Shown here: in pieces, positions 1 through 64,000 of the stretch | Numbering within the stretch: position 1 is the stretch's first letter | Layout: every line of letters starts with the position of its first letter | Virus record (IMG/VR): IMGVR_UViG_3300013368_000005 | Span: 64,001-128,000 of that record | Reading direction: 5' to 3' (one strand) | DNA length: 64,000 nucleotides | Source: a virus | Taxonomy: Duplodnaviria; Caudoviricetes | Program-made: the position numbers and the translations under genes | Notes under the pieces: model-generated | Databases searched by the model: none | Told to the model about the DNA's origin: nothing | What the model saw: the letters and a program-made list of their open reading frames with translations, nothing else

Positions 1-2
1 AT

Positions 3-257
3 AATAAAGACGATATCGAATTAATTGTAGAATCTAAGGAATTATTGAATATAGGTTATTCTAAGGCAGGATTCATTAATAGATATGAAACAAATTATGA
101 AAATTACAATTTTAATAAGTGCGATTTTTTAAGAAAAGAAACAATTATTCAATCTGAAAATAAGAAGCATGTATTATTAAATAAGGTTTGTAATAAAATA
201 AATGGAATGATTAGTAATGTATATGAATTAGTTTTCTATGTTCCTACAAATTATTAA
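3..257 (+). CDS. hypothetical protein (5'-truncated by window edge)
   Basis: The frame of ORF 45..257 is open back to position 3; the stop is followed by the RBS of the next gene. Confidence 0.6.
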   Translation, partial: NKDDIELIVESKELLNIGYSKAGFINRYETNYENYNFNKCDFLRKETIIQSENKKHVLLNKVCNKINGMISNVYELVFYVPTNY

Positions 258-271
258 ACAAAAGAGGAGGT

Positions 272-862
272 ATGAATATGCGAGAATTACTAATCACTAT
301 TACTGAAAATGAAAGTAGTGGAGAAAATATAAATATTAATACGGAATTGGAATTTTCAGCAAATATAAGAAGGAGATATGAAGATATGAAGAACAATTGT
401 AAAAGATTTGAAGAAAATTTAGGTTCTATATATGAAGATATGAAATGTATGCTATGTGATAAACAAAGTCAATGCGATATTAAATATAGAGAAGCTTTAC
501 TCGAAAAAAGAAATAATGAGGCTTGTAGACCTTGTACAAAATGCAGAGAATTACTTCAATGTAAAAAATATAAATATGGAAAAAGATGTATAGGTCAATA
601 TGAACTATCCCATGAATATAATGAGTGTGCACGTTGTAATTGTAGATTTAACTGTATACAGTGGTCAGGCGAACAAGTATCATTTAAATGTATCAAAGAT
701 TTAATAGCAGTTAGAGATGGACAAGAATATAGATTCTTTAAAAATAAAGATTACACTTTTATCAAAATATGTAATACCTTGATTTATGAATATACTATAA
801 TTACAATAAATCAAAATAATTTAAAAGAATATCTAATTCCTATATCACAAGATTTAATATAG
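272..862 (+). CDS. Cys-rich hypothetical protein (probable Zn-binding)
   Basis: RBS AGAGGAGG; several CxxC motifs (CMLC, CRPCTKC, CARC). Confidence 0.7.
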   Translation: MNMRELLITITENESSGENININTELEFSANIRRRYEDMKNNCKRFEENLGSIYEDMKCMLCDKQSQCDIKYREALLEKRNNEACRPCTKCRELLQCKKYKYGKRCIGQYELSHEYNECARCNCRFNCIQWSGEQVSFKCIKDLIAVRDGQEYRFFKNKDYTFIKICNTLIYEYTIITINQNNLKEYLIPISQDLI

Positions 863-888
863 GTACAATAAAGAAAGAGGTATTTATT

Positions 889-1443
889 ATGGCACATAAT
901 TTAAATAATAGCATTATAATTTCTGAAGATTCAAAATTTGATAGAGGATTTATTCCAAACGATAAATTATTATTTGCAAAATGCCCTGATTGTGGTTATT
1001 TACAACAATTTGAATTAGGTCAAGGAACAATATTTAAAGATAACATATGTCCTAGTTGTAATAGTGGGGATTGTGACTATTATACAGAAGAAATATTTGA
1101 AAATACTACAGTATATTTTGTATACTCTGATTATAAGTATAAAATTAGCGAATTTACTGATATGAATAGTGATATTAAATTGACAAAAGATGTTTCAAAA
1201 TATTTAGGGGAAACATATTTTGATGCACCATGGAAACTTAATGATGATAAATTATATGATGTAGATTATTTTATAAAATTTAAATTATCATCTGATGAAT
1301 GTATTCTTATCAATAAAGAAGATACAGATATATTACTATACTTTAAATATAAAAACACTAATTTAAATAATATATATTATATTGATAAACATAATAAAAT
1401 TTGCAAATTATCTAAGATAGATGTCAGTATATCTATATCATAA
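889..1443 (+). CDS. zinc-ribbon hypothetical protein
   Basis: CPDCG...CPSC pair; RBS GAGG. Confidence 0.7.
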   Translation: MAHNLNNSIIISEDSKFDRGFIPNDKLLFAKCPDCGYLQQFELGQGTIFKDNICPSCNSGDCDYYTEEIFENTTVYFVYSDYKYKISEFTDMNSDIKLTKDVSKYLGETYFDAPWKLNDDKLYDVDYFIKFKLSSDECILINKEDTDILLYFKYKNTNLNNIYYIDKHNKICKLSKIDVSISIS

Positions 1444-1498
1444 TATAAAAATTTAAGATATATAGACCCAAAATAAAAAAAATAAAGGGGGAAATACA

Positions 1499-1825
1499 TT
1501 GTTATCAGGTAATGTAATATTAGATAAAATATATAAAGAAGCAAAAGGATTCAATGGTGCTGGAGGGTTTACAAATATTCCATCATTCGAACAATTCGAA
1601 GAAGAATTATCTGAATTTATTAAGGAATGTAAATTACCTAGACATTTAGAAGAAATAATTAATATGTCCTATACTAAACAGTATAGGACAATTAAAGATG
1701 TAATAAATGAATATAACAAAATATCATATCCTCGAGCGATGGATATACTTCGTGTTACTGGATGGACATATTATACGTATAAATCTGAGGATAATAAATT
1801 TAATGTATTAAAAGGAGAGGTATAA
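1499..1825 (+). CDS. hypothetical protein
   Basis: TTG start after AAGGGGG RBS; operonic. Confidence 0.65.
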   Translation: MLSGNVILDKIYKEAKGFNGAGGFTNIPSFEQFEEELSEFIKECKLPRHLEEIINMSYTKQYRTIKDVINEYNKISYPRAMDILRVTGWTYYTYKSEDNKFNVLKGEV

Positions 1826-1828
1826 ATA

Positions 1829-2209
1829 ATGGAAAAGAAATATACAATAAGTACAGAATATATATTTAAAGTAGATATGGGTTATGAAGAAAATGATACT
1901 ATGCAATTTATGATATCGGTTACTGAAAAGAACAAGGTTCTATTTATAATTTATATAAGTTATCCTAATATAAAACTTGAACCTTTTAATTATGATGCTT
2001 ATTATAAATATATAGCTGAATATAATTTACGAATTCATATGTATAATCATATGATATTAGAATTTGAAGACTGTACTATTTTTAAAGATATATTTAATGA
2101 TGTAGAAAATATGTGTAAAGAATTACATGAATTATCTGAAGATTATATTAATCAAAACAACTTAAATTTTAAGAATTATATTTTTAAGGAGATTAAAAAT
2201 GAAGAATAA
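1829..2209 (+). CDS. hypothetical protein
   Basis: RBS GGAGAGG; operonic. Confidence 0.7.
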   Translation: MEKKYTISTEYIFKVDMGYEENDTMQFMISVTEKNKVLFIIYISYPNIKLEPFNYDAYYKYIAEYNLRIHMYNHMILEFEDCTIFKDIFNDVENMCKELHELSEDYINQNNLNFKNYIFKEIKNEE

Positions 2210-2606
2210 TTTAATAGTACAACAAATACTAATTATCAATGAAATAGATAATTCTGGATATCAAGAAGTTAGAAATCCAATGAACAATTATGCTTTATCA
2301 TATGTAAAACATGATTGTTCAAAAGAAGATATAGAGTTTATGTTGAGCAATATACCTCTAAATGATTCATATATTTATATTATAAATAAGAATAAAAATA
2401 AAATTAAATTTGATGCATCTGATGATGCTATCACTAGAATATATGAATTTATGAATAATAATATTAATATTGAAAAACCTAAAGAAATACATTTACAATC
2501 TACACGGTTAGAGTTAATAGATTGTGATAATATTATATTTATAAATTATCATGGATTTAAAAATAATAATATAAGAACCAACTTAAATTTTAAGAATTAT
2601 ATTTTT
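2158..2606 (+). repeat. 28-bp exact direct repeat CAACTTAAATTTTAAGAATTATATTTTT (2158-2185 and 2579-2606)
   Basis: Read directly; encodes NLNFKNYIF in two adjacent ORFs. Confidence 0.85.
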
Positions 2607-2738
2607 GATGGAAGTTTTGATTTTGATGGTGATTATAATGGATTAAATATATCAGATATTATCAAATCTGCAAGTAAAATTACAAAAAAATTAGTTCCTA
2701 AAGATACATTGTATATTGAACGAGGTAAACTAAAATAG
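2199..2738 (+). CDS. hypothetical protein
   Basis: RBS AAGGAG; overlaps upstream stop; followed by terminator. Confidence 0.7.
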   Translation: MKNNLIVQQILIINEIDNSGYQEVRNPMNNYALSYVKHDCSKEDIEFMLSNIPLNDSYIYIINKNKNKIKFDASDDAITRIYEFMNNNINIEKPKEIHLQSTRLELIDCDNIIFINYHGFKNNNIRTNLNFKNYIFDGSFDFDGDYNGLNISDIIKSASKITKKLVPKDTLYIERGKLK

Positions 2739-2758
2739 TATGCTTCTATATATAGAGT

Positions 2759-2786
2759 AAAAAGGGAGTTTAAAACTCCCTTTTTT
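2759..2786 (+). terminator. intrinsic terminator
   Basis: AAAAAGGGAGTT-TAA-AACTCCCTTTTT hairpin with T-tract. Confidence 0.85.
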
Positions 2787-2849
2787 ATTTTTTACTAATA
2801 TTCCCACATTAAAATAATAATTATTTTATAATAAGGGGGAATATGGGAT

Positions 2850-3170
2850 ATGTCAAATATAAATTATTTTGAAGTAGATAAATTAGAAACAAATCCATAC
2901 TTTAGAGAAGAAGAATTAAAAAAGCACATTAACAGGTTGGCTAAGCATTTTAAAGGGAATTATTATTTAATTATTGGGATTGCTACTCATACAGAAACAG
3001 AAGAAAAAATGGTAATCTATAAAGCTTTATATGGAGAATGCAAAATGTATACAAGACCAATGAAAATGTTTTTAGAAAAATGTACTAAAGAACAACGTGA
3101 ATTATATGGACAAGAATATAGATTTGAATTTGTTAATTTAAGAGGAGTAACAAAATACGATAAAGAATGA
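2850..3170 (+). CDS. DUF1653-family protein
   Basis: Motif HFKGNYY...IATHTETEEKMVIYKALYG...YTRPMKMF...YRFE. Confidence 0.85.
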   Translation: MSNINYFEVDKLETNPYFREEELKKHINRLAKHFKGNYYLIIGIATHTETEEKMVIYKALYGECKMYTRPMKMFLEKCTKEQRELYGQEYRFEFVNLRGVTKYDKE

Positions 3171-3231
3171 TTATAAATATGAGAGTATTATATAATACTC
3201 TCATATACATATTGTAAAAGTATATATAATG

Positions 3232-3253
3232 AATTATATATTATAATAATGTA
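3232..3253 (+). promoter_or_regulatory. putative early phage promoter (AATTATATATTATA-N4-TGTA)
   Basis: One of 11 copies of the motif in intergenic positions upstream of non-structural genes. Confidence 0.7.
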
Positions 3254-3315
3254 TAAAAAGTTTGTAAGTATCTTTATATATTTAAATTTTTAAACTTACA
3301 GAAGGAGAATTAATT

Positions 3316-3753
3316 ATGAAAAAATATATGGAAAGTATAGATGCAGATATAGTTACAGGGGGAGTGAAGGTTACAACTGTAAAATTTATACCAACTATTG
3401 ATGATGACAATATTAAAAAAGAGATCATACAAAACGAAATGGAAAAATTTAATCAATATAATTATAATAAAGAAAATAATTTAAGTATATTTTTAGAACA
3501 AAATATACTTAACAATGAATTTGCAAAATTTTTATATGAAGTAGAAGATATGGAGTTTCAATTAATTAAGAATTTAGTAAAAGAAAGAAAAAAGAGATCC
3601 ATTACACAAAAAGAAATAGCTGAAAAGACGGGTTTGTCTCAGCAGGCTATATCTAGGATAGAAAAATATGGAAATAAACCTACATTAACAATTTATTTAA
3701 AATATATGTGTGCAATAGGGATTAATATTAATAATTTGTTTGAAAGAGAATAG
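3316..3753 (+). CDS. XRE-family HTH transcriptional regulator
   Basis: C-terminal RKKRSITQKEIAEKTGLSQQAISRIEKYGNKPTL. Confidence 0.9.
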   Translation: MKKYMESIDADIVTGGVKVTTVKFIPTIDDDNIKKEIIQNEMEKFNQYNYNKENNLSIFLEQNILNNEFAKFLYEVEDMEFQLIKNLVKERKKRSITQKEIAEKTGLSQQAISRIEKYGNKPTLTIYLKYMCAIGININNLFERE

Positions 3754-3859
3754 TAGGCTTCTAAATTATATACAGATCGTTTTAAATTATTAGATTGCTA
3801 AAAATATATTATAGACAATAATTAAAAATAAATTATTTTATTAAGGGAGATAATTAATA

Positions 3860-4363
3860 ATGGAAAGAATATATGAAATTATTAACAGTATTCAACAATC
3901 TTTAGGAATAACACAAACATCTGAAAAGGAAATGGATAAATTTAAGTTTGATATATATTTTCATAATGATCAAACTGATGATCAGCATTGTTTAATACGA
4001 AAAGGAAATAGGAGTTATAAAAAAGAGGAATTAAATAATGTATTAAATCGTATACTAACTCATATATATGGTTCAGGAAAATGTTATTCATATAGAATTA
4101 ATAGTTTTGATAAAAGATTAGCACAAATGGGAATTTCTAAAAAAGAGCAACAAAGAGAAAGAATTAGTATTATAACTATAGCAAGTATATTTATAATAGC
4201 TAGGGGATATCTAACACCTGAAAATGATTTATGTTCCACAATGTCATATTTAACTTATTGGTTAGATAGCACTAATATGCAACAATCTCTAAATGAAGAA
4301 AGTTCATTTTCTAAATGTGAAAAACCATGGGGTAAATATTATGGAAAAGGAAAGAATGTATGA
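3860..4363 (+). CDS. hypothetical protein (paralog of the next gene)
   Basis: RBS AAGGGAG; shares YEI.N, ITIASI..RG and WLD motifs with 4341..4796. Confidence 0.7.
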   Translation: MERIYEIINSIQQSLGITQTSEKEMDKFKFDIYFHNDQTDDQHCLIRKGNRSYKKEELNNVLNRILTHIYGSGKCYSYRINSFDKRLAQMGISKKEQQRERISIITIASIFIIARGYLTPENDLCSTMSYLTYWLDSTNMQQSLNEESSFSKCEKPWGKYYGKGKNV

Positions 4364-4796
4364 AATTGTAAATATTGTTGAAGAATCGATGGGTTTAAGA
4401 AAATCTCCAATTGAACGATTGGAAAAATCCCATATATGTAATTATTTTGACGGTATAGACAGAAATACTATGAGTATTATAATTCACGAAATAGATTCTG
4501 AATGTGAAAGGTTCATATATGATATCTTAGATAAAGTAGCTAAATACATTTATCCAGATGCAGTAATAAATTTATGTAGAAGGAAAATATTAGAGGAAAA
4601 GTTAAAAACGTTAAAAATAGATGATGATAATGTTACAGTAATAACGATAGCATCTATTTTAATATATTCACGTGGAATAAATATTAATAATGAAACATTA
4701 TATAGTGGTATATATACATTAGTAGCTCTTGTTGTTTCTATATTAAGTTTTTGGTTGGACAATGGTGAAAAAATGCCATTTGTAACAGATAAATAA
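4341..4796 (+). CDS. hypothetical protein (paralog of the previous gene)
   Basis: Start refined to MEKERMYEIV by alignment with the paralog and a GGGG RBS. Confidence 0.7.
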   Translation: MEKERMYEIVNIVEESMGLRKSPIERLEKSHICNYFDGIDRNTMSIIIHEIDSECERFIYDILDKVAKYIYPDAVINLCRRKILEEKLKTLKIDDDNVTVITIASILIYSRGININNETLYSGIYTLVALVVSILSFWLDNGEKMPFVTDK

Positions 4797-4850
4797 TAAC
4801 AAATAAAGAGAGCCAGCTCTCTTTATTTTTTTTTCTATAATATAATTTAA

Positions 4851-4872
4851 AATTATATATTATACATATGAA
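4851..4872 (+). promoter_or_regulatory. putative early phage promoter
   Basis: AATTATATATTATA-CATA-TGAA. Confidence 0.7.
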
Positions 4873-4897
4873 TAAAAATAAGGGGGATTATATTATT

Positions 4898-5314
4898 ATG
4901 AATAATATTTTACAAGATAAAGGATTATTACCAATACCAGAAACTATACACATTAATTATTCTATTTTATTAAATGAAATAGGGAAATGCGTATTTGAAG
5001 ATGCGGATAAAATAAAAAATAAAAGTATAGAAACATACGAGGCATTTTATAAATCGCATTATGAAAAAATACTTCATACAAGATTTGAATTAGAAAAACA
5101 AATTAAAGAGATAAAACCAGTAAGACCTTTTGAATGTATGTGTATGATGTATAATATTATATCAGAAGATTTACAAGAATATATTATAAATAAATTTCCA
5201 AAGGATATATTAGATGAAGATTTTTATCGTATAATAAATAATAGACAACAGGCTTATTATTTCTTTATAGATTCTATAAAATCTATGTGGAAATTAAAAG
5301 AGAAAGAATTATAA
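4898..5314 (+). CDS. hypothetical protein
   Basis: Start refined to the ATG after the AGGGGG RBS. Confidence 0.7.
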   Translation: MNNILQDKGLLPIPETIHINYSILLNEIGKCVFEDADKIKNKSIETYEAFYKSHYEKILHTRFELEKQIKEIKPVRPFECMCMMYNIISEDLQEYIINKFPKDILDEDFYRIINNRQQAYYFFIDSIKSMWKLKEKEL

Positions 5315-5435
5315 ATGATTAAATTTACGTAGTATAATATATAGAGAAAATATTGACCAAAAAGAATTATCTCAAAAAACAGGTATAAGACCAGGTACAA
5401 TATCTTCTTATTATAATAATAATTATAAGAACTGA
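5315..5435 (+). pseudogene. frameshifted/truncated Cro/C1-type HTH gene
   Basis: MIKF(T*) then, in another frame, NLRSIIYRENIDQKELSQKTGIRPGTISSYYNNNYKN*, an XRE/HTH_26-like helix-turn-helix. Confidence 0.65.
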
Positions 5436-5602
5436 TTATGATATATAAAGGATATATTATCTTCTACGCATAATAAGAAATATTTAGAATTTTGTGGAGA
5501 TGAAAATAGTAAAATACTAATACACAAAGATTCTATTGATGTTACAATTAAGGATAATAAAAGGAAATAATTCATTTCCTTTTATTTTTTTACTTGTCCA
5601 TT

Positions 5603-5614
5603 AACAAAAAAGTA
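5603..5614 (+). promoter_or_regulatory. putative late promoter AACA-N6-TA
   Basis: AACA-AAAAAG-TA about 22 nt upstream of ATG 5637. Confidence 0.6.
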
Positions 5615-5636
5615 AGTTAATAAAAGGGGTGTTAAT

Positions 5637-7184
5637 ATGATAAAGACATTAATAAAGAAAGAAAAAAATGAAAATGGAGGTGAAACATTATTTTATAATG
5701 ACGGCATGATAGAAAAAGACAAAAGTGGTAATATGACCCATGAAATTAAAATACAAAAGGAGAAAAAGGAAATTCTTCCTAATAGTGGTATATTTTTAGA
5801 ATTAGAAACTGTTATTGAAAAATGGTGGAAATATGATCAAGATAACAGACTGATTTATTATAATAGGAATAATGAATACAATGAATATAGGCAATATTTG
5901 AATGATAATGATACACAATATATTACCAAAAAAGAGAATATAAGAGAACAAACCTTAGAAATAATAAATGAAAAAAATCAATGCATCCAAAGAGAAAAAG
6001 ATGGAAAACAACATTTTTATTCTTATAATAGTAATGGAAGAATAGTAGAATATAGTACTTATAATAGCACACGCCTGGGAGCAAGAGAATTAGTTAATAT
6101 GATCAAATTAGATAATAATGGTAATATTACTTATGCATTTTATACACGTATAGTAGAGCCTACTAAATACATTAACGCATATACAGTGGAGGAAAAGGTT
6201 TATGAATGGTATAAATATGATGAAAAAAATAGAAATATTGAATATAAAACAAAGATTGAATCTTCTAATCTAGAATCAGAGAGAATATATCTAGAAGAAT
6301 ATTCTTATTATGATGATAGCAATAAAATTAGAACTGCAAAGCGTTATATTATCTTTATAAATTCTAATTTTTGTGAAAATAAACAACTTATAGAAATTGT
6401 AGATTATGATTTATATCAAAATATAATATCTAAAAAAAGTAATAATCGTATAACAACAGTTTTCGAATATTATGCAGATGATAAAAATAAATTAAAATTT
6501 AGAACCGTAACAATAGATGATAAATATAATAAAGAAACTAATACGAAATTATTAAAATATGATGAATATGATAGATTAATATATAAAGAAACAACCGAGA
6601 GTATTGAATCTTTTGAATATGAAAAAGATAAATTTGCACTCCGCCACAAAAAAATCATGTCTTTAAATGGCACAGGTCATCTAGATGAGTATTATGATGA
6701 AGAAGGAAGAATAATAAAAGAAATAAACAAAGCTTATATTATTGAATATGAATATAAAGATATAGATAATCCTAATTGCATTACTTTAAAAAAATATAAT
6801 AATATAAAAGAAAGATTTAAATATAGTAATAAAATATGTGTTTATCATACTATTCAAAAAGGAAGGAAGATAGTATATAAAGAAACATGGGCTTATGATA
6901 ACAATAATAGATTATTAAAGTATGAAAACTCAAATGGCGACTTTAAAGTATATAGATATGATCATAAAAATAGAAAAGTTTATGAGTCAGAAAATATACC
7001 TCATAAATATCGTATAACTATATATAACGATGGGAATAAACCAGAGGAGTATTATGAAAAAGATGAATATGGTTTAGTTAAGCATTATATTGGGTACAAA
7101 GAAGACTTCTCTAAATCCATTTATCAAATGAATGAAATATTTAACCAATTAGAAGAATCGTATTTAAAGAAAAGTTTAAAATAA
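5637..7184 (+). CDS. YD/RHS-like repeat protein
   Basis: Recurrent YD-x-x-G/N-R-L/I-I units (YDQDNRLI, YDEKNRNI, YDEYDRLI, YDEEGRII, YDNNNRLL). Confidence 0.7.
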   Translation: MIKTLIKKEKNENGGETLFYNDGMIEKDKSGNMTHEIKIQKEKKEILPNSGIFLELETVIEKWWKYDQDNRLIYYNRNNEYNEYRQYLNDNDTQYITKKENIREQTLEIINEKNQCIQREKDGKQHFYSYNSNGRIVEYSTYNSTRLGARELVNMIKLDNNGNITYAFYTRIVEPTKYINAYTVEEKVYEWYKYDEKNRNIEYKTKIESSNLESERIYLEEYSYYDDSNKIRTAKRYIIFINSNFCENKQLIEIVDYDLYQNIISKKSNNRITTVFEYYADDKNKLKFRTVTIDDKYNKETNTKLLKYDEYDRLIYKETTESIESFEYEKDKFALRHKKIMSLNGTGHLDEYYDEEGRIIKEINKAYIIEYEYKDIDNPNCITLKKYNNIKERFKYSNKICVYHTIQKGRKIVYKETWAYDNNNRLLKYENSNGDFKVYRYDHKNRKVYESENIPHKYRITIYNDGNKPEEYYEKDEYGLVKHYIGYKEDFSKSIYQMNEIFNQLEESYLKKSLK

Positions 7185-7210
7185 AAAAGAGAGCTTGTTG
7201 CTCTCTTTTT
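7184..7210 (+). terminator. intrinsic terminator
   Basis: AAAAAGAGAGC-TTGTT-GCTCTCTTTTT. Confidence 0.85.
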
Positions 7211-7244
7211 ATTTTTCATATAACTTCTATATAATAATAATAAT

Positions 7245-7266
7245 AGTTATATATTATAATCTTGAA
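7245..7266 (+). promoter_or_regulatory. putative early phage promoter
   Basis: AGTTATATATTATA-ATCT-TGAA. Confidence 0.7.
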
Positions 7267-7289
7267 TATTTATATAGGGGGATATAATT

Positions 7290-7505
7290 ATGGATAGAAA
7301 AACTTTTGGAAATATTGAAGAATTGTATGGATGTGGTTATTGGAATGTATGCTCAGAACATAGCTGTCCATGTGGACCTTCCGCTAGAGTAACTAGAGGA
7401 TATGATGGACGAACTTATAATGCAATGAGAGTTTCATTTGAAAAAGAAAAACAAGAACAGAATAGACTTTATAACAGTTATGAATTTGAAGAATGTGATT
7501 ATTAA
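7290..7505 (+). CDS. small Cys-containing hypothetical protein
   Basis: Has its own promoter, RBS AGGGGG and terminator; GCGYWNVCSEHSCPC motif. Confidence 0.75.
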   Translation: MDRKTFGNIEELYGCGYWNVCSEHSCPCGPSARVTRGYDGRTYNAMRVSFEKEKQEQNRLYNSYEFEECDY

Positions 7506-7539
7506 AATAACAAGGAGTTTGTGCTCCTTGTTATTTTTT
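7505..7539 (+). terminator. intrinsic terminator
   Basis: AATAACAAGGAG-TTTGTG-CTCCTTGTTATTTTT. Confidence 0.85.
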
Positions 7540-7550
7540 ATATGTTCCTT

Positions 7551-7602
7551 AACAAATAAGTAATGTACATACGTAATTACAGTTATATATTATAATATTG
7601 TA
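7551..7602 (+). promoter_or_regulatory. tandem late-type (7551-7562) and early-type (7581-7602) promoters of the RNAP beta' gene
   Basis: AACA-AATAAG-TA followed by AGTTATATATTATA-ATAT-TGTA. Confidence 0.65.
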
Positions 7603-7634
7603 ATATAATGTAAAATCGAAGGGAGATTTGATTA

Positions 7635-9197
7635 ATGGGAAATTTTAACGTAAATTTAAGTTATCCTTTTTCGCCTGATTTCTATTATGAGACAAGGCTA
7701 AAAAGAATAAATCTTGATGAGAGAAGAAAACAATCAATTATTAGTGGAAAGGGGTTTATAATCTCCAATCCTCAAAGTACTTTAAAGAAAGATATGAAAG
7801 ATCCAAATAGTATATTTTCATCTAAATTTGGACAAACATTACAAGATGTAAATCCATTTGGTGATAGATACAAATGTGAATGTGGATATTTAACGTCAAG
7901 AATAAATCATGACATAGAGTGTCCGATATGTCATAAAAAAGTAAAATATATAGATGATGATTTTGGAATATTTGGTTGGATTGTATTGAAAGATCCATAT
8001 TATATAATACATCCAAACTTATATAAATCTATGGAATATTTAATTGGTGGAGGAAAATTTGATGGTAAGAATGGAAGTAGACTTGATAATATTCTTAAAC
8101 CAGTAGAACAAAAGGACGAAGATGGTCATACAATAGGAATAGGAGGATTACCAAACGGTAAACAAATTCCAGCAGACCAACCTTTTTATGGTATTGGTAT
8201 TTTAGAATTTAAAGAAAGATTCGAAGAAATAATGGATTACTATTTAAAGAAAAATCCTAATAAGAAAGATTATTATGATGATATAATGGAAAATAAAGAT
8301 AATATATTTACTCAATCTGTCCCAGTATATACAACACATTTAAGACCTTTTAAAATAGATGGAGTGTCGTTTCATTTTGAAGGTGTAAATGCAATTTATA
8401 ATATGATTTCTAAGCTTTCATCTTATATAAATAAAGATGATCTAAAAATGTTTAGAAAAAAGAAAACAAAAAATCAACTTCTATACGATATGCATATAAA
8501 ATATTTAAAATTATATGGAGAGTTAGAAGAAGTATTAGCAGGAAAGAAAGGTACTTTAAGATCAGTGTTTGGTGGAAGATATAACTTTGCATCAAGAAAT
8601 GTTATAGTACCAAATGAAACATTAAGAATAGATGAGGTAACAATGCCATATGCAGCTATGGTAGAACTGTTACAACAAACAATAATAAATATACTTCATA
8701 AGACATATAATATAACTTATAATGATGCTTATAATATTTGGGCTAAAGCTCAATTGGTAAGGGATGATAGAGTATGGCAAATAATAGAAGGTTTAATCAA
8801 GGATTCAGGTAGGGGTATACCTGTAATTATTAATAGAAACCCAACGATTCAGTATGGTTCACTACTACAAATGTATGTAGTCGGCATAACTGACACATAT
8901 ACATTAGCGTTACCATTACAGATACTACCATTAATAGCTGGAGACTTTGATGGTGACGTATTAAACGTATTATATATTATTAATGAATCATTTAAACAAC
9001 AAGCAATAAAAATACTAAATCCAAGAAATGCAATGTATATTTCAAGGAATGATGGTAAGATGAATCCAGATGTAAATCATACTAAGGATTTATTAATAAA
9101 TGCAAATGCATTAATAAGATTGGGTAGAACAAACTATACACAAGAACAAGTTGATAGAATTAGACAATTACAGAATATGCTAAATTTAGCATCATAA
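7635..9197 (+). CDS. rpoC: phage multisubunit RNA polymerase beta' subunit, N-terminal/catalytic part
   Basis: Zn finger CECG...CPIC, GGRYNFASRNVIVP (~GKRVDYSGRSVI), NRNPTIQ (~NRAPTLH), catalytic GDFDGD; only 520 aa, so split as in phiKZ/AR9. Confidence 0.95.
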   Translation: MGNFNVNLSYPFSPDFYYETRLKRINLDERRKQSIISGKGFIISNPQSTLKKDMKDPNSIFSSKFGQTLQDVNPFGDRYKCECGYLTSRINHDIECPICHKKVKYIDDDFGIFGWIVLKDPYYIIHPNLYKSMEYLIGGGKFDGKNGSRLDNILKPVEQKDEDGHTIGIGGLPNGKQIPADQPFYGIGILEFKERFEEIMDYYLKKNPNKKDYYDDIMENKDNIFTQSVPVYTTHLRPFKIDGVSFHFEGVNAIYNMISKLSSYINKDDLKMFRKKKTKNQLLYDMHIKYLKLYGELEEVLAGKKGTLRSVFGGRYNFASRNVIVPNETLRIDEVTMPYAAMVELLQQTIINILHKTYNITYNDAYNIWAKAQLVRDDRVWQIIEGLIKDSGRGIPVIINRNPTIQYGSLLQMYVVGITDTYTLALPLQILPLIAGDFDGDVLNVLYIINESFKQQAIKILNPRNAMYISRNDGKMNPDVNHTKDLLINANALIRLGRTNYTQEQVDRIRQLQNMLNLAS

Positions 9198-9254
9198 TTA
9201 TAAAGAAGAGGTGATTCCTCTTCTTTCATTTTTATTAATAAGGAGTGTAGATAC

Positions 9255-9590
9255 ATGTTATTCGATATAGAAACTAATATAGAAGCTTCATTTTTTAAAG
9301 ATAATAAAGGAAAACAATTATTTAATGGCGAATTGCTTAAAGTTAAGTATAACAATAATAATTATCTTGGAGAGCTTATATATAATGGTAATTATTTTAC
9401 TATAAAAATATATGGTTATGATGATGGTATGCAACTATTATATGTTGAGGGTTATATAGATTTAAGACAATATTATAATATAATTGAATTCTGTACCGTC
9501 AGTGCTTTAGATTTTGTAGAGTCTTTAGGTATCAACTCTTATAATACTAATTTAGGAGCTTATCAAATTTATAATGACAATATAGGCTAA
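9255..9590 (+). CDS. hypothetical protein, YopX-like
   Basis: FKDNKGKQLFNGELLKV resembles the YopX motif LKDKNGKEIYEGDIL; RBS AAGGAG. Confidence 0.5.
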   Translation: MLFDIETNIEASFFKDNKGKQLFNGELLKVKYNNNNYLGELIYNGNYFTIKIYGYDDGMQLLYVEGYIDLRQYYNIIEFCTVSALDFVESLGINSYNTNLGAYQIYNDNIG

Positions 9591-9624
9591 ATAAAATTAA
9601 AAAATATAGAAACGATAATATAGA

Positions 9625-9828
9625 ATGGATGCTATATCATATTTAGGATTTTCTAGGGAAACAGAAAATATAATAAAAGATATAACAGAAGAAGATATAA
9701 TATTAGGATATAAGTTAGTCCCTTGTCCAGAATGTTTAGGTACTGGAGTATGGGATTTTGCACCTTATATTTCTATAGAAGAATGTGTTGTATGTAAAGG
9801 CACAGGAAAAGTATATATAAATGTATAA
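9625..9828 (+). CDS. small DnaJ-type zinc-finger protein
   Basis: Two CxxCxGxG motifs (CPECLGTG, CVVCKGTG). Confidence 0.75.
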   Translation: MDAISYLGFSRETENIIKDITEEDIILGYKLVPCPECLGTGVWDFAPYISIEECVVCKGTGKVYINV

Positions 9829-9851
9829 TAAAGGAAGAAGAGTGAAATAAA

Positions 9852-10076
9852 ATGGATATTAGAATATTTAATTTGGAAGATTTAAATAGAGAAGGGTTAA
9901 TACGTCTTTTACGAGATTACGATGACTATGTTAAAGAGATAATTGAAGATGGAGATTTTTTAGACAGAGCACCTGTATGTATTTCTGAATATTTAAATAA
10001 TGATTTTAAGGAAAATAATGAAATAGATTCACTTATATTAAGTCCAATGATAACAATTAAAAAATCATATAAATAA
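9852..10076 (+). CDS. hypothetical protein
   Basis: Operonic, purine-rich RBS. Confidence 0.65.
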   Translation: MDIRIFNLEDLNREGLIRLLRDYDDYVKEIIEDGDFLDRAPVCISEYLNNDFKENNEIDSLILSPMITIKKSYK

Positions 10077-10099
10077 AATATATAGGGGGTTAAAAATAA

Positions 10100-10633
10100 A
10101 TGAATATTAAAGATGCAAGAGAATTTATAAACGAATATGAAATACTAGAGAAATCTATATATCAAATAGGTAAGATACGTAAAATTAATGAAGATCTTAA
10201 AAATAAAGCAACTAATTTATCTATATCTATAAATGATGATGGAAATATATTATTCGCTTATAAAGTATATAATATATTTCATGAAAATGGAAAAGTCGTT
10301 ATATTAAATTTTGATATGCCTAAAAATAGTATTTTAAAATCTGAGTTTAGAGATATACTAGGTAAATATTCGGATGCATATGCATCATTCATTCGAGATA
10401 TTGAGAAGATTACTAAATCTAATATACAGTTTATAAGCAGCATTATTAATGAATTAGATAATATTAATAATTTTATTCTAGCATTATGGAGAGGAAATGG
10501 TGAATTTCCTTTAAAAGATAAATTAGATATAGATACATTTGATTTAAAACATGATTTAATAAAAATGATTTTAAATTATGAATCTGTGTTATTAAATCGT
10601 AAAAAAGAAATGGAAATACAAATGGAAGATTAA
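10100..10633 (+). CDS. hypothetical protein
   Basis: RBS AGGGGG; operonic. Confidence 0.7.
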   Translation: MNIKDAREFINEYEILEKSIYQIGKIRKINEDLKNKATNLSISINDDGNILFAYKVYNIFHENGKVVILNFDMPKNSILKSEFRDILGKYSDAYASFIRDIEKITKSNIQFISSIINELDNINNFILALWRGNGEFPLKDKLDIDTFDLKHDLIKMILNYESVLLNRKKEMEIQMED

Positions 10634-10654
10634 AAAAATATCGGGGGTAAGGGA

Positions 10655-11809
10655 ATGAATATAGATTTAAACAATATGGTTACAATGGGATTAATTGGAT
10701 ATATAGCGATATTGGCAAAAAGTATACCACGAAAGATATTCTCATTATTCAAAAGTAATTTAGCATACTCAATCAGTATTACAAGTGCTGATGAAGACCA
10801 ATATGATAAGATAAATAACTGGCTCATTAATCTTAATAAAAGATGTATAAATAATAATATTAATTTAATTCAAAGATTTGAAGGTGGATTGGTTAGAAGT
10901 CAGAAAACTATAAACTATGGTGTATATACTTTTATATATAAGGGTTCTCTTATAACTATAGATAAACATTTATTATCACAATCGAGCGAAGCTCTTACTG
11001 TAAAAGATATTTTAGAAATAACCATATGGGGTTATAATGCAAGAACAACATATAATGAACTTAATAAATATTGTATAATAAATTCTATGAATGGGCTAAT
11101 TATAGAAACAGTTACTAGTTTTAATAATAAATATAATATAACTCAAGATAAAAAATTTGATGATATATTTATAGATAATAAACAGCAAATAATAAATCAT
11201 GTGAATAGATGGGTTAGTAACGAGCAATTTTATTTGGACCATGGCATAATATATAAAACAGGTATATTATTATATGGAGAGCCAGGAACTGGTAAAACTA
11301 CATTGGCAAGAGCTATAGCAACATATTTAAAATGCAATATAATTATAATAGATTTTAAATCTAAGAAAAGTATTTCAGACCTAAGTTCTATTATAGGTAG
11401 TGCTATGCAACCTGGTAATAGAAAGATAATTTTATTAGAAGATATAGACTGTATATCCTCTAATAGAGAAGATGAAGACGAAATTAGCGACGAAAAGAGA
11501 GAATTTATAGGCTCATTATTAAATTTATTAGACGGAGTTAATAGTCCTAGAGACACTATATTCATAGCAACAACTAATCATATAGAAAAGTTAGATCCTG
11601 CTATAATAAGAAGTGGAAGGTTTGATCTTAAAATGGAAGTAGGAAATATATCTAAAGAACTAGCAATTCAAATGTGTAAAAGGTTCGGTATTAATGATCA
11701 TAGAATTCTTAGAGATGAACAATTCCCAATAAATCCTTCTTATTTACAATGTAAAATATTAGATAAAATAGTCAAAGGTGATACTCTATTAATTAAGGAG
11801 GTAATATAA
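10655..11809 (+). CDS. AAA+ ATPase, BCS1-like
   Basis: Walker A GEPGTGKT, Walker B ILLEDID, LLNLLDG, ATTNHIEKLDPAIIRSGRFD; N-terminal hydrophobic segment. Confidence 0.9.
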   Translation: MNIDLNNMVTMGLIGYIAILAKSIPRKIFSLFKSNLAYSISITSADEDQYDKINNWLINLNKRCINNNINLIQRFEGGLVRSQKTINYGVYTFIYKGSLITIDKHLLSQSSEALTVKDILEITIWGYNARTTYNELNKYCIINSMNGLIIETVTSFNNKYNITQDKKFDDIFIDNKQQIINHVNRWVSNEQFYLDHGIIYKTGILLYGEPGTGKTTLARAIATYLKCNIIIIDFKSKKSISDLSSIIGSAMQPGNRKIILLEDIDCISSNREDEDEISDEKREFIGSLLNLLDGVNSPRDTIFIATTNHIEKLDPAIIRSGRFDLKMEVGNISKELAIQMCKRFGINDHRILRDEQFPINPSYLQCKILDKIVKGDTLLIKEVI

Positions 11810-11810
11810 T

Positions 11811-12731
11811 ATGTATAATATTACAAAAATAAAAGGAATAGACTGTCCAAGTAAATATTTAATAAGTATTAAAAATGAAAATTTATTCTTTGTAAATAGT
11901 AAAAGAGTAGCAGGGCTAGCAATTAGCTATTTAGAAGGTAATGATCGTGTAGATTTACCTGATAATACTAAGAGATTTTTAAAGAATTATAGAAAAGTAA
12001 AAGAAGATGATATAAAACAAGAGCAATATCATCCTATAGCTAAATATGATAATAATGAGAATATATTTTATTATAACGATTGTCATGGATATGAATATTG
12101 GGAACAATATGATGAATATGGTAATATGATTCATTACAAAGATTCTTATAGATATGAATATTGGCAGGAATATGATGACAATGGTAATATAACTCATTAT
12201 AGAAATTCTAAAGGACATGAATATTGGAAAAAATATGATAAGAATAAAAATTTAATTTATTATAAAGATGATATTACCGAAGTTGAATATTGGAAAGAGT
12301 ATAATGATAATGGGAAATTAACTTATTATAAAGATGATGAGAATGAATATTGGAAAGAATACGATAAAAATAATAATATAATCCATTATAAAAATTCCGA
12401 TGGATATGAAGAATGGCGTAGATATGACAATAAAGGAAATCAAACTTATTATAAAAACTCTACTGGATATGAAGATTGGCAGGAATATGATGAAGATAAT
12501 AATATAATTCATTATAGAAATTCGAAAGGGCTTGAAGATTGGAATCAATATGATGAAAATGGTAATATAACACATTATAGAAATTCTAATGGATATGAAG
12601 AATGGAAAGATTATGATGAAAATGGTAATATGATCTATTGCAAAAACTGTTATGGAGATGAAGAATGGTATCAGTATGATGAAAATGGTGATATAATCGA
12701 AGATAAAGATAGTATTACTATTACAATATAA
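11811..12731 (+). CDS. 21-aa tandem repeat (YD-like) protein
   Basis: About 10 repeats of E[YED]WxEYDxNGNxIHY[KR]NSxGY. Confidence 0.8.
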   Translation: MYNITKIKGIDCPSKYLISIKNENLFFVNSKRVAGLAISYLEGNDRVDLPDNTKRFLKNYRKVKEDDIKQEQYHPIAKYDNNENIFYYNDCHGYEYWEQYDEYGNMIHYKDSYRYEYWQEYDDNGNITHYRNSKGHEYWKKYDKNKNLIYYKDDITEVEYWKEYNDNGKLTYYKDDENEYWKEYDKNNNIIHYKNSDGYEEWRRYDNKGNQTYYKNSTGYEDWQEYDEDNNIIHYRNSKGLEDWNQYDENGNITHYRNSNGYEEWKDYDENGNMIYCKNCYGDEEWYQYDENGDIIEDKDSITITI

Positions 12732-12736
12732 GGAGG

Positions 12737-13366
12737 ATGTTAAAAATAAAAATGAGATATTGTATAAAATTAATAAAAAATATATTGGATAGATTAAAAA
12801 TATCTACGAAATATAATAATAATAATGAAGTTTATTGTAAATATCTTAGTGGATTAGAGATTTGGAAAGAGTATAATGATGAAGGTAATTTGATCCATGA
12901 AAGAAATTCTAATGGTTATAAATTATGGAAAGAGTATAATAACAATGGGAGTACCATACATCGTATGTATCCCGATAGAGCGGAACAATGGATAAAATAT
13001 AATAATAGAGGTGTTCCTATTAGTGGCTATTTTATAAGTCTCGATGGACACGAAGAATGGAAAGAATATGATAATAAAGCATGTTTAATTCATTATAGAG
13101 ATAATAAAGGCTACGAATATTGGATGGAATATGATAAGAATAGAAACTTAATACATTATAAGAATTTTAATGGAATTGAATATTGGAAAAAATATGATAA
13201 TAAGGGAAATATGATTCATTTTAGAGATTTTAATGGATATGAATATGAGTGTAAATTTGACAATAAGAGAAATATAACTTATTATAAAGATTCTAATGGA
13301 ATTGAATATTGGAATAAATATGATGATAAGGGAAATTGTATTTATAACAAAATAACAACGCAATAA
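12737..13366 (+). CDS. 21-aa tandem repeat (YD-like) protein, paralog of the previous gene
   Basis: About 8 repeats of the same unit; RBS AAGGAGG. Confidence 0.8.
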   Translation: MLKIKMRYCIKLIKNILDRLKISTKYNNNNEVYCKYLSGLEIWKEYNDEGNLIHERNSNGYKLWKEYNNNGSTIHRMYPDRAEQWIKYNNRGVPISGYFISLDGHEEWKEYDNKACLIHYRDNKGYEYWMEYDKNRNLIHYKNFNGIEYWKKYDNKGNMIHFRDFNGYEYECKFDNKRNITYYKDSNGIEYWNKYDDKGNCIYNKITTQ

Positions 13367-13396
13367 ATTAAATAATAAAATAAAGGAAGTATTAAT

Positions 13397-13702
13397 TTGA
13401 GAAATTTTGAAAATGCAAATGAATTTAAAAAGAAAGGTATAAAACCACATCAAATACTCATAGTAATTACAAATGAATCAGATTATGAAACATACAGAAG
13501 AATATTATTAACTGATATAGAAGGATTAGAAGTTGGTGAATATTTATTATTAGAAGGTGAACACTGCAGTTGCTATGATTTTGATGAAACCGATTGGCAT
13601 GGAACTGTTTATACATTAGATGAATTAAATAAATTAGCTAAAGCTGAGTATAATGAAAATGATGTATTTTGGAAAGAAATATTATCTATACCTCAAATTT
13701 AG
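13397..13702 (+). CDS. hypothetical protein
   Basis: TTG start with AAAGGA RBS; EHCSCYDF motif; followed by terminator. Confidence 0.7.
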   Translation: MRNFENANEFKKKGIKPHQILIVITNESDYETYRRILLTDIEGLEVGEYLLLEGEHCSCYDFDETDWHGTVYTLDELNKLAKAEYNENDVFWKEILSIPQI

Positions 13703-13720
13703 TTTCATGTGGTATACAAT

Positions 13721-13755
13721 AAAATAAAGGAGGTATAATACCTCCTTTATTTTTT
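13721..13755 (+). terminator. intrinsic terminator
   Basis: AAATAAAGGAGGTAT-A-ATACCTCCTTTATTTTT. Confidence 0.8.
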
Positions 13756-13797
13756 ATAATAATACTAATCGTTCATTCATTATCAGTGCATACTCTA

Positions 13798-13809
13798 AAC
13801 ATATAAGTA
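13798..13809 (+). promoter_or_regulatory. putative late promoter
   Basis: AACA-TATAAG-TA upstream of RBS AAGGAGG. Confidence 0.65.
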
Positions 13810-13833
13810 ATATTTTATTAAGGAGGTAATTTT

Positions 13834-15108
13834 ATGGATATTAATGATATAGAAACTAGAGAATTGTATCAAAGTTTATCAATTCCATCAATAATAAATT
13901 CACATTCATTAGCAGTAGATTATATGCAAAAATGGTTTTTATCTAAGTTCAAATCTAATTATTTTAAAAAGATTCATATAGATAAAAGACATATACTACA
14001 TGAATTTAAACAGGAAGACTATAATAATATTAGAGCATTAAAAGCTGCAAAACCATCTTTAGCTATTATACCAAACCCACAATTTGATTTTAATAGAGAT
14101 ATGGTTGATTTAAATCAACAAGGATTAGGTATTTATCATAGAAGAAGTAAATTAGATAGGCACTTCTTTAAAGATTTATATAGAAATATGTATTTAGGAG
14201 TTTCATTAGATCAATTATTAATTAATTTTACATTTAGAATTAGGGTATCAACAAGAGCACAGCAAGTAGATCTTGCATCTTATATGAATATGGCTTTTAG
14301 AATAGGTTCTACCCAAGGTGAAGATATAGATATGGATATTCATATTCCATATAGTTTAATGATGCAAGTTGCCAAAGATGCTGAATTTGAAGTTATTGAC
14401 GATAAAGTAGTTAACGTGGTAGAGTTTGTTGCTTATTTAAATAAACATTCTTTATATCCTATTTTATATAAATTTAGAGCTATAAATGGTAAAAGTGAAT
14501 TCTTTATGAGACTATCTGGATTATATACTCATATTTCTTGTTTAGAATCTTTATCGTTAGATGATGGTGAAAGACAAGGACATTTGAATAATGATTTTGT
14601 TATAGAAATGGGTGCTCAATTAAAAATAGCATCTCCTAAACTATACAGTTACTATTCATTAGAGAAACATGATATTATAGATAGCATAGAATCAGATGAA
14701 GACAGTCTAGGTATAGGCGTATATAATGTAAAACTCGCAGATATACCAGAAGTTAATCAAAAAGGGTGGACGCAATATTTAACTACAGAATATCAAGATA
14801 AAGATTTAAGTAATAATTTAGTAATAGAATTTAGGGAATTATTTTCAGGTGGAGAATTAAATGATTTTATTACTAGATCTAAGAATATGTATATTTCTCC
14901 TTCATTGTATATAGACTTTAAACTATTTAATAATGGAGATGAAATTGAATATGAGATAGATTGGGATAAATTTACTATAACTACTAAAAAACCAATACAG
15001 TCTGAAATAACCAATATTTCAATATATATAGATAACGAATATTTAAATACGGAATTGATAAATATAAAAAATCTAAGTGAAGATAGAATTAGACAACAAA
15101 ATGGATAA
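13834..15108 (+). CDS. hypothetical protein, probable virion structural protein
   Basis: 424 aa, late-type promoter, monocistronic; no motif recognised. Confidence 0.6.
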   Translation: MDINDIETRELYQSLSIPSIINSHSLAVDYMQKWFLSKFKSNYFKKIHIDKRHILHEFKQEDYNNIRALKAAKPSLAIIPNPQFDFNRDMVDLNQQGLGIYHRRSKLDRHFFKDLYRNMYLGVSLDQLLINFTFRIRVSTRAQQVDLASYMNMAFRIGSTQGEDIDMDIHIPYSLMMQVAKDAEFEVIDDKVVNVVEFVAYLNKHSLYPILYKFRAINGKSEFFMRLSGLYTHISCLESLSLDDGERQGHLNNDFVIEMGAQLKIASPKLYSYYSLEKHDIIDSIESDEDSLGIGVYNVKLADIPEVNQKGWTQYLTTEYQDKDLSNNLVIEFRELFSGGELNDFITRSKNMYISPSLYIDFKLFNNGDEIEYEIDWDKFTITTKKPIQSEITNISIYIDNEYLNTELINIKNLSEDRIRQQNG

Positions 15109-15128
15109 GAGATATTAATCTCTTATCC
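15103..15128. terminator. bidirectional terminator
   Basis: GGATAAGAGAT-ATTA-ATCTCTTATCC between convergent genes. Confidence 0.75.
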
Positions 15129-15135
15129 TTATTCT

Positions 15136-15597
15136 TTATATTATATCCATATTTTCAAATACATTTATTGTTTTAGGTTTGGTCTCCTCAATAAGTTCAT
15201 CATTAATATCATCTTTTATATTTTCATCATCAAGATCAATTTCTAATTCTGGTATATATTTACTAAAAAATAGATTACGAATAGATTCATATTCTAAAAT
15301 ACAATATAGCTCATCTTCTAGAGTCTGTATTATATAATTGCTTATTTCATAATCATATAATTGTTGAAATTGGTAAATAATTTCATCGCATAAATCGAAT
15401 AAAAAGTCCTTTTGCTTTATATCTTCTTTAGAGCAATCATTTTCTTGAATATAAGCATACAATAATCCTTCTATAGATCTTCTATACTTATTCATAGTTT
15501 CATTGTCAACTCTACTAATAGCTAACATCTTTCCTAATTGTTTAATTTTAAGTATTATTAATATAACTAATAATACTCCACCGACCATTTGTATCAT
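15136..15597 (-). CDS. membrane-anchored hypothetical protein
   Basis: N-terminal hydrophobic helix; RBS AGGGGG; late motif at 15626-15637. Confidence 0.7.
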   Translation of the reverse strand: MIQMVGGVLLVILIILKIKQLGKMLAISRVDNETMNKYRRSIEGLLYAYIQENDCSKEDIKQKDFLFDLCDEIIYQFQQLYDYEISNYIIQTLEDELYCILEYESIRNLFFSKYIPELEIDLDDENIKDDINDELIEETKPKTINVFENMDII

Positions 15598-15699
15598 AAA
15601 TACAACCCCCTATATATTATTATTATATTTTAATGTTGCGTATATGGTAAATTATTACTATGCACATAACAAAAAATAAAGAATAAAAGAAGAGGGGTA

Positions 15700-16812
15700 A
15701 TGAAGACAATGAAAGCAAATGAAATTACAATCAATTTTCCAACAGGAATTGCAACAGAAATTAAAAATACATCTAAACCAGGGAGGTCATTTAAATTTAA
15801 TGAAGATTATAATCAGCTTTTTTTTAAAACACAACGTGGTGAATTAGAATTTATTGGATACGCTCCAATGTATTTCGATTTAATTAATTTTGGAGCAGAG
15901 AGAGGGGTGTTTTTTCATGATGGTATGATTACCAAAACTATAGATTTGAATCATAATGAATATATCAATATCACTTCATCATTCGATAATTGTGAAAATG
16001 AAAATGTATTAATAGCATCTATTAATACATTTGAGGCTGATTTATTAGATGATGAAGTGATATTTCCAAAATATAATACTTATATAGTTCCAGATGGTGT
16101 CGGTTATAAAGGTTCAATATATCTTAGAATAAATGATGAGCAATTGAATGAATATTTATTACATTCTATTCATTATGTTGATATAAAAGCTGCTGCAGAA
16201 GATTTATACAGAATAGAAAATGATTTTATAGAAGCACAATTTGAAAATATGATAGAAAATATAATTACGAATGAATATGCATATGCTATAAAAAATAATA
16301 TTATATCTAGAATAACTGCTCCATTTGAAACTTTTGAAAAGTTCCAAATAGATATACTAAATTCAGATAAACATTTATATCCACATGCTACAGATTTGGT
16401 ATTAGAAGATTATACAATAATAACAGAAGATGTATATATTATGTATGAAGGTGATATATATTATCAAGCTAAAGAGGTACACAATCCAGATCCTAAAGTA
16501 TTTGCCCCTGTATTTAGTAAATCATTAATAAAGTTATTTGTTTCACTAAGAGATACAATATATCAATATAAAAGCAAGGATATTGATATGATAGAAGTAT
16601 TAAATGAAACATATCTACAGTTTATTAATGTTAAAAAAATGATCTTAAAGAAAGATGGAACTAATGAGATATTAAAAAGAGGGATTGTATATCAATTCGG
16701 TTTTGGTTCAATACTAATAAATTCTAACTTTATTGAATCAATATTTACAGAAGTTACTAATATTTACAAAGAACTTAATCATGAGACAAAAAATCTGGAA
16801 TGTACTGAATAG
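15700..16812 (+). CDS. hypothetical protein
   Basis: 370-aa ORF with GAGGGG RBS. Confidence 0.75.
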   Translation: MKTMKANEITINFPTGIATEIKNTSKPGRSFKFNEDYNQLFFKTQRGELEFIGYAPMYFDLINFGAERGVFFHDGMITKTIDLNHNEYINITSSFDNCENENVLIASINTFEADLLDDEVIFPKYNTYIVPDGVGYKGSIYLRINDEQLNEYLLHSIHYVDIKAAAEDLYRIENDFIEAQFENMIENIITNEYAYAIKNNIISRITAPFETFEKFQIDILNSDKHLYPHATDLVLEDYTIITEDVYIMYEGDIYYQAKEVHNPDPKVFAPVFSKSLIKLFVSLRDTIYQYKSKDIDMIEVLNETYLQFINVKKMILKKDGTNEILKRGIVYQFGFGSILINSNFIESIFTEVTNIYKELNHETKNLECTE

Positions 16813-16821
16813 TACATTCCA
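16796..16821. terminator. bidirectional terminator
   Basis: TGGAATGTACT-GAAT-AGTACATTCCA between convergent genes. Confidence 0.7.
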
Positions 16822-16822
16822 A

Positions 16823-17194
16823 TTATTGTTTATCTTCTAATTCTTTTTTCATTATATCATCTATAAGTGGTTTCTTAGCTCGATATACTTTTATCCAAAA
16901 TGCTAAATTTTTTATTTTACCTAAAACTTCAAATCCTAACATACCTCCAACAAAGCATGGAAGTATAAATAGTTTCATAGATATTTTAGAGAGTATAAAT
17001 TCACTTAACGAAAATAAAATTATAGATGATACTGTTGTCGATATCAATATTCTACTTATTTTTACCTTAGTGTCCTTTTCAGTAAAAGTGTTATAGGTGT
17101 CTTTAATTATAGCCCCCAATAAACTAAAAACAAATATAAATAAAAAATCCATTATACTTGAAATAAGTGCTACTTTGTCAATTACCATCCCCAT
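16823..17194 (-). CDS. putative holin
   Basis: 123 aa, about 3 TM helices, GG.LG motif, charged C-terminus; lies at the end of the late/tail module. Confidence 0.6.
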   Translation of the reverse strand: MGMVIDKVALISSIMDFLFIFVFSLLGAIIKDTYNTFTEKDTKVKISRILISTTVSSIILFSLSEFILSKISMKLFILPCFVGGMLGFEVLGKIKNLAFWIKVYRAKKPLIDDIMKKELEDKQ

Positions 17195-17220
17195 TTCACA
17201 TCACTCATTTCTTTACTAAA

Positions 17221-18201
17221 TTAATCTTGTTTTGGAATTTTATTTTGTAAACACCCTGAGCCTATAATCACAAATATACCTATTATTGTAGATTGTGCCA
17301 TAGCTGCAGCGTTTCTTTTCTGATTTTCTATTATATCATTACGCAAATCATCAATTTGATGCTTGTATTCATATATATAAGACAAATAAGGTTGTAATGC
17401 ATCTAATATATTAATTCTTTGAATAATAATAATCTTAAAATTATCTATTTTGTACCCTAAGCTGTTTAAATCTTTAGTTCCAAATATATCTCCTTCTTTA
17501 GTCAAATATAGAGGTACTAATAATTCATAAGAGCTTAGAGCTGTTATTCCTTCTTCTTTATAGATTTTAAGTAGTTCCTTTATATTCATAGAACTAATAC
17601 ACTTATGTGGATTATTAGATCCAATTGGCTCCCAGAATATAAACTCATTTTCAAGATTGGTATTTTTTATTGCATTTATAGCTTGTTCGGTTAAAGCTGT
17701 ATTATGGACTACACTTTTCATTTTACTCCAACTCATATATTGAGTTTCTATATCTTGGTTTGCATCAAATTGGTATCCAATAGATCTATTCCAGAGAATG
17801 TTATCCATTGAAGCAACAAAAACTTTATTTGACATAGAATCTTTATTTATATAGGTATCGGATAACATCTCATCAAATATTTTTGTTAATTCACTATCAG
17901 TACTAGGGTTACTGATATCATACTCTAGATCATTTAACTCTCCTGCATATCGATTTAACATTGTTTGCTGAATATCATTTGTTCTAATTGTTAATGAGTC
18001 TTCAGCTCTTCTTATATTTTCAAGTAGAATTGTAGAGATATAATTCTCCATATCACATTCTACAGATTCTATTATATTATTATATTTAATTTTCATTATT
18101 TCATATTCATTATATTGCTTATATCCAAATACAGTCACACATAGCAATATTGAAAGTGTTGACATAGCTAAGATTTTCGATATGACATTTTTTTTCATCA
18201 T
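17221..18201 (-). CDS. membrane protein with N- and C-terminal TM helices
   Basis: Hydrophobic helices at both ends flanking a ~270-aa domain; late motif at 18222-18233. Confidence 0.7.
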   Translation of the reverse strand: MMKKNVISKILAMSTLSILLCVTVFGYKQYNEYEIMKIKYNNIIESVECDMENYISTILLENIRRAEDSLTIRTNDIQQTMLNRYAGELNDLEYDISNPSTDSELTKIFDEMLSDTYINKDSMSNKVFVASMDNILWNRSIGYQFDANQDIETQYMSWSKMKSVVHNTALTEQAINAIKNTNLENEFIFWEPIGSNNPHKCISSMNIKELLKIYKEEGITALSSYELLVPLYLTKEGDIFGTKDLNSLGYKIDNFKIIIIQRINILDALQPYLSYIYEYKHQIDDLRNDIIENQKRNAAAMAQSTIIGIFVIIGSGCLQNKIPKQD

Positions 18202-18245
18202 AATTCGTCACCTCCTTTTATTATATTTATGTTATACAAAAAATG

Positions 18246-18271
18246 GAAGCAGGAATATATATTCCTGCTTC
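18246..18271 (-). terminator. terminator (perfect 26-bp palindrome)
   Basis: GAAGCAGGAATAT|ATATTCCTGCTTC, followed by a T-run on the minus strand. Confidence 0.8.
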
Positions 18272-18279
18272 TAATATTA

Positions 18280-19221
18280 TTAACCAAATCTATTTTCTGA
18301 ATTACATAAACATCTTCCGTTGCAATTACATGTGCCATTTCCTCTGGTGACGCATGAACATAGTTCATAAACATCACATGTACATCCAGATGTTGGGGTT
18401 CTACTCACACACATACAATCTGTATTACATGTACATGCTTCAATTGTTGTTCTACTAACACAGTTACATACATTATCTGCATTACAAGTACAATCTGGAG
18501 AAAATGTTCTATCAACACATAAACAACCATGTTGTATACATATTGTCTCTGCTGTTCTGTCAACACAGGTACAACCAGTATCCGAATTACTAGTGCATTG
18601 AGTGCCTGTTCTAGTGACACATAAGCAATTAGATGGACAATCACCGCCAGTTACTTCCCCTGAAGTTCTTGAGTTACAATCACAATTTGTTATTCCTACT
18701 CTCGATACGCATGTACATAAAATATTAGAATCACATGTGTCAACTGCTGTTCTTGATACACATGAACAAGTATTATCATTACAACTACAAGAATATCCTG
18801 TTCTAGCAACACATGAACATGAGACATTCTCAATACATTCTAATTCTGATGTTCTAGCCACACAACTACATATATTACTTGAACAAATATCGCCTGATGT
18901 TCTTGCAACACAATTACAAGATGTATGAGCATCACAGGAGAGTTCTGAAGTTCTAGTAACGCAATTACATGTAGTATCTACATGTGAATCACATGTTAAT
19001 GGCATTATATTATCCATAATATCCTCTATATCACCTATAGAGACAGTATTATCTTTTAATGCAAAATTATCTATATGAGCTATACAAGTTCCAAGGTTTC
19101 TTTGATTATTCATATCATCTAATAAATCTTTTAATTGACCTAATGAATTATATTGAGGAGGATTTGTATAACCCTTTTTTATTTGTAATAAGTTTTTTAA
19201 TCTTATTAAACTCTTATTCAT
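18280..19221 (-). CDS. Cys-rich CxCVxRT-repeat protein, putative radical SAM modification substrate
   Basis: 47 Cys counted; 12 CxCVxR units plus 2 variants after a ~75-aa Cys-poor N-domain; RBS AGGAGG; near two rSAM genes. Confidence 0.8.
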   Translation of the reverse strand: MNKSLIRLKNLLQIKKGYTNPPQYNSLGQLKDLLDDMNNQRNLGTCIAHIDNFALKDNTVSIGDIEDIMDNIMPLTCDSHVDTTCNCVTRTSELSCDAHTSCNCVARTSGDICSSNICSCVARTSELECIENVSCSCVARTGYSCSCNDNTCSCVSRTAVDTCDSNILCTCVSRVGITNCDCNSRTSGEVTGGDCPSNCLCVTRTGTQCTSNSDTGCTCVDRTAETICIQHGCLCVDRTFSPDCTCNADNVCNCVSRTTIEACTCNTDCMCVSRTPTSGCTCDVYELCSCVTRGNGTCNCNGRCLCNSENRFG

Positions 19222-19237
19222 AATTTATCCTCCTATA

Positions 19238-20011
19238 TTATTTATATAAAATAGTCCATCTAAAGCCACCAACAAAACTTCCTGAATTACCTACAAATAT
19301 ATTTGTAGCATCAGCTCTAATCCATGTTTCGCCTAAATATCCTTGAGGATTTTCAATAGGCATAATCATTATATTTGTTGGTGTAAATGATAATCCATGG
19401 GCTATAGTAACTTCATTATTACTTCCAGCAAAATTTGCTATACCACTTTTATCTGTTATTTTTTGACTTAATTTTTCTGCTATTGAAGTAGCAAAATTAG
19501 GATCTTCTCCTAATGCTTTAGCTAATTCAGATAATGTATTTAATGTCTCAGGCGAAGAATCAATTAAATTAGTAATTGCTGTTTCTACCCCTTCAGTTAT
19601 TTTAGCATCTGTTTCCGTTTTATTATAGTAATCAACTAAAACGTTTGCTATTATCTCTTCTACTGTTAATTGAGGTTTGTTTAGATTAGGTACACCTTTA
19701 AATGCAATAAAATTAAATACTGTATCTATACCTGTAGTCCCCCAATCATTTCCTAAAGACATTATAGCTGTACCTTCTGGATTTATTGTGTATGACGTTT
19801 CAGGAATATATTTACCAGCAATAAATACAAATAATAAATCATAATTAATATTAAAATTTTCTATACCAATATTTACACTAGGTGCAGTTCCTGTAATAGT
19901 AATATTATTTTTTCTATATCCTATAATACCAGTAGCAGCAGCTTTTTCAAATTGCATAAATAAATCATTGCTTATTTCGTGACCTGTTACTTTTCCTCCT
20001 ATACTAGCCAT
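19238..20011 (-). CDS. tail fibre protein
   Basis: Classic fibre motif LIDSSPETLNTLSELAKALGEDPNFAT; C-terminal TIAHGLSFTP beta domain; late motif at 20038-20049. Confidence 0.85.
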   Translation of the reverse strand: MASIGGKVTGHEISNDLFMQFEKAAATGIIGYRKNNITITGTAPSVNIGIENFNINYDLLFVFIAGKYIPETSYTINPEGTAIMSLGNDWGTTGIDTVFNFIAFKGVPNLNKPQLTVEEIIANVLVDYYNKTETDAKITEGVETAITNLIDSSPETLNTLSELAKALGEDPNFATSIAEKLSQKITDKSGIANFAGSNNEVTIAHGLSFTPTNIMIMPIENPQGYLGETWIRADATNIFVGNSGSFVGGFRWTILYK

Positions 20012-20053
20012 ATTATTTCACTCCTTCATTTATATATTATTATAATGTTAAAA

Positions 20054-20077
20054 TTGGGTAGGATTAATCCTACCCAA
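20054..20077 (-). terminator. terminator (perfect 24-bp palindrome)
   Basis: TTGGGTAGGATT|AATCCTACCCAA after the rSAM pair. Confidence 0.75.
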
Positions 20078-20096
20078 CTATACTTATTATATAATA

Positions 20097-21005
20097 TCAT
20101 ATTTGTAATAGTTGTTGATAATAATCATATACTTTTTTTCTCATATTATATACTATGATATTACTCTCTTCTAATGTATGTTGTGTTTTGATAATTTTAT
20201 AATTTAAGTCTTTAGATGATGTATAATCATTACTATTTCTACCATAAGTTTCGCCTATAACTTTACCAGATGAATCTTTAACATATGTTCTGATATCATT
20301 TTTAGGAGGTGGCACTAGAAAATCTGATATTTGTATACCTTCAAGTTTATTTGATATAATATCATGAGCTAAATCATGCATTTCAGACAGATATCTATTT
20401 AAATAATTTTCATCTACAGACATTGTAGATTCTATAATACCTATATTCATTCTACACCTTATGCCTTTTTCATGTAGTTCATGAATACTTTCTCTTAAAA
20501 AAGCTATATTATACGGATGAGTAACAATATGCATATTGTAATTAATACCATTTCTATTTAACTTATCTATATTTTCTATTACTTTATCAAATGTATTCTC
20601 ATGTGTATCCTTAAATACTCTAAGCTGATTGGCAATTTTATTACCGTCTAAACTTATAGAAAATACTATATTTTTATTCTCTTTAAGAAATTTAATGTGT
20701 TCATCTTCTAATATAGTGCCATTAGTTGTAATATATATTGTATTTACTATATTATTAAATGAAGTGTTTCTTTCGGTAAGTTCTATCCATTCATATGCAC
20801 TTTTAATATTATCAAAAGCTAACATTGGTTCTCCACCTAGAAATTCTATATTAAATCTTTTATTATGACCAGCGAAATTGTATATATTATTTATTAAGTC
20901 TTCGATTTCTTCTTTACAATATATAGATTCTTTATCTTTTTCGTAACAATATTTACAATTACAATTACATTCCTTGGTTACATGAATGACATAAGTTTCT
21001 ATCAT
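20097..21005 (-). CDS. radical SAM protein lacking a SPASM domain
   Basis: CNCNCKYC (CxxxCxxC), GGEP, TTNGT, SISLDG; no C-terminal Cys cluster. Confidence 0.9.
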   Translation of the reverse strand: MIETYVIHVTKECNCNCKYCYEKDKESIYCKEEIEDLINNIYNFAGHNKRFNIEFLGGEPMLAFDNIKSAYEWIELTERNTSFNNIVNTIYITTNGTILEDEHIKFLKENKNIVFSISLDGNKIANQLRVFKDTHENTFDKVIENIDKLNRNGINYNMHIVTHPYNIAFLRESIHELHEKGIRCRMNIGIIESTMSVDENYLNRYLSEMHDLAHDIISNKLEGIQISDFLVPPPKNDIRTYVKDSSGKVIGETYGRNSNDYTSSKDLNYKIIKTQHTLEESNIIVYNMRKKVYDYYQQLLQI

Positions 21006-21018
21006 AATTATTCACCAC

Positions 21019-22557
21019 CTAGAGATTTTTTATTATTTGCGTAAGAGCTTCAGGTATCAATTCTGTTACACTAGTATACATATCTTCAATTTTATTATTT
21101 AAGAATTGCTTTTCTAAAATTAATCCAGTATATTCTTCGATAGTTAAACCTTCTTCTTCAGCACGTTCTAATATTTTATTATAAGTAGATTTAGCTAATT
21201 TTATTGTAACAATATTATCTGATTTAATCTCAACTTTATTAGCTGATATCATATCTGCTTTGAGTGTAAACTTATTATTAGTCTCTTCGCTATCTATTAA
21301 ATTAAATTGTGTACCTCTTGAATCACATAAACATGCTGGGTTGTCTGGATTATTTCCTATGGTTGAACTTATTTTATTATCTTTTCTATCTAATACTCCC
21401 AATTTATAATACTCCTCTACTTCTTTTTTTATATATGATTGTATTTCTTTTTCTATTTTACTCATTTGACATCTATACCCTCTAGATACAGATAATATAG
21501 AACCATTTTCACAAAGATTTTCTGCTATACATCTATAACAATGATAGCAGTCACAATCTGGATCATCTATTTTACAACTTAAATCATTATTATCATACTC
21601 TACGAATAATAATCTTTTTTGATCGTCTATACCATCAAATATATTACCTATTATATATTGTCTTTCTGGATCATTAAAATATATATGATGACAAGGTGAA
21701 ATATCTCCATTGGCAGTAATAGTAATAAAACTATTACCAGCTCCACAAGGTTTATTCGAAAAATCACAAGCATTAGATAAACTTCTGTCTAATGGTGCAT
21801 AATTTCTTATTTCATTTAAATTACCTTCCTTTTCTACTCTATTTAATATATAGTCTGCTATTTTGCCTAATTGTTCTTTATACATATTAACATCTTTTTG
21901 AGTCCAATCATTACTATGAATAGGCATAAACCATATATGTTTTAAACCCCAATCTTCTCTAAAGAATTTATAACTTTCAAATAAATATTTCATAGAAAAA
22001 TCATTTAAACATCCATGTATGCTTAAATTATCAGGTTTATTTTTGAAAAGATTTTTCCATTTAGGGATATTCTTTTCTACTATTTGAAAACTACCTTTTT
22101 TATTATGTGTTATTCTAAAAGCATCTTGAACTTTTTGAATACCATCTACAGATAATTGAACAGTAAGATTAACGTTATATATTCCTTTACTAAGTATTCT
22201 TTCTAATTCTGTTGTCAGTATGGTACCATTTGTTATCATATTCATAGACACGGGTATCTTTGTTATACTACTTATAGCACTAGCTTCATCGATTATAAAT
22301 TCCAATATCTCTGGCTCTAATGTTGGCTCTCCTCCAAATAATAATATATTTACCCGTTGCTCTCCAAATCCATTATCTATATTTTTTTTCGCATTGTCAA
22401 ATAAGAATTTAATACCTTGATTAGCAACTTCATAAGACATTTTATTCTTATTATGTTTTTCGAAACAATATGAGCAAGCTAGATTACAATTTTCTGTAAC
22501 TAGAAAACTTGCTGCAGTGGGTTGTAAAATCTTTTTAATGTCGATTATTTTTATCAT
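21019..22557 (-). CDS. radical SAM/SPASM peptide maturase-like enzyme with C-terminal extension
   Basis: CNLACSYC, FGGEP, TNGT, SVDG; SPASM PCGAG...GDISPCH...IGNI...CDCYHCYRC...C; late motif at 22577-22588. Confidence 0.93.
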   Translation of the reverse strand: MIKIIDIKKILQPTAASFLVTENCNLACSYCFEKHNKNKMSYEVANQGIKFLFDNAKKNIDNGFGEQRVNILLFGGEPTLEPEILEFIIDEASAISSITKIPVSMNMITNGTILTTELERILSKGIYNVNLTVQLSVDGIQKVQDAFRITHNKKGSFQIVEKNIPKWKNLFKNKPDNLSIHGCLNDFSMKYLFESYKFFREDWGLKHIWFMPIHSNDWTQKDVNMYKEQLGKIADYILNRVEKEGNLNEIRNYAPLDRSLSNACDFSNKPCGAGNSFITITANGDISPCHHIYFNDPERQYIIGNIFDGIDDQKRLLFVEYDNNDLSCKIDDPDCDCYHCYRCIAENLCENGSILSVSRGYRCQMSKIEKEIQSYIKKEVEEYYKLGVLDRKDNKISSTIGNNPDNPACLCDSRGTQFNLIDSEETNNKFTLKADMISANKVEIKSDNIVTIKLAKSTYNKILERAEEEGLTIEEYTGLILEKQFLNNKIEDMYTSVTELIPEALTQIIKNL

Positions 22558-22611
22558 AAATATCTCCTCCCTTGATTATAATAATGTTTGTCCCATGATA
22601 TAATAATAAAA

Positions 22612-22643
22612 ATTACAAGATACCAATTAAGGTATCTTGTAAT
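22612..22643 (-). terminator. intrinsic terminator
   Basis: ATTACAAGATACC-AATTAA-GGTATCTTGTAAT. Confidence 0.8.
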
Positions 22644-22645
22644 GA

Positions 22646-23494
22646 TTAGCAAGTAGCAACCCAACTTGTTCCATTATAATATTTCATAATACCATTTTTC
22701 CAACCTAAATTATAAGGTTGAGGTACATTTGATGTTACCCATGAACTCCCATTCCATACATGACAACCAGATCTATAAGTTGCATCCCAGCCTTCTTCTG
22801 CTTGTAAATCCGATTCATAACTTCCATTTAATGAAGACACTGCAAATTGAATACCATCATAAGCACCAGCAGCACTATTAACAGGAAAGTCATATCGATT
22901 ACTTACAACAGTACTTTGATAACTCCAATTGGCATTCCATGTTCCAGTAGAATGATTATAATATCTAGCATATACTTTATATCCAGTTGCTCCAGATGCT
23001 CCAGTAAAGGTAACTCTCATTTCTTCTCCTTTATTGAATAATCCTGAAACAGATACGTTTGATGGTTTGTTTGGAATTGTTTGAATTTGATCTAATGTAA
23101 CAGTTTTTCCTACACTCATCGTTCCTATCCAAACACCTGTATAAGTAATTTCTATAGCAAATGTTGCTGCTAGATCTACTGAACGAGATCCATCTGAATT
23201 ATGAGGCACTGTAGCTGTTCTAGTAACTAATACATTTTGCCAAATTTGACTATCATCATTTCTATCTGGAACAGATTTACTAAAATTTTGCGTACTTCCA
23301 TTTATTGTGGTTGTTCCATTTTTTACTAATCCCCATGTACTTACAGAACTACTTTCCATTATTACTGAAATTGTTACAGAGGATGAATTAGTAGCTTGAT
23401 TTGGAGTTGATGACCATTGAATACCTAATCTAACATTATATCTCTCTAAAGCAGAACCACCATAATACCCACTCCAAAATATTCCACTAGCCAT
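22646..23494 (-). CDS. tail-associated structural protein (DUF859-like N-domain plus FN3-like domain)
   Basis: NQATNSSSVT...TATVPHNSDGSRSV motif typical of phage minor tail proteins; PNKPSNV...GATGYKVY is FN3-like; S/T/G/W-rich. Confidence 0.7.
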   Translation of the reverse strand: MASGIFWSGYYGGSALERYNVRLGIQWSSTPNQATNSSSVTISVIMESSSVSTWGLVKNGTTTINGSTQNFSKSVPDRNDDSQIWQNVLVTRTATVPHNSDGSRSVDLAATFAIEITYTGVWIGTMSVGKTVTLDQIQTIPNKPSNVSVSGLFNKGEEMRVTFTGASGATGYKVYARYYNHSTGTWNANWSYQSTVVSNRYDFPVNSAAGAYDGIQFAVSSLNGSYESDLQAEEGWDATYRSGCHVWNGSSWVTSNVPQPYNLGWKNGIMKYYNGTSWVATC

Positions 23495-23509
23495 AGATAT
23501 ACACCTCCT

Positions 23510-25090
23510 TTATATCCAACTTATCCACACATCTCCAGTTTTAGGGCTAGATGGTGCAGTTTTTTGTATCTTTATTTTACTATCTAATGTAGTTATTGTA
23601 TTATTTATAGTATTTACTTTACCATCCATTTCAGTTTTAGTATAATAACCACCAAATTTGTTATTTATAGTGGTTATCTTACCATCTATTTCACCTTTGG
23701 TATAATAATTACTTAGACTATTGGATAAGCTAGATATACTATTATTTATAGTATTTATCTTACTGTCTATATTCGCTTTATTATAATAATTATTAGCAAG
23801 ATTATCAGATAAGCTATCTATACTATTATTTATAGTATTTACTATATTATCTATCTCTAATTTAGTATAATAATCATTAAATTTTTCTATAGCACCAGTT
23901 ATCATATCTTGTATTTCTTTAGATAATGCTTCCCATGGTATAGAGCCAGGATCTATTATAGAGCCATCCACTCCTACTTCTGATATAGGAACGTTAACTA
24001 ATCCTATAATATTAAATACTGTTGGGTTTTCTGGTGTTCCTTCCCATATTTCTGTTTCAGGACATAATATATTAATACCATCTTCTGTAATTGTATAATC
24101 TTCATTTTCTGCTAAAAATACACTATTTTTGAATACTAGTAAAAAGTCAACACCCTTTCTAAATTTAATTCCTATTTCAATATAGTTTACATTTTGTGTT
24201 ATAGCTACAGTATTTTTTCTTGCTACAAATCCTCCATTAATTCCATCTTCTCCAGTAGCTATTACAATCCATCCTGTTCCATCAAACTGCTTTATAGCCT
24301 TAGCAGAAGTATCAAACCAGATGTCTCCTCTTATTCTATCATATGGTTCACTAACACTAACAATATATCTATATCCATTTACCATATCAGCATCTATTAC
24401 GCTATCATCTGATATAATTTGTGCATAATTAAATATATATGTTAATCTTTCATCTTGATTAATTACAGGATATGATTGAGAAAAAATAAGATTATAGTCC
24501 TCTGCAATAACATAATCTTCTGTTTTTACAAGTTCATCATTTCGTAATACAACCATTGGAAATTTAGTAAAATCATAACCAACAAAAGGCACAGGTATTC
24601 TAAATATTCTCTGAGCTGTTCTTTCAACAAAATAATGTTCCATTTGAGTTTTTAACTCAAATCTTTTTCCTTCTTTAATCATATCGTCTAAAACACTTGA
24701 TAATGGGGTACCATCATCATTAAATACTTGGCTTGTTAATGTTCTGGGAGCAGTAGCTATACCATTTTCCTCTATTGTCGCTGGAACTAGTTCTCTTAAT
24801 ATCGCACCACCTAATATAACATCATCTGTTATTCTCATCCAAGAATATTTAAATTTATAAGTCATATTTGTTTCTTTTACAAGATATATCATAGATAAGT
24901 CTGGTGTTTCAATTTGTTCTCTTTCATATTCAGTTGCTAATATGATAATATTTTCAACTAGAACTCTTTCAGCATTGTTATTATCTACGAATATTTCATT
25001 TGTGTCTGTACATTCAATAATCTGACCTGTAATTATAGGTATTTTTACTAATCCAGGTTTTAATGCAGATATATATTTTATTATAGTCAT
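23510..25090 (-). CDS. tail fibre protein
   Basis: YY[TN]Kx[EN]ID repeats x4, GDIWFDT and APSSPKTGDVWI motifs; domains shared with 19238..20011 and 27208..28413; late motif at 25120-25131. Confidence 0.8.
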   Translation of the reverse strand: MTIIKYISALKPGLVKIPIITGQIIECTDTNEIFVDNNNAERVLVENIIILATEYEREQIETPDLSMIYLVKETNMTYKFKYSWMRITDDVILGGAILRELVPATIEENGIATAPRTLTSQVFNDDGTPLSSVLDDMIKEGKRFELKTQMEHYFVERTAQRIFRIPVPFVGYDFTKFPMVVLRNDELVKTEDYVIAEDYNLIFSQSYPVINQDERLTYIFNYAQIISDDSVIDADMVNGYRYIVSVSEPYDRIRGDIWFDTSAKAIKQFDGTGWIVIATGEDGINGGFVARKNTVAITQNVNYIEIGIKFRKGVDFLLVFKNSVFLAENEDYTITEDGINILCPETEIWEGTPENPTVFNIIGLVNVPISEVGVDGSIIDPGSIPWEALSKEIQDMITGAIEKFNDYYTKLEIDNIVNTINNSIDSLSDNLANNYYNKANIDSKINTINNSISSLSNSLSNYYTKGEIDGKITTINNKFGGYYTKTEMDGKVNTINNTITTLDSKIKIQKTAPSSPKTGDVWISWI

Positions 25091-25142
25091 AATAACTCCT
25101 CCTTATTTAGTTTACTTATTATTATTATGTTTGCTGAAGACA

Positions 25143-25176
25143 AATAGAGTGTATATAATATTATATACACTCTATT
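25143..25176 (-). terminator. terminator (perfect 34-bp palindrome)
   Basis: AATAGAGTGTATATAAT|ATTATATACACTCTATT directly after the CXXX gene. Confidence 0.7.
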
Positions 25177-25178
25177 AT

Positions 25179-25895
25179 TTATCTTATAGAATTTAATAGT
25201 TTTATCAAAAATGTCATATCTGTCCGTTTAACTATTTCTGATGTACTCTTCTTTGTAGGTAAAGTTCCTCTTATAAATTGAGTTAATGGTATCATTGCAT
25301 CTATAAATTCATTATAATAATTTATATGCCAGATACAGGTGGAATCTATACCTACAAAAGAAAATGCTGTTAAATACTTATATATCCTAAATTCATTTAT
25401 TTTTTGTCTAAGTGAGATTACATCGTTTATAGTAATGTGTGTTTGTTCACCTATCTTCTTTTCTTGCCATGTAAAATTAGCTGGTCTAGGTTTTTGATCC
25501 TGTTGAATATTACACTGACATGCTATTTGACACATATCTTGACAATAGCTTTGACAAGTAGTTAAACATGCTTTTTCACATGTAAATTGACATAACATTT
25601 GACAATTTTCTTGGCAATTTAATTCACAACCAGTTTGACAAGCCGTTTGACAAACAGTTTGGCAAGTTTGACATCCTTGTCGTTCACATTGGCATACTGA
25701 CAAACATGTTGCTAAGCATGCTTCATTTACTAATTGACAAGCATTTTCACATTGATTGCATTCTGCCTCTATGTCCATACACATACATGTATTCATACAA
25801 GCATCTGAACAACTGCTATTTGCTAAAGTTACGTTATTAGAATCATTCAAGAAGTCAGGAATAGTTATTTCAGTACCTTTTAAAAAATCGCTCAT
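25179..25895 (-). CDS. CXXX-repeat protein fused to a tail-protein-like C-terminal domain; putative rSAM substrate
   Basis: 26 Cys in ~100 aa, including 12 consecutive Cxxx units; start refined to MSDFLK (AGGAGG RBS within the 3' end of the rSAM gene). Confidence 0.82.
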   Translation of the reverse strand: MSDFLKGTEITIPDFLNDSNNVTLANSSCSDACMNTCMCMDIEAECNQCENACQLVNEACLATCLSVCQCERQGCQTCQTVCQTACQTGCELNCQENCQMLCQFTCEKACLTTCQSYCQDMCQIACQCNIQQDQKPRPANFTWQEKKIGEQTHITINDVISLRQKINEFRIYKYLTAFSFVGIDSTCIWHINYYNEFIDAMIPLTQFIRGTLPTKKSTSEIVKRTDMTFLIKLLNSIR

Positions 25896-25900
25896 TTCGA

Positions 25901-27145
25901 TCACCTCCTGTTAAATTGAGTTTTAAATAATTCATTTGACTCACCTGCTAACGTATTCATTATATTTATCGATGTATCTAAGCATATATTATAAAATTTA
26001 CATAATATTTCTGGAACTATTGTTAAATCGCCACAGGAAAAATAATTGTTTATAGAGCAATACCCATCACATATATTATGGAGTCTGCATGTCTTACACC
26101 TTTTTGAATCAGAACACCTGACTTTTTTTACATCAAACGAGTTTATAATTTCCCATCTTTTATCATTATAGATTTCAGTGAATAAATTACCTATTATAAA
26201 TTTATCTCCATTTTCTCTGTTTCCTACCATTTCTTGGCAAGAATATATTTCTCCATCGGGACCTATTGATGCAAATCTATTAGAACCTAATCCGCATCTA
26301 CCATATGCAGGTGCATCTGTAGCATTTCTAAACGATGCAGTTTCATTAAATCTATTAATCTTTTTTATATTACCAAATGCATAATCAAATTGCGAAATAG
26401 ATATATCTCTACCTTCTCTTATTAATTCTATATACCAATTAGCAACTTCATTGATCGCTATTACTAGATCATTAACCTCTTGATTAGTCCATTTAGTAAA
26501 TACATTAACAATAAAAAATATATTATTATATCCTTTTTCTATAGCAAATTTACAATTATGCAATAATTGTTTACAATTATCATGATCTAATGTCATTCTA
26601 AAAGTCATATTAGGATTTAATTTTAGAGCTTTAGGGATATTATTTATTATTAAATCAAATGATGATTTTCCATTATGAAGAGGTCTATTTAAATCTTGTG
26701 TAGGTTTATCTCCATCAATACTGATCATAATTCCAATATTATTATCTTTTATAAATTGTAATCTTTCCTCATTCAATAATGTACCATTGGTCGTCATAGA
26801 TAATTGAAAATTATTATTACATTGCTTTCTAATATATTTAGTCAATGGTACAATTATTTCATCCCATTTGAGCATGGGTTCTCCACCAAAGAAATTGATA
26901 CTAGGAATGTCCCCTTGTATTTTAGAATTTTCTATAATAAAATCTACAGCTCTTTTTGCAGTATCATAAGACATTTCTTTAGCATATTGATCTATAAAAC
27001 AATACTTACATTTAAGATTACATTTTTGTGTAACATTGAGAAATATGGAAGTTATTAATGGTAAGTCTCCATCTTTCCATATTTGCTCTACTGTTCTAAA
27101 ATTATTATTTTCGCATTGTTGATTTACACATTGTTCACAATTCAT
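25901..27145 (-). CDS. radical SAM/SPASM peptide maturase-like enzyme
   Basis: CNLKCKYC, FFGGEP, TTNGT, SIDG; SPASM RCGLG...GEIYSCQ...CKTC...CDGYC...C; start refined to MNCEQC (AAGGTGG RBS). Confidence 0.93.
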   Translation of the reverse strand: MNCEQCVNQQCENNNFRTVEQIWKDGDLPLITSIFLNVTQKCNLKCKYCFIDQYAKEMSYDTAKRAVDFIIENSKIQGDIPSINFFGGEPMLKWDEIIVPLTKYIRKQCNNNFQLSMTTNGTLLNEERLQFIKDNNIGIMISIDGDKPTQDLNRPLHNGKSSFDLIINNIPKALKLNPNMTFRMTLDHDNCKQLLHNCKFAIEKGYNNIFFIVNVFTKWTNQEVNDLVIAINEVANWYIELIREGRDISISQFDYAFGNIKKINRFNETASFRNATDAPAYGRCGLGSNRFASIGPDGEIYSCQEMVGNRENGDKFIIGNLFTEIYNDKRWEIINSFDVKKVRCSDSKRCKTCRLHNICDGYCSINNYFSCGDLTIVPEILCKFYNICLDTSINIMNTLAGESNELFKTQFNRR

Positions 27146-27207
27146 ATTAATTACCACCTTTAAAAAATAATTAAAAAACCCATTACGAGTTTTTTAATTA
27201 TTATATT

Positions 27208-28413
27208 TTATGAGAAATAAGCACCACCAAGTGTAATCCATCCAGAAGTTGTTTTTAATTTTATTACTTTATTTATACTATCTATCCATAACTCATTTTC
27301 TAAAGCATTAACAGGTTCCATAGTCTGAATGTAATATGTCGGTTTCTTAGATAGCATGGCATCAACTTCAGATTTTGTATATACCATATTAGTATCTACC
27401 TTAGAAGCTATCTGTTGGATTATAGTGCTTGACATATTGGGATTACTTGCCAACATATTAGAAAGTTGGGTCAAAGTAGCTAAATCTGTTGGGGAAGCAT
27501 TGATTATACTTTGAATTAAATCTTGAGTTTCTTGTTTTGTATAAGTATTATATCCATCAGCCTTTGATGTAAAGTAAGTTATTTGATCTTCGGTAACAAA
27601 TTTGTTATACATATCTTGAACTATACTCTCTGCTCTGATAGCTATATCATCAGCAAGTTTTATTGATGTTATAGATTTATCTGCATAATTTTTGGTTGTA
27701 AGAACTGTATTGGCGTTTAAATCATAAAATCTAGTATAAAAAAATATAAATAATGCAAACTCTCCTTGATTTAGGGCATCATTTGGGTTTTTAATTACTA
27801 AATCATCGCCTTTTACTTCATACTTTCCACTAAAATTATAGCCTCTAACAATTACAGCCATCTTATCTTGAGCCAAATCATAATTAGCTATCGGATATGG
27901 TATTTTTATTATCATCTGTTTATCTCTAGTAGCATGTACATAAATAGATTTACTAGCTGTAACTGCTATTTTATCAATAGCCTCTAAGGATTCTGCTAAT
28001 GTACTTCCATCTTCCATAATTACAACACTTGATAATGTTGTAGGAGCGATACTCTGCTCCATTGCAGCATAAAGTCCTTTTGTAGAATAAGTACTTTGTA
28101 AGAACTCATCTGAAGAGAATGCTGTTGTTAAGAAATCTTGTTGATCTTGTATAGTAAGCCATATTAAACCATCGTGCTTGTATACATTACCAGTTTCTTT
28201 AACATAATAAACTTTAGTCATTGACGTATATTGTAATAGGTCTTTATCAGCTTCGGTTGATAGATATATTATTTCATTTAATATTATACGTTGTTCATCT
28301 GATAGATCAAAAAAAGATTCTTTTGTATCAGTGCAATATATTATTTGATTTGTAAATAATCGAGTATTTCCTAACATATCTCGTATTATTTCTTTATAAC
28401 TAACAAATGACAT
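27208..28413 (-). CDS. tail fibre protein
   Basis: IINASPTDLATLTQLSNML (fibre motif variant), YTKSEVD, ENELWIDS; N-terminus paralogous to 23510..25090; late motif at 28439-28450. Confidence 0.8.
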   Translation of the reverse strand: MSFVSYKEIIRDMLGNTRLFTNQIIYCTDTKESFFDLSDEQRIILNEIIYLSTEADKDLLQYTSMTKVYYVKETGNVYKHDGLIWLTIQDQQDFLTTAFSSDEFLQSTYSTKGLYAAMEQSIAPTTLSSVVIMEDGSTLAESLEAIDKIAVTASKSIYVHATRDKQMIIKIPYPIANYDLAQDKMAVIVRGYNFSGKYEVKGDDLVIKNPNDALNQGEFALFIFFYTRFYDLNANTVLTTKNYADKSITSIKLADDIAIRAESIVQDMYNKFVTEDQITYFTSKADGYNTYTKQETQDLIQSIINASPTDLATLTQLSNMLASNPNMSSTIIQQIASKVDTNMVYTKSEVDAMLSKKPTYYIQTMEPVNALENELWIDSINKVIKLKTTSGWITLGGAYFS

Positions 28414-28473
28414 ATTAAATCCTCCTTTATAAATTAATTAATATTATGTTATCTTTATGGATAGATACAAAGA

Positions 28474-28505
28474 ATAACACTTCTTGAATTAACAAGAAGT
28501 GTTAT
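28474..28505 (-). terminator. intrinsic terminator
   Basis: ATAACACTTCTTG-AATTAA-CAAGAAGTGTTAT. Confidence 0.8.
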
Positions 28506-28508
28506 ATT

Positions 28509-29027
28509 TTAGTCTAGCATATCATCCCAACTAGGAATCTTTTTATCTAATTCAGCTTTTAGAGTATTTAATGATGTTTTAAATACAAAATAAGAGACTA
28601 TACTATTTTCTGCATAAATTGGGATTAAGTCCCCATCTGCTCCATGCATAGCATTTGCTTCTTCCATTGTTGATACTATATTAGCAAATACTTTAAGCCA
28701 TTTATCATCAAACCATATATATCCTGAACCAGTATTATATAATACATATATAGTGCCTTCTTCACCTACATCAGGTAAAGAATATACTAATTGTGCACTA
28801 TTAACATCGTCTTGTAGTGCTAAAGCTTTTAATTCTTTATTTGAATTAATTATATATGCTTTATTTGAACCATTGTCAGTGGTAACACCTATAACTTGAT
28901 TAATATAAGATGTTGGACTATTTGCATATGCAATTGCCTCATTTATAGTATTAAAAACTGTATCGACATCTAAGGGACCACTAAATAATCTCTTATAACT
29001 TAAAACCATTGAAGTACCTGTTGCCAT
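28509..29027 (-). CDS. putative tail/structural protein
   Basis: KR...PLD N-terminal motif and LPDVGEEGTIYV motif seen in phage fibre-associated proteins; late module. Confidence 0.6.
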   Translation of the reverse strand: MATGTSMVLSYKRLFSGPLDVDTVFNTINEAIAYANSPTSYINQVIGVTTDNGSNKAYIINSNKELKALALQDDVNSAQLVYSLPDVGEEGTIYVLYNTGSGYIWFDDKWLKVFANIVSTMEEANAMHGADGDLIPIYAENSIVSYFVFKTSLNTLKAELDKKIPSWDDMLD

Positions 29028-29040
29028 TTTAAATCCCTCC

Positions 29041-30219
29041 TTAAATAGTTACAGTATACGTATCTGAACTTACGAATGGAATACTAGGTGTATAAATATA
29101 TACTTTATATTCTATAGGTTCATAACTATTAACACCGCTTACTTGAATTAATTGTTTTGTAAAAGTATTTTTAACATCTAAATTTAATGCACTAGATATT
29201 ACACTTGTAATATCTCTTAATGCAGATGGATAAGCAAATATTATCATTGATGTACCAAGTGATATATTTATAGTTAATTTGCTTCCATTAATAGGATCTA
29301 ATACATTTTGAGGTAAAGCTCTAATATTATCACTATCAATAGTGTTTATTGTGGATATTAGACTACCATAGAAGGCTTTTCTTTTACCTATATATTTTAG
29401 TGTAGACGAAAGTGTTCCTGCATTTATTTGACCTATCGGATAATCGTTACCTAAATTATCTTGTTTTATAGCTCCTTGATTATAATCTACAGTAGATGTG
29501 AATTTTAGATTTTCACCATCTGGCACAACTATACTAGTTTGTGAATAAGGTTGGATAACCAAAGTATCTACGACCTTAGTAGTACCTAACGAATCGATTC
29601 TGGATAGACTATATTTAGTTATATCTCCTGCATCATTTTTAATAAATGAACTATTTATAGTTGGAGAAATTGCAGAACCAGATTCTAAAGTTTGTATGCC
29701 TCCTGGTATTATTGATAAAATAGGCATTTTATAAATAGGAGGGATTATTTTTGCCATTTGATTTGCTATTATTGTTTGGATAGGAGTGCCAGATGGTATT
29801 ATATCTCCGTCTTTATATACTCCTATATTTTGTCCTATAACATTTATAGGAACAGTAGTTAATAGATTATCTGCTCCAGTTCCTATACCAGTTTTTATAT
29901 ATTCTCTAATAGCTTCAGCGGTTACTAATCCGACTGTAGATTCATCCATTATATTAGAAATGTCTGGAATTAACTGTTTCCACTCTATCCCATTCCATAT
30001 ATTTACACTTAAATTTGGTAATATATAGATTTTATTTTTACCTGCAACGGTAGGTAACTCATTTACAAATGTTGCGTTTTGTGTATAACACTCATTCCCT
30101 TTATAAATTTCTTTTGTATCATTTATATAGTATAAAGCATTTGGATTTTTAATTTGTATTAATTCGTATTCCGAATGCGTAACATTAAACCATTGAATTA
30201 TATTGGTTATTTCAGCCAT
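29041..30219 (-). CDS. putative tail/structural protein
   Basis: KNPNALYYI and ELPTVAGKNKIYI motifs; beta-rich; late motif at 30238-30249. Confidence 0.65.
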   Translation of the reverse strand: MAEITNIIQWFNVTHSEYELIQIKNPNALYYINDTKEIYKGNECYTQNATFVNELPTVAGKNKIYILPNLSVNIWNGIEWKQLIPDISNIMDESTVGLVTAEAIREYIKTGIGTGADNLLTTVPINVIGQNIGVYKDGDIIPSGTPIQTIIANQMAKIIPPIYKMPILSIIPGGIQTLESGSAISPTINSSFIKNDAGDITKYSLSRIDSLGTTKVVDTLVIQPYSQTSIVVPDGENLKFTSTVDYNQGAIKQDNLGNDYPIGQINAGTLSSTLKYIGKRKAFYGSLISTINTIDSDNIRALPQNVLDPINGSKLTINISLGTSMIIFAYPSALRDITSVISSALNLDVKNTFTKQLIQVSGVNSYEPIEYKVYIYTPSIPFVSSDTYTVTI

Positions 30220-30254
30220 ACTAATACCTCCTTAAACTATGATGTTGTTATATA

Positions 30255-31286
30255 TTATTGTTTCCAAGCCAATAATGTATCTATTTCTTGTTTACTATAA
30301 TAGCTTCTAATTATGTCTTCTACAGAATAATATCCATCTCTAATATCTATTTTATCAAAGTATAAATCTTTCATTTCATTTACATCATAATATTCAGTTG
30401 CTAATTCTTGTTTAGAAACATAGTTTTGTTCTAGATAAGCTACATCTACTTCGACTTGTTCTTCACTTCCAGTTCCTATTTCTCCATAAGCAGAATATTC
30501 TGCCATCCAAGTATTACCAGAATCCCATGTTATAAACTTATATATTTGATGAGAGTTTGCAGCAGGTTGAACACCTCTATTATTTCTAAATAAGATATTT
30601 TCACCGAATTTAAATTCTGGTTTAAACGAATACGTTATTATATGCCAATATATTTCACAGAATTCATCTAATGTTTTTGGTAATATAATAGTAGCATTTT
30701 CATGCATATTGGTAGTCATTTGTCTTTTAATAGCTTTTAAATTCACTCTACCATTTACAGGTTCTATTTTTTCAACTCTTGTACTTTTAGTGGAATCTTC
30801 ATTATCTGGAATACCTCCCCCGCTACCATCAGGATTATCTCCAGCTATTGGTAAATCTGTCCATACTATACTTCCATTTTTCTTTTGAGGTACGGTTAAT
30901 TCTCTTGCAGTATCAAATCCGACTATTTGTATAAATGAATATTTACTTTCAATAGAAGATCCATCTAATTTACTAGCTTTAGGAATATAATGCATAGTTC
31001 TATTAGAATCTACTACCTGTAATGAATTATCTATAGCTGTTTTTATTTGAATAAGATATTCTGTTAAATTTATAGTACCCAATCCAGGAATGGTAATTTC
31101 TATTTTATCTCCGCCTATATTATCTATAGCATTTTTTATTTCGGATGTTACATCGATTAATTCCCCTGTAGAAGAAGCTATATAAATATCTCCAGTTTCA
31201 TAATTAATTACCAATTCCTTGGGCTTAGCCAAATGTTTATCTTTATAATCTAAAGGACTAAAAGGAACCCTTCCTAATTTTGCCAT
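30255..31286 (-). CDS. putative tail fibre/structural protein
   Basis: ELVINYETGDIYI N-terminal motif, TWDSGNTW, C-terminal Y[YF]xKxEI repeats; late motif at 31313-31324. Confidence 0.65.
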   Translation of the reverse strand: MAKLGRVPFSPLDYKDKHLAKPKELVINYETGDIYIASSTGELIDVTSEIKNAIDNIGGDKIEITIPGLGTINLTEYLIQIKTAIDNSLQVVDSNRTMHYIPKASKLDGSSIESKYSFIQIVGFDTARELTVPQKKNGSIVWTDLPIAGDNPDGSGGGIPDNEDSTKSTRVEKIEPVNGRVNLKAIKRQMTTNMHENATIILPKTLDEFCEIYWHIITYSFKPEFKFGENILFRNNRGVQPAANSHQIYKFITWDSGNTWMAEYSAYGEIGTGSEEQVEVDVAYLEQNYVSKQELATEYYDVNEMKDLYFDKIDIRDGYYSVEDIIRSYYSKQEIDTLLAWKQ

Positions 31287-31349
31287 AATATTTACCTCCT
31301 TTTAATAATATTTACATAAATGTTCTAAATAATTATAGACTAGCATCTG

Positions 31350-33602
31350 CTAGTCTATAATTTTATCATTTATATTTGCATCTAAAGCCCTAATAATAAC
31401 ATTTCCATCATTATCTGTTTCAGTAAATTCAGTATCATCGAAATCATATACAAATAATCCATTTTCAGAAGTTGCATGAGCAAGATAATAATCATATATA
31501 ACTTTATAGATTACTTCTTTCATCCCTATAGCATTTTTATTAACTATATCTTCTATATCGTTAATATTGCTTATACCAAATAAATCAGTTAATTCATTTA
31601 TATTAGTATTTATAGATTGTTCCATAGTGGATATATTATTCATAAATAATTCATATAATGTATTATCATTAGGAATATATTTTAGTATGGTTAGATTCTT
31701 TGAACTAGAAATATCTGTATCAATTATTTTTATCTTATTAGCATCAATATCTATTAATTGATCCTTTCTAAGCTTTCTTCCATTTATAAAGAATAATAAT
31801 AAATCTTTACTTAACGGATAATTTATGTCACTTCTACCAACTACAAGATTTCCTGTTATAGGCACATTAGGATTAACTGGAATTTCTTCTAGAATAAATG
31901 GCATATAAAAAACTTCCACTTTATCAGATTTCCTCAAAGGTATATTAGTATATATAGCAACTTCATCAAAAGGTCTAGTTGTCTTTATAATGGTAATCCT
32001 ATAATTCTCTCTAGGTATCATTTTACCATTTACATATACTAAAAATTTACTCTCATCATTACAGTACATAAAATCATTGTGAGGAAGTACAATATTATAA
32101 CATTCATCTTCTTGGATTATTTTAAACGAATATCTAAATATTGATTTAGGAACTAAGTCTAATGTCCTATCGTAATAATAAGAATTATCTGGATGTATTT
32201 TGACAGTATTATTATCTAATCTTCCAGCTATAAAAGAAATTTCATATTTTACGTCTTCTCTAGTTTCTGTATCAAAATCTTTATGATAAGCATCCATACA
32301 ATATATTTTACAATCATTTATATTAATACTAGAGCCTAGTTTCAATATACCTTTATCAGATGATAATAACTTTATTTTATAAATATTATTATTCACATTT
32401 TTAAGATACATTACTTCTATTATATCCGTATCAATAATATTTATAACAGGAAATGTGAAGTTTTTATTTTTATAAGCTATCTGTGAATATTGCTCATATA
32501 TCATACCATTTTTAAATACTATTACATAATTATCTAGATTGTCATTTCCTAGATTTCTAGACATAGTTACATAGCCAAAATTATCTTTTAGAGAATTTAT
32601 ATAATTACCACTATATTTTTTTATTGTAATAGGAGATTTATCTTCGTATACACTATTCATTAAAGATGAATTATAACTCATGATATAATTTAATGAATTA
32701 ATTAAATTTTGTTGATACGATAAATTCTTATCGTATTTAAAATCAAAGGGTTCTATCAATTGACTATAAGCACTATCCTGTTTATTTTTAAATTTATCAA
32801 ATAAATACCCTTTCTCTTCTATTCTTAGTAAGTTGTCTTTAGGATTATATAAAGTTAAATCATAAAATATCCTTGCTTCTAATATATCTCCACCATAAGA
32901 GTTTCCATCTATATCAAATGTATTTATCCCACATAAGGTTACTTCCGCATCCCTATGATATAAACCATTTTTAAATACTAATATATTTTCCCTAAGCAAT
33001 TTTATTTCTTTTGACGCACTCGAATATTGCCTTCTATTAGATTCTATAGACATACGTTCATAATATATATCTGTATTAGGAATATATATTGCTGTACAAA
33101 TATCTAAAACTTCAGTAGTTAATCTACCCCTACTATTGAATATAAAATGGGCATTATTAGGTTGAGACGTAATTTGTTCTTGGTATTGGACTGTATCTGG
33201 TAATATTATGCATCCTATTTCCTCTGGATTTACTCTTCTAGTTTCTACATTATTTATAAGGATATAATTGTATTTACAATCACAAATAATAATTATATCT
33301 GTCCATTTAATAAATTTACCATTTATAAATAGCATAAACGGCTTTATTTCTTTTTTAGATATAACTTTATCCAAAGTATCTGCATATACATGTCTCTTTC
33401 TATTAATCATAAATGGTAGATTACTGCATGTATATAATAGAGCAGTGTCCTTGTATTGTGAATGATTAAATCCATGTGTTCTAAAATTAAATCGTTCCTC
33501 TAAATTAAGTTTATAGTTATATGGAATTTTAAATTTTTGTTGATTAGACAGAGATGAATTGGTGTAATTTTTTAGACTTTCGATAGAATCTATAATATTC
33601 AT
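31350..33602 (-). CDS. large virion structural protein (baseplate/tail-associated)
   Basis: Repeated hydrophobic-F-x-NG units (LFINGK, VFKNGL, VFKNGM, VYVNGK, FFINGR) typical of jumbo-phage virion proteins. Confidence 0.65.
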   Translation of the reverse strand: MNIIDSIESLKNYTNSSLSNQQKFKIPYNYKLNLEERFNFRTHGFNHSQYKDTALLYTCSNLPFMINRKRHVYADTLDKVISKKEIKPFMLFINGKFIKWTDIIIICDCKYNYILINNVETRRVNPEEIGCIILPDTVQYQEQITSQPNNAHFIFNSRGRLTTEVLDICTAIYIPNTDIYYERMSIESNRRQYSSASKEIKLLRENILVFKNGLYHRDAEVTLCGINTFDIDGNSYGGDILEARIFYDLTLYNPKDNLLRIEEKGYLFDKFKNKQDSAYSQLIEPFDFKYDKNLSYQQNLINSLNYIMSYNSSLMNSVYEDKSPITIKKYSGNYINSLKDNFGYVTMSRNLGNDNLDNYVIVFKNGMIYEQYSQIAYKNKNFTFPVINIIDTDIIEVMYLKNVNNNIYKIKLLSSDKGILKLGSSININDCKIYCMDAYHKDFDTETREDVKYEISFIAGRLDNNTVKIHPDNSYYYDRTLDLVPKSIFRYSFKIIQEDECYNIVLPHNDFMYCNDESKFLVYVNGKMIPRENYRITIIKTTRPFDEVAIYTNIPLRKSDKVEVFYMPFILEEIPVNPNVPITGNLVVGRSDINYPLSKDLLLFFINGRKLRKDQLIDIDANKIKIIDTDISSSKNLTILKYIPNDNTLYELFMNNISTMEQSINTNINELTDLFGISNINDIEDIVNKNAIGMKEVIYKVIYDYYLAHATSENGLFVYDFDDTEFTETDNDGNVIIRALDANINDKIID

Positions 33603-34549
33603 TATATTGATTCTCCACCAACTCTTAATATTGCAGTAGCAAATGTAACCATATCTCTTCCAACAACTTTTTCAATTGTTTTTTGATTGTTTAAATAGCA
33701 ACCAACATAAACATTTGTAAGTAATGTTGCAAAAGAAGGATATAATTCTAATGCAAATTGAGTTCCAGTTCCATATAAATATAACCATTTTTCTAAAAAT
33801 ACTTCTAGAGTTAATTTAGGCAACCTAAGAATTTTACTTACATTATCTATAAATGTATTTATTGTAAGAAAAGCATCATCTGATAGTTGTATTAATAAAA
33901 TTTCTTGTTCTCTTTCTGATAGACCTGATACATTTCTAGCAACAGATTTTATACTATCAGTCATATCCTTATTTAATATATTTATTGAATAGTATAAACT
34001 AGCTAGATATAAACATTTAGATCTTGTAGCAGGAACAGTACTTATTTTATGAAGATAATCTACGATATGGGTAAATAACCCAGCAAAACATTTAGAACCA
34101 TTTTTTATTATTTCCTCCCTCATTACTAATCTTTTTGGGTCCATATAATAAATTAGTTGGTTCATAGCAGATACTAAATATGCTATAAATATATCTATAT
34201 TTACGCATTTATATTTACCATCTATTTTTTTTATTACATCACAGTCTATAAATACTTTTAATGCATTATCGCCTTTAATATCTTTAGCTGCAAAAGTTTT
34301 AAACGCTCTAGGTAATGGCGTTGGGTGAGTTAAAAGTATTACTTTTTTCGAATCGAGTACTTTTACCAATGCATTAGATACTTGTCTCTTCTTAACCTCA
34401 TATCTTATATCATCAAAGGAATCATCTAACTTATTTATTTCTTCAGCAGTCATCATGTACTCGTATAATCGTTTCTCATAATTAGCCTTATTATATAAAT
34501 AAGTATTAGCAAATGTTTTTGTTATTGGTCCTTTACTTAATTCTGGCAT
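33602..34549 (-). CDS. hypothetical protein, probable virion protein
   Basis: First gene of the late module; late motif at 34580-34591; translationally coupled to the next gene. Confidence 0.65.
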   Translation of the reverse strand: MPELSKGPITKTFANTYLYNKANYEKRLYEYMMTAEEINKLDDSFDDIRYEVKKRQVSNALVKVLDSKKVILLTHPTPLPRAFKTFAAKDIKGDNALKVFIDCDVIKKIDGKYKCVNIDIFIAYLVSAMNQLIYYMDPKRLVMREEIIKNGSKCFAGLFTHIVDYLHKISTVPATRSKCLYLASLYYSINILNKDMTDSIKSVARNVSGLSEREQEILLIQLSDDAFLTINTFIDNVSKILRLPKLTLEVFLEKWLYLYGTGTQFALELYPSFATLLTNVYVGCYLNNQKTIEKVVGRDMVTFATAILRVGGESI

Positions 34550-34664
34550 AATTTAGCCCTCCTTTTATTTCTTTATGTTTACATTTATGTTCACTATAAG
34601 GGGAAATATATAATTATATATTTTTAAAAGAGTAGTAGTATAGGAATTTATCCTATACTACTTT

Positions 34665-35528
34665 TTATTTTCTTTTTAATAACAATTCTTTAGAGACGAA
34701 GCCACTACTCTTTCCATGTCCACCGCCACCGAACTTCTCAGCTATTTTGCCACAGTTAATATCATCTTTAACAGTGAAAATAGAATACATATAAGCTTCT
34801 CCTGTAAATACATAACTACATACAAGATCATAATCGTTTATTTTATCTCCAAAAATAGCTGAATATGCTCTCCTATTTACAACTAAACACTTATGACCTT
34901 CTAATAAAGATTCATAAGCATATTTATTTAGATATTCTTTAAACTCTTGTTTATTATATTCATTAATCACTTTACCTTTTTCAATAAGCTCATTAATAAG
35001 TTTATTTTTATCATCATCTTCATTTAATTTTTCCCATATAGGATCTAGCGGACCATAGTTTGTTGCATTTAATCCTAATATAAAATATTCAGAGTCTTTA
35101 CCTAATTCAAATTTAAAACAATCAAAATCACTTACATATTGTATAAACAAAGGACAATCTTTTATGCTGTATAGATCTTCAAAATACATACAAGCTAGAC
35201 CCATACCAGATATACCCTCTAGTCTTAAACCTGCTATTTCTTCTTCTATCTCAGGATATTTCTCTATTAGTTTCATAGAAGATTGATGATGATCAATCCA
35301 AACTATATTTTTTGTAATTTTTCTCAACTCTTGTAGCACATTATAGGAAGATTCCTTAAAAGAATAATCTACTATATATACTTTTTCATTTTTAGAGATT
35401 TTATCTAATGGAAATGGCTTTAGATAATCTAATTCTATATAATCAGATTCTTTGGTATTTCCAGTGTGTTTTGATACTACATATGCAGCACCTCTTCCGT
35501 CTGCATCATCATGGTGTATAATTTTCAT
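34665..35528 (-). CDS. DHH-DHHA1 family phosphoesterase
   Basis: HHDDADG, IVDYS, WIDHH, GGGGH motifs. Confidence 0.9.
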   Translation of the reverse strand: MKIIHHDDADGRGAAYVVSKHTGNTKESDYIELDYLKPFPLDKISKNEKVYIVDYSFKESSYNVLQELRKITKNIVWIDHHQSSMKLIEKYPEIEEEIAGLRLEGISGMGLACMYFEDLYSIKDCPLFIQYVSDFDCFKFELGKDSEYFILGLNATNYGPLDPIWEKLNEDDDKNKLINELIEKGKVINEYNKQEFKEYLNKYAYESLLEGHKCLVVNRRAYSAIFGDKINDYDLVCSYVFTGEAYMYSIFTVKDDINCGKIAEKFGGGGHGKSSGFVSKELLLKRK

Positions 35529-35609
35529 TATTATCCCTCCTTTACAAATATGTTAAGCATACAAATTTATAATATTAATAACTTACTAATAATTGAAAGG
35601 GTGATTTTT

Positions 35610-36347
35610 ATGATTAAGAAATTATTAGAAGAATTATGTATAGATACAATTAAAGAAGATGAAGCAAAATATTTTTATAATGGAATAGGAGTTCCAAGAG
35701 TAACAGAAATTTTAAGTTCAATGTTGCATGAAGAATATTTAATGCAATGGGCTAATAGAATAGGTTTATATAGAAAAAAGAAATATGAAGATGAAAGAGA
35801 TAGAGCAGCATTTATAGGAACAAATGTACATGAATGTATAGAAAAATACTTAAAATGTAATAATTACGATATCATGAATATAGATGAATTATCTAAAGAT
35901 AAAGTGGTAATAAATTCTATAAATAATGGGGTTAAATCATTTATTTTATGGTACGATGAAATTATCAGAAATAATCAGTTTGAAATAATTGCTCAAGAAC
36001 AATCCTTATCATGTCAATGGTTTGGAGGCACATATGATATGTTATGTAAAATAAATGGTAAAATATATTTAGTAGACTTTAAGACGAGCAATCATATATC
36101 ATATAAATATTTCTTACAACTAGCTGCATATAGGTATATGATATTTTTGAATTTGGGTATAAATATAGATGGATGTATAATTCTCCAAGTTGATAAAAAA
36201 CAAATAGCATTTGAAGAATATGTATTAGATTTCTCAATAAAAAACCATTATGATTTTATAGAACAATGTTTCACTACATTCCTATCATTGATCTATGCCT
36301 ATTATAATAAAATGATTACTATAAATATGTATAATAATATTTTTTGA
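35610..36347 (+). CDS. PD-(D/E)XK exonuclease (RecB/Cas4-like fold)
   Basis: PRVTEIL, GTNVHECIE, GGTYDML, LVDFKTS, QLAAY; start refined to MIKKLL. Confidence 0.88.
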   Translation: MIKKLLEELCIDTIKEDEAKYFYNGIGVPRVTEILSSMLHEEYLMQWANRIGLYRKKKYEDERDRAAFIGTNVHECIEKYLKCNNYDIMNIDELSKDKVVINSINNGVKSFILWYDEIIRNNQFEIIAQEQSLSCQWFGGTYDMLCKINGKIYLVDFKTSNHISYKYFLQLAAYRYMIFLNLGINIDGCIILQVDKKQIAFEEYVLDFSIKNHYDFIEQCFTTFLSLIYAYYNKMITINMYNNIF

Positions 36348-36817
36348 TGAGGTGTTACAAAATGTATTTTGATGCTATTATGAAATATATGAATTTATAT
36401 AATATTAAAAGAAATAAATTATTTAAAAACATTTATAAGATGATATATTATTTTAAATATATAAAACCAATGATTGTGTTTGAAACAGATATATTGTCAT
36501 ATAAATATATTAAACCATTATATAATTTAGTAAATTTATTTGGTACTATAAAATATAATAAAGGGCAAATAAGTTCAATTAATAACAGACTGATTATAGA
36601 AAATATTATTATTTATAACAAGATTACAATTAATCTATATGATTATGATAAGGAAATAGAATTGATAATAGATAAAGATGATTCAACAAGGATTATTACA
36701 AATATAATCCATAGAACTTTTGATGAAGCGATAAAGGATGAATTAAATATATGTAATAAAATTATACAATATTGTATAAAACATGTTTGTAGGATAATAT
36801 TTTTAAGAAGAGGTTAA
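36344..36817 (+). CDS. hypothetical protein
   Basis: Operonic ORF followed by a hairpin; start uncertain. Confidence 0.6.
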   Translation: MMRCYKMYFDAIMKYMNLYNIKRNKLFKNIYKMIYYFKYIKPMIVFETDILSYKYIKPLYNLVNLFGTIKYNKGQISSINNRLIIENIIIYNKITINLYDYDKEIELIIDKDDSTRIITNIIHRTFDEAIKDELNICNKIIQYCIKHVCRIIFLRRG

Positions 36818-36874
36818 TCCTCTTCTTTTATTTTTTACTTTAACCTTAACAGATTAATAAAGGAGTGATTAAAT

Positions 36875-38071
36875 ATGATACCAATGGTTAAATTTATATC
36901 TGAGGAAGAGCAAATATATAATTTAAATATAAAAAATAATACATTAAGGGGAACATTAAAAGAAGTTCATATAGCAGATATTCATTTTGGGGTATTAGAT
37001 CCAAAATATCAATACACTATTTTGACAGAACAATTTACAAATAAATTGATTAATTTAGATTTTGATGTATTGGTCATAGATGGAGATTTATATGAGCACA
37101 AATTTATGAGTAGTTCAGACCCTATAATGTATGCATCATTATTTGTAAATGATCTTATAAATTTATGCAGAATTAAATCTGCCACATTCGTTATTCTTCA
37201 TGGTACTAAATTGCATGATGATAATCAACTAAAAATGTTTTATCATTATCTAACTGATGAAACAGTAGATGTAAGAATAGTAGAAACTCCAAAATTTGAG
37301 TATATTAAAGGGGCTAAAGTATTGTGTATACCAGAAATGAATAATTTAGAGTCTTCGATATATGAAAATTTACTATATTATTCAGGATGGTATGATACTG
37401 CATTTGTGCATGGGGAATATTTAGGTTCTATATATAGAGAAAAAAATGTTGTCCCAACTCTAGAAGGGCATACTCCTATATTTACATTAGATCATTTCTG
37501 TTATTGCAAAGGACCAATATTATCTGGTCATGTCCATGTAACAGGATGTTTTGCTGGTTATTATTATTATTGTGGTTCACCATATAGATGGAAATTCGGT
37601 GAAGAACAAGAGAAAGGGTTTTTAATAGCTCTTCATAATTTAGATACACAATGGCATTATGTACATTTAGAACCTATAAAATCATATAGGTATGATACTA
37701 TTAATTTAGATATGATGTTGATTCAAGACCCAAAAGATGTAATTGAGTATGTAAATAAATTACAAGAGCAAGGAATAGATTATATAAGGTTAGAATTTAA
37801 AAAAGAATTAAATGATAAAGAGATAGCCAACTTAGAAATATTAAAGAAATATTATAGGTCTATTAAAACTGTTAAATTAAAAATAGATAATGCTAAGAAA
37901 AATGAAATGTTGAAAGCCAATGAAGAACTAATGCAACAATATAGTGAATATGACTTTATAATGGATAAAAATTTATCCCCAGAAGAAATATTCTGTAGAT
38001 ACGTAAATATACAAGAAGGTTGTGAATTTATATCTGTAAATGAGCTGGTTGAATTATTAAAAGAAGAATAA
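36875..38071 (+). CDS. Mre11/SbcD-like metallophosphoesterase nuclease
   Basis: ADIHFG, DGDLYE, HGTKLHD, VHG, SGHVH, YCGS motifs; late motif at 36848-36859. Confidence 0.88.
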   Translation: MIPMVKFISEEEQIYNLNIKNNTLRGTLKEVHIADIHFGVLDPKYQYTILTEQFTNKLINLDFDVLVIDGDLYEHKFMSSSDPIMYASLFVNDLINLCRIKSATFVILHGTKLHDDNQLKMFYHYLTDETVDVRIVETPKFEYIKGAKVLCIPEMNNLESSIYENLLYYSGWYDTAFVHGEYLGSIYREKNVVPTLEGHTPIFTLDHFCYCKGPILSGHVHVTGCFAGYYYYCGSPYRWKFGEEQEKGFLIALHNLDTQWHYVHLEPIKSYRYDTINLDMMLIQDPKDVIEYVNKLQEQGIDYIRLEFKKELNDKEIANLEILKKYYRSIKTVKLKIDNAKKNEMLKANEELMQQYSEYDFIMDKNLSPEEIFCRYVNIQEGCEFISVNELVELLKEE

Positions 38072-38146
38072 TTGAAAGTACTTGTAAAGGTACTTTCAAT
38101 TATATATTATAAATATAGAAATAATAAAAAGGGAGGATCAATTATT

Positions 38147-38392
38147 ATGAATATGAAAAAAGATTTGTTAATACAAGTTCATTGTAACGAATATAAATAT
38201 GAATCGGGATTGATAAAGAAGTGGGCTAATGAATTTTATAGTCTTCTATCATATGATAGAAGTACATGTATATCAACAATTAACTTTAAAGAAAAGGTTA
38301 TAAAAATACACAGTAAATTAAAATTTCAAAAAAGAATAATTAATAGGCAGCGATTATATGAAAAAAGAAAAAGATTAGGAAGATCACTATAG
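38147..38392 (+). CDS. hypothetical protein
   Basis: Start refined by GGGAGG RBS; early-type promoter variant at 38098-38119. Confidence 0.65.
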   Translation: MNMKKDLLIQVHCNEYKYESGLIKKWANEFYSLLSYDRSTCISTINFKEKVIKIHSKLKFQKRIINRQRLYEKRKRLGRSL

Positions 38393-38438
38393 TTTAATTT
38401 ATTAAAGTTTAAAAGAAAAAATAAAGAGGAGAGATATT

Positions 38439-39197
38439 ATGAATATGAATCAATTATGTAGGAGTTTAGCTAAATATACAAATTTTATAGCAAGGTGCAG
38501 CTGGGCAAATAAATCTATTGATAGGAAAACAATAGTAAGTACATCATATTATAAATTAATAGATGAAATATTAAAAGAAAATATTATAGACGAATTTAAA
38601 AATAAGATACAATTTTATTTCGATAAAAATGAACTAATTGAAAAGGATACTTTATATTATACAATAAAGGATTATAATATAGAATTTTATTATAAAAGAT
38701 TTCATTTTGTTGTGCCTGATATTGGTACATACGATACGATAGAACAGCTTGTAGAATATATAAATAATAAGACACGTTTTATCATAAATAATAAAGATTT
38801 ATTTATAGATATAGAAAAATATATTGATGCAGTAAATCAATTAAAATGTGAATTGTATAGTAAAAATAATATAAATATATTTGAAATAGGTATGTTCGAA
38901 ATTATTGTGATGGATAGAACTATATTGTTCTATGAAAATAATGTAGTACCTGGACATTCTCATGAAAACACCGATTTCATAAGCATAGATAAATTTAAAG
39001 AGATTGATAATAATGAATATAGAAATTATTACTTAGATAAATTAATAGATTTCCATATAAATTCTGTGAGGGATAAGATAAATGAAAATATAAAAATTCA
39101 ACAACAAAAATTAATAGATTTAGATGAAAATGAAACTGAATTAATAAATTTAAAAGAAACAATTAGAGATATAAGGGGTGTTAATCATGGAGAATAA
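38439..39197 (+). CDS. hypothetical protein
   Basis: RBS GAGGAG. Confidence 0.7.
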   Translation: MNMNQLCRSLAKYTNFIARCSWANKSIDRKTIVSTSYYKLIDEILKENIIDEFKNKIQFYFDKNELIEKDTLYYTIKDYNIEFYYKRFHFVVPDIGTYDTIEQLVEYINNKTRFIINNKDLFIDIEKYIDAVNQLKCELYSKNNINIFEIGMFEIIVMDRTILFYENNVVPGHSHENTDFISIDKFKEIDNNEYRNYYLDKLIDFHINSVRDKINENIKIQQQKLIDLDENETELINLKETIRDIRGVNHGE

Positions 39198-39357
39198 AAA
39201 ACATTTTACAATGGAATTGATAGCACATAATGATCCATTTGAACAAGGTATGGTTATATATGGGTTTAAAGAATATAAACAGACCTATATGACAATTCCA
39301 GAATATCGTACATGCGAGCATAATATTCATTTAGTATGTAACTATGATATAAACTAG
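39187..39357 (+). CDS. small hypothetical protein (56 aa; not in ORF track)
   Basis: AAGGGG RBS; MENKKHFTMEL...CNYDIN*; overlaps upstream stop. Confidence 0.6.
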   Translation: MENKKHFTMELIAHNDPFEQGMVIYGFKEYKQTYMTIPEYRTCEHNIHLVCNYDIN

Positions 39358-39408
39358 ACTCATTGTCTAGTTTATTTTTTCTATGTTCCTGTAAAAGAAG
39401 AAAAAATA

Positions 39409-39437
39409 AAAAGAGTATGCGTATTGCATACTCTTTT
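39409..39437. terminator. bidirectional terminator
   Basis: AAAAGAGTATGC-GTATT-GCATACTCTTTT; same stem as 57646-57673. Confidence 0.8.
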
Positions 39438-39440
39438 CTT

Positions 39441-40103
39441 TTATTTAGATTTATAATAAAAATAATATTTAGTTGTCTCTTGTGTTTGATGATTTGTTTC
39501 TATTATCTTATCAATTAATTCATTATTATATTCAAATTCTAATGTACTTATAAGTTTATTCTCCATCTTTTTGTGATGAAACTTTAACTTATTTTTATCA
39601 TATATAAGGATATCTTCAAATTTTCTAAGTATATTACTTATATTAATATAATTAGCAGATAATATTATATTTGTATCTTCATTGTAATGTCCGTATGCAG
39701 AGTTGGTATTGAAATCGCCATCACGACGATATATATCTTCTTTAACATTTCCAGTAGATCTATCAATTATTTGACTAATAATATTATTGCTATCATATTT
39801 ATATTGTTCGTATATATTATTATCCAGAATCGGGCTTCTAATACATTCTACTAATTCAGATCTAACACATTCTATTGGAATAAATTCATCATTATCATAC
39901 TTAAAAAGATAAGTGTTTGTTTTATTATCATTATATAATAATGTACAACGACATTCTGTTTCAGTTTCAGCCAAATTTGAATATATATTTAGTACGCTAG
40001 ATTTATCTTTTTCTCTTATAACTTCGCATGTAGATATAGCCACTTTATTATTCATTAACGATTTGGCAAATTCTATTTCTAATATTTTATCTATAAAATA
40101 CAT
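39441..40103 (-). CDS. hypothetical protein (degenerate YD-like repeats)
   Basis: YKYDSNN, FEYNNE units; operonic. Confidence 0.65.
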   Translation of the reverse strand: MYFIDKILEIEFAKSLMNNKVAISTCEVIREKDKSSVLNIYSNLAETETECRCTLLYNDNKTNTYLFKYDNDEFIPIECVRSELVECIRSPILDNNIYEQYKYDSNNIISQIIDRSTGNVKEDIYRRDGDFNTNSAYGHYNEDTNIILSANYINISNILRKFEDILIYDKNKLKFHHKKMENKLISTLEFEYNNELIDKIIETNHQTQETTKYYFYYKSK

Positions 40104-40119
40104 TACAATAACCCCCTAT

Positions 40120-40383
40120 TTATTTATATTTAAATTTAGATAAATCGACCCCTAGAGCCAATAATGCTAGCATTACGTAATCTTGTTTTTTCTTATCATC
40201 TATAAATGTAAATAATTCTTCTATACATTTTGTAAATAAATCATATGATACAGATGGTATCAGATGCCTTTCAAAAATATCGTATTCCTGTATACTATTT
40301 AATATACTTTTTACGCCTTTAAGGTAATTCTTTATCTCTGATTTATCATACCTTTCGTTTTCATATATTATTAAATTATTCAT
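40120..40383 (-). CDS. hypothetical protein
   Basis: RBS AGGGG. Confidence 0.65.
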   Translation of the reverse strand: MNNLIIYENERYDKSEIKNYLKGVKSILNSIQEYDIFERHLIPSVSYDLFTKCIEELFTFIDDKKKQDYVMLALLALGVDLSKFKYK

Positions 40384-40444
40384 TTTTTTACCCCCTATTT
40401 TATAAAAGAATTAGGTATGATATACTTATCATACCTAAAAAATT

Positions 40445-41203
40445 TTATTCATATATATAATTTATGCACTCTCTTGTATGTTCTTTTTTAGTATTATTAA
40501 TAATTTCTTGTTTTAGTAACTTATTTTCATCATCATAGGTATTGTGGAATATATTAGTTTCTTTTATTTTATTAGTTTTTGAGCATGTTACTCGACGGGT
40601 AATTTTTATTTTATTACCATTTTCATCATATTCATATAATAAATTTATAAGATCAAAATTATTCTTCTTATATTTATCATAACAAATTGAATTTGTTTCT
40701 CTTATAGTTCCATCTTTATTTAATGATGACATACCAACGATATTCTTACCTATATATTTGCTATATTTATTATCCTCATAAATAATATTATTTTTAAGGG
40801 TTTCATTATTCATAAATGAACCAATTTTTCTACCTTGATTGTCATATGAATGGTGTATTGTACGAATTTTTTCACCTTTATAATATTTTTCTCTTCTTAT
40901 AAGATTATTATTATCATCATAAAAATATAATAATTTATATTTAAGTGAATCAGATGAATTCTCATTTACTTCATATATTAATCCATTTCCATTTATAAGA
41001 TATTCTGTTTTAACCTCTCTTTCATTAAATACTCTTATTATTTTCTTCTCTTGATATATAAATACATATTCTTCTTTATAATCTATTTCTAACGAATTCA
41101 AATCTGTATATACCAAATTATTACACTTGCATTTATATATTCCTTTTTTAAACAAACTCTCTAATTGTTCATGATCTAAAAGAACTGACTTAAATATTTT
41201 CAT
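40445..41203 (-). CDS. YD/RHS-like repeat protein
   Basis: YDDNNNLI, YDNQGRKI, YDENGNKI, YDDENKLL units. Confidence 0.7.
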   Translation of the reverse strand: MKIFKSVLLDHEQLESLFKKGIYKCKCNNLVYTDLNSLEIDYKEEYVFIYQEKKIIRVFNEREVKTEYLINGNGLIYEVNENSSDSLKYKLLYFYDDNNNLIRREKYYKGEKIRTIHHSYDNQGRKIGSFMNNETLKNNIIYEDNKYSKYIGKNIVGMSSLNKDGTIRETNSICYDKYKKNNFDLINLLYEYDENGNKIKITRRVTCSKTNKIKETNIFHNTYDDENKLLKQEIINNTKKEHTRECINYIYE

Positions 41204-41222
41204 AATTAATCTCCTCCTCTAT

Positions 41223-41417
41223 TTATAAAAGACGTGTTAAACAATTCTCTACTGCTTCTCCAACTTTTTTACTTCCATACATACTTCCATCTGAAAACCC
41301 ATCTAAATAAGCATCAATGTAACCCTTAATATAATCATCTGATTTATTATTTTTTCTTAACAGAACTATTTTCTCATTTAGCACTGCTACATTTTTAAGC
41401 ATTCTTTCTTCATCCAT
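41223..41417 (-). CDS. small hypothetical protein
   Basis: RBS GAGGAGAGG; GYxDAYxDGFxDG motif. Confidence 0.65.
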   Translation of the reverse strand: MDEERMLKNVAVLNEKIVLLRKNNKSDDYIKGYIDAYLDGFSDGSMYGSKKVGEAVENCLTRLL

Positions 41418-41440
41418 ATCTTCATCATCCTCTCCTCTAT

Positions 41441-41860
41441 TTATAAATTTATATAAAACTTATGATTAATATATTCATGATTAGAATGAAAACTAGCTCC
41501 AATGTTCTTATAGAAATGTATTAAATCGCTTCTACATTCTCCTTCTATATATTTAAATCCCCACTGTTTGCCTATATCCTTTAAGTTTATCATAGCTATA
41601 GTACCATATCCTTTATTTCTATATTCTTCCTCAATTTCAAAATATTCTAAATATATAGAATTTGTTTCTCCATCATCAGCCATTACTCTCATATGACCAA
41701 TATATTGATTTATAATAAAAATTTCCATATCGCCTTGTAAATCAACAAAATTTTCTTTTGTAAAATTCATTCCTGGTATTTTAAAATTAATTTTATTTTC
41801 CATATCCATCATCCTATCATTATAATAATTTAAACTCTTATAAATTGTTTCTATATTCAT
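41441..41860 (-). CDS. GNAT-family N-acetyltransferase
   Basis: Acetyl-CoA motif EYRNKGYGT and FYKNIG. Confidence 0.85.
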   Translation of the reverse strand: MNIETIYKSLNYYNDRMMDMENKINFKIPGMNFTKENFVDLQGDMEIFIINQYIGHMRVMADDGETNSIYLEYFEIEEEYRNKGYGTIAMINLKDIGKQWGFKYIEGECRSDLIHFYKNIGASFHSNHEYINHKFYINL

Positions 41861-42299
41861 TTCTAGGTTTTAATGATTTAACCCATTCTAATAGATTTAT
41901 ATTTGTCTTCATTATCTCAATATCTAAATTATTTGCCTTTATTTTATTATATATTTTTCTGATTACTATACTACCATTGACTAATATTTCATCCTCTATT
42001 GTAAACCCGCATGGGATATTATCTGGAATATAGATACTATGTTTAAATGCGATATAGGTGCTTATAGTTTCTAAACTAGCATCATAATGACCGCTACAAC
42101 TCCAAGAAGTCTTATAATCTTTTCTATTCAGTATTTCAATAGTAGGCAATATTAAATCGTCGATTTCAAATATCACACCGCCACAATTAGTTAATGGGCA
42201 CTTCGTATACCCATTATATTTTTTTGTATAAATATCATCTGTTTGATTTAATACTTCTTTACGAAATTTATTAAAACAATCTAAACAAATATAACCCAT
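41838..42299 (-). CDS. zinc-binding hypothetical protein
   Basis: CLDC...CPLTNC and LNRKDYKTSWSCSGH motifs. Confidence 0.7.
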   Translation of the reverse strand: MGYICLDCFNKFRKEVLNQTDDIYTKKYNGYTKCPLTNCGGVIFEIDDLILPTIEILNRKDYKTSWSCSGHYDASLETISTYIAFKHSIYIPDNIPCGFTIEDEILVNGSIVIRKIYNKIKANNLDIEIMKTNINLLEWVKSLKPRNEYRNNL

Positions 42300-42322
42300 A
42301 GATATTCCTCCAAACTTTATAT

Positions 42323-43084
42323 TTATTGATATATAAAACTATAATCATACTCTTCTGTATATAAACTTATTTGATTATTATTTATTTTCTTTTCTAACAT
42401 TGTTATTTTATTTATATTTTTATACCCTTTATAGTTATAAGTATATTTAATTTCACTAGTTTTAGTTGTATTATCATTATTTATAACACATATTTCTTTA
42501 ATTAATTTATCTCTATTATACTCATAATTACATTTTATATTATTATTAGATTCATATAATCCATGTTGGCAATAAGATAAAATATTTCCTAATGTATCTA
42601 ATTTAACCAATCCTCTATCTTTATCAGATTGTATACATACATTTATACTTCCATCTTCATTATTAGCATATTGAAAATTAAATTTTTTATGTCTTTTAGC
42701 AGATGATAAATGTTTATTAAAACTTTCCTTAATAATACTAGTTACTAGATTTTCTTGATTTATAAGATAATTTATACAACCAGTAAACTGTCCTTTATTA
42801 TACGTATATATAAATTCTAATTTATTATTATAATATATATACTCTCTATACTTTTCCATTTTGTCATTAATTAATAAAAATATTTCACTTATTAAATCTT
42901 TATACGAATGTATTAGATAAATTTTATTTTTCTTTTTATCATTTTGTATAATAGTCTCATATATTCTTCGTGAATTAGTATCAAAATCATAAATAGCATA
43001 TTCTTTTTTATTACATAATACAGTGCATTTATTAATACTATTTTTAAACATCGTTACTAGTTCGTCATTACTAAACTTGAACAT
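42323..43084 (-). CDS. hypothetical protein (degenerate YD-like repeats)
   Basis: First gene of a minus-strand operon; RBS AAGGGGG. Confidence 0.7.
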   Translation of the reverse strand: MFKFSNDELVTMFKNSINKCTVLCNKKEYAIYDFDTNSRRIYETIIQNDKKKNKIYLIHSYKDLISEIFLLINDKMEKYREYIYYNNKLEFIYTYNKGQFTGCINYLINQENLVTSIIKESFNKHLSSAKRHKKFNFQYANNEDGSINVCIQSDKDRGLVKLDTLGNILSYCQHGLYESNNNIKCNYEYNRDKLIKEICVINNDNTTKTSEIKYTYNYKGYKNINKITMLEKKINNNQISLYTEEYDYSFIYQ

Positions 43085-43113
43085 AAATAATTTCCCCCTT
43101 TATTTTGTTTTTA

Positions 43114-43135
43114 TACATTTATATAATATATAATT
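43114..43135 (-). promoter_or_regulatory. putative early phage promoter
   Basis: Minus strand reads AATTATATATTATA-TAAA-TGTA upstream of 43084. Confidence 0.7.
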
Positions 43136-43260
43136 ACCTTATTGTTTACATATAAGTAACAGTGCTATACTAACCATATAAGGATGATATAGTTAGTTGT
43201 AATAAATAAAAATATGACTAACAATAAAGTACTCAATTAAAAATAATAGGGGTGGATGTT

Positions 43261-45084
43261 ATGAATTTAGAACGAAGAAAAAAATATCAAAATCAAGGTA
43301 GAACAGCAGTTCAAACAGATAAAAAAATAGATATAAATTTTGATTTAAATGCATTAAATTTAATGTGTGTATATGTATTATCAGAGAATAGAAATATAAG
43401 AAGATCTCATCTAATAAATATGAGAAACTTATTTGAAATAATAGATTTAGATTTATATATAAATGATATAGAAAAAATGAAGAGAGTAAATTTTATTAAA
43501 AAAGGATTGGAAGGAAAGCTATTACATAATTTAAAAAACTCTGTAATAGTTATGAAATATATAAATGGTGGATTAATGGATGATGATATTATTGATATAA
43601 ATAATTTTGTATCATTATCCAATGAAGAGTTAATGTGGATTAATGAAACAGTATCAGAGTCTTTAAACTATGCTTTCATCTATAATGATATAGATAAGAT
43701 GATTGATATATGTACAAGATTTAAAGCTGCTGATTATAGAAGCAGAGGGGTTATAGTAGACGAAATACAAGGACTTATAAATGATATGCAGACTAAATTC
43801 AGGAGGACAAGAGTTCAAAGTTTATCTGAAGTTAGTTTCTGTCTAAAACAAGGACTAATGGAAGAAGTAGTTGCAGATATTCATGAGCAATTAACAAGTC
43901 CATCACGTAGATTAATCACAGGAATGCAAGGATTAAATGAATTACTAGGTGGAGGATTTGAAAGTACTAGAGTTTATATGTTATTGGGTTTAACAGGTGT
44001 AGGTAAATCTGTAACATTATTAAATATAGCTTATCAAATTAAAAAATATAATAAATCTTATAAACCAAAAGACCCAACTAAAATTCCAGCAATTTTATAT
44101 GTAACGATGGAAAATACAGTTGCAGAGACTGTTGATAGATTGTTCACAATGTCTACAACAGCAGATGATATGAAAAATCATAGTAAAGAAGACGTAATAA
44201 ACATGCTTAGGACAGAAGGAGAATTATTCCTTACTGATTCTGATCCAATAGATATAGTAATTAAATTCGTGCCAGATAGATCGGTAGATACAGGATATCT
44301 ATATACAATGGTTGAGGATTTAGAAGATGAAGGATATGAAGTAATAGCATTAGTACAAGACCATATTAAGAAAATAAGGTCAGCATATAAACATAATGAT
44401 ATAAGATTGGAACTAGGTTCTATAGTGAATGAGTTTAAGGTATTTTCTGCTTTAAAGGACATGCCAGTTATAACTAACTCTCACTTAAATAGAGAAGCTG
44501 CTAGAGTTGTAGATGAAGGTAGGAAACATAATAAAGCTGATTTAACTAGAATGCTAGGACGAGCTAATGTTGGAGAATCAATGCTTATGATAGATAACTT
44601 AGATTGTGCATTCTTAATAGGATTAGAATTTGATGCTCAAGGTAATAAATATATGGCATTTAATAGAATTAAAATGAGATATAAAGCTACAAATAGGGAT
44701 TATATATGCCATCCGTTTGTTCCAGGAAATGGGATTAAACTTGTAGAAGATTATTATCTTCAAGTTCCTGTATTTAAAGATTCTCTCAAAGTACAACCAG
44801 AGGAAAGTAGTCTTTATAATGCTCATCAAGTTCAAAGAAAAGAACCTGCGTATGCGAGTAATATTAGAGATATTGATGATATCCTTACTAATAAAACTAT
44901 TGATGATGATGTAAATATATTTACAGCTTCAAGATATATGTCACAACCTAATATCACCCAAATATATCTGGAAGAAGATAATGTAATAGATGTTGAAACA
45001 ATGCCAGCATTAGTTGCAGGGAAGAGATCAACATCAACTCGTGAATTACAACCAATGGTAACATTTAAAAGAGATGTAGCGTAA
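43261..45084 (+). CDS. dnaB: replicative DnaB-like helicase
   Basis: ITGMQGLNELLGGGF, Walker A GLTGVGKS, YVTMEN, VQDHI, NSHLNR; ATG 43261 preferred over GTG 43252. Confidence 0.88.
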   Translation: MNLERRKKYQNQGRTAVQTDKKIDINFDLNALNLMCVYVLSENRNIRRSHLINMRNLFEIIDLDLYINDIEKMKRVNFIKKGLEGKLLHNLKNSVIVMKYINGGLMDDDIIDINNFVSLSNEELMWINETVSESLNYAFIYNDIDKMIDICTRFKAADYRSRGVIVDEIQGLINDMQTKFRRTRVQSLSEVSFCLKQGLMEEVVADIHEQLTSPSRRLITGMQGLNELLGGGFESTRVYMLLGLTGVGKSVTLLNIAYQIKKYNKSYKPKDPTKIPAILYVTMENTVAETVDRLFTMSTTADDMKNHSKEDVINMLRTEGELFLTDSDPIDIVIKFVPDRSVDTGYLYTMVEDLEDEGYEVIALVQDHIKKIRSAYKHNDIRLELGSIVNEFKVFSALKDMPVITNSHLNREAARVVDEGRKHNKADLTRMLGRANVGESMLMIDNLDCAFLIGLEFDAQGNKYMAFNRIKMRYKATNRDYICHPFVPGNGIKLVEDYYLQVPVFKDSLKVQPEESSLYNAHQVQRKEPAYASNIRDIDDILTNKTIDDDVNIFTASRYMSQPNITQIYLEEDNVIDVETMPALVAGKRSTSTRELQPMVTFKRDVA

Positions 45085-45097
45085 TGCTACATCTCTT
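45069..45097. terminator. bidirectional terminator
   Basis: AAGAGATGTAGC-GTAAT-GCTACATCTCTT spanning convergent stops. Confidence 0.75.
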
Positions 45098-45503
45098 CTA
45101 GTTTGTATCTATTATTTAAAATAAGTTCTTTCTCAGAATTATATATAGAAGATAATAATGATTGTACCACATCAACTCTAAGCATTTTTAGTTTTCTAAA
45201 ATTAAATTCTTTTACATTACAAATATTATTCATATATAATATAAGAAAATATAATTCTGTTGAACCATATATATCATACGCTAATAATTTAGGTTTATAA
45301 ACATATTTCTGATATTCTGTTTCAGTAAACTCTACAGTAACTGATAGATCATTCAATTCGTGTAGATAGTCATTTAAAACATTGTATATTACTAGCTGTA
45401 CATTATTCATTTTTTCTATTATAGATAATTCTTGATATGCGATCTTAGTAACTGGTGCAGATGCTATAAATTGTTCAACTGTATAAGTTTGTTCTGGTCT
45501 CAT
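45087..45503 (-). CDS. baseplate wedge protein, T4 gp53/LysM-like
   Basis: YKPKLLAYDIYGSTELYFLILYMNNI matches the gp53/LysM pattern RPDxLAxxxYGxxxLxWxILxxN. Confidence 0.7.
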   Translation of the reverse strand: MRPEQTYTVEQFIASAPVTKIAYQELSIIEKMNNVQLVIYNVLNDYLHELNDLSVTVEFTETEYQKYVYKPKLLAYDIYGSTELYFLILYMNNICNVKEFNFRKLKMLRVDVVQSLLSSIYNSEKELILNNRYKLEEM

Positions 45504-45505
45504 AA

Positions 45506-46057
45506 TTAAATCCTCCCTATTATTTTACATTCATTTATATTTCCACCTGCAAAAGATACTATAAATTTGTCTCCAGCTTTTCCTTGAGGGTCAGGATTTT
45601 TAATGTCATGATTTAAGTCTGGAGCATCCATATTTATTCCAGATGATGATATAGGTGATTCTGCTATGACAGAATCTATTCTACTATCTGCATATGATTT
45701 TATTTCATTCATTTTATTTTGTGCAAATTGTAATACTTCTGATATTCTATTATCTGAATCTGTTATACTTTTATTTACATAATCATATATATGATTATAA
45801 TCTGCTAATTGCAAAGGAACATATAAATTTATATAGTTTCCTGTAACTATATCTCCTATAACTAAGTTTTTGGAATCTTTATTCATTATATTTTTCTTTA
45901 TAATAGAATGACTTGTTAATTTGGCATATTTATTATCTATAAGTGACATTAGAGCAGGAATAAAAAATTGAACAGTATCTCCATATTTATAATCATTCAT
46001 TGCTATAGCGACTTCGTTATAATCGGTTTCTGTACCTATAAATGTTGAATTATTCAT
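45506..46057 (-). CDS. putative baseplate spike/hub OB-fold protein (gp5/gpV-like)
   Basis: FFIPALM and C-terminal GDKFIVSFAGGNINECKIIG resemble the gp5/VgrG OB-fold motif; late motif at 46088-46099. Confidence 0.5.
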   Translation of the reverse strand: MNNSTFIGTETDYNEVAIAMNDYKYGDTVQFFIPALMSLIDNKYAKLTSHSIIKKNIMNKDSKNLVIGDIVTGNYINLYVPLQLADYNHIYDYVNKSITDSDNRISEVLQFAQNKMNEIKSYADSRIDSVIAESPISSSGINMDAPDLNHDIKNPDPQGKAGDKFIVSFAGGNINECKIIGRI

Positions 46058-46133
46058 TTTAACTTACCTCCTAACAATAAATTAAATTAATAAAATGTTG
46101 ATACAATAAATTAAAAATTAGGAGTGATACTAA

Positions 46134-46574
46134 ATGGATAAAATTACGTATACAATAATGAATGAAATAGGATTAGATATAGACGTTCTAGGAAGAGTAG
46201 TTGATCAGGATTATGATACAGTTATTTATATGAACGGTAAAACAATTAAAGCAAATTATAACGATAATATAAATACACCTATAGCTAGAAATGAGGTATT
46301 ATTTAACCCATTATTCGATGCCAAACTTGGTAAATATTTATTTGGATACTATTTAAAAAAAATAGCAGAGTTAGATGAAAGAAAATTTGATTTATTCTAT
46401 GCTCAACAGGATTCTACTGATAATAGAAAATCGTATTTAGAAATTAGGGGAGCAGATGAGGTTATACGTGGTAAATCATATTTCTCTGAAAGTCTAAAAA
46501 TTATGGATTTACTTTTAAGAACAGCAGGTCATTTAGATACAGATTTGTCTTTTCTTGACAATCAAATGATATAA
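46134..46574 (+). CDS. hypothetical protein
   Basis: RBS AGGAG; late motif at 46073-46084. Confidence 0.7.
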   Translation: MDKITYTIMNEIGLDIDVLGRVVDQDYDTVIYMNGKTIKANYNDNINTPIARNEVLFNPLFDAKLGKYLFGYYLKKIAELDERKFDLFYAQQDSTDNRKSYLEIRGADEVIRGKSYFSESLKIMDLLLRTAGHLDTDLSFLDNQMI

Positions 46575-46592
46575 TGGAATGAGGTAATATAT

Positions 46593-47792
46593 ATGAGGCA
46601 TATTACTTTAACAAAGAAACAGCAATATGTAGTAGATGAAGCCGCTAAATTCTGGAAAAGTGATTCTGAACAGATATTCCAATATGCTGGAGAAGCAGGA
46701 ACAGGGAAGTCTATAGTTTTGGAAGCTATAAAAGAAAGATTAGGTATACCAGCAAGAAAAATAGCTCCTATGGCTTATATAGGTCAAGCAGCTATTATTA
46801 TGAGAATGAAAGGGATGACTAATGCCAAGACGGTTTACTCTTGGCTTTTTAATCCTGTTGAGGATTATTTATTAGACAAGGATGGACGTATTGTAAAAGA
46901 TACATATTTCAATACTCCTAAATATACCATAAAATTTGAACCAAAACCTTTAGATGATATAGATTTAATGCTTATAGATGAAGCTCCATCGTGTCCATAT
47001 GATTTGAGAGGAGAAATCGTTTCAAGAAATAAAAAAATTATAGCTACTGGAGATTTAGGTCAACTACCTCCAGTATACGGAAAACCTGCTTTCTTGTATG
47101 AGGGCAAAGTTCATATATTAACAGATGTTATGGCTCAACAAAGTGGTTCTGCATTATTATATTTAGCTTATAGAGCGAGAAGAGGATTACCTATACACCC
47201 AGGATTTTATGGTGATGTATTAGTAATAGAAGAGAATGATTTAACAGATCAGATGATAATAGGTTCAGACATTGTCATATGTGCAAAAAATGCTACAAGA
47301 GATAAAATAAATAAAAGAGTTAGACATGATATTCTACATATATATTCAGATTTACCTACTTGTGGTGAACGTGTAGTATGTAGGAGGAATAATTGGACCA
47401 CAGAAGTAGATGGAATAAATTTAGCAAATGGGTTACTAGGAACTGTAGTTAATATGCCTAGTGTTGAAGGTTTTGACGGAAAAGCATTTACTATGAGTTT
47501 TAAACCAAACTTTATAAATGGGTATTTCTCTAATTTAAAGTGTGATTATAACTATCTCATAGCTCCCCATGAACAAAAACAAATGTTAAAAAATAATAAA
47601 TTTAATCGATCTGAAAAATTTGAATTTGCTTATGCTATAACTTGTCATATGGCTCAAGGTGGCAGATTTAGAAATGGTATATATATTGAAGAATTTTTAA
47701 ATAAAGATATACAAAATAATTTAAATTATACTGGTATAACCAGATTTTCTAATTCTCTGATATATGTAAAGAGAAGTAAAAAATACTACTAG
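46593..47792 (+). CDS. SF1B helicase, Dda/RecD-like
   Basis: GEAGTGKS, LIDEA, GDLGQLPPV, YAITCHMAQG, YTGITR. Confidence 0.92.
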   Translation: MRHITLTKKQQYVVDEAAKFWKSDSEQIFQYAGEAGTGKSIVLEAIKERLGIPARKIAPMAYIGQAAIIMRMKGMTNAKTVYSWLFNPVEDYLLDKDGRIVKDTYFNTPKYTIKFEPKPLDDIDLMLIDEAPSCPYDLRGEIVSRNKKIIATGDLGQLPPVYGKPAFLYEGKVHILTDVMAQQSGSALLYLAYRARRGLPIHPGFYGDVLVIEENDLTDQMIIGSDIVICAKNATRDKINKRVRHDILHIYSDLPTCGERVVCRRNNWTTEVDGINLANGLLGTVVNMPSVEGFDGKAFTMSFKPNFINGYFSNLKCDYNYLIAPHEQKQMLKNNKFNRSEKFEFAYAITCHMAQGGRFRNGIYIEEFLNKDIQNNLNYTGITRFSNSLIYVKRSKKYY

Positions 47793-47805
47793 TAAAAATA
47801 AATTT

Positions 47806-47827
47806 AATCATATATTATAGATATGAA
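47806..47827 (+). promoter_or_regulatory. putative early phage promoter
   Basis: AATCATATATTATA-GATA-TGAA. Confidence 0.65.
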
Positions 47828-47882
47828 CTAGAATAGAATATAGTTCATATCTATAATAAATTATGAAGGAGAGATATAAATA

Positions 47883-48293
47883 ATGAATAATGATAAAGAA
47901 TTAAAACCAATGGTAGTGTTTAACGAAGGGTTAAACGATGACGAAAGAGTAGCAAAAATAGCGAAAGTACTAGAATGCAATGAGAATAGAAACATTGCAG
48001 AAGAAGAGTTATTAAATGGCTCAAAGAAAAAATATCTTATCTTATATTATATGATAGGAGATGATAATGATATTATAAAAGGCTGGGATGAAATCAAAGG
48101 AAGAGAATCAGCTTTCAAATTTATAAAGAGCATGGTAGATAGTATAGATATACATGCTTCTAAGATAATGGTAGATACAGTTCCATTTTCAGAAGCTGTG
48201 AGTATATATGAGTTTATGCAACATGTACAAGGATTAATTGATGATGAGTTCGATATTGAAGATTACAATAACGGACAAAACATAATAGATTAA
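47883..48293 (+). CDS. hypothetical protein
   Basis: RBS AAGGAG. Confidence 0.7.
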   Translation: MNNDKELKPMVVFNEGLNDDERVAKIAKVLECNENRNIAEEELLNGSKKKYLILYYMIGDDNDIIKGWDEIKGRESAFKFIKSMVDSIDIHASKIMVDTVPFSEAVSIYEFMQHVQGLIDDEFDIEDYNNGQNIID

Positions 48294-48312
48294 AAATGAA
48301 AGGGGGATTATT

Positions 48313-48759
48313 ATGGCAGCAAAACATAATAATAACAAGAAAAAAAATAACTATTTTACAAAAGCAATTCAAAGGTATAATGACCCAGATTTTATAAAAT
48401 ATAAAAATGCCAAAGAATTAGAATTTGAGTCAAATATCATATTTAGAGAATTAGCTTCAGGAAAAATCGATATTGTTGAATTTGGGTGTTACTTTGTAAA
48501 TCCAGATTTATTAAATGCTATGATTAAGGTATCTTATGAGAAATATATATTCTATTATTATTCTCATCAAGGTATGCAAGCTTTAGCACAATTAAAAGGA
48601 GCAGATGCTACAATTTCTATGGTCCAAGATGCTCATAGAAGAAGCACAGAGGCTTATAGAATATTAAATGAAGGATTACAACATCTAGCAGCAACAGGTG
48701 ACCCTAATCAAGTATTTGCATTAGCAAATCTGTTGTTTAATTATAGAAGTTGTTTTTAG
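48313..48759 (+). CDS. hypothetical protein
   Basis: RBS AGGGGG. Confidence 0.7.
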   Translation: MAAKHNNNKKKNNYFTKAIQRYNDPDFIKYKNAKELEFESNIIFRELASGKIDIVEFGCYFVNPDLLNAMIKVSYEKYIFYYYSHQGMQALAQLKGADATISMVQDAHRRSTEAYRILNEGLQHLAATGDPNQVFALANLLFNYRSCF

Positions 48760-48802
48760 GAATTACTTTCCTAACAATTAAATATATGATAAATAAAGGG
48801 GG

Positions 48803-49168
48803 ATGAGGAATATGACCAAAGAGCAAATAGGAAAATTAAAAGAACTATTTGATGAAAAAACATTTAGAATATTTGTAGATAACGCTATGATAGTAGATGA
48901 AAGGGCTGAAGGTACAGAAATTGTTTGGGATGATGTTAATGAATTTATGTATGTTATAAGACCTAATTCTGTAAACTACAATAATCAAGCAAACCAACCT
49001 TTTACATTTGAGATTTTTGCATATGAGAATATACAAAAAATCTTAACAGAAAATAATGAAGTAGAGATTAAAGATAAATTAAATATCTTAAAAAATAATT
49101 CTCTACTTACAGAAGAACAATATAATAATATAATTGAAACTACTATAAAGAAATATAGAATAATATAA
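48803..49168 (+). CDS. hypothetical protein
   Basis: RBS; late motif at 48773-48784. Confidence 0.7.
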   Translation: MRNMTKEQIGKLKELFDEKTFRIFVDNAMIVDERAEGTEIVWDDVNEFMYVIRPNSVNYNNQANQPFTFEIFAYENIQKILTENNEVEIKDKLNILKNNSLLTEEQYNNIIETTIKKYRII

Positions 49169-49182
49169 AAAAGTACATTGCA

Positions 49183-49215
49183 AACAAAATTATAATTGTA
49201 TATTATAGTAGTGTA
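49183..49215 (+). promoter_or_regulatory. abutting late-type and early-type promoters
   Basis: AACA-AAATTA-TA (49183-49194) and AATTGTATATTATA-GTAG-TGTA (49194-49215). Confidence 0.6.
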
Positions 49216-49265
49216 AAATAATATAATAATAAATAAAATATATGAATTTTAAGGAGGAAATATTT

Positions 49266-50162
49266 ATGTTTAACAATTATGGACAACCACAACAAAACTT
49301 ATACGGTGCTGGATTCGGTAATGGAATGGGTATGCAATATGCACCTGTAAACCAAGCTAAAATGACTCAGCCACTAAGTGAAGAGGATAAGAAATTATTA
49401 AGACAAAATTCAGATAATTTCAGTTTACAAGTTTCACCAATGGAGCTAAAAAGATCAGTATGTACCCACAAAGATGCTAATAAAATAACATTAATTGATA
49501 ATGGAAATGGAACAGCTACATGCACAATTTGTGGTGCAACATTTGAACTAGTAAATGAGCCAGAAGAGCAAATCGAAGGATTAACTAGAGATGTAATCAG
49601 TGTATTACAATCTATTAAAACTTACTTCTTAGATATACCAGAGCAGTACGCAAATGAATACTTTAAAGTAATTCCACTATTAGAGAAATTACCAGTATTC
49701 TATAAAATGGCTAGAAGTAACTGGAGAAGATATGAGAATGCAAATCCATTACAAAATGCTAATGGAATGTACTCTTACAACTTACTTCAAAATATAACAA
49801 GCCCTGGATATGCACAAGCACCAGGAATGATGCCACAAATGTCTCCATATGGAGCACCAATGGGAACACCAGCAATGGGTGGATATCCACAACAATCACC
49901 AGATATGTTCGGAGGATACCCACAACAACAACAACAATCTTATGGAAATAACCCATTTGGAAATTATGGTCAAGCACCAGCTCCAGGATACAATCCAGCA
50001 TTAGATGGTAGTTATGGTCAACAACAAGGTTATGGTCAAGCACCAGCTCCACAACCAACAAGTGGACCACAACCAACAGCAAGTTACCAACCACAAAATT
50101 TAAATAATACAGAGCGTGTAGAAAACGGACAAGTTAAAACTACAGCTACAATGACAGTATAA
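49266..50162 (+). CDS. Zn-ribbon protein with Q/G/Y/P-rich low-complexity termini
   Basis: CTH...CTIC; C-terminal YGQAPAP x2, GGYPQQ x2; start refined by AAGGAGG RBS; terminator at 50173-50200. Confidence 0.8.
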   Translation: MFNNYGQPQQNLYGAGFGNGMGMQYAPVNQAKMTQPLSEEDKKLLRQNSDNFSLQVSPMELKRSVCTHKDANKITLIDNGNGTATCTICGATFELVNEPEEQIEGLTRDVISVLQSIKTYFLDIPEQYANEYFKVIPLLEKLPVFYKMARSNWRRYENANPLQNANGMYSYNLLQNITSPGYAQAPGMMPQMSPYGAPMGTPAMGGYPQQSPDMFGGYPQQQQQSYGNNPFGNYGQAPAPGYNPALDGSYGQQQGYGQAPAPQPTSGPQPTASYQPQNLNNTERVENGQVKTTATMTV

Positions 50163-50246
50163 TATAATTAAAGAAGATGTAAGAGAAATCTTACATCTTC
50201 ATTTTATTGTTATTATAACATATTTTTTCTATGTTACTGGTTATTG

Positions 50247-50268
50247 AATTATATATTATATAATTGAT
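50247..50268 (+). promoter_or_regulatory. putative early phage promoter
   Basis: AATTATATATTATA-TAAT-TGAT upstream of the topoisomerase operon. Confidence 0.65.
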
Positions 50269-50304
50269 AACAAGATAATAATGACGATGAAGGAGGATTT
50301 AGGG

Positions 50305-52635
50305 ATGGCTAAAAATGATATGGAGCAAAAAATAAAAGAATACGCTGAACAGATAAAAACATTAGAAGATTTTGTTGCAGCAGTAAGAAAGATGCCTGGA
50401 ATGTATATAGGCATGATAGGTAACAGAGGATTTTTAAACATGATACGAGAAATCTTTCAAAACTCAATTGATGAGTTGATTAAGAAGGATTCTCCTTGTG
50501 ATTATATTATGTTAACATATGATGAAAGAAGTCATATAACAACAGTAGAGGATAACGGTAGAGGCATTCCTTTTGGATTAATGGAGAGAATATATGCATC
50601 TCAGCATACATCTTCAAATTACGAAAAGAAACCAGGAGAGTATTCGAGTGGACTCCACGGTGTAGGTGCAAAAGTTACAAATGCATTAGCTGAATTTTTC
50701 TATGTAGAATCTTTTATATTAGGAGATGCAAGAAGAATAGAATTCCATGATGGAAAACCATGGAAAAAGGGAGAAATAAAAATTCCCAATAAAGGAAATA
50801 AACAAGGAACTATAGTAACATTTAAACCAACATACGATGTTATGGGCGAACTTACATTATCTGTTCAACAAGTATTTAACTTAGTTAGAATGGTTATGTT
50901 CTTAACTCCTATAGGATCAAAATGTCTATTCAAAGGTATATTGGCAGATGGCTCAATATTCCAAGAAGAGATAGTAAACCAAGACGGTATAATAACAGAC
51001 TTAATATTAAAGACTGTAGCTCCGTTAGTTAAACCAATATGTATATCAGATGATACAGGATTTATGAAGGCAGATATAGCTTTCACTTATGACTCCAACG
51101 ATCTTGATGTAGAACAAATTACTTCATTCAGTAACTGCTGCCCGACTACAAGTGGTACACATGTTATTGGATTTATAGATGGATTATGTAAATTCTTTAG
51201 AGAACACATGAACAAAATATACTTAGCAGGAAATAAGAAACAACTTACGGTAGTTAATAATGATATAAAAACAGGATTAAAAGCTATTGTTTCAGTTGCA
51301 CATTTAACTCCTATATTCGAAGGACAAGCTAAAGACGTTTTAGGAAATGAAGATATGATACCATTTGTCAGAGATACAGTTTATAACTCTCTAGATAAAT
51401 GGTCTAAAGAAAATGCATCCGATCTACAAAAAGTTTGTAAATACCTCAAAGAAGTTGCAGAGATCAGAGTGAATATGGATAAAGAGAAAGACAAAATTGT
51501 TAACAAATTTGCCACTTCTAGTTTATCTAAAGGTTTACCTCGTAAGTATATAAGACCAAATGATATGAGAGCAGATGATCTTGAATTTATAGTAGTTGAA
51601 GGAGATTCTGCTGGTGGTTCGGCTAGGAATAATAGGTGTAAAAGAAATCAAGGTATATTCCCAATTAGAGGTAAAATGCCTAATGCATTTACAACAGAAA
51701 GAGCTAAGTTTCTTAGCAATGAAGAAGTTCAAGGAATAATTGCTATTTTAGGTGCAGGTTATGGTAGAAAATTTGATATAACCAAATGTAAATATAAGAA
51801 AATAATATTTATGGCAGATGCAGATCCAGATGGAAAACACATAAGAACTCTATTATTAAGATTTTTCTTATTATACTTTAGACCATTAGTAGAAGCAGGA
51901 AGGGTGTATGCATCAATACCACCTCTTTATGGATTAGACCTTGGTAAGAAAAAGAAAGAATATTTTACTGATAGAATAGATTATGTTGCATATATTCAAA
52001 AACAATTTTCTAAAGTTAATGAAATAACTACAGTAAGAGATGGCTCAATGACTCAAAAGGAAATTGTAAAAATATTATATAACAATATTGATTATACGTA
52101 TCAATTAGAAAAGGTTGCTAATACTTATGCAATAGACCCATATTTATTAGAGGACATAATCATTAATAGAAATTTACCAAGTGACAAATTATATAAAATA
52201 CTTCATAAAAAATATAGATTTATTGAGGATATCGAAAATAAAAATAATACTATAATCATTAAAGGATTAGTAAATAATAAATATCAGACATTATTTTTAA
52301 ATGATAAAATTACATCTAATATACAAGAAGTATTAAATATATTAGATATTAATGATAGTTTTCAATATAAAGTAAATGGGGAATTATGTTCTATTTATAC
52401 TCTTATGAAAAAATTTGAATCAAGTTCTCCAGCATCTATAACAAGATATAAGGGATTAGGAGAAATGAACGGTAAGGTATTAGCTGATACTACTATATTA
52501 CCTGATAATAGAACTTTAATTCAATATACACCTGAATCTATAGAAGAGGAAATTAATTCTATTAGATATTTTGAATCTAATTTAAAAGAGTTAATAAAGG
52601 GTACTAAAGCTACAAGATTCGATTTAATGGGTTAA
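50305..52635 (+). CDS. gyrB: type IIA topoisomerase subunit B (GyrB/ParE-like)
   Basis: EIFQNSIDE, EDNGRGIP, SGLHGVG, EGDSAGG, DADPDG, RYKGLGEM; start refined to MAKND. Confidence 0.93.
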   Translation: MAKNDMEQKIKEYAEQIKTLEDFVAAVRKMPGMYIGMIGNRGFLNMIREIFQNSIDELIKKDSPCDYIMLTYDERSHITTVEDNGRGIPFGLMERIYASQHTSSNYEKKPGEYSSGLHGVGAKVTNALAEFFYVESFILGDARRIEFHDGKPWKKGEIKIPNKGNKQGTIVTFKPTYDVMGELTLSVQQVFNLVRMVMFLTPIGSKCLFKGILADGSIFQEEIVNQDGIITDLILKTVAPLVKPICISDDTGFMKADIAFTYDSNDLDVEQITSFSNCCPTTSGTHVIGFIDGLCKFFREHMNKIYLAGNKKQLTVVNNDIKTGLKAIVSVAHLTPIFEGQAKDVLGNEDMIPFVRDTVYNSLDKWSKENASDLQKVCKYLKEVAEIRVNMDKEKDKIVNKFATSSLSKGLPRKYIRPNDMRADDLEFIVVEGDSAGGSARNNRCKRNQGIFPIRGKMPNAFTTERAKFLSNEEVQGIIAILGAGYGRKFDITKCKYKKIIFMADADPDGKHIRTLLLRFFLLYFRPLVEAGRVYASIPPLYGLDLGKKKKEYFTDRIDYVAYIQKQFSKVNEITTVRDGSMTQKEIVKILYNNIDYTYQLEKVANTYAIDPYLLEDIIINRNLPSDKLYKILHKKYRFIEDIENKNNTIIIKGLVNNKYQTLFLNDKITSNIQEVLNILDINDSFQYKVNGELCSIYTLMKKFESSSPASITRYKGLGEMNGKVLADTTILPDNRTLIQYTPESIEEEINSIRYFESNLKELIKGTKATRFDLMG

Positions 52636-52688
52636 TCCCATTAATCGAATACTTTGTATATAACGTATAATTAGGAAGGTGATTTAAT

Positions 52689-55046
52689 ATGGCAGAAACT
52701 ATAATTAAAAAGAATATATTAGAACAATACAAGGATGACTTAAGAGGATATGCTTTATATGCTAATAGAATGAGGGTAGCCCCAAATATTAAGGATGGGC
52801 TTAAACCAGTTCATAGAAGAATATTACAAGCAGGATATTTTGATGAAAAAGCTACATCTCGTTTTGTAAAATCTGCAGCTTTTACAGGAACTATTATGAG
52901 AAAGTATCATCCACATGGAGATGCTGGGGTTTATGATGCAATGAAGGGTATGCTAAATTGGTTTGAAATAAATATACCTTTATTAGATGGGGATAGTAAC
53001 TGGGGAAACTTTCAAGGTGCTAAACAAGCGGCTGCTAGATATACCGAAGCAAAGATATCTGATTTTACTAAAAAATATGTAATTAAAGAAGCAGATGAAG
53101 TTAGAGCGGTTGTAGACTGGATAGAAACTTATGATAATAGAAATCTAGAAATGGAGTATATGCCAATAAAAATACCTCTATTATTAATAAACGGTTGTTA
53201 TGGAATAGGCATAGGAATGTCTTGTTCAATACCTCCACACAATGGCAGAGATGTAATAGATGCTACATTACGTTTAATAGATGATCCGAGTACAGAAGTT
53301 ATTATTCCACCAGATCAAAATATGAAATGTGATATAATAAAAACAAATTTCAAAAGTATCTGTAACCTTGGTCAAGGAAAATTTGTAGTCAGAGGTCATA
53401 TAGATATTATAGATTATAACGGTAAACAAGCTTTATCCATAAAATCTACACCAGATATGGTGTATTCGCAAAAAATAATAGATAAGATAGATGAATTATT
53501 AGAACAAAAGAAAATAATAGGTATTATTGATCATGCAGAAGAATCAACAGAAGAACAGATGAATCATGTTTTTATATTAAAGAGTGGTACAGATCCTGAG
53601 TATATCAAACAATCAATATACAGTATGACGGATATGCAAAAAACAATTAGTGTAAATTTTGAAGTACTTGAAAATAATAACCCAATAAGAATGTCTTATA
53701 AATCATATCTACTATCATTTATAGAATTTAGGAAGATATGTAAATTTAGATATTATTGTAATAAACTTCAAAGAGTCCAAACTAAATTACATGAAAAAGA
53801 AATTTATATAAATGTAATACAAAGTGGAATGATAGATGAAATAATTAATACTATAAAAAATCTTACTGATGATAATGAGAAAAAATGTATAGAGTACTTT
53901 GTTAAACTACTTGGTGTTACGGACCTACAGGCTTCATTTATATTACACTCACAAATACTAGATTTATCCGTAGGAAAACTTAATAAATATATAAATGAAC
54001 AAATGGCATTAAAAGTTGAGCAAGATCTATATATGAAAAAAGTATTAAGTGATGAAGAATTATTGAAAGAGATAAAACAAGAACTTTTAGAATTTAGAGA
54101 AGAATATGGGAAACCAAGAAATTGTAGAATTATAGATTCTTCTGAATTAACTGATATACCTGCAGGGGAATTTAAAGTTATATTTACAGATAATAACTAT
54201 ATTAAGAAAGTTCCTGCAAATGAAAGTATAGGTAGTTTTAAAGGGGATGCTCCTACCCATGTATTAAAAGTTGATAATAGAGAAAGCGTTCTTATCTTTG
54301 ATGAACAAGGTAAAGCATTCAAACTTCCAATACACAAAATTCCTATTAGTGATAGAAAAAGTAATGGTACAGATATAAGATTAGTAGTTAAGAAGTTAAC
54401 ATCAAATATTTGTACTGTGTTATACGAACCAAAAGTAAAAGAGTTATCTAATAACTTAAGAAAATACTTTGTAACTTTACTTACAGCAGGTGGAAATGTT
54501 AAGAAACTAGATTTAGAAGATATATTATCCGTACCACCTTCAGGGATAATCTGTATGAAACTAGATCCAGGTGATTATATTAAAAATATATCTTTAGTAG
54601 GAGAAGGAATTGACGTTATTGTTTATTCTAAAAATAAAGCACTTAGAATGGGTATAGATGAAATTCCACATCAAAAAAGAAATACTAAAGGTCAAAGAGC
54701 TATGATAGAAAGTTCTGTTGATGGATTATCCATAATAAAACCAAATACAACAGATATTGTTGTTATAACCGAATCAGGAAAAATAAATAGATTTGATGTA
54801 ATAGCTCTTCCTAAGCTTGGAAGGAATAAAAGTGGTTCTAAGGTTATTAAACTTGGTAAATCTGATTCTATCAAATGTATATATGGAGCTAATATTAATG
54901 ATATCCTTAGACTCTACACTAGAGATGAAAAAATAGATATCAATATAGCAGATATTCCATTAGGCAGCTCTATTAGCGGTGGAAATAAAATGATACCATT
55001 GAAAAATGATAATATAATAAGATGTGAGATTAGAAAGAGAGTATAA
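52689..55046 (+). CDS. gyrA: type IIA topoisomerase subunit A (GyrA/ParC-like) with C-terminal beta-pinwheel
   Basis: DGLKPVHRRIL, KYHPHGD, AAARYTE (catalytic Tyr), GIGIGMSCSIPPHN, pinwheel blades with QKRNTKG. Confidence 0.93.
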   Translation: MAETIIKKNILEQYKDDLRGYALYANRMRVAPNIKDGLKPVHRRILQAGYFDEKATSRFVKSAAFTGTIMRKYHPHGDAGVYDAMKGMLNWFEINIPLLDGDSNWGNFQGAKQAAARYTEAKISDFTKKYVIKEADEVRAVVDWIETYDNRNLEMEYMPIKIPLLLINGCYGIGIGMSCSIPPHNGRDVIDATLRLIDDPSTEVIIPPDQNMKCDIIKTNFKSICNLGQGKFVVRGHIDIIDYNGKQALSIKSTPDMVYSQKIIDKIDELLEQKKIIGIIDHAEESTEEQMNHVFILKSGTDPEYIKQSIYSMTDMQKTISVNFEVLENNNPIRMSYKSYLLSFIEFRKICKFRYYCNKLQRVQTKLHEKEIYINVIQSGMIDEIINTIKNLTDDNEKKCIEYFVKLLGVTDLQASFILHSQILDLSVGKLNKYINEQMALKVEQDLYMKKVLSDEELLKEIKQELLEFREEYGKPRNCRIIDSSELTDIPAGEFKVIFTDNNYIKKVPANESIGSFKGDAPTHVLKVDNRESVLIFDEQGKAFKLPIHKIPISDRKSNGTDIRLVVKKLTSNICTVLYEPKVKELSNNLRKYFVTLLTAGGNVKKLDLEDILSVPPSGIICMKLDPGDYIKNISLVGEGIDVIVYSKNKALRMGIDEIPHQKRNTKGQRAMIESSVDGLSIIKPNTTDIVVITESGKINRFDVIALPKLGRNKSGSKVIKLGKSDSIKCIYGANINDILRLYTRDEKIDINIADIPLGSSISGGNKMIPLKNDNIIRCEIRKRV

Positions 55047-55074
55047 CTCTCTTTCTTTTTTTAGGAGGGTTTTT

Positions 55075-55326
55075 ATGGATAATATTGAGAAAATGCAATA
55101 TGAAAACTTACGAAAATGTTTTAGCAACAATATAATAGATCCTATTCTAGGAAAAAATTATTATAATTTAGCATTAGACGTTTATGAATGCGACAGAATG
55201 ACTAGTGAAGATGTAAGGGATAAATTTATTGAACTTCATAAGAAATCAATTTTCTATAAGAATTTAGCAATTATAAATTCTGTTATTGGTATTATGACAT
55301 TTATATTATTAATAATTTTTAAATAA
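55075..55326 (+). CDS. small protein with C-terminal TM helix
   Basis: Start refined by AGGAGG RBS; hydrophobic C-terminus. Confidence 0.65.
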   Translation: MDNIEKMQYENLRKCFSNNIIDPILGKNYYNLALDVYECDRMTSEDVRDKFIELHKKSIFYKNLAIINSVIGIMTFILLIIFK

Positions 55327-55349
55327 AAAAGTATTAAGGGGGATAAGAC

Positions 55350-55532
55350 ATGGTAGAAGAAAAAATTGAGAAGCGTAAACCACATATTAATATTGGAACA
55401 ATAGGACACGTAGACCACGGTGGAACAACATTAACAGCAGCTATAGCATCGGTATTAGCAAATAATGGATATACAAAAGCATTCAGCGATGTCGATATAA
55501 ATAAGGCATCAAAGCATAATGAATATAAATAA
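55350..55532 (+). CDS. tuf: 60-aa EF-Tu N-terminal fragment/mimic with P-loop Lys->Gly
   Basis: [23 protein letters not shown] vs the EF-Tu signature [23 protein letters not shown]; own AAGGGGG RBS and clean stop. Confidence 0.85.
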
Positions 55533-55546
55533 AGGGGTGGATTAAT

Positions 55547-56062
55547 ATGAAAAAAATTAATACATTAATAATATCAGCATTTCCAGGTTGCGGTAAAACA
55601 TACGCATTTAAAAATTATAAATTTCAAAATGGTGTATTAGACAGTGATTCTAGTGAATTTAGTTGGGTTAAGGATGAAAATGGAAATAATACAAAAGAAA
55701 GGAATCCAGAATTTCCGACTAATTATATTAGACATATACAAGATAATATAGGTAAGGTAGATGTAATATTTGTATCTAGTCACGAAGTTGTTAGAGATGC
55801 TTTAAAAAATGCAAATATAAATTATGCATTAATTTATCCTATAAATACTGAAGAAGTTAAAGCAGACTTCTTAGACAGATATAAAAAAAGAGGAAATGCA
55901 GAACCTTTTATAGAATTCATAGATAAAAATTGGGATCACTTTATCGATCAAATGAATAATGATAATTTTCCAATAAAAATTGCAATTAAAAAGGATGTTT
56001 ATATTAATGAGAATATATTACGATATATATTTAAAATTTATAGAAATAAATTAATAAATTAG
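55547..56062 (+). CDS. P-loop NTPase/kinase-like protein
   Basis: N-terminal ISAFPGCGKT, LDSDSS. Confidence 0.75.
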   Translation: MKKINTLIISAFPGCGKTYAFKNYKFQNGVLDSDSSEFSWVKDENGNNTKERNPEFPTNYIRHIQDNIGKVDVIFVSSHEVVRDALKNANINYALIYPINTEEVKADFLDRYKKRGNAEPFIEFIDKNWDHFIDQMNNDNFPIKIAIKKDVYINENILRYIFKIYRNKLIN

Positions 56063-56240
56063 GATATAGAATAAGAGAAGTGAACTTCCACTTCTCTTAT
56101 GTCTAGTATATTTTGATTATAATTTAATTTTTATATGCATTAAGGGGACATATAAATTATATTTATGTTATTCGTGTAAAAGCATACTTTTTTGATAATA
56201 TATTATAGATATAATAAGAAATATAGAGGAGATAATTATT

Positions 56241-57182
56241 ATGAAAAAATTATTTAATAAGTTTGTAGATGACAGACTGAAAGAACAAAAAGAGGAAATA
56301 AAAAAAGAACCAACGAAAAAAGATATAATAATAGAATATTTTATATCACCTGCTATTTTTATAGTAATTTCTATTATTATTATTATATTAATAAACACAG
56401 GCTCTATGAAACAAATATTAGTTGGAACACAAAGTTTTATATTTCAAAATAGAACCGAATCAGTACAAGAAACAATGTTATCTGAAAACTCTGCAATAAC
56501 TAATAAGCAAATTGTAGAAGAAGCTGTAAACAATCCTAAATGGCAAACTACAATATCTATGCATGATTGGAATTTAAAATTAGTAACAAAAGTTACAGGA
56601 CAGATAGCTATAGATGATAAAATATCAAATATCGAAATACAATTTGATCAAAATAAACAAATGGCTATGTATTTAATAGATGGTAAAGGACAAATTGGAA
56701 TTGACAATTTTATGAAAACCATAGGTTCGGAAAAATTATTAGGATTATTAGTCAACACCTTGGGCAATGCTTCCGATACTAATGGGAAAAACGCATCTAC
56801 TCAACAAACGACTGTTAATACGACAATGCAAAATAATTCGCAGAAAATGTCCCCATCTAAAGATGATTTAATAAGTCTTGTATCTGATTCATATTTTTAT
56901 GATAATTGTTCAGGAACAATACAAGAAAATATGCAGGCTGTTTCTCAAGCCAGTTTAAACTGGGATGCAGGATCATTAGGCAATGGACAATATTATGTAT
57001 CTATAGTAGGAACCGTAATAGATGAGCCTAATAGTACTTGGCAAATAAATTTTTGTATAGATAATTACGAAAATGGTTCATTCTATGTAGATATGATGTT
57101 GGGGTATTCTAATGGTAGTTGTGTTTCACAAATTTCAGATATAAATGAATTGGAGAACATTATATCTAAATATGCTTGGTAA
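56241..57182 (+). CDS. membrane-anchored protein with extracytoplasmic domains
   Basis: Single TM (FISPAIFIVISIIIIILI); S/T/N/Q-rich linker; monocistronic. Confidence 0.75.
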   Translation: MKKLFNKFVDDRLKEQKEEIKKEPTKKDIIIEYFISPAIFIVISIIIIILINTGSMKQILVGTQSFIFQNRTESVQETMLSENSAITNKQIVEEAVNNPKWQTTISMHDWNLKLVTKVTGQIAIDDKISNIEIQFDQNKQMAMYLIDGKGQIGIDNFMKTIGSEKLLGLLVNTLGNASDTNGKNASTQQTTVNTTMQNNSQKMSPSKDDLISLVSDSYFYDNCSGTIQENMQAVSQASLNWDAGSLGNGQYYVSIVGTVIDEPNSTWQINFCIDNYENGSFYVDMMLGYSNGSCVSQISDINELENIISKYAW

Positions 57183-57238
57183 AAAAAGAAAAGGGTATTA
57201 GAAATATACCCTTTTTTCTTTTTTATAAATTTACATAT

Positions 57239-57260
57239 GATTATATATTATAAACATGAA
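57239..57260 (+). promoter_or_regulatory. putative early phage promoter
   Basis: GATTATATATTATA-AACA-TGAA. Confidence 0.65.
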
Positions 57261-57294
57261 TAATAATAAATATATAATCAAGGGGGATACAATA

Positions 57295-57642
57295 ATGGAA
57301 AATAAAATACTTAGACTACATTATACTGGAGATGTAGATAGAACTGTTAAGCCAGCAATGAGAAAATATTATTGTGATTTAACAGAAGAAATGAATGAGA
57401 TATTGGAAGATAAATGTTATATATCACAACCACCTAATGGTATCATTAAAGGGTTTGAGTTATATAGTATAAGAAATGATAAAGGAACTATATTAGACTT
57501 TATGACAGATAAAGATAAAACGATATCTACTATAAAAACACATTTTAAAGATTATATAGAAGTAGGATTTATTAAAAGAGATACAGCATTAAAACTAAAA
57601 CAAATAATATTAAAATACGTAGGTGCACAATTATCTCTATAA
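57295..57642 (+). CDS. hypothetical protein
   Basis: Start refined by AAGGGGG RBS. Confidence 0.7.
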   Translation: MENKILRLHYTGDVDRTVKPAMRKYYCDLTEEMNEILEDKCYISQPPNGIIKGFELYSIRNDKGTILDFMTDKDKTISTIKTHFKDYIEVGFIKRDTALKLKQIILKYVGAQLSL

Positions 57643-57645
57643 GAA

Positions 57646-57673
57646 AAAGAGTATGCAAAAATGCATACTCTTT
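57646..57673. terminator. bidirectional terminator
   Basis: AAAGAGTATGC-AAAAAT-GCATACTCTTT. Confidence 0.8.
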
Positions 57674-59018
57674 ATTTTTTGTCACTTAATTTTGAATTGT
57701 ATATATCATCGATTTCTTTATAATTATCCTGATGTATAACTTTCTCCCTAAGATCAAATTCATTAAATTTATTATATATATAAGTATCATAAACCTTTTG
57801 TATCATATATCTATCTTGTTTATTTATCTTTTTGTTTTTATTCCTAAATATAATGTCTTCTAATTCTTTTCTAGTTTCCTTTATTTTATCTTTTATATTT
57901 TTTTCCATTTTGGGATCTAAATTAGCTTTAGCTAATTCTTTTTCTAAATAAGTTAATTGATCGTTTATTCTTTGTGCCGTTGTAGGATGAGCATCTATAC
58001 CAGTTGCTATAATTTGAATAGGTAATAAAATTATATTGATCAAATGTAAAATAAAACTAGATTTTTCATACGCATATTTTTCTATCATATTGATTTCTGG
58101 ATAATTCAATTTTACTAATACACTGGACAAATCTGAACTATATCCAAACATAGTAACAAAATTATCAGATACTTTTTCATCATTATACAAAAATAAACTC
58201 CTAATTATATTCATTGGATTGTATGCCTTTATTAATTTAATTATATTTAAATATAAATTTTTAAATATAATTAATGGATCATTTAATACAATTTTTAAAC
58301 TCTTAAATAGAATTTTATATGCATTAATTAATAACTTCATTGATTCTACACTATCTGCAAATATAATTAATTTATTAGCTCGTTGTTTGATAGCGTTGTC
58401 TATTTTTATCATTATTTTCTGAGTAAAGTTAAAATCTGTTGTAATATTTGTAGCTATATTTGCAAATAATTTAGGTTCAAATAATATTGCTATCAATATA
58501 TTTTCAATGGTATCTACAACTATCATAGCTTTCTGTACCATTGAAAATATAGCATGATTATTATTTAGTGATGATGAAAAATTATGTCCTATCTCATGTA
58601 AAATTATTGCTAAAATTTCTCTATCATTTATTTTTTCATTAAATAATAATCCTGAAGTTATAAATACTAAACAACTATAATCAACTTCTTTATCATATTT
58701 TATCGATTGTTTATCTGCCTTAAGATTTTTCCTAGTGTTGTAAACATCTAATTTATACCCTAAAGGTATTGTAAATGCATTCATAGAGCCGTTGTATTCT
58801 ATTTGTAAAGAGAATGAACCGAATCCAAAGATTTCTTCCACAATTCTATTGAATTCTAATACTTCTGGCAATGTATTAGCTTTCTTTATTAAGAAATTAT
58901 CTGATCTTAAGACTGATGCTCTTAGTTCACTTAGAGCCTTTTGCAATTGTTTTATTTCTTTAGTTTCACCAAAATAAACTTCATTTATCGACTCTTTTTT
59001 AATACCGTATATTCCCAT
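57672..59018 (-). CDS. zinc metalloprotease, M48-like (HExxH)
   Basis: NAF, EILAIILHEIGH, DEKVSD, AHPTTAQRI; late motif at 59037-59048. Confidence 0.8.
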   Translation of the reverse strand: MGIYGIKKESINEVYFGETKEIKQLQKALSELRASVLRSDNFLIKKANTLPEVLEFNRIVEEIFGFGSFSLQIEYNGSMNAFTIPLGYKLDVYNTRKNLKADKQSIKYDKEVDYSCLVFITSGLLFNEKINDREILAIILHEIGHNFSSSLNNNHAIFSMVQKAMIVVDTIENILIAILFEPKLFANIATNITTDFNFTQKIMIKIDNAIKQRANKLIIFADSVESMKLLINAYKILFKSLKIVLNDPLIIFKNLYLNIIKLIKAYNPMNIIRSLFLYNDEKVSDNFVTMFGYSSDLSSVLVKLNYPEINMIEKYAYEKSSFILHLINIILLPIQIIATGIDAHPTTAQRINDQLTYLEKELAKANLDPKMEKNIKDKIKETRKELEDIIFRNKNKKINKQDRYMIQKVYDTYIYNKFNEFDLREKVIHQDNYKEIDDIYNSKLSDKK

Positions 59019-59081
59019 ATTTATCACTCCTCTCCATATTTATATGTTAAACATTACAATAATTATAAGGAGGTATGGAAA

Positions 59082-60257
59082 ATGAAGAATACAGATGCTT
59101 TGGTCAAAGAATTATATCCACTAGTGGCTAATAGTTTGGCTAAAAATACAAATAAACTTAAACAGTGTATTGCAAGATTTATAGAAAAAAGATCAAAAGA
59201 ACTATATGATACATGCCCTTGTGATCGTATATATTACGGGGTCGATGATAAACAAGATTTTTTTAAAACATTAGGTATACAAGAAAGTCAAGTAACAGAT
59301 ATTTTATCCAGAACGTATTATTGGGATATAGCTGCTTTTAACCCTAGAGCGGCTAAAGATGAACTTACTGTTACATTATTAATGGTTGTAAGATATTTTT
59401 ATCTTAAAAAAATGCAATCAGAATTAGAATTAAGTTCTATATATCTAGCTTTTTCTCCTAAATTTTATACATCTATTCATACTGGTCAATTTCCTAAATT
59501 TTCACCATCTGAATATAGACATATAATGGAATATGTGGTAAATAATCTATTAAACGAAAGATATGACTTAAAAAGTCAAGGAAGTGTATTTAAGGCTATA
59601 AAAAGCATATGTGTAACTTGGCTTAATACCTATGGAGATAAATTAAGAAATTCAGATGATGATGATGCTGTATATATGATTCAACAACTTCATAATAGAA
59701 TAAAATCATTTATGAAAAATATTGCAGAAGTGTATTATGAAGCATACAATAATAAAGAGTCATATTTAGTTTATGATAGTGATAATGTATCTGAAGATAA
59801 TTATCATATTGCAGATAACGATTCATTAAGGATAGAACGACATGTTGAAAAAACAATGTCATATATAAACAGCACTAGTGTAGATTATAGAATATGTAAA
59901 ATGGCTTCTGATAGTAACGTTAAAACAGATGAAGTTAAGGGTATAATAGAATTAATACTAAATGATAATACAAATGTTGTTTTAATTAAAGAATTAATAA
60001 GACTTATAATAACTGATTATTTTTCAGTAGATAAAATGAAAGATGTGCGAGATGTCAAATTTATATCATATTCTATAACACCAAAACCAAATTCAAAAAA
60101 TCCTATTATATTAAGACAAAAATCTATAATAGAGGCTTGGCTAAATGAAAACTCTCCAGCTTATAGAAAGAGAAAGTCTAGAGAAGCGACAAAATCAAGT
60201 TATCATAAATCTGTAACAACATATTTTGTATTGCTTATTCATGCAGCCAATAAATAA
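59082..60257 (+). CDS. hypothetical protein co-transcribed with the RNAP beta fragment
   Basis: Start refined to MKNTDAL (AAGGAGG RBS); late motif at 59050-59061. Confidence 0.75.
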   Translation: MKNTDALVKELYPLVANSLAKNTNKLKQCIARFIEKRSKELYDTCPCDRIYYGVDDKQDFFKTLGIQESQVTDILSRTYYWDIAAFNPRAAKDELTVTLLMVVRYFYLKKMQSELELSSIYLAFSPKFYTSIHTGQFPKFSPSEYRHIMEYVVNNLLNERYDLKSQGSVFKAIKSICVTWLNTYGDKLRNSDDDDAVYMIQQLHNRIKSFMKNIAEVYYEAYNNKESYLVYDSDNVSEDNYHIADNDSLRIERHVEKTMSYINSTSVDYRICKMASDSNVKTDEVKGIIELILNDNTNVVLIKELIRLIITDYFSVDKMKDVRDVKFISYSITPKPNSKNPIILRQKSIIEAWLNENSPAYRKRKSREATKSSYHKSVTTYFVLLIHAANK

Positions 60258-60269
60258 GGAGGAATCATT

Positions 60270-61001
60270 ATGGAAATAACGAAAAAACAGAGACAAGAAG
60301 TAGAAGCTATAGTATATGAAACAATGAATATACTTGATAAGTCAGGAACTAATACAGAATATTATAAAAATAAATTTGCAAGTATGGATGATAAACAATT
60401 TTTAAAATATGTATCATTAAAATTTCCATACAGATTCCATGTTAAACCCTTTGAAGTAGAACCTACAATGGAAGATGTTTCTAAAGCATGTGACTTTTTA
60501 AATGTACCTCTATTAGAAAAAATTAAATTACCATATCTTTATACAAATAAAGATGGTGTATCGGTAAATTCTAAAGAATGTTTAGTAGGATATACACATT
60601 TAAAGAAGGTACAACAATTTGTAACTAAGAAAAACTCAATGTCTACAGACATATCCACAAGGGATATGAAGACTGGACTATTAACAGGGTTTGATAAAAA
60701 TGGTAAATCATCAGATAGGGAAATAGAATCACTTGCAGTTTTAGGATTAGAAAACACACTAGAAGAATTTTCTAAATATAAGGCAGATTATATGGGTGGA
60801 AAGAATATTATGTATAATGAAATTAATACAACTGGACAGGTATATTTAAAAGATATGCCAGTAGACCCAGATGATTCATTATCTAAAAAATTAACGAATG
60901 TGTATCTTTTAGGTGCAGGTATAAATTCCAACTTATTAAATCAAGATTATTATCTTCTTCATACATTAAATAAGAAAAATAGACAGGTTACTAGGGTATA
61001 A
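60270..61001 (+). CDS. phage RNA polymerase beta subunit, C-terminal piece
   Basis: LVGYTHLKKVQQFVTKK...GKSSDREIESLAVLGLENTLEEF aligns with RpoB VGYMYMLKLxHLVDDK...[23 protein letters not shown]. Confidence 0.72.
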   Translation: MEITKKQRQEVEAIVYETMNILDKSGTNTEYYKNKFASMDDKQFLKYVSLKFPYRFHVKPFEVEPTMEDVSKACDFLNVPLLEKIKLPYLYTNKDGVSVNSKECLVGYTHLKKVQQFVTKKNSMSTDISTRDMKTGLLTGFDKNGKSSDREIESLAVLGLENTLEEFSKYKADYMGGKNIMYNEINTTGQVYLKDMPVDPDDSLSKKLTNVYLLGAGINSNLLNQDYYLLHTLNKKNRQVTRV

Positions 61002-61020
61002 ATTTTGTAAAAAATACTAT

Positions 61021-61082
61021 AATTATATATTATAATACTGTAATAACAAATTAAATATTATAATTATACTAACAGACAATTA
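61021..61082 (+). promoter_or_regulatory. early-type (61021-61042) and late-type (61071-61082) promoters of the lysin-tubulin operon
   Basis: AATTATATATTATA-ATAC-TGTA; AACA-GACAAT-TA. Confidence 0.65.
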
Positions 61083-61100
61083 AAAGGAGTTGATTAAATA

Positions 61101-61223
61101 ATGTCTGAAAAAAAAGAATATGGAGTGATAAATGAAATTGCATATTTAGGCAATGAATTTATACCAATGTCAGATGAAGATCAAAAGAAATTAAAGAAAC
61201 AAAAAGGAGATAAAGAGGAGTAA
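61101..61223 (+). CDS. 40-aa hypothetical protein (not in ORF track)
   Basis: AAAGGAG RBS; MSEKKEYGVINEIAYLGNEFIPMSDEDQKKLKKQKGDKEE*. Confidence 0.65.
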   Translation: MSEKKEYGVINEIAYLGNEFIPMSDEDQKKLKKQKGDKEE

Positions 61224-61270
61224 AATCCTCTTTATCATCTCAATAATTATCTTAAAGGGGGAAAATAATA

Positions 61271-62044
61271 ATGAAAAACTTAAATAAAAAATTATTATTA
61301 ATAGTGTCGATAATGATGGTATTATTCGGAGGATACATATACCATTATGAAACAAAACTAGCAACTCAAAGAGAAGGATATTTAAAAGAAATACAAGCTT
61401 TAGAAGTTAAAGCTGAATTAGCAGAAAATGATGCAGCTGCATATAAATTTTTATATGCTCAATCAGATAAAGATATAAATAAAGAACAAGAGAAGACACA
61501 AGCGGTTGTAGCTGAATTAAATTCACTTAAAGAAGAAATTGCTTATTCTAAAGAAATAGAATATCAAAGAGCATCTCGTGGTGCTATGGATATGACACCT
61601 TTAACAGAATATGCAATACTGTCAGTGCAAGAAATGAATGAATGGATTGCTAGTCAAGCACCATCAAATAGCCCATTCATAGGAGAGGGTGAAGCTTTCT
61701 TAATAGCATCACAAGAATCAGGATTGAGTCCAAAATATATATTAGCTCATGCAGCTTTAGAATCTGAATGGGGTAATTCAGAAATATGTAGACTAAAGAA
61801 TAATTTCTTTGGTATAAATGCCACAAATATAAACCCAACAGAAAACGCAAAAGAATTTGATTCGTTTACTAGTGGAATAGTAGAAGGAGCTAAATGGATA
61901 GCTAGAAATTATACTAATAAAGGACAAGATACATTACAGTCTATGATATTCGGTTCTAAGGCATATGCACAATATGACGATGGAAGTCCAAATGATTCAT
62001 GGATTGGTAAAGTTGAATCAATAATGTCACATATTAATAAATAA
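61271..62044 (+). CDS. GH73 glucosaminidase with N-terminal TM/signal and coiled coil
   Basis: ILAHAALESEWGNS...KNNFFGI...YA motifs; hydrophobic N-terminus; SRG linker. Confidence 0.88.
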   Translation: MKNLNKKLLLIVSIMMVLFGGYIYHYETKLATQREGYLKEIQALEVKAELAENDAAAYKFLYAQSDKDINKEQEKTQAVVAELNSLKEEIAYSKEIEYQRASRGAMDMTPLTEYAILSVQEMNEWIASQAPSNSPFIGEGEAFLIASQESGLSPKYILAHAALESEWGNSEICRLKNNFFGINATNINPTENAKEFDSFTSGIVEGAKWIARNYTNKGQDTLQSMIFGSKAYAQYDDGSPNDSWIGKVESIMSHINK

Positions 62045-62073
62045 TAAATATTAGATTTTAAGGAGGAAATAAA

Positions 62074-63279
62074 ATGAAAATTAAAATTATAGGAACAGGT
62101 GCATGTGGAAATAAAGCCACTATAGACGTGTTAAAAGAAGATGTTCTATCAAACGAAGATGTACTATTATTAAATAGCACTTTAAGAGACATACCAGAAC
62201 CTTATAGAAAAGAAGCAATACTGTTTGAAGATTCACCTGGAGGCTGTGGCAAAGAAACGGCAATAGGTGCCGAATTGGCTTATAATTCTCTTAAAGGAGA
62301 AATAGGAGAAAGAATAGAAAAATTGGTAGATGAAAGTACAGATCTTGTTGTCGTAACAGCTTCGTCAGGAGGAGGTACTGGAGCAGGAAGCTTACCTGAG
62401 ATAGCTGGATATTGCACACAAGTAATTGGAGTTCCCGTATTATGTTTTATATTTACAGGATTCGAAGATGATGGAAGAGAACTTCAAAATACTATTGAAT
62501 TATTCCAAAAATTAAATGAAAATTATACAATTCAGGCTATATCTAATAAGAAATTCTTATTAGGAACAAATAATAGATTAAAAGCAGAGAAACTTGCAAA
62601 TGATGAATTTGTTAGAAGAATAAGAATTCTTACTGGAATAGATATAGTAGATTCAGAAAGGAATATGGATGAATTTGATTTATTCAAATCATCTACTACA
62701 CCAGGCTTCATGACAATGGGGTATATTGATCTTCCAAAATTAAAAAATGAAGATCAATTTAACAAAGCTTTAATTTCAGTTATTGATAATGATAAATCAT
62801 TAGATACTGAAAAATCAGCAAAAAGATTGGGAGTGATAATAAATTTAAACGAGGAATCACAAGAATTTATAGATTATAGCTTTAGTGCTATAAAAGAAAG
62901 ACTTGGGCATCCTTATGAAATATTTACTCATATTCAATATGATTCTGAACAACCAGAATATGTATCATTTATAGCCTCAGGTATGAAAATGCCTATGGAT
63001 GAATTAAATGCTATATATAATAAATATAAACAAGAATCAAATAAAGTAAACAAAGGAAAAGATGATTTCTTCGAATATGCAGCCAAATTAAGAGGTAACG
63101 ATGAGGATGCTATCTTTGATAGTCCAATAAAAAGAGGAAGGAGGAATACAAGTAATAAAGACGATTTCTTTAGTTCTTTTTCAAAGAATAATAAAAAATC
63201 ACCTTCTGTAAAAGAAGATAAAGTATCAAATAATATTAATAATAACGTTACTACAAAATCAAAACTTAGTAAGTATTAG
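62074..63279 (+). CDS. tubulin/FtsZ-family GTPase (TubZ/PhuZ-like)
   Basis: IIGTGACGN, GGCGK, signature GGGTGAG, T7-loop-like NMDEFD; charged disordered C-terminal tail. Confidence 0.92.
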   Translation: MKIKIIGTGACGNKATIDVLKEDVLSNEDVLLLNSTLRDIPEPYRKEAILFEDSPGGCGKETAIGAELAYNSLKGEIGERIEKLVDESTDLVVVTASSGGGTGAGSLPEIAGYCTQVIGVPVLCFIFTGFEDDGRELQNTIELFQKLNENYTIQAISNKKFLLGTNNRLKAEKLANDEFVRRIRILTGIDIVDSERNMDEFDLFKSSTTPGFMTMGYIDLPKLKNEDQFNKALISVIDNDKSLDTEKSAKRLGVIINLNEESQEFIDYSFSAIKERLGHPYEIFTHIQYDSEQPEYVSFIASGMKMPMDELNAIYNKYKQESNKVNKGKDDFFEYAAKLRGNDEDAIFDSPIKRGRRNTSNKDDFFSSFSKNNKKSPSVKEDKVSNNINNNVTTKSKLSKY

Positions 63280-63292
63280 GAGGTAGTAAAAT

Positions 63293-64000
63293 ATGTTTGA
63301 AGAATTAGAGAGTAAATTACAACAAGAAAAACCATTACAACAAATACCAATAAATGGAGTTTTAGATTCTCCTTTATTCAATCCAGATGGATATAGAGAA
63401 AAACTAAAACACATAGATGAAATGACTGATAGAGAGTTATATAACTTGCTTAAAGATAATCATGTGACTATTCTAAGTGATTTATTTATGAATAATAATA
63501 TGATGTATTTATCATTAATCACAAATAGTAAGTTTCTAACTGCAATGATACAGGTCATGGGAAGTATACCTGATATATCTCACGATATAACCGTATTTTG
63601 TAATAAACTTGCATACGATTATTTAACATTAGCAGATGTAGAAAAAGACTCATATATAAAACAACTTTTATTTGCATTATCAAAAACGGTAAATAAAAGA
63701 GTTATACCTTCATTATTAGGTATAGGTATTCCAGAAGATTTAGCTTCATATTTAGCATTAGCTAGATATTCTTCTCAGAAAGAAATGGTTAATGTGAAAA
63801 GATTAAATTTAGTAATAATGAATTCATCACAAGAACTAATGACAGAACAAAGAATTGTGTGGATTTATGAAAAATTATTTAACAAAATCACAATGTTATT
63901 TGAAGCAACAATGTTTGATGTATATAAACAAGAAGAGTTAACTGAAAGTATGGATATAATATATTCAACTATCGGGTTAGCTGTAATAGATATATTAAAT
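63293..64000 (+). CDS. hypothetical protein (3'-truncated by window edge)
   Basis: AGGAGG RBS; ATG 63293; frame open to the window end (MFEELESKLQQEK...). Confidence 0.75.
   Translation, partial: MFEELESKLQQEKPLQQIPINGVLDSPLFNPDGYREKLKHIDEMTDRELYNLLKDNHVTILSDLFMNNNMMYLSLITNSKFLTAMIQVMGSIPDISHDITVFCNKLAYDYLTLADVEKDSYIKQLLFALSKTVNKRVIPSLLGIGIPEDLASYLALARYSSQKEMVNVKRLNLVIMNSSQELMTEQRIVWIYEKLFNKITMLFEATMFDVYKQEELTESMDIIYSTIGLAVIDILN

Follow-up and report, generated by a model that had tools for sequence, protein, structure and literature searches.

Why would a phage keep radical SAM (rSAM) enzymes and cysteine-repeat proteins among its tail-fibre genes? The question arises from nine minus-strand genes in a 64,000-nucleotide stretch of viral DNA (the window below), which a first-pass annotation had read as two enzyme-substrate pairs modifying fibre components of a jumbo phage. 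In our opinion, what we see here is probably rSAM peptide maturation acting on fibre-linked proteins in a large phage of anaerobic bacteria. More precisely, we propose, at a probability of roughly 55%, that two independent cassettes modify fibre-linked Cys-repeat proteins, and that the products are stapled, uncleaved and mounted on the fibre. The genes are present, they resemble known maturase families, and both their clustering with one another and their association with tail genes are conserved. We found no publication describing rSAM cassettes for Cys-repeat tail-fibre proteins. As to the size of the phage, the term "jumbo" is unproven, since the source record is 186,590 bp long at an estimated completeness of 75%.

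Organization of the locus

An ORF check of the window finds all nine minus-strand genes where they had been annotated, and the layout in four operon units (A to D) is real, with two separate sets of rSAM and Cys-repeat genes standing among tail-fibre genes and a hairpin at the end of each unit. Unit A opens with fib401 (27208..28413), a tail-fibre-type protein (phrog_23820, tail fibre, E 9.2e-15); the late-type promoter-like motif AACATAATATTA (28439..28450, minus strand) lies 37 nt upstream of its ATG, and a further hairpin (28474-28505) lies upstream of the motif. Then come rSAM418 (25901..27145, minus strand) and the CxxxC-repeat protein Crep241/238 (25179..25895, minus strand), whose start is coupled to the rSAM418 stop, and the unit closes with a hairpin at 25143..25176 (minus strand), followed by a promoter motif at 25120-25131. 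Unit B consists of the fibre paralogue fib526 (23510..25090, minus strand), its first gene, and of tail282 (22646..23494, minus strand), with a terminator 3' of the latter (22612-22643). Unit C has the promoter-like motif AACATTATTATA (22577..22588, minus strand) and the two enzymes of system 2, rSAM512 (21019..22557, minus strand) and rSAM302 (20097..21005, minus strand), with a hairpin after rSAM302 at about 20053-20078. Unit D has the motif AACATTATAATA (20038..20049, minus strand), the short fibre protein fib257 (19238..20011, minus strand), the CxCxxRT-repeat protein Crep313 (18280..19221, minus strand) and a terminator hairpin (18246..18271, minus strand).

The units had been said to carry a common late motif, AACA-N6-TA. 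Counted across the window this motif is not enriched (76 observed against 93 expected), but it is positioned: among 17 minus-strand genes, 9 have it 26-43 nt upstream of their first ATG (binomial P 1.6e-13). The positioned motif is common to the units, which argues for their co-expression.

The fibre labels hold as well, by PHROG matches for fib257 and fib401, and for fib526 by the paralogy of its N-terminal 230 aa to fib401 (E 6e-20). Each of the three fibre proteins has 0-2 Cys. Both fib401 and fib526 have homologues in another phage tail region, L036 (37% identical, at the equivalent position, and 41% identical, respectively). The product of tail282 matches phrog_372 ("tail protein", E 6.1e-18); its DUF859/FN3-like label is not confirmed, as it draws no Pfam match even at E 10.

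The cluster had further been described as free of transporter and leader peptidase genes, and family scans extend this to the whole record, in which C39/leader peptidases and PqqD/RRE are absent, no ABC transporter or exporter scores above cut-off and there is no immunity gene. The lack of C39 peptidase, ABC transporter and PqqD, together with substrates of 238-313 aa, argues for something other than a classical RiPP export locus.

System 2 and its fibre-tip partner

System 2 is a conserved four-gene cassette of rSAM512, rSAM302, fib257 and the CxCxxRT protein. With two enzymes and a tip-domain fibre beside the substrate, it is more than the enzyme-substrate pair first proposed. The fibre, rSAM and Cys-repeat linkage had been set in advance as a test, and it does recur: outside this record, 15 loci of phages or prophages have an rSAM512 orthologue (41-55% identity) that adjoins a member of the Crep313 family. 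A tip-domain protein is directly upstream in 14 of these, and an rSAM302 orthologue (41-52% identity) is present in 11; in three more of them the contig stops short. Among cultured phages no rSAM512 orthologue was found.

Crep313 has 47 Cys in its 313 aa, as annotated. It is built of a folded N-domain (aa 1-85), which matched no known fold, an array of 14 CxC[VN]xR units and a conserved C-end, CNCNGRCLCNSENRFG. Alignments beginning at residue 1 connect it with 67 cluster representatives, 36 of which reach E<=1e-10; the family has in common the N-domain, the C-end and an array of C-x-C-x-x-R-T units, itself variable. Across the 580 repeat units that we counted, Arg is a fixed anchor in every one and is followed by Thr in 59%. 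In structure prediction the repeat arrays come out unmodelled, at a pLDDT of about 40.

The fibre protein of the cassette, fib257, matches tail and tail-fibre PHROGs (E 5.6e-18), phrog_1197 and others falling on aa 124-196, and its last ~70 aa (about aa 185-257) are the conserved tip domain. Proteins with this domain combine exchangeable N-terminal modules with the conserved tip: one bears PF12571, a tail-collar fibre N-terminal domain (E 3.7e-62), and another matches the tail-fibre phrog_7389 (E 9e-24). The tip domain is conserved at least as well as the enzymes (41-59% identity across 14 loci, as against 41-55%), it is Cys-free in fib257 and it always directly precedes the enzyme gene. This would suit intermolecular cross-links that attach the repeat protein covalently to the fibre, by joining its Cys to residues of the tip domain or of a different fibre chain. 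We regard such links as very improbable, because the tip domain is absent from system 1 and from the bacterial CXXX proteins, and to our knowledge no SPASM maturase makes them.

The context of the cassette also speaks of tails. In five loci (L009, L010, L021, L022 and L023) it follows tail and baseplate genes, Baseplate_J among them; in two of them, L009 and L010, holin and amidase genes lie downstream of it, and the gene calls there include no further fibre gene; in L030 the enzyme gene comes after a 1200-aa minor tail protein. In PBSX-like prophages the cassette occupies the tail-fibre slot between baseplate and lysis genes. This is the position of the gene pairs of P2/Mu/PBSX-type myoviruses in which a tail fibre is joined by a fibre-assembly or distal-fibre gene, directly after Baseplate_J and Mu_Gp48 homologues and before lysis, and the likeness includes a proximal protein with exchangeable N-terminal modules and a conserved tip. 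We know of no fibre or Tfa-type chaperone that is Cys-repeat-rich or accompanied by radical SAM enzymes.

System 1 and the wider use of the CXXX module

The second Cys-repeat protein is likewise as annotated, with 27 Cys in 238 aa. Crep241/238 consists of an N-terminus of ~28 aa, a stretch of ~100 aa with 26 Cys, in which 13 successive Cys-to-Cys spacings are of four residues, and a C-domain of ~105 aa, whose end matches phrog_37329 (E 3.2e-5). The C-domain is shared with a 558-aa CXXX protein of L036. Its enzyme belongs to a family of more than 1000 relatives, far larger than that of system 2. In all four contexts analysed (L036 to L039) an rSAM418 orthologue (43-59% identity) is followed by a CxxxC-array gene. 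Two of them, L036 and L037, are phage tail regions, and the CXXX protein of L037 ends in GGxWK repeats like those in tail proteins; the other two are clostridial genomes, where one array is on a 929-aa wall-binding protein and the other on a 2759-aa RHS protein. The CXXX module had been taken for a phage fibre component. Since the module is also found on RHS and wall-binding proteins outside phages, it is a general module and not specific to fibres.

It could be asked, then, whether the Cys-repeat proteins are modified and yet are no part of the virion, being soluble late products released at lysis: large proteins that resemble bacteriocins or block receptors, for instance, or factors with a target in the host envelope or in competitors. 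The adjacency of fibre genes would then mark merely the place where late accessory cargo is kept. Indeed, cassette 2 directly abuts lysis-type genes, in the window as in the prophages. In Clostridium tepidiprofundi the rSAM418 orthologue and the 929-aa CXXX protein come after a sigma-70 region 4 regulator and a BhlA holin, a layout that we take to resemble holin-exported clostridial toxin or bacteriocin loci, and in L039 the array heads an RHS protein of polymorphic-toxin type. We nevertheless consider release at lysis unlikely. In system 2 the partner that is strictly conserved is a fibre-tip domain, and the proteins that bear it have N-terminal modules of tail fibres; the gene calls in PBSX-like prophages offer no other candidate for a distal fibre, and the record has neither immunity gene nor exporter nor protease. 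Gene position and domain sharing, in our opinion, rather suggest that the Cys-repeat proteins are incorporated into virions.

The enzymes and their probable chemistry

The annotation of two rSAM-SPASM enzymes and one SPASM-less rSAM is confirmed by family scans and by alignment to CteB. All three match Radical_SAM (E 1.5e-18 for rSAM418, E 5.2e-16 for rSAM302). In rSAM418 and rSAM512 the entire PapB model is covered and the SPASM cysteines of CteB align; the SPASM match of rSAM512 scores 21.5 bits. Among solved structures, CteB of the CteB/CteA system (SCIFF, thermocellin; PDB 5WGG, TIGR03974) lies closest to all three. rSAM418 aligns to its residues 95-437 (E 1.9e-30) and rSAM512 aligns at E 1.3e-38, while the alignment of rSAM302, which has six Cys, covers residues 97-325 only (E 4.2e-19). 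As the alignments start at residue 95-98, the N-terminal RRE of CteB is missing here. CteB is a clostridial SPASM enzyme which makes a Cys-to-Thr thioether. The TIGR03974 scores, 153 and 112 bits, are under the cut-off of 425, and SCIFF precursors, of about 45 aa with six Cys, are unlike the substrates here.

The best-scoring named family for each enzyme is the ranthipeptide maturase PapB (freyrasin system PapB/PapA, NF047865), followed by the SCIFF, CXXX, QhpD and CcpM maturases. The PapB scores are 228 (rSAM418, exactly 227.8), 202 (rSAM512) and 94 bits, under the cut-off of 340. The native motif of PapB is CSAND, its acceptor is C-terminal to the Cys, and it recognises the leader via an RRE (PMC12373016). 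As in our system, the Cys motif is repeated and a later residue stands at a set distance from the Cys, and C-x-x-R-T has that same spacing. However, the enzymes here have no RRE; the reported side-chain acceptors of PapB are acidic, whereas here there is a conserved Thr, or Gln/Thr in CXXX arrays; PapA substrates are short peptides, while those here are proteins that measure 238-313 aa, and elsewhere as much as 2759 aa; and the genes here are in tail-gene context.

The CXXX-repeat system (TIGR04115 maturase, TIGR04119 CXXX_matur) likewise has Cys at every fourth residue beside an rSAM/SPASM enzyme. The maturase scores, 118-128 bits, are far under the cut-off of 350, and TIGR04119 is matched partially by rSAM512 (74 bits) and its L005 orthologue (61 bits; cut-off 150). 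The CXXX-type substrate here pairs with the less CXXX_matur-like enzyme. QhpD (TIGR03906), which likewise ranks high for rSAM418 and rSAM512 (139 and 116 bits, under the cut-off of 453), is a SPASM enzyme that puts several Cys thioethers into the gamma-subunit of quinohemoprotein amine dehydrogenase, which is retained as a structural subunit. QhpD/QhpC thus offers a precedent in which the stapled product is a protein and not a peptide for secretion, although its context is a periplasmic enzyme subunit, with neither repeat array nor virus.

In the HMM check suggested for maturase and target families, all three enzymes score below the curated cut-offs of the named maturases, and neither Cys-repeat protein matches an NCBIfam target model, even at E 5. 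With no enzyme at cut-off the chemistry could differ. The arrays could be binding sites for metals or Fe-S clusters, or could become disulfide-bonded outside the cell, with the rSAMs carrying out epimerisation, C-C or C-O cross-linking, or modification of the invariant Arg or of Thr. The list of related families does include cyclophane-forming and other non-thioether maturases, a second, SPASM-less enzyme is conserved, and it is Arg, not the less regular Thr, that anchors every counted unit. Still, a chemistry other than Cys-to-carbon thioether formation appears to us improbable, and somewhat more so than release at lysis: the named families closest to these enzymes (PapB, SCIFF/CteB, QhpD, CcpM) make Cys thioethers, as does the nearest enzyme of solved structure, and the two substrate types have nothing in common but dense, regularly spaced Cys.

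A proposed stapled fibre component

Because each of the two sets is found again next to tail genes in numerous other phages and prophages, enzymatic cross-linking of a fibre-attached protein is probable. As we picture it, each cassette would be transcribed with tail-fibre genes from late-type phage promoters: cassette 1 with fib401, the RRE-less, PapB/CteB-like rSAM418 and the Cys-every-fourth-residue protein with its C-terminal domain, cassette 2 with the tip-domain fibre, the RRE-less rSAM512, the SPASM-less rSAM302 and the 313-aa Cys-repeat protein. The enzymes would act on the neighbouring Cys-repeat proteins and, in the manner of ranthipeptide maturases and of QhpD, form Cys-to-carbon thioether bridges within the chain. 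A possible site is from the second Cys of a unit to the Thr four residues on, a CX3-acceptor spacing equal to the CX3D of PapB. The product would stay uncleaved and be mounted on the tail fibre or form its distal part. If this is true, the phage would possess an extracellular structure with covalent staples, made in hosts in whose cytoplasm disulfides cannot form. The first-pass interpretation is in our view partly supported; its thioether chemistry, virion incorporation and proposed roles are parts that we infer.

Two smaller observations concern the proteins themselves. Judged by eye, the N-termini of the 238-313 aa substrates are unlike signal peptides. After its SPASM domain, rSAM512 carries a tail that has a helical C-end and contains NNPDNPACLCDSR, a motif resembling those of the substrate; the motif occurs in the post-SPASM tails of 9 of the 12 enzymes compared.

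The radical SAM enzymes

The whole 186,590-bp source record encodes three radical SAM genes only, and all three lie within the region that also holds the Cys-repeat genes. Their products, rSAM418 of system 1 (25901-27145) and rSAM512 and rSAM302 of system 2 (21019-22557 and 20097-21005), score 67.9, 45.2 and 59.7 bits against Radical_SAM PF04055, where the cut-off is 29.5, and so belong to that family. The CX3CX2C motif corresponds to C13, C17 and C20 in rSAM302; in the orthologues of rSAM512 it is invariant (C24, C28 and C31), as are seven Cys that follow it. Two of the enzymes have a SPASM region. rSAM512 matches PF13186 at 21.5 bits, exactly at the cut-off, and rSAM418, which gives no match to that model, aligns through the SPASM region of CteB with its Cys residues matched. 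rSAM302 has none; it contains six Cys in total and its alignment with CteB stops at residue 325.

CteB (5WGG) is the nearest solved structure for all three, and the alignments begin at CteB residues 95-98, past its N-terminal recognition domain; the enzymes themselves begin 11-35 aa before the radical SAM core. After the SPASM region, nine of the 12 rSAM512-type enzymes compared carry the motif GNNP[ND]NPxCLCD[SCVL]R, which looks like one unit of the substrate and is followed in the orthologues by an amphipathic helix. In the window the corresponding part of rSAM512 (aa ~395-512; 21019-21400, minus strand) reads NNPDNPACLCDSR, again like one substrate unit, and continues into a helical tail. 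Possibly this tail is a pseudo-substrate, or is itself modified.

At 24-31% identity, and judged by sequence, rSAM418 is not an orthologue of the rSAM512 group. Searches of GenBank phages with tblastn returned matches at no more than 30% identity for rSAM418 and no orthologue of rSAM512; the system 2 genes are absent from cultured phages.

Comparison with known maturation systems

All three enzymes resemble PapB (NF047865), with rSAM418 scoring 227.8 bits over positions 2-328 of the 330 in the model, rSAM512 202 bits over positions 4-315 and rSAM302 93.9 bits over positions 6-215, but this is an equivalog model with a curated cut-off of 340, and none of them qualifies as PapB. Further, PapB recognises its leader via an RRE, whereas the enzymes of the window have none, as follows from where their CteB alignments start; no PqqD or RRE match occurs in the 186.6-kb record, which is ~75% complete. 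The native motif of PapB is CSAND (PMC12373016), and the C-x-x-R-T unit of the system 2 substrate has the same spacing from Cys to acceptor.

Against SCIFF (TIGR03974) the scores are 152.6 and 111.6 bits with a cut-off of 425, and the SCIFF precursor is ~45 aa long with six Cys, while the substrates here are much longer. For the CXXX system, the scores are 118-128 bits with TIGR04115 (cut-off 350) and 74 bits with TIGR04119 (cut-off 150); the NCBIfam CXXX target models matched neither Cys-repeat protein at E<=5, a search in which the composition filter of HMMER may hide weak matches. Ranthipeptides and sactipeptides are made from short precursors with a cleaved leader, and their loci have protease and/or exporter genes. 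Here, the substrates are 238 and 313 aa long, and the same 186.6-kb record contains no C39 peptidase and nothing above the cut-off for ABC_tran, in agreement with the first-pass annotation, which had seen neither transporter nor leader peptidase in the cluster. With the record at ~75% completeness, the full genome may still encode such genes.

Full-text searching of the literature found nothing on radical SAM maturases in tail-fibre modules. The paper on Campylobacter phage CP220 describes many phage radical SAM genes and treats them as metabolic (PMC2853527).

The region and its transcription units

The window takes in bases 64001-128000 of the source record, an IMG/VR virus record with a CheckV completeness estimate of 75%; the GC content is ~25%. 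It comes from a large phage, but 186,590 bp at this completeness does not bear out the earlier label 'jumbo'. The ORFs previously listed for the region all exist, on the minus strand, and no DNA relative of the region was found by megablast among 50,697 GenBank phages.

The genes form four units on that strand, each closed by a hairpin: the fibre gene fib401 followed by rSAM418 and the CXXX protein (25179-25895); the fibre gene fib526 followed by tail282, which encodes a 282-aa tail protein; rSAM512 followed by rSAM302; and the fibre gene fib257 followed by the CxCxxRT protein (18280-19221). Over the window as a whole, the motif AACA-N6-TA shows no enrichment (76 observed, 93 expected). Its placement is non-random: it starts 26-43 nt before the ATG of nine of the 17 genes on the minus strand from 16.8 to 35.5 kb (binomial P 1.6e-13), and these nine are the ones with a real intergenic gap before them. 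It precedes the units of the region and the neighbouring virion genes alike, just as had been proposed. The virion block has at its upstream edge a gene for a homologue of DHH phosphoesterases (34665-35528, minus strand; phrog_4771, E 4e-40).

Beyond the last of the four units, 16823-18201 (minus strand) encodes two proteins, one of 326 aa whose ends are hydrophobic and one of 123 aa with multiple hydrophobic segments. These two form a unit of their own, with the promoter motif at 18222 and terminators, which is kept in two close relatives of the window phage, L006 and L036 (34% and 67-71% identity). It has no PHROG match and is probably a lysis or holin unit.

The Cys-repeat and fibre proteins

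The 313-aa protein contains 47 Cys, and consists of a Cys-poor N-terminal part of 84 aa and then 14 units of C-x-C-[VN]-x-R. The 238-aa protein contains 27 Cys; 13 times in succession the spacing from one Cys to the next is four residues, and a Cys-poor domain of ~105 aa follows. No signal peptide is apparent by eye at the N-terminus of either. Two ORFs of 79 and 108 aa that overlap the Cys-repeat gene on both strands (18405-18928) are by-products of the repeat, with no independent support.

The fibre proteins, by comparison, have 0-2 Cys. Fib257, fib401 and the 282-aa protein match PHROG tail or tail-fibre families, fib257 with E values down to 5.6e-18. The first ~230 aa are common to fib401 and fib526, and a central motif is common to fib257 and fib401. 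The DUF859 label formerly given to tail282 (22646-23494) finds no support in Pfam.

AlphaFold2, given an alignment of 40 sequences, confidently predicts three helices and a strand for aa 1-85 of the 313-aa protein (pLDDT 72-93); the last strand (308-312) reaches pLDDT 85 and the array ~40. Fold searches with this model gave no usable match (the best Z in PDB was 4.5, no E in BFVD fell below 0.9 and no TM in Atlas exceeded 0.27), which does not imply a novel fold. The single-sequence model of the 238-aa protein was poor (pLDDT 46) and was set aside, and the C-domain of this protein (Crep241) had no match in phages (tblastn). Atlas searches produced leads that all scored below 0.9: the CXXX protein drew PF27846, and the tip domain, i.e. 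the last ~70 aa of fib257, drew H_lectin or Gp53-like_C.

A four-gene cassette at the fibre position

In a word-based protein search the 313-aa protein had a single relative, P0001, and the 238-aa protein had none; P0001 aligns over both the N-terminus and the repeats (BLASTP E 5e-17), and its gene adjoins four radical SAM genes. Scans of IMG/VR with single-protein and two-sequence patterns returned nothing, and the 40-row family alignment is too diverse for a pattern scan. An exhaustive profile search with the 313-aa protein recovered 67 cluster representatives; 36 had E<=1e-10, and almost every alignment started at residue 1. The whole family has an N-domain of ~100 aa, C-x-C-x-x-R-T arrays (580 units, 59% of which have Thr following the Arg) and a C-end of the type C-x-C-N-x-R-C-x-C-N-x-x-x-x-F. 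A single member, P0005, has a Cys-free domain inserted in its array (aa 243-382); this insert may be a domain like tail282 or DUF859, since its end weakly resembles tail282 in a 40-aa BLASTP match with E 0.004, but PHROG and Pfam returned nothing. The substrate family is rare, being present in one of 40 and two of 399 sampled genomes.

When the ORFs of every recovered locus were mapped against the window proteins, one gene order recurred: a tip-domain protein, an orthologue of rSAM512 (41-55% identity), a Cys-repeat protein and an orthologue of rSAM302 (41-52%). This cassette is present in 15 loci beyond the window (L005, L006, L007, L009, L010, L013, L020, L021, L022, L023, L024, L025, L029, L030 and L046), with two Cys-repeat genes in L006. 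In the other close relative of the window phage, L036, system 1 is present and system 2 is missing, and the membrane and holin unit comes straight after tail282. Among the hosts, those with a name are a Thermoanaerobacterales MAG and a Clostridia MAG. On the viral contig L029 (6710-13906) the genes are unbroken only if TGA is read as Trp (code 4); they then encode a tip-domain fibre of 1063 aa, a radical SAM protein of 498 aa, a protein of 494 aa that contains 81 Cys and a second radical SAM protein, of 307 aa.

In 14 of the 15 loci the tip domain (41-59% identity in alignment) is encoded immediately upstream; in L030 that slot holds a 1200-aa minor tail protein (phrog_6211, E 1.6e-193). Proteins that carry it are ~107-1063 aa long and have mutually unrelated N-terminal parts, as is expected of modular fibres. 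One of them has PF12571, the N-terminal domain of tail-collar fibres (E 3.7e-62), and another matches tail-fibre phrog_7389. In L009 and L010 the cassette comes directly after PBSX-like tail genes (tail-assembly chaperone, tape measure, LysM, YqbQ, sheath initiator, Baseplate_J and Mu_Gp48, with sheath and tube genes called as well in L010) and right ahead of holin and amidase genes, and no other fibre gene was called at the fibre position of these two loci. It is likewise downstream of baseplate genes in L021, L022 and L023. Baseplate_J is upstream of the tip-domain gene in five loci, accompanied by Mu_Gp48 in L009 and L010. Homology to tail-fibre families together with this position in tail modules identifies fib257 and its tip-domain relatives as phage tail fibres.

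CXXX arrays beyond the window

rSAM418 has more than 1000 relatives at E<=1e-30, more than 100 of them at 43-59% identity. In all four contexts that were read, its orthologue is followed by a gene whose product has a CxxxC array in the same style (for example CQTxCQ or CQCSxEGCQTCQ). In L036, which is syntenic with the window phage from p392 to the holin, this gene encodes 558 aa and includes the C-domain of the 238-aa protein. In L037, where the phage tail region includes Mtd_N and an S8/beta-helix spike, it encodes 197 aa with GGxWK repeats at the end. The third context, L038, is from Clostridium tepidiprofundi and has the order sigma-70 region 4 regulator, BhlA holin, enzyme; the array is in a PG-binding/SleB-like protein of 929 aa with 113 Cys. 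In the fourth, L039, Clostridiaceae M8S5 has two enzymes and an RHS/YD-shell protein of 2759 aa with an N-terminal CxxxC array. The CXXX array is therefore a module on large structural or extracellular proteins, encoded both by phage tail regions and by two clostridial genomes.

The L038 enzyme (9112-14078, strain DSM 19306) is 51% identical to rSAM418. Both rSAM418-type enzymes of strain M8S5 (CP118523, 8698-19690) are encoded upstream of the RHS/YD-shell gene.

Probable modification of the arrays and proposed functions

In our opinion it is very likely, at roughly 85%, that the enzymes act on the neighbouring Cys-repeat proteins, because they resemble Cys-thioether maturases, are strictly linked to two types of dense and regular Cys arrays, and have no genes for export or cleavage beside them. 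Radical SAM peptide maturation acting on fibre-linked repeat proteins is the reading we adopt. It agrees with the first-pass annotation where that could be tested, while the chemistry and the incorporation into virions are still argued from analogy and context.

As to the chemistry, CteB links Cys to Thr. This link and the spacing that the C-x-x-R-T unit shares with CSAND favour thioether stapling, which we predict as the most likely modification and consider somewhat better than an even bet. A different chemistry is the rival; no family cut-off is reached, and the second, SPASM-less enzyme is not explained by stapling, two points that limit the thioether reading. Another rival is intermolecular coupling of the repeat protein to the fibre. 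A predicted complex of tip domain and N-domain scored 0.00, a value that speaks neither way on whether they bind.

The Cys-repeat protein is probably associated with the fibre, since it has an obligatory fibre-tip partner, occupies the fibre slot in prophages and is co-transcribed with fibres; by gene context, both Cys-repeat proteins are candidate structural proteins of the virion. A released, non-virion product is the competing explanation. The layout of L038 resembles that of clostridial loci for toxins or bacteriocins exported through holins, and the prophage position and the fibre-tip partner point the other way, to fibre association.

More tentatively, and at somewhat less than even odds, phages and tail-like prophages of strict anaerobes may build the distal, host-contacting part of the fibre from a long Cys-repeat protein that dedicated radical SAM enzymes staple inside the cell with many thioethers; the same stapled module would then be a general extracellular scaffold of clostridia, in RHS toxin heads and wall-bound proteins, in place of disulfides. 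If true, a virion protein would for the first time be seen to receive radical cross-links from enzymes, and virions would have a new class of post-translational modification, so that RiPP-type radical chemistry would build virus particles and not only small secreted peptides. Anaerobes would gain a route to disulfide-like rigidity with resistance to proteases or reduction. It would also define a new class of substrates with clear motifs (C-x-C-x-x-R-T arrays and a folded N-domain), and RRE-less maturases with a substrate-like tail and a paired SPASM-less enzyme. With arrays that vary and a tip domain beneath them that is conserved, the system resembles a host-range module, hence its relevance to fibre engineering and enzyme discovery.

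Other loci with radical SAM genes

Two viral contigs, L032 of 280 kb (9923-15033) and L034 of 61 kb (9947-15048), each carry three consecutive radical SAM genes, whose relationship to the window's enzymes is distant. In L035 (5342-11566) the gene for a 318-aa protein comes after a PBSX-like tail module, and next are ORFs of 82 and 1106 aa around a distant radical SAM protein of 461 aa. The two ORFs have a common N-terminus, MKRMSDI[KE]K, and the locus is a different set of radical SAM and repeat proteins at the fibre position.

Follow-up and report, generated by a model that had tools for sequence, protein, structure and literature searches.

A cysteine-repeat protein encoded beside a phage tail fibre is a candidate radical-SAM substrate and a putative fibre-tip cap

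The window analysed here, a stretch of 64,000 nucleotides (G+C 26%) that spans bases 64001-128000 of a provirus record of 186.6 kb in IMG/VR (~75% complete), encodes a tail-fibre protein, a Cys-repeat protein that we designate P0001, and two radical-SAM enzymes, all on the same strand (Table 1). As had been stated in the original prediction, P0001 directly follows the fibre gene, with 16 nt from the fibre stop to the P0001 start and an AGGAGG site between the two. Matches to a sigma-70-like promoter were no commoner than in shuffled sequence (96 versus 93.7).

Table 1. Positions, within the window, of the genes and features of the fibre, Cys-repeat protein and radical-SAM module.
Feature	Position	Strand	Basis
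Terminator-like hairpin and T-run, closing the unit 3' of P0001	18246..18271	-	
Cys-repeat protein P0001 (313 aa, 47 Cys)	18280..19221	-	translation, motif counts
Cys-repeat array of P0001, residues 79-313, 14 CxCxxR units with variable spacers	18283..18987	-	
N-terminal domain of P0001, residues 1-78, three helices, predicted fibre-tip attachment	18988..19221	-	AF2, family alignment
AGGAGG ribosome-binding site, 7 nt 5' of the P0001 ATG	19229..19234	-	
Tail-fibre protein, 257 aa	19238..20011	-	PHROG tail-fibre families, best phrog_1197 5.6e-18
C-terminal beta-sandwich knob of the fibre, residues 184-257	19241..19462	-	AF2 pLDDT 76-90
SPASM-less radical-SAM enzyme, 302 aa	20097..21005	-	Pfam Radical_SAM 5.2e-16
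Radical-SAM/SPASM enzyme, 512 aa, with C-terminal extension	21019..22557	-	Pfam Radical_SAM 1.5e-11, SPASM
Substrate-like motif G-N-N-P-x-N-P-x-C-L-C-D-S-R-G in the extension of the 512-aa enzyme	21310..21357	-	

Cys accounts for 47 of the 313 residues of P0001 (15%), versus 1.1% of residues in ten neighbouring proteins. A recount of the motifs agreed with that made previously, giving 12 copies of CxCVxR followed by T, V or G together with the variants CDCNSRT and CNCNGRC, and hence 14 CxCxxR in total, while 20,000 composition-preserving shuffles of the array produced a mean of 0.55 and a maximum of 5. The N-terminal ~78 residues were correctly described as Cys-poor, as they hold only C46 and C77. 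CxC pairs recur at intervals of 6-19 residues, and the array ends with the motif C-x-C-N-G-R-C-x-C-N-x-E-x-R-F, a tail that is conserved in the family described below. Tandem Repeats Finder reported no DNA array at the period of the P0001 unit, the motif Val is written with four codons, and DNA identity among the units is higher in the motif cores (66%) than in the spacers (39%). The array is therefore an old protein repeat that is maintained at the protein level and is under selection, and the earlier claim of selection on the motif rather than recent slippage holds.

Searches of Pfam, NCBIfam and PHROG (Pfam and PHROG at E<=0.01) matched P0001 to no named family, in line with the earlier remark that its motif was not recognised from a named RiPP class, and neither metallothionein nor tail-fibre chaperone models gave a match (Pfam, PHROG; E<=0.01). 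The sequence has no signal peptide, no Gly-rich motifs and no recurring cleavage sites separating the units. AF2 predicted residues 1-78 with pLDDT values of 82-90, placing helices at residues 5-15, 27-43 and 62-70, and gave no confident fold for the array (pLDDT <50). A fold search with the N-domain model returned Z values of 3.9 or lower, from which no fold could be named; the best match in a PDB sequence profile search had an E-value of ~0.5, and a search of the ESM Atlas gave no usable match.

Relatives of P0001 were collected by an all-library HMMER search, which yielded 28 representatives at E<=1e-3, and by a profile search that added nine; a word-indexed search using P0001 alone as query returned one relative. 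The members, all of them unnamed and from metagenomes, make up a small family of proteins 168-538 aa long with 17-63 Cys each (10-16% of residues). Each combines a conserved helical N-domain of ~80 aa with C-x-C-x-x-R-T units in an array that varies and a C-terminal tail that does not. Residues R41, C46 and H49 of the N-domain are invariant. The consensus unit is C-[SDTN]-C-[NVDQ]-[STGA]-R-T, spaced mostly 8-11 residues apart, and of the 386 CxC units in the family 76% are followed by Arg and 53% by Thr. The near-invariance of C, V, R and T that had been proposed from P0001 thus stands for the two Cys and the Arg and holds for Thr in about half of the units, but fails for Val, which is particular to P0001 at a position that is N, V, D or Q in the family. 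In several members the middle of the array is interrupted by irregular inserts rich in aromatic residues or Gly, and in P0006 a non-Cys domain of ~140 aa is inserted there. A likeness between this insert and a 282-aa tail protein of the window was marginal by BLASTP (E 0.004 over 40 residues) and is given no weight here.

A search for longer proteins that fuse fibre and array had no matches, which is weak evidence. In 50,697 phage records, neither megablast with the 13.5-kb region nor tblastn with P0001 or P0011 as query gave a match, and no cultured phage bearing the module was found in the phage-record searches. Unannotated gut-phage contigs contained only radical-SAM/SPASM genes with 23-29% identity to the 512-aa enzyme, which are not orthologs, and full-text searches of the literature returned no paper describing such a system.

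The CX3CX2C motif of radical-SAM enzymes lies at residues 24-31 of the 512-aa enzyme and at residues 13-20 of the 302-aa enzyme. The latter has the radical-SAM cluster only and lacks a SPASM or auxiliary Cys pattern. The 512-aa enzyme matches Pfam SPASM with 21.5 bits, which is exactly the cutoff value; its auxiliary Cys are arranged as C271-x12-G-x4-C289 followed by residues 328, 335, 337, 340, 343, 349 and 363, and it continues into a C-terminal extension of ~130 aa. It lacks an N-terminal RRE, with alignments to the SCIFF, QhpD and CcpM models beginning at approximately position 90-100 of the models. The extension contains a copy of the array unit that is also present in four of five inspected orthologs, and the occurrence of a unit copy inside the SPASM enzyme ties this enzyme to the array. 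Neither enzyme reached the curated NCBIfam cutoff of a named maturase family: the 512-aa enzyme scored 202 bits against a cutoff of 340 for PapB, 128 against 350 for CXXX-repeat maturases and 112 against 425 for SCIFF, and the enzymes of the window scored 68-74 bits against a cutoff of 525 for TIGR04463. Judged by their sequences, the enzymes are peptide-maturase-type radical-SAM proteins whose nearest relatives, at sub-cutoff scores, are the PapB, SCIFF and CXXX maturases; the named families that score best with the 512-aa enzyme form thioethers. Within the array, C-x-x-R and C-x3-T, counted from the second Cys of a unit, are candidate donor-acceptor pairs by analogy with C-x-x-Q/D in CrpA and C-x3-D in PapA.

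Sixteen distinct loci were assembled through identity look-ups and IMG/VR scans, the latter for a subset of the family and for the fibre knob, and their neighbouring genes were identified using phmmer and hmmsearch. This revealed a fibre gene with the common knob beside the Cys-repeat gene at all 16 loci. Orthologs of both radical-SAM enzymes were likewise present throughout (E 1e-92 to 1e-146 for the 512-aa SPASM type; phmmer E 1e-59 to 1e-81 for the 302-aa type), except where the contig ends, as in L006, which stops before the small enzyme, and L003, which begins after the large one. A scarcity of radical-SAM genes beside homologs, named in the original prediction as evidence against a substrate role, is not what these loci display, since each of the 16 readable loci places the homolog beside SPASM radical-SAM orthologs or at a contig end. 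The commonest gene order is fibre, SPASM enzyme, Cys protein and small enzyme; in the window and in L003 the enzymes come first, and some loci carry a third or fourth radical-SAM gene. No peptidase or ABC exporter was conserved among the called genes of the 16 loci. M14 and S8 peptidases are encoded a few kb downstream in L007, and L009 has a weak Peptidase_U32 match.

The phages bearing the module are of jumbo, PBSX/Mu-like myovirus and siphovirus types. In the PBSX/Mu-like myoviruses, the module comes after Baseplate_J and Mu_Gp48 and ahead of the holin and amidase genes, with no second fibre gene, and in L004 and L006 it constitutes the sole fibre-like content after the baseplate. In the siphovirus locus it lies 3' of TMP, Dit and Sipho_Gp37, and in the large phage of the window it stands among several fibre genes. 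The position of the module corresponds to the receptor-binding slot in phage tails.

The fibre genes have only their C-terminal ~75 aa in common across the loci. When the knob model was compared with solved structures using VIA-align, it matched the C-terminus of the K64-1 depolymerase (Z 8.5), the receptor-binding domain of the Pam1 tailspike (Z 8.1), the foot of the R2 pyocin fibre (Z 7.5) and H-type lectins (Z 6.3-6.5); these Z values are moderate, and seven of the top nine matches are the ends of phage fibres or tailspikes. Further structural matches to the model were found in BFVD. The Cys and radical-SAM genes of the module are absent from 24 of the 34 IMG/VR loci that have the knob, and the knob therefore does not need a cap. 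At three of the loci with a knob and no module (L024, L027 and L029), a diversity-generating retroelement (DGR) takes up the slot downstream, with a weak FGE-sulfatase-like target, a bAvd match at 1.6e-33 and a reverse transcriptase match at 3.8e-20, an arrangement consistent with the slot housing determinants of host recognition. A common 'LSLxELK' N-terminus between the P0001 family and DGR targets near related knobs was considered and dropped, as the HMM E-values were 0.18-6.4.

In one job, using our own alignments, a complex was modelled in which P0001 residues 1-84 were combined with fibre residues 130-257 in three copies. The model reached an ipSAE of 0.76 (individual runs 0.76, 0.54 and 0.78) versus 0.12 for the best control, with alignments that lie outside the calibration of the score, in which 58 of the 80 solved complexes attained the mark, as did 2 of the 110 mismatched pairs. 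The runs agreed on at least 89% of the contacts, and the pLDDT of the partner was at least 68. In the model, a single N-domain sits on the three-fold axis and touches the same residues of all three fibre chains, with predicted contacts at fibre residues 196-198, 222-228 and 243-246 and at P0001 residues 1-7, 24-29, 31, 56-64 and 66, which reach all three chains. The knob contacts include the invariant residues P222, G224, G227, E228, S243 and G244 and are more conserved than the remainder of the knob (0.79 versus 0.60, p=0.01), while the N-domain shows no such excess of conservation at its contacts. Recall of a known structure by the model is unlikely, as neither the fold search nor the PDB profile search found a similar solved complex or fold. 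The model thus predicts that one N-domain of P0001 caps the fibre knob at its three-fold tip.

To follow how the array evolves, we compared L013 and L006, a close pair from different samples whose Cys proteins are 86% identical. The dN/dS ratio was 0.10 for the SPASM enzyme, 0.21 for residues 1-115 of the Cys protein and 0.25 for its C-terminal third, versus 1.15 for residues 116-175 in the central array. Non-synonymous to synonymous changes numbered 26:6 in this central segment and 8:9 in the remaining protein (Fisher p=0.022; one pair). This one pair lends weak support to the central segment being a fast-evolving contact site on a conserved scaffold, which the mid-array inserts of other members would also suit.

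Among known systems, CrpA and CrpC of Methanococcus voltae offer a close parallel on the enzyme side. CrpC, a SPASM radical-SAM enzyme of TIGR04463 described in 2026, installs ranthionine links on the 29-kDa protein CrpA, as demonstrated by mass spectrometry, and CrpA carries a 17-residue Cys motif in 10 copies (PMC13692751). As this was shown experimentally, protein-sized radical-SAM substrates have precedent. Like P0001, CrpA is a full-size protein in which an N-terminal region for recognition precedes an array of Cys motifs at the C-terminus, its gene adjoins that of a SPASM radical-SAM enzyme, AlphaFold is unsure of its array, and its repeat period of 17 residues resembles the ~17 of P0001. 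The motifs, compared by description rather than by sequence, differ (C-x-x-Q/D in CrpA versus C-x-C-x-x-R-T in P0001). Unlike the CrpA/CrpC system, the window pairs an enzyme lacking an N-terminal RRE with an additional SPASM-less radical-SAM enzyme that is always present, and places P0001 in a phage tail-fibre module with a predicted fibre-docking N-domain. The best-scoring families for the 512-aa enzyme are PapB, whose substrate is PapA (freyrasin), and the ranthipeptide, SCIFF and CXXX families (NF047865, TIGR03974, TIGR04115/TIGR04119). PapB-type systems share with it the CX3CX2C motif, the SPASM Cys cluster and a substrate with repeated Cys, and the C-x3-T and C-x2-R of P0001 may recall the C-x3-D of PapA and the C-x-x-Q/D of CrpA. 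In contrast to PapA-type systems, P0001 is 5-10 times longer, has no RRE, protease or exporter with it, and probably ends up as a part of the virion. P0001 looks more like the CrpA/CrpC precedent than like a released peptide.

On the fibre side a close comparison is gp38 of S16/T2-type Straboviridae, a monomer that sits on the tip of the trimeric long tail fibre gp37 through an N-terminal attachment domain (PMC12032242, citing Dunne et al. 2018). The genes of both gp38 and P0001 adjoin a fibre gene, and both proteins combine conserved termini with short conserved motifs and variable segments; capping of a trimeric tip by a monomer is, for P0001, a prediction of the complex model. The scaffold of gp38 is a Gly-rich polyglycine-II, whereas that of P0001 is based on Cys and presumably needs enzymatic cross-linking. 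No likeness of the two in sequence or fold was detected (Pfam, PHROG, fold search; N-domain Z <4), and the hosts of the module phages, unlike those of gp38 phages, are anaerobic low-GC bacteria.

Taken together, the co-occurrence of enzyme orthologs throughout the loci and the failure of P0001 to match any named family make the assignment of P0001 as a radical-SAM substrate of an undescribed type well supported, as judged from gene context. A modified virion protein, rather than a released peptide, is suggested by the size of the proteins, the lack of a conserved peptidase or exporter, the receptor-binding slot and the predicted docking. The substrate part of the originally predicted new RiPP class is therefore upheld by context, but the RiPP-class framing is less apt for proteins of 168-538 aa that travel with no conserved peptidase or exporter. 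We give slightly better than an even chance to P0001 being a fibre-tip cap or adhesin whose Cys array is cross-linked by the two radical-SAM enzymes. From the complex model and the gene linkage, P0001 would be the distal piece of the tail fibre, with its N-domain capping the three-fold tip of the lectin-like knob. The two enzymes would probably staple the array, which has no fold of its own, in the reducing cytoplasm, where the virion is assembled and for which the lack of a signal peptide is apt. This is suggested by the family of the enzymes and their strict co-occurrence, with the SPASM enzyme most likely making Cys thioethers of the ranthionine or sactionine type. Such stapling could yield a compact tip, resistant to proteases and redox conditions, that touches the host surface, perhaps through the fast-evolving middle segment, for which support is weak, and the protein might then function much as a gp38-type adhesin does on a RiPP-like scaffold. 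A broader and more tentative reading, which we hold somewhat short of evenly balanced, is that the fibre knob, the SPASM enzyme, the Cys-repeat adhesin and the second radical-SAM enzyme form a portable four-gene cassette across the myovirus, siphovirus and jumbo tails of anaerobe phages, building a stapled, non-globular receptor-binding cap via RiPP-type radical-SAM chemistry.

Phage cargo genes commonly sit between tail-fibre and lysis genes, and P0001 could be a long RiPP-type precursor. In that case the radical-SAM enzymes would recognise the N-domain as a leader, and lysis would free the array, either intact or cut into its units, as a signalling or bacteriocin-like product that has no connection with the virion. 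The layout of a leader-like domain and a Cys-rich core, the adjoining maturase-type radical-SAM/SPASM enzymes, the M14 and S8 peptidases downstream in L007 and the weak Peptidase_U32 match at L009 would suit such a precursor. We nevertheless consider it unlikely, given that no peptidase or exporter is conserved over the 16 loci, that the proteins reach 168-538 aa with no recurring cleavage sites between units, that a fibre gene with one specific knob co-travels at every locus, that in L004 and L006 nothing else fibre-like follows the baseplate, and that this specific knob is the predicted docking site of the N-domain.

Binding to the fibre C-terminus, itself a prediction of the model, would equally be expected of a tail-fibre assembly chaperone of the Tfa or T4 gp38 type that aids trimerisation and then either remains on the virion or leaves it, with the array incidental to host recognition. 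The genes for Tfa, P2 gpG and T4 gp38 directly follow their fibre genes, and P0001 too lies directly 3' of one. This role is distinctly unlikely in our judgement: no Pfam or PHROG chaperone family matched, the knob occurs in 24 loci without the Cys gene, and a chaperone leaves two dedicated radical-SAM enzymes, 17-63 Cys, a variable number of units and a fast-evolving mid-array unexplained. Metallothioneins typically have dense CxC pairs, such as fill the array, and metal ions are bound by certain phage fibres. The tip might accordingly be an unmodified metallothionein-like or iron-sulfur structure in which CxC ligates Zn, Fe or Cu while the enzymes act elsewhere, and an array with no predicted fold in the absence of ligands would be in keeping with this. 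Metal ligation does not, however, account for the Arg and Thr that follow CxC, for the two maturase-type radical-SAM enzymes co-occurring at 16 of 16 loci or for the copy of the unit motif borne by the SPASM enzyme, and no metallothionein family matched; we regard this alternative as very unlikely.

Radical-SAM thioether chemistry is familiar from small secreted peptides, and phage receptor-binding proteins fold with the help of chaperones, metals or self-cleaving domains. To our knowledge, no phage receptor-binding protein is stapled by dedicated enzymes. Protein-level radical-SAM thioethers have been known since 2026 from one archaeal protein, the role of which is unknown (PMC13692751). If the cross-linked cap is real, it would be the first case of a viral host-recognition protein that is cross-linked by enzymes, and radical-SAM modification at the protein level would gain a function, namely the production of a stable host-recognition tip from a reducing cytoplasm. 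It would also provide biochemistry with a new substrate motif, C-x-C-x-x-R-T, and its enzyme pair, extend the known types of phage adhesin by one in which the docking of N-domain and knob is modular and could be reused in phage engineering, and join the fields of radical-SAM peptide chemistry and phage receptor binding in one cassette.

The window contains a further Cys-repeat system, a 418-aa radical-SAM/SPASM enzyme and a CXXX-repeat protein at 25179-27157. There a fibre gene is followed by the enzyme and then by the CXXX-repeat protein, which has a tail-module domain. P0001 itself gave no NCBIfam match to CXXX-repeat targets of the TIGR04114/TIGR04117 type, from which its Cys spacing differs, and it has no detectable homology to the CXXX protein of the window, which is served by one enzyme rather than two. 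In that protein, Cys recurs at every fourth residue, and the array stands at the N-terminus with the domain of tail type at the C-terminus. The two systems nonetheless share the same operon region and the same logic.

The SPASM radical-SAM enzyme of the module itself carries a copy of the unit presumed to be its substrate (see table), and this copy is kept in the orthologs encoded by three of the compared metagenomic or IMG/VR loci, L004, L006 and L007, while the ortholog from L002 is shorter and lacks it. Self-priming, autoinhibition or action as a tether are possible roles for the embedded unit. Two further orthologs of this enzyme were noted: that of L012 (1498-3303; 601 aa) gives an N-terminal match to an intein-splicing domain (Pfam, 30 bits, below cutoff), and that of L014 (6235-8559; 774 aa) includes an unexplained additional segment of ~300 aa.

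Tandem arrangement of Cys-repeat family genes was found in L003 (2129-4342), where the first gene encodes a 252-aa protein with the N-domain and without the canonical C-terminal tail. The product of the second, which begins 40 nt after it, is 471 aa long; 91 of its residues (19%) are Cys, it contains 24 CxCxxR units, and it lacks the N-domain and possesses the canonical tail. The pair may represent one gene that has been split, or a tip made of two pieces; two family genes are likewise present in L030. L003, the closest relative, is also the only locus in which the two membrane-protein genes beyond the terminator of the Cys-repeat gene are kept (E 1e-44). Neither of their products has a family match, and the two may be lysis genes.

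Features located in the window
Feature	Position	Strand	Remarks
Copy of the presumed-substrate unit	21310-21357	-	C-L-C-D-S-R-G after N-P-x-N-P; C-terminal extension of the SPASM enzyme
Genes for two membrane proteins of 326 and 123 aa	16823-18201	-	after the terminator; own ribosome-binding site each
Radical-SAM/SPASM enzyme, 418 aa	within 25179-27157	-	PapB model 228 bits, below cutoff
Cys-repeat protein, 241 aa	within 25179-27157	-	4-nt overlap with the 418-aa enzyme gene
Fibre gene of the second pair	27208-28413		directly followed by the enzyme/Cys-repeat pair

The same fibre knob occurs with no radical-SAM module in L024 (5776-9915), L027 and L029. Downstream of the knob, these three phages encode a 125-aa protein, an FGE-sulfatase-like protein of ~500 aa, bAvd and a reverse transcriptase. 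Together these genes form a diversity-generating retroelement, which occupies the slot of the fibre tip. Distant radical-SAM/SPASM proteins (23-29% identical) are encoded by 17 human-gut phage records (MT835472, MT837846, OQ749652 and 14 others), and maturase-type radical-SAM genes may therefore be widespread among gut phages.

The window also contains a sister system, composed of a second radical-SAM/SPASM enzyme and a second Cys-repeat protein. In the N-terminal half of this 241-aa protein every fourth residue is Cys. The last ~100 aa of the protein give a match to the terminal part of phrog_37329.

Follow-up and report, generated by a model that had tools for sequence, protein, structure and literature searches.

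The stretch of DNA analysed here (the window, 64 kb) corresponds to bases 64001–128000 of a 186,590-bp IMG/VR virus record, for which the estimated completeness is 75%. Its GC content is ~25%, and it encodes phage-type RNA polymerase beta-subunit, helicase and topoisomerase genes. A minus-strand run from ~17 to 35 kb of the window consists of tail-fibre-type genes, and all three radical SAM (rSAM) genes of the entire phage record are found inside this block. One of them precedes a gene (25179..25895, minus strand) whose 238-aa product, P0001, has a regular cysteine pattern; the translation is identical to the protein quoted in an earlier, sequence-only reading of the same DNA, and PHROGs assign the neighbours of the gene to fibre and tail proteins. 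With default thresholds, tblastn and megablast searches using the gene and its region returned no match among cultured phages. Likewise, no near relative emerged when IMG/VR and JGI metagenomes were scanned for patterns of P0001, of P0001 plus its homologue P0002 (see below), of the rSAM or of the fibre protein. The features of the locus, in the direction of transcription, are as follows.

28474..28505, minus strand: 13-bp hairpin closing the preceding unit, the upstream edge of the fibre–rSAM–substrate unit (terminator-like scan)
28439..28450, minus strand: AACATAATATTA motif in the gap ahead of the fibre gene, a candidate phage promoter inferred from a shared word
27208..28413, minus strand: opening gene of the unit, encoding a 401-aa protein of tail-fibre type (matches PHROG tail fibre families; phrog_23820 at E 9e-15)
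25901..27145, minus strand: radical SAM/SPASM enzyme, 414 aa, without RRE (Pfam Radical_SAM, E 1.5e-18)
25904..25909, minus strand: AGGAGG, RBS of the Cys-repeat gene, within the final rSAM codons (read from the sequence)
25812..25895, minus strand: Cys-free, leader-like segment, residues 1–28, with the motif I-T-I-P-D-F-L (conserved Pro word, few sequences)
25512..25811, minus strand: Cys-repeat region, residues 29–128, 26 Cys with 12 CXXX units, mostly C-Q/E-x-x; presumed rSAM substrate (alignment to repeats downstream of orthologous rSAMs)
25182..25487, minus strand: C-terminal domain, residues 137–238, of the phrog_37329/Basilisk gp52 type (exhaustive phmmer, profile searches, AlphaFold2)
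25143..25176, minus strand: 15-bp perfect hairpin directly 3′ of the Cys-repeat stop codon, ending the unit (terminator-like scan)

P0001 contains 27 Cys, of which 26 fall within residues 29–128 and one in the C-terminal domain. From Cys78 to Cys126, the spacing is exactly four residues twelve times consecutively, making 12 CXXX units. The residue that follows is Q or E for 17 of the 26 repeat-region Cys, and Asp is rare. The translation and the spacing count thus confirm the architecture proposed by the sequence-only reading, namely a 28-aa leader, a stretch of ~100 aa with 26 Cys and 12 CXXX units, and a C-terminal domain. All five Cys-rich family members have, 15–25 residues ahead of their first Cys, a hydrophobic-x-hydrophobic-P-[DE] word in which the Pro is invariant, a comparison of few sequences that weakly hints at a conserved leader feature. 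The C-terminal domain carries the signature R-P-x-N-F-x-W ... I-N-E-F-R-x-Y-K ... L-N-S-I. A Pfam search with the 238-aa protein gave no domain match, and the full-length AlphaFold model, built from the single sequence, was poor (pLDDT 46). P0002, a full-length homologue with 42% identity, conserves each Cys/Gln register together with the synteny; the Cys repeat is therefore no chance feature. At the P0002 locus (L004, a 1.1-kb contig), the upstream frame ends like the C-terminus of an rSAM, and a similar hairpin followed by a fibre gene lies downstream.

The gene is tightly coupled to that of the rSAM. Thus, the rSAM stop codon TGA (25903..25901) and the ATG at 25895 are 5 nt apart, and the AGGAGG (25909..25904) leaves a spacer of 8 nt to that ATG, which bears out the claim that the RBS is embedded in the 3′ end of the rSAM gene. 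Because hairpins stand at both ends, the fibre, rSAM and Cys-repeat genes look like a single unit. The same organization recurs in a related locus, L044, where a homologue of the fibre protein holds the same upstream position beside an orthologous rSAM. Regarding transcription, the word AACATwwwwwTA of the candidate promoter also occurs in the gaps ahead of other fibre units (at 25120, 22577, 20038 and 18222); counted over the whole window, a loose pattern of this type is not above chance.

The enzyme encoded at 25901..27145 has the rSAM motif CX3CX2C as CNLKCKYC (residues 42–49), a SPASM motif CX2CX5CX3C at residues 350–363, and additional Cys at positions 284, 303, 344, 371 and 382. Its best NCBIfam match is PapB (NF047865) with 227.8 bits, below the 340-bit cut-off, followed by the nif11-like, ScfB-related, SCIFF and CcpM families and then QhpD (139 bits); no NCBIfam equivalog cut-off is reached, and the relatives of the enzyme include anaerobic sulfatase maturase. 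The CXXX-repeat maturase model TIGR04115 aligns end to end with 118.2 bits (cut-off 350). PapB is also the top NCBIfam match of the orthologous rSAMs (178–202 bits). The closest relative with a solved structure is CteB (5WGG), which matches residues 30–384 at E 2e-30. Only 35–40 residues precede the rSAM core, and about 10 in the orthologues. Since the alignment begins at CteB residue 95, the N-terminal RRE is missing in the phage enzyme; the alignments to the SCIFF, nif11 and QhpD models likewise begin at positions 77–93. Judged by these matches, the enzyme belongs to the Cys-directed, thioether-forming PapB/CteB/QhpD branch as a member lacking the RRE, and is an equivalog of no named enzyme.

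To relate the enzyme to the repeat, HMMs for the C-terminal domain and for the rSAM were run over all fetched loci with flanks of 5–9 kb. Among the retrieved members of the domain family, four have a Cys-rich front part: P0002, P0077, P0115 and P0126. The repeats of P0077 and P0115 are of the CSDCSCNTH type and are also found between Ig-like domains, and those of P0126 are CSQS repeats. An rSAM gene lies immediately 5′ of P0077, P0115, P0126, the L044 protein and the window protein, with an overlap of 8–20 nt or the gap of 5 nt. In total, an rSAM adjoins six of the six Cys-rich loci (the window and L044 included), versus none of the 31 Cys-poor loci within 5–9 kb. The chance of a 5-versus-31 split, calculated by hand, is ~1 in 377,000, a figure that overstates independence since the Cys-rich loci represent only about three lineages. 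The rSAMs of the Cys-rich loci are orthologous, with full-length identities of 44% and 31% and the same RRE-less layout. In addition, the rSAMs are more similar between the Gln-type repeat systems (the window and L011), a comparison of three points only that would fit co-evolution of enzyme and repeat. The strict co-occurrence and the translational coupling make the repeat the rSAM substrate with high probability; that the rSAM acts on the Cys repeat, as the sequence-only reading had supposed, is thus very probable.

What the enzyme makes of these cysteines is less certain. Given the placement of the rSAM in its family, a thioether of the ranthionine type is the likeliest product, to which we would give about even odds, and the type of cross-link is a guess since the PapB score is 228 against 340 bits and the Cys-X3-Asp motifs of PapB substrates are absent (the units read C-Q/E-x-x, and the following Cys comes at +4). 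A different possibility is that the repeat is not stapled at all and that it binds a metal or an Fe-S cluster, forms disulfides, or receives another rSAM modification such as formylglycine formation, epimerisation or methylation. The sub-cut-off scores of the enzyme and its kinship to anaerobic sulfatase maturase leave room for such chemistry, runs of CxxxC and CxC are well known as metal ligands, and the acceptor patterns of PapB and SCIFF substrates are not found in the repeat. However, the five top-scoring families (PapB, nif11-like, ScfB-related, SCIFF and CcpM) are maturases of Cys-rich peptides or Cys-directed thioether formers, and repeat and rSAM are gained and lost jointly, as an enzyme–substrate pair would be. 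Furthermore, all variants of the repeat have a ratio of about 1:1 between Cys and an adjacent Gln/Glu, Asp or Asn, which fits donor–acceptor pairs. We consider an unstapled repeat improbable on balance.

The C-terminal domain bears on the destination of the protein. Its match in PHROGs is weak and runs from residue 137 to 240 (numbering of the 241-aa ORF with a GTG start) and to the end of phrog_37329. Exhaustive phmmer with residues 135–238 against 1.84 billion representatives retrieved 14 proteins, in nearly all of which the C-terminal end is matched. With a profile of 12 sequences, the number rose to 168 in a database of 5.8 billion proteins, P0001 scoring E 1e-31; over the whole phage record, the domain HMM finds a single copy, P0001 itself (E 2.4e-27). 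All 78 aligned members match phrog_37329 (best E 6e-29), in which the domain occupies positions 494–593 of 594, and none of the 78 matches a Pfam model. In P0001 the match extends to the last residue (238 of 238), and it likewise ends the protein in 76 of the retrieved members. The regions ahead of the domain vary across the family and include FN3 repeats, Ig-like domains, DUF2927, and C1 or S8 peptidases. The cultured carriers are all Bacillus siphophages, namely Basilisk (gp52), Bak1/6/10, Sophrita (gp203), Nate, Thrax1–3 and PBC2 (orf199), and a typical family member matches such proteins at E 2e-14 (Sophrita gp203). Thus, the suspected resemblance to tail proteins of Firmicute phages reflects a real shared domain, as the profile E-value and the kinship to Basilisk gp52, Sophrita gp203 and PBC2 orf199 attest.

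AlphaFold2 with the 78-sequence alignment gave a confident model of the domain (pLDDT 89.7, pTM 0.84), consisting of a beta-hairpin and three helices. Foldseek retrieved no PDB structure similar to this model at E ≤ 0.001, the best VIA-align score against 48,161 chains (Z 6.6, designed helical proteins) was inside the noise range, and a sequence-profile search of the PDB with the domain returned only weak, coiled-coil-like matches. In BFVD and the ESM Atlas, the same fold (TM 0.7–0.8) was found only in uncharacterised phage or Bacillota proteins. The cluster of one Atlas row suggested Peptidase_S74, an intramolecular fibre chaperone; no family member matches the Pfam model, and this assignment was rejected. 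Prediction of a trimer of the domain scored 0.11, short of the mark (0.42) for an answer in either direction.

Gene position is consistent with a role in the tail. The genes for Sophrita gp203 and Basilisk gp52 lie 3′ of a tail fibre gene and 5′ of the lysis genes, and one study speculates that gp52 has a structural role in association with the tail (PMC6145125). Metagenomic members of the family are encoded downstream of tape-measure and large tail genes, and in nine of nine IMG/VR loci the gene immediately 5′ of the family member encodes a tail, minor-tail or endopeptidase-tail protein according to PHROGs. As the domain is, in other Bacillota phages, the only conserved part of its FN3-, Ig- or peptidase-bearing family, and as the genes of this family adjoin the tail-tip gene, a role in tail docking or assembly is the best guess, and the pattern of conservation indicates that the domain is probably a docking module for the tail or fibre apparatus. 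Association of P0001 with the tail appears likely, and on gene position and homology we somewhat favour its being part of the virion.

A serious rival to tail docking is that the rSAM-modified protein is released at lysis and directed to cell surfaces, with the C-terminal domain binding the host wall as in the lysins of Gram-positive phages. Some members of the domain family do carry C1 or S8 peptidases and some are encoded directly 5′ of a lysis cassette. In addition, the bacterial relatives described below pair the rSAM and CQxx module with PG_binding_1, Peptidase_M23 and Rhs domains and with a holin, and this wall-directed, holin-linked company strengthens the case. On the other hand, most family members carry FN3 or Ig domains only, the nine IMG/VR members all directly follow a tail-tip gene, and in several loci DUF6558, Gp80 or Mtd_N fibre genes come after the family member. 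The window gene itself shares its hairpin-bounded unit with a fibre gene. Taken together, we regard release at lysis as unlikely and retain docking on the tail as the preferred reading.

The rSAM clade extends well beyond this phage. Homologues number more than 1000 at E ≤ 1e-30, and the best 119 listed (self excluded) are 43–59% identical. In five of five further orthologue contexts (L044–L048, 46–59% identity), an ORF with CQxx repeats lies directly 3′ of the rSAM. L044 (59%) has the fibre gene followed by the rSAM, as in the window, and then a 481-aa ORF that contains 65 Cys and carries the P0001-type C-terminal domain (HMM E 6e-7), on a contig that is partly masked. Mtd_N fibre genes surround L045 (52%), whose rSAM is followed by a 197-aa protein with 29 Cys that ends in fibre-type N-I-G-G-x-W-K repeats, without a domain of the phrog_37329 type. 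The remaining three, L046, L047 and L048, are on clostridial chromosomes, and every one has a small sigma factor; in scans of two of these factors (L046 and L047), the highest scores come from ECF-type models, with BotR in the top group but under its cut-off. A BhlA-type holin gene is present in two of these three loci. The clostridial repeats are N-terminal on a 929-aa protein with FN3 and PG_binding_1 domains, a 2759-aa Rhs/YD protein (L047) and a protein with Big_2 and Peptidase_M23 domains, and the P0001 repeat aligns with the N-terminus of the L047 Rhs protein at a pairwise E of 1e-10. In cells, the clade is rare and sporadic, since a search of 399 genomes from the class to which one bacterial carrier belongs gave a single match at E ≤ 1e-80, the carrier itself (1/399).

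From these architectures, the rSAM and the N-terminal repeat behave as a portable module on large extracellular or cell-wall-directed proteins, proteins of phage tail modules included. Its presence on clostridial Rhs, PG_binding_1 and M23 proteins means that the module is not virion-specific. Accordingly, one argument of the sequence-only reading fails for this clade: fusion to a large protein was held to be unusual and hence a sign of display on the virion, whereas large proteins with N-terminal CQxx repeats, non-phage Rhs, PG-binding and M23 proteins among them, are routine here.

The same architectures bear on whether P0001 is a classical RiPP precursor, from which the Cys-rich core would be excised as a small bioactive peptide with the C-terminal domain as a mere carrier. 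The leader-like N-terminus and the place of the enzyme in the RiPP-maturase branch would suit such a scheme. However, the cluster around the Cys-repeat gene has no protease or exporter gene, the Cys stretches of P0077 and P0115 lie between folded domains, those of the bacteria precede proteins of 700–2700 aa, and what follows the repeat in P0001 is a conserved tail-module domain. Since P0077 has Cys-rich linkers inside the protein and the homologues in bacteria are very large, the repeat would stay in the mature protein and not be released as a peptide, and we consider a precursor function very improbable.

A second presumed substrate in the same block, 18280..19221, had been suggested to share an anchor with P0001 in permuted order. 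This idea is unsupported: hhalign of its N-domain with the C-terminal domain gives a probability of 0.3%, and the domain HMM finds one copy in the record, so the candidate was rejected. The other system does occur elsewhere as its own cassette. Thus, L040 carries a fibre gene, an rSAM-SPASM that is 52% identical to 21019..22557, a CxCxSRT protein homologous to the second substrate (E 2e-30) and a SPASM-less rSAM. This separate cassette indicates that each substrate has its own enzyme or enzymes.

Considering the above, we propose the following explanation. P0001 would be a late protein that a large, AT-rich phage builds from three parts, namely a Cys-free leader, a CQxx repeat and a docking domain. 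In the cytoplasm, the rSAM from the gene just upstream would modify the 100-residue repeat, most likely through many intramolecular cross-links from Cys sulfur to side-chain carbon (ranthionine-type), the acceptors being perhaps the Gln/Glu that follows almost every Cys. Stapled covalently in this way, the repeat would withstand proteases and reduction, and the 102-residue C-terminal domain would dock the protein on the tail or fibre apparatus. We put the probability of this explanation, an rSAM-modified Cys repeat on a tail-docked late protein, at roughly 55%. More tentatively, and at somewhat less than even odds, phages of Bacillota anaerobes and some clostridial toxin or lysin loci may share a portable two-part stapling device, an RRE-less rSAM/SPASM enzyme plus an N-terminal Cys-repeat module, in which dozens of thioethers would make a protein-scale 'RiPP domain'. 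In the present phage this would yield a rod displayed on the tail by way of the hitherto unnamed docking domain.

If this last reading is true, virions would bear enzyme-installed cross-links of a type for which the known examples to date are peptide antibiotics and two proteins of cells. Stapling would also mean that RiPP chemistry operates on full-size extracellular proteins, those of phage tail modules as well as bacterial Rhs, PG-binding and M23 proteins. The substrate range of rSAM/SPASM enzymes would be widened and an RRE-independent mode of recognition would become available for study. Stapling could, moreover, be the means by which phages of anaerobes protect their exposed parts from proteases and a reducing environment. 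What is new here is a defined, unnamed and confidently foldable C-terminal domain family, present in hundreds of phage tail-module proteins, and the tie of the rSAM and its repeat to bacterial Rhs, PG-binding and M23 loci. A full-text literature search found no paper on rSAM-modified phage tail proteins.

Several known systems resemble the one described here in part. First, PapB/PapA (freyrasin, NF047865) shares the rSAM/SPASM enzyme with CX3CX2C and SPASM motifs, the many regularly spaced Cys and the adjacency of the two genes. The phage enzyme differs from PapB by its score (227.8 bits versus 340), the lack of an RRE and the setting in a tail-fibre cluster; and whereas the PapA repeat is C-x-x-x-D, the phage substrate is C-Q/E-x-x in a protein of 238 aa with a folded C-terminal domain. 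Second, CteB/CteA (SCIFF, 5WGG) has the same layout of core and SPASM as the phage rSAM, but CteB has its own N-terminal RRE, and the SCIFF peptide is ~45 aa long with six Cys. In PapB, CteB and QhpD, as is well established, the N-terminal, PqqD-like RRE binds the leader peptide (PMC13692751).

Third, in QhpD/QhpC and CrpC/CrpA the rSAM installs thioethers (ranthionine) in protein-sized substrates (PMC13692751); like the system proposed for the phage, they involve rSAM/SPASM cross-linking of a protein that remains a protein. QhpD and CrpC, however, use an RRE and make three to a few links (PMC13692751), whereas the phage system has no RRE, up to 26 Cys and the context of a viral tail module. 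Fourth, the CXXX-repeat system of NCBIfam/TIGRFAMs (TIGR04115, TIGR04119) likewise combines Cys at each fourth residue with an RRE-less rSAM/SPASM maturase. It differs in that the phage maturase reaches 118.2 of the required 350 bits and in that no second maturase adjoins the Cys-repeat gene. None of the curated CXXX-target models matches P0001, P0002, P0077 or P0126 (searched to E 0.01 in NCBIfam and to E 10 in Pfam), and the NCBIfam target-peptide models do not match the repeats of the bacterial homologues.

Finally, Basilisk gp52, Sophrita gp203 and PBC2 orf199 share with P0001 the ~101-aa domain at the extreme C-terminus and a gene position in the tail module. These Basilisk-type proteins are 593 aa long, with FN3-type domains and 2 Cys in the front part and no rSAM neighbour; relative to Basilisk gp52, P0001 has its front part swapped for a Cys repeat with its own rSAM.

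A portable cassette of its own goes with the window's second Cys-rich protein (18280..19221), which is built of CxCVxRT units; the small myophage-like contig L040 carries this cassette. All four cassette genes are also found at 18280-22557 of the window, in a different order.

Cassette of the second Cys system
L040:5211-8990, in order: fibre, rSAM-SPASM, Cys protein, SPASM-less rSAM

The N-terminal word I-x-C-T-D-T-x-E-x-F recurs in several fibre proteins, both of this phage and of related ones, and is probably the shared attachment end of a set of alternative fibres.

Fibre proteins with the shared N-terminal word
Window 23510-25090
Window 27208-28413
Window 29041-30219
L004:1014-1133 (C-domain family locus)
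L044:976-2163 (contig with the closest rSAM orthologue)

Nearly all intergenic gaps of the window's fibre block contain the word AACAT-w5-TA, mostly directly after a hairpin, and this placement fits a candidate phage late promoter. The looser AACA-N6-TA showed no enrichment window-wide (76 observed against 93 expected).

AACAT-w5-TA in the window, all on the minus strand
18222-18233
20038-20049
22577-22588
25120-25131
28439-28450
31313-31324
34580-34591

In several siphophage lineages, the gene for the C-domain family protein is followed immediately 3' by one for a conserved protein of 50-60 aa with the motif N-x-L-x-x-V-S-V-x-G-E, which could be its partner or chaperone; the window lacks this gene.

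Genes for the 50-60-aa protein
L006:9027-9209
L008:9739-9921
L011:9870-10043
L010:10509-10661
L013:4826-4978

Tail modules with a C-domain family member also carry, a few genes 3' of it, parts of a diversity-generating retroelement: an RVT_1 reverse transcriptase, DUF6273 and a fibre of the Mtd_N type.

Diversity-generating-retroelement parts
L006:12294-15892
L008:12654-16275
L011:14660-15004

On L044, bases are masked at 3890-4000, precisely at the expected start of the Cys-repeat gene, so the contig may hold either one long gene or two. Further orthologues of the rSAM 25901..27145 (46-51% identity) occur at three clostridial chromosomal loci.

Clostridial loci with an orthologous rSAM
L046:5112-10078
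L047:6973-18690
L048:7955-13329

At L048:10200-11275, 3' of the rSAM, the publicly annotated gene (266 aa, rich in Lys and Val, Cys-free) is in the wrong frame; a Cys repeat of the CQxx type is read in another. Metagenome annotations may often miscall repeats of this kind. Downstream of the rSAM, the three loci encode very large proteins that begin with a CQxx/CExx repeat of 200-450 aa. They are of FN3/PG_binding_1 type (929 aa in all), Rhs/YD-shell type (2759 aa in all) and Big_2/Peptidase_M23 type. Each locus also has a small sigma factor gene, two have a BhlA-type holin and one a SAM synthetase. For the two sigma factors scanned (L046 and L047), the top-scoring models were ECF-type, with BotR among the best matches, under its cut-off. 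These clostridial systems look like a class of secreted toxins or lysins, modified by an rSAM, that has not been described before.
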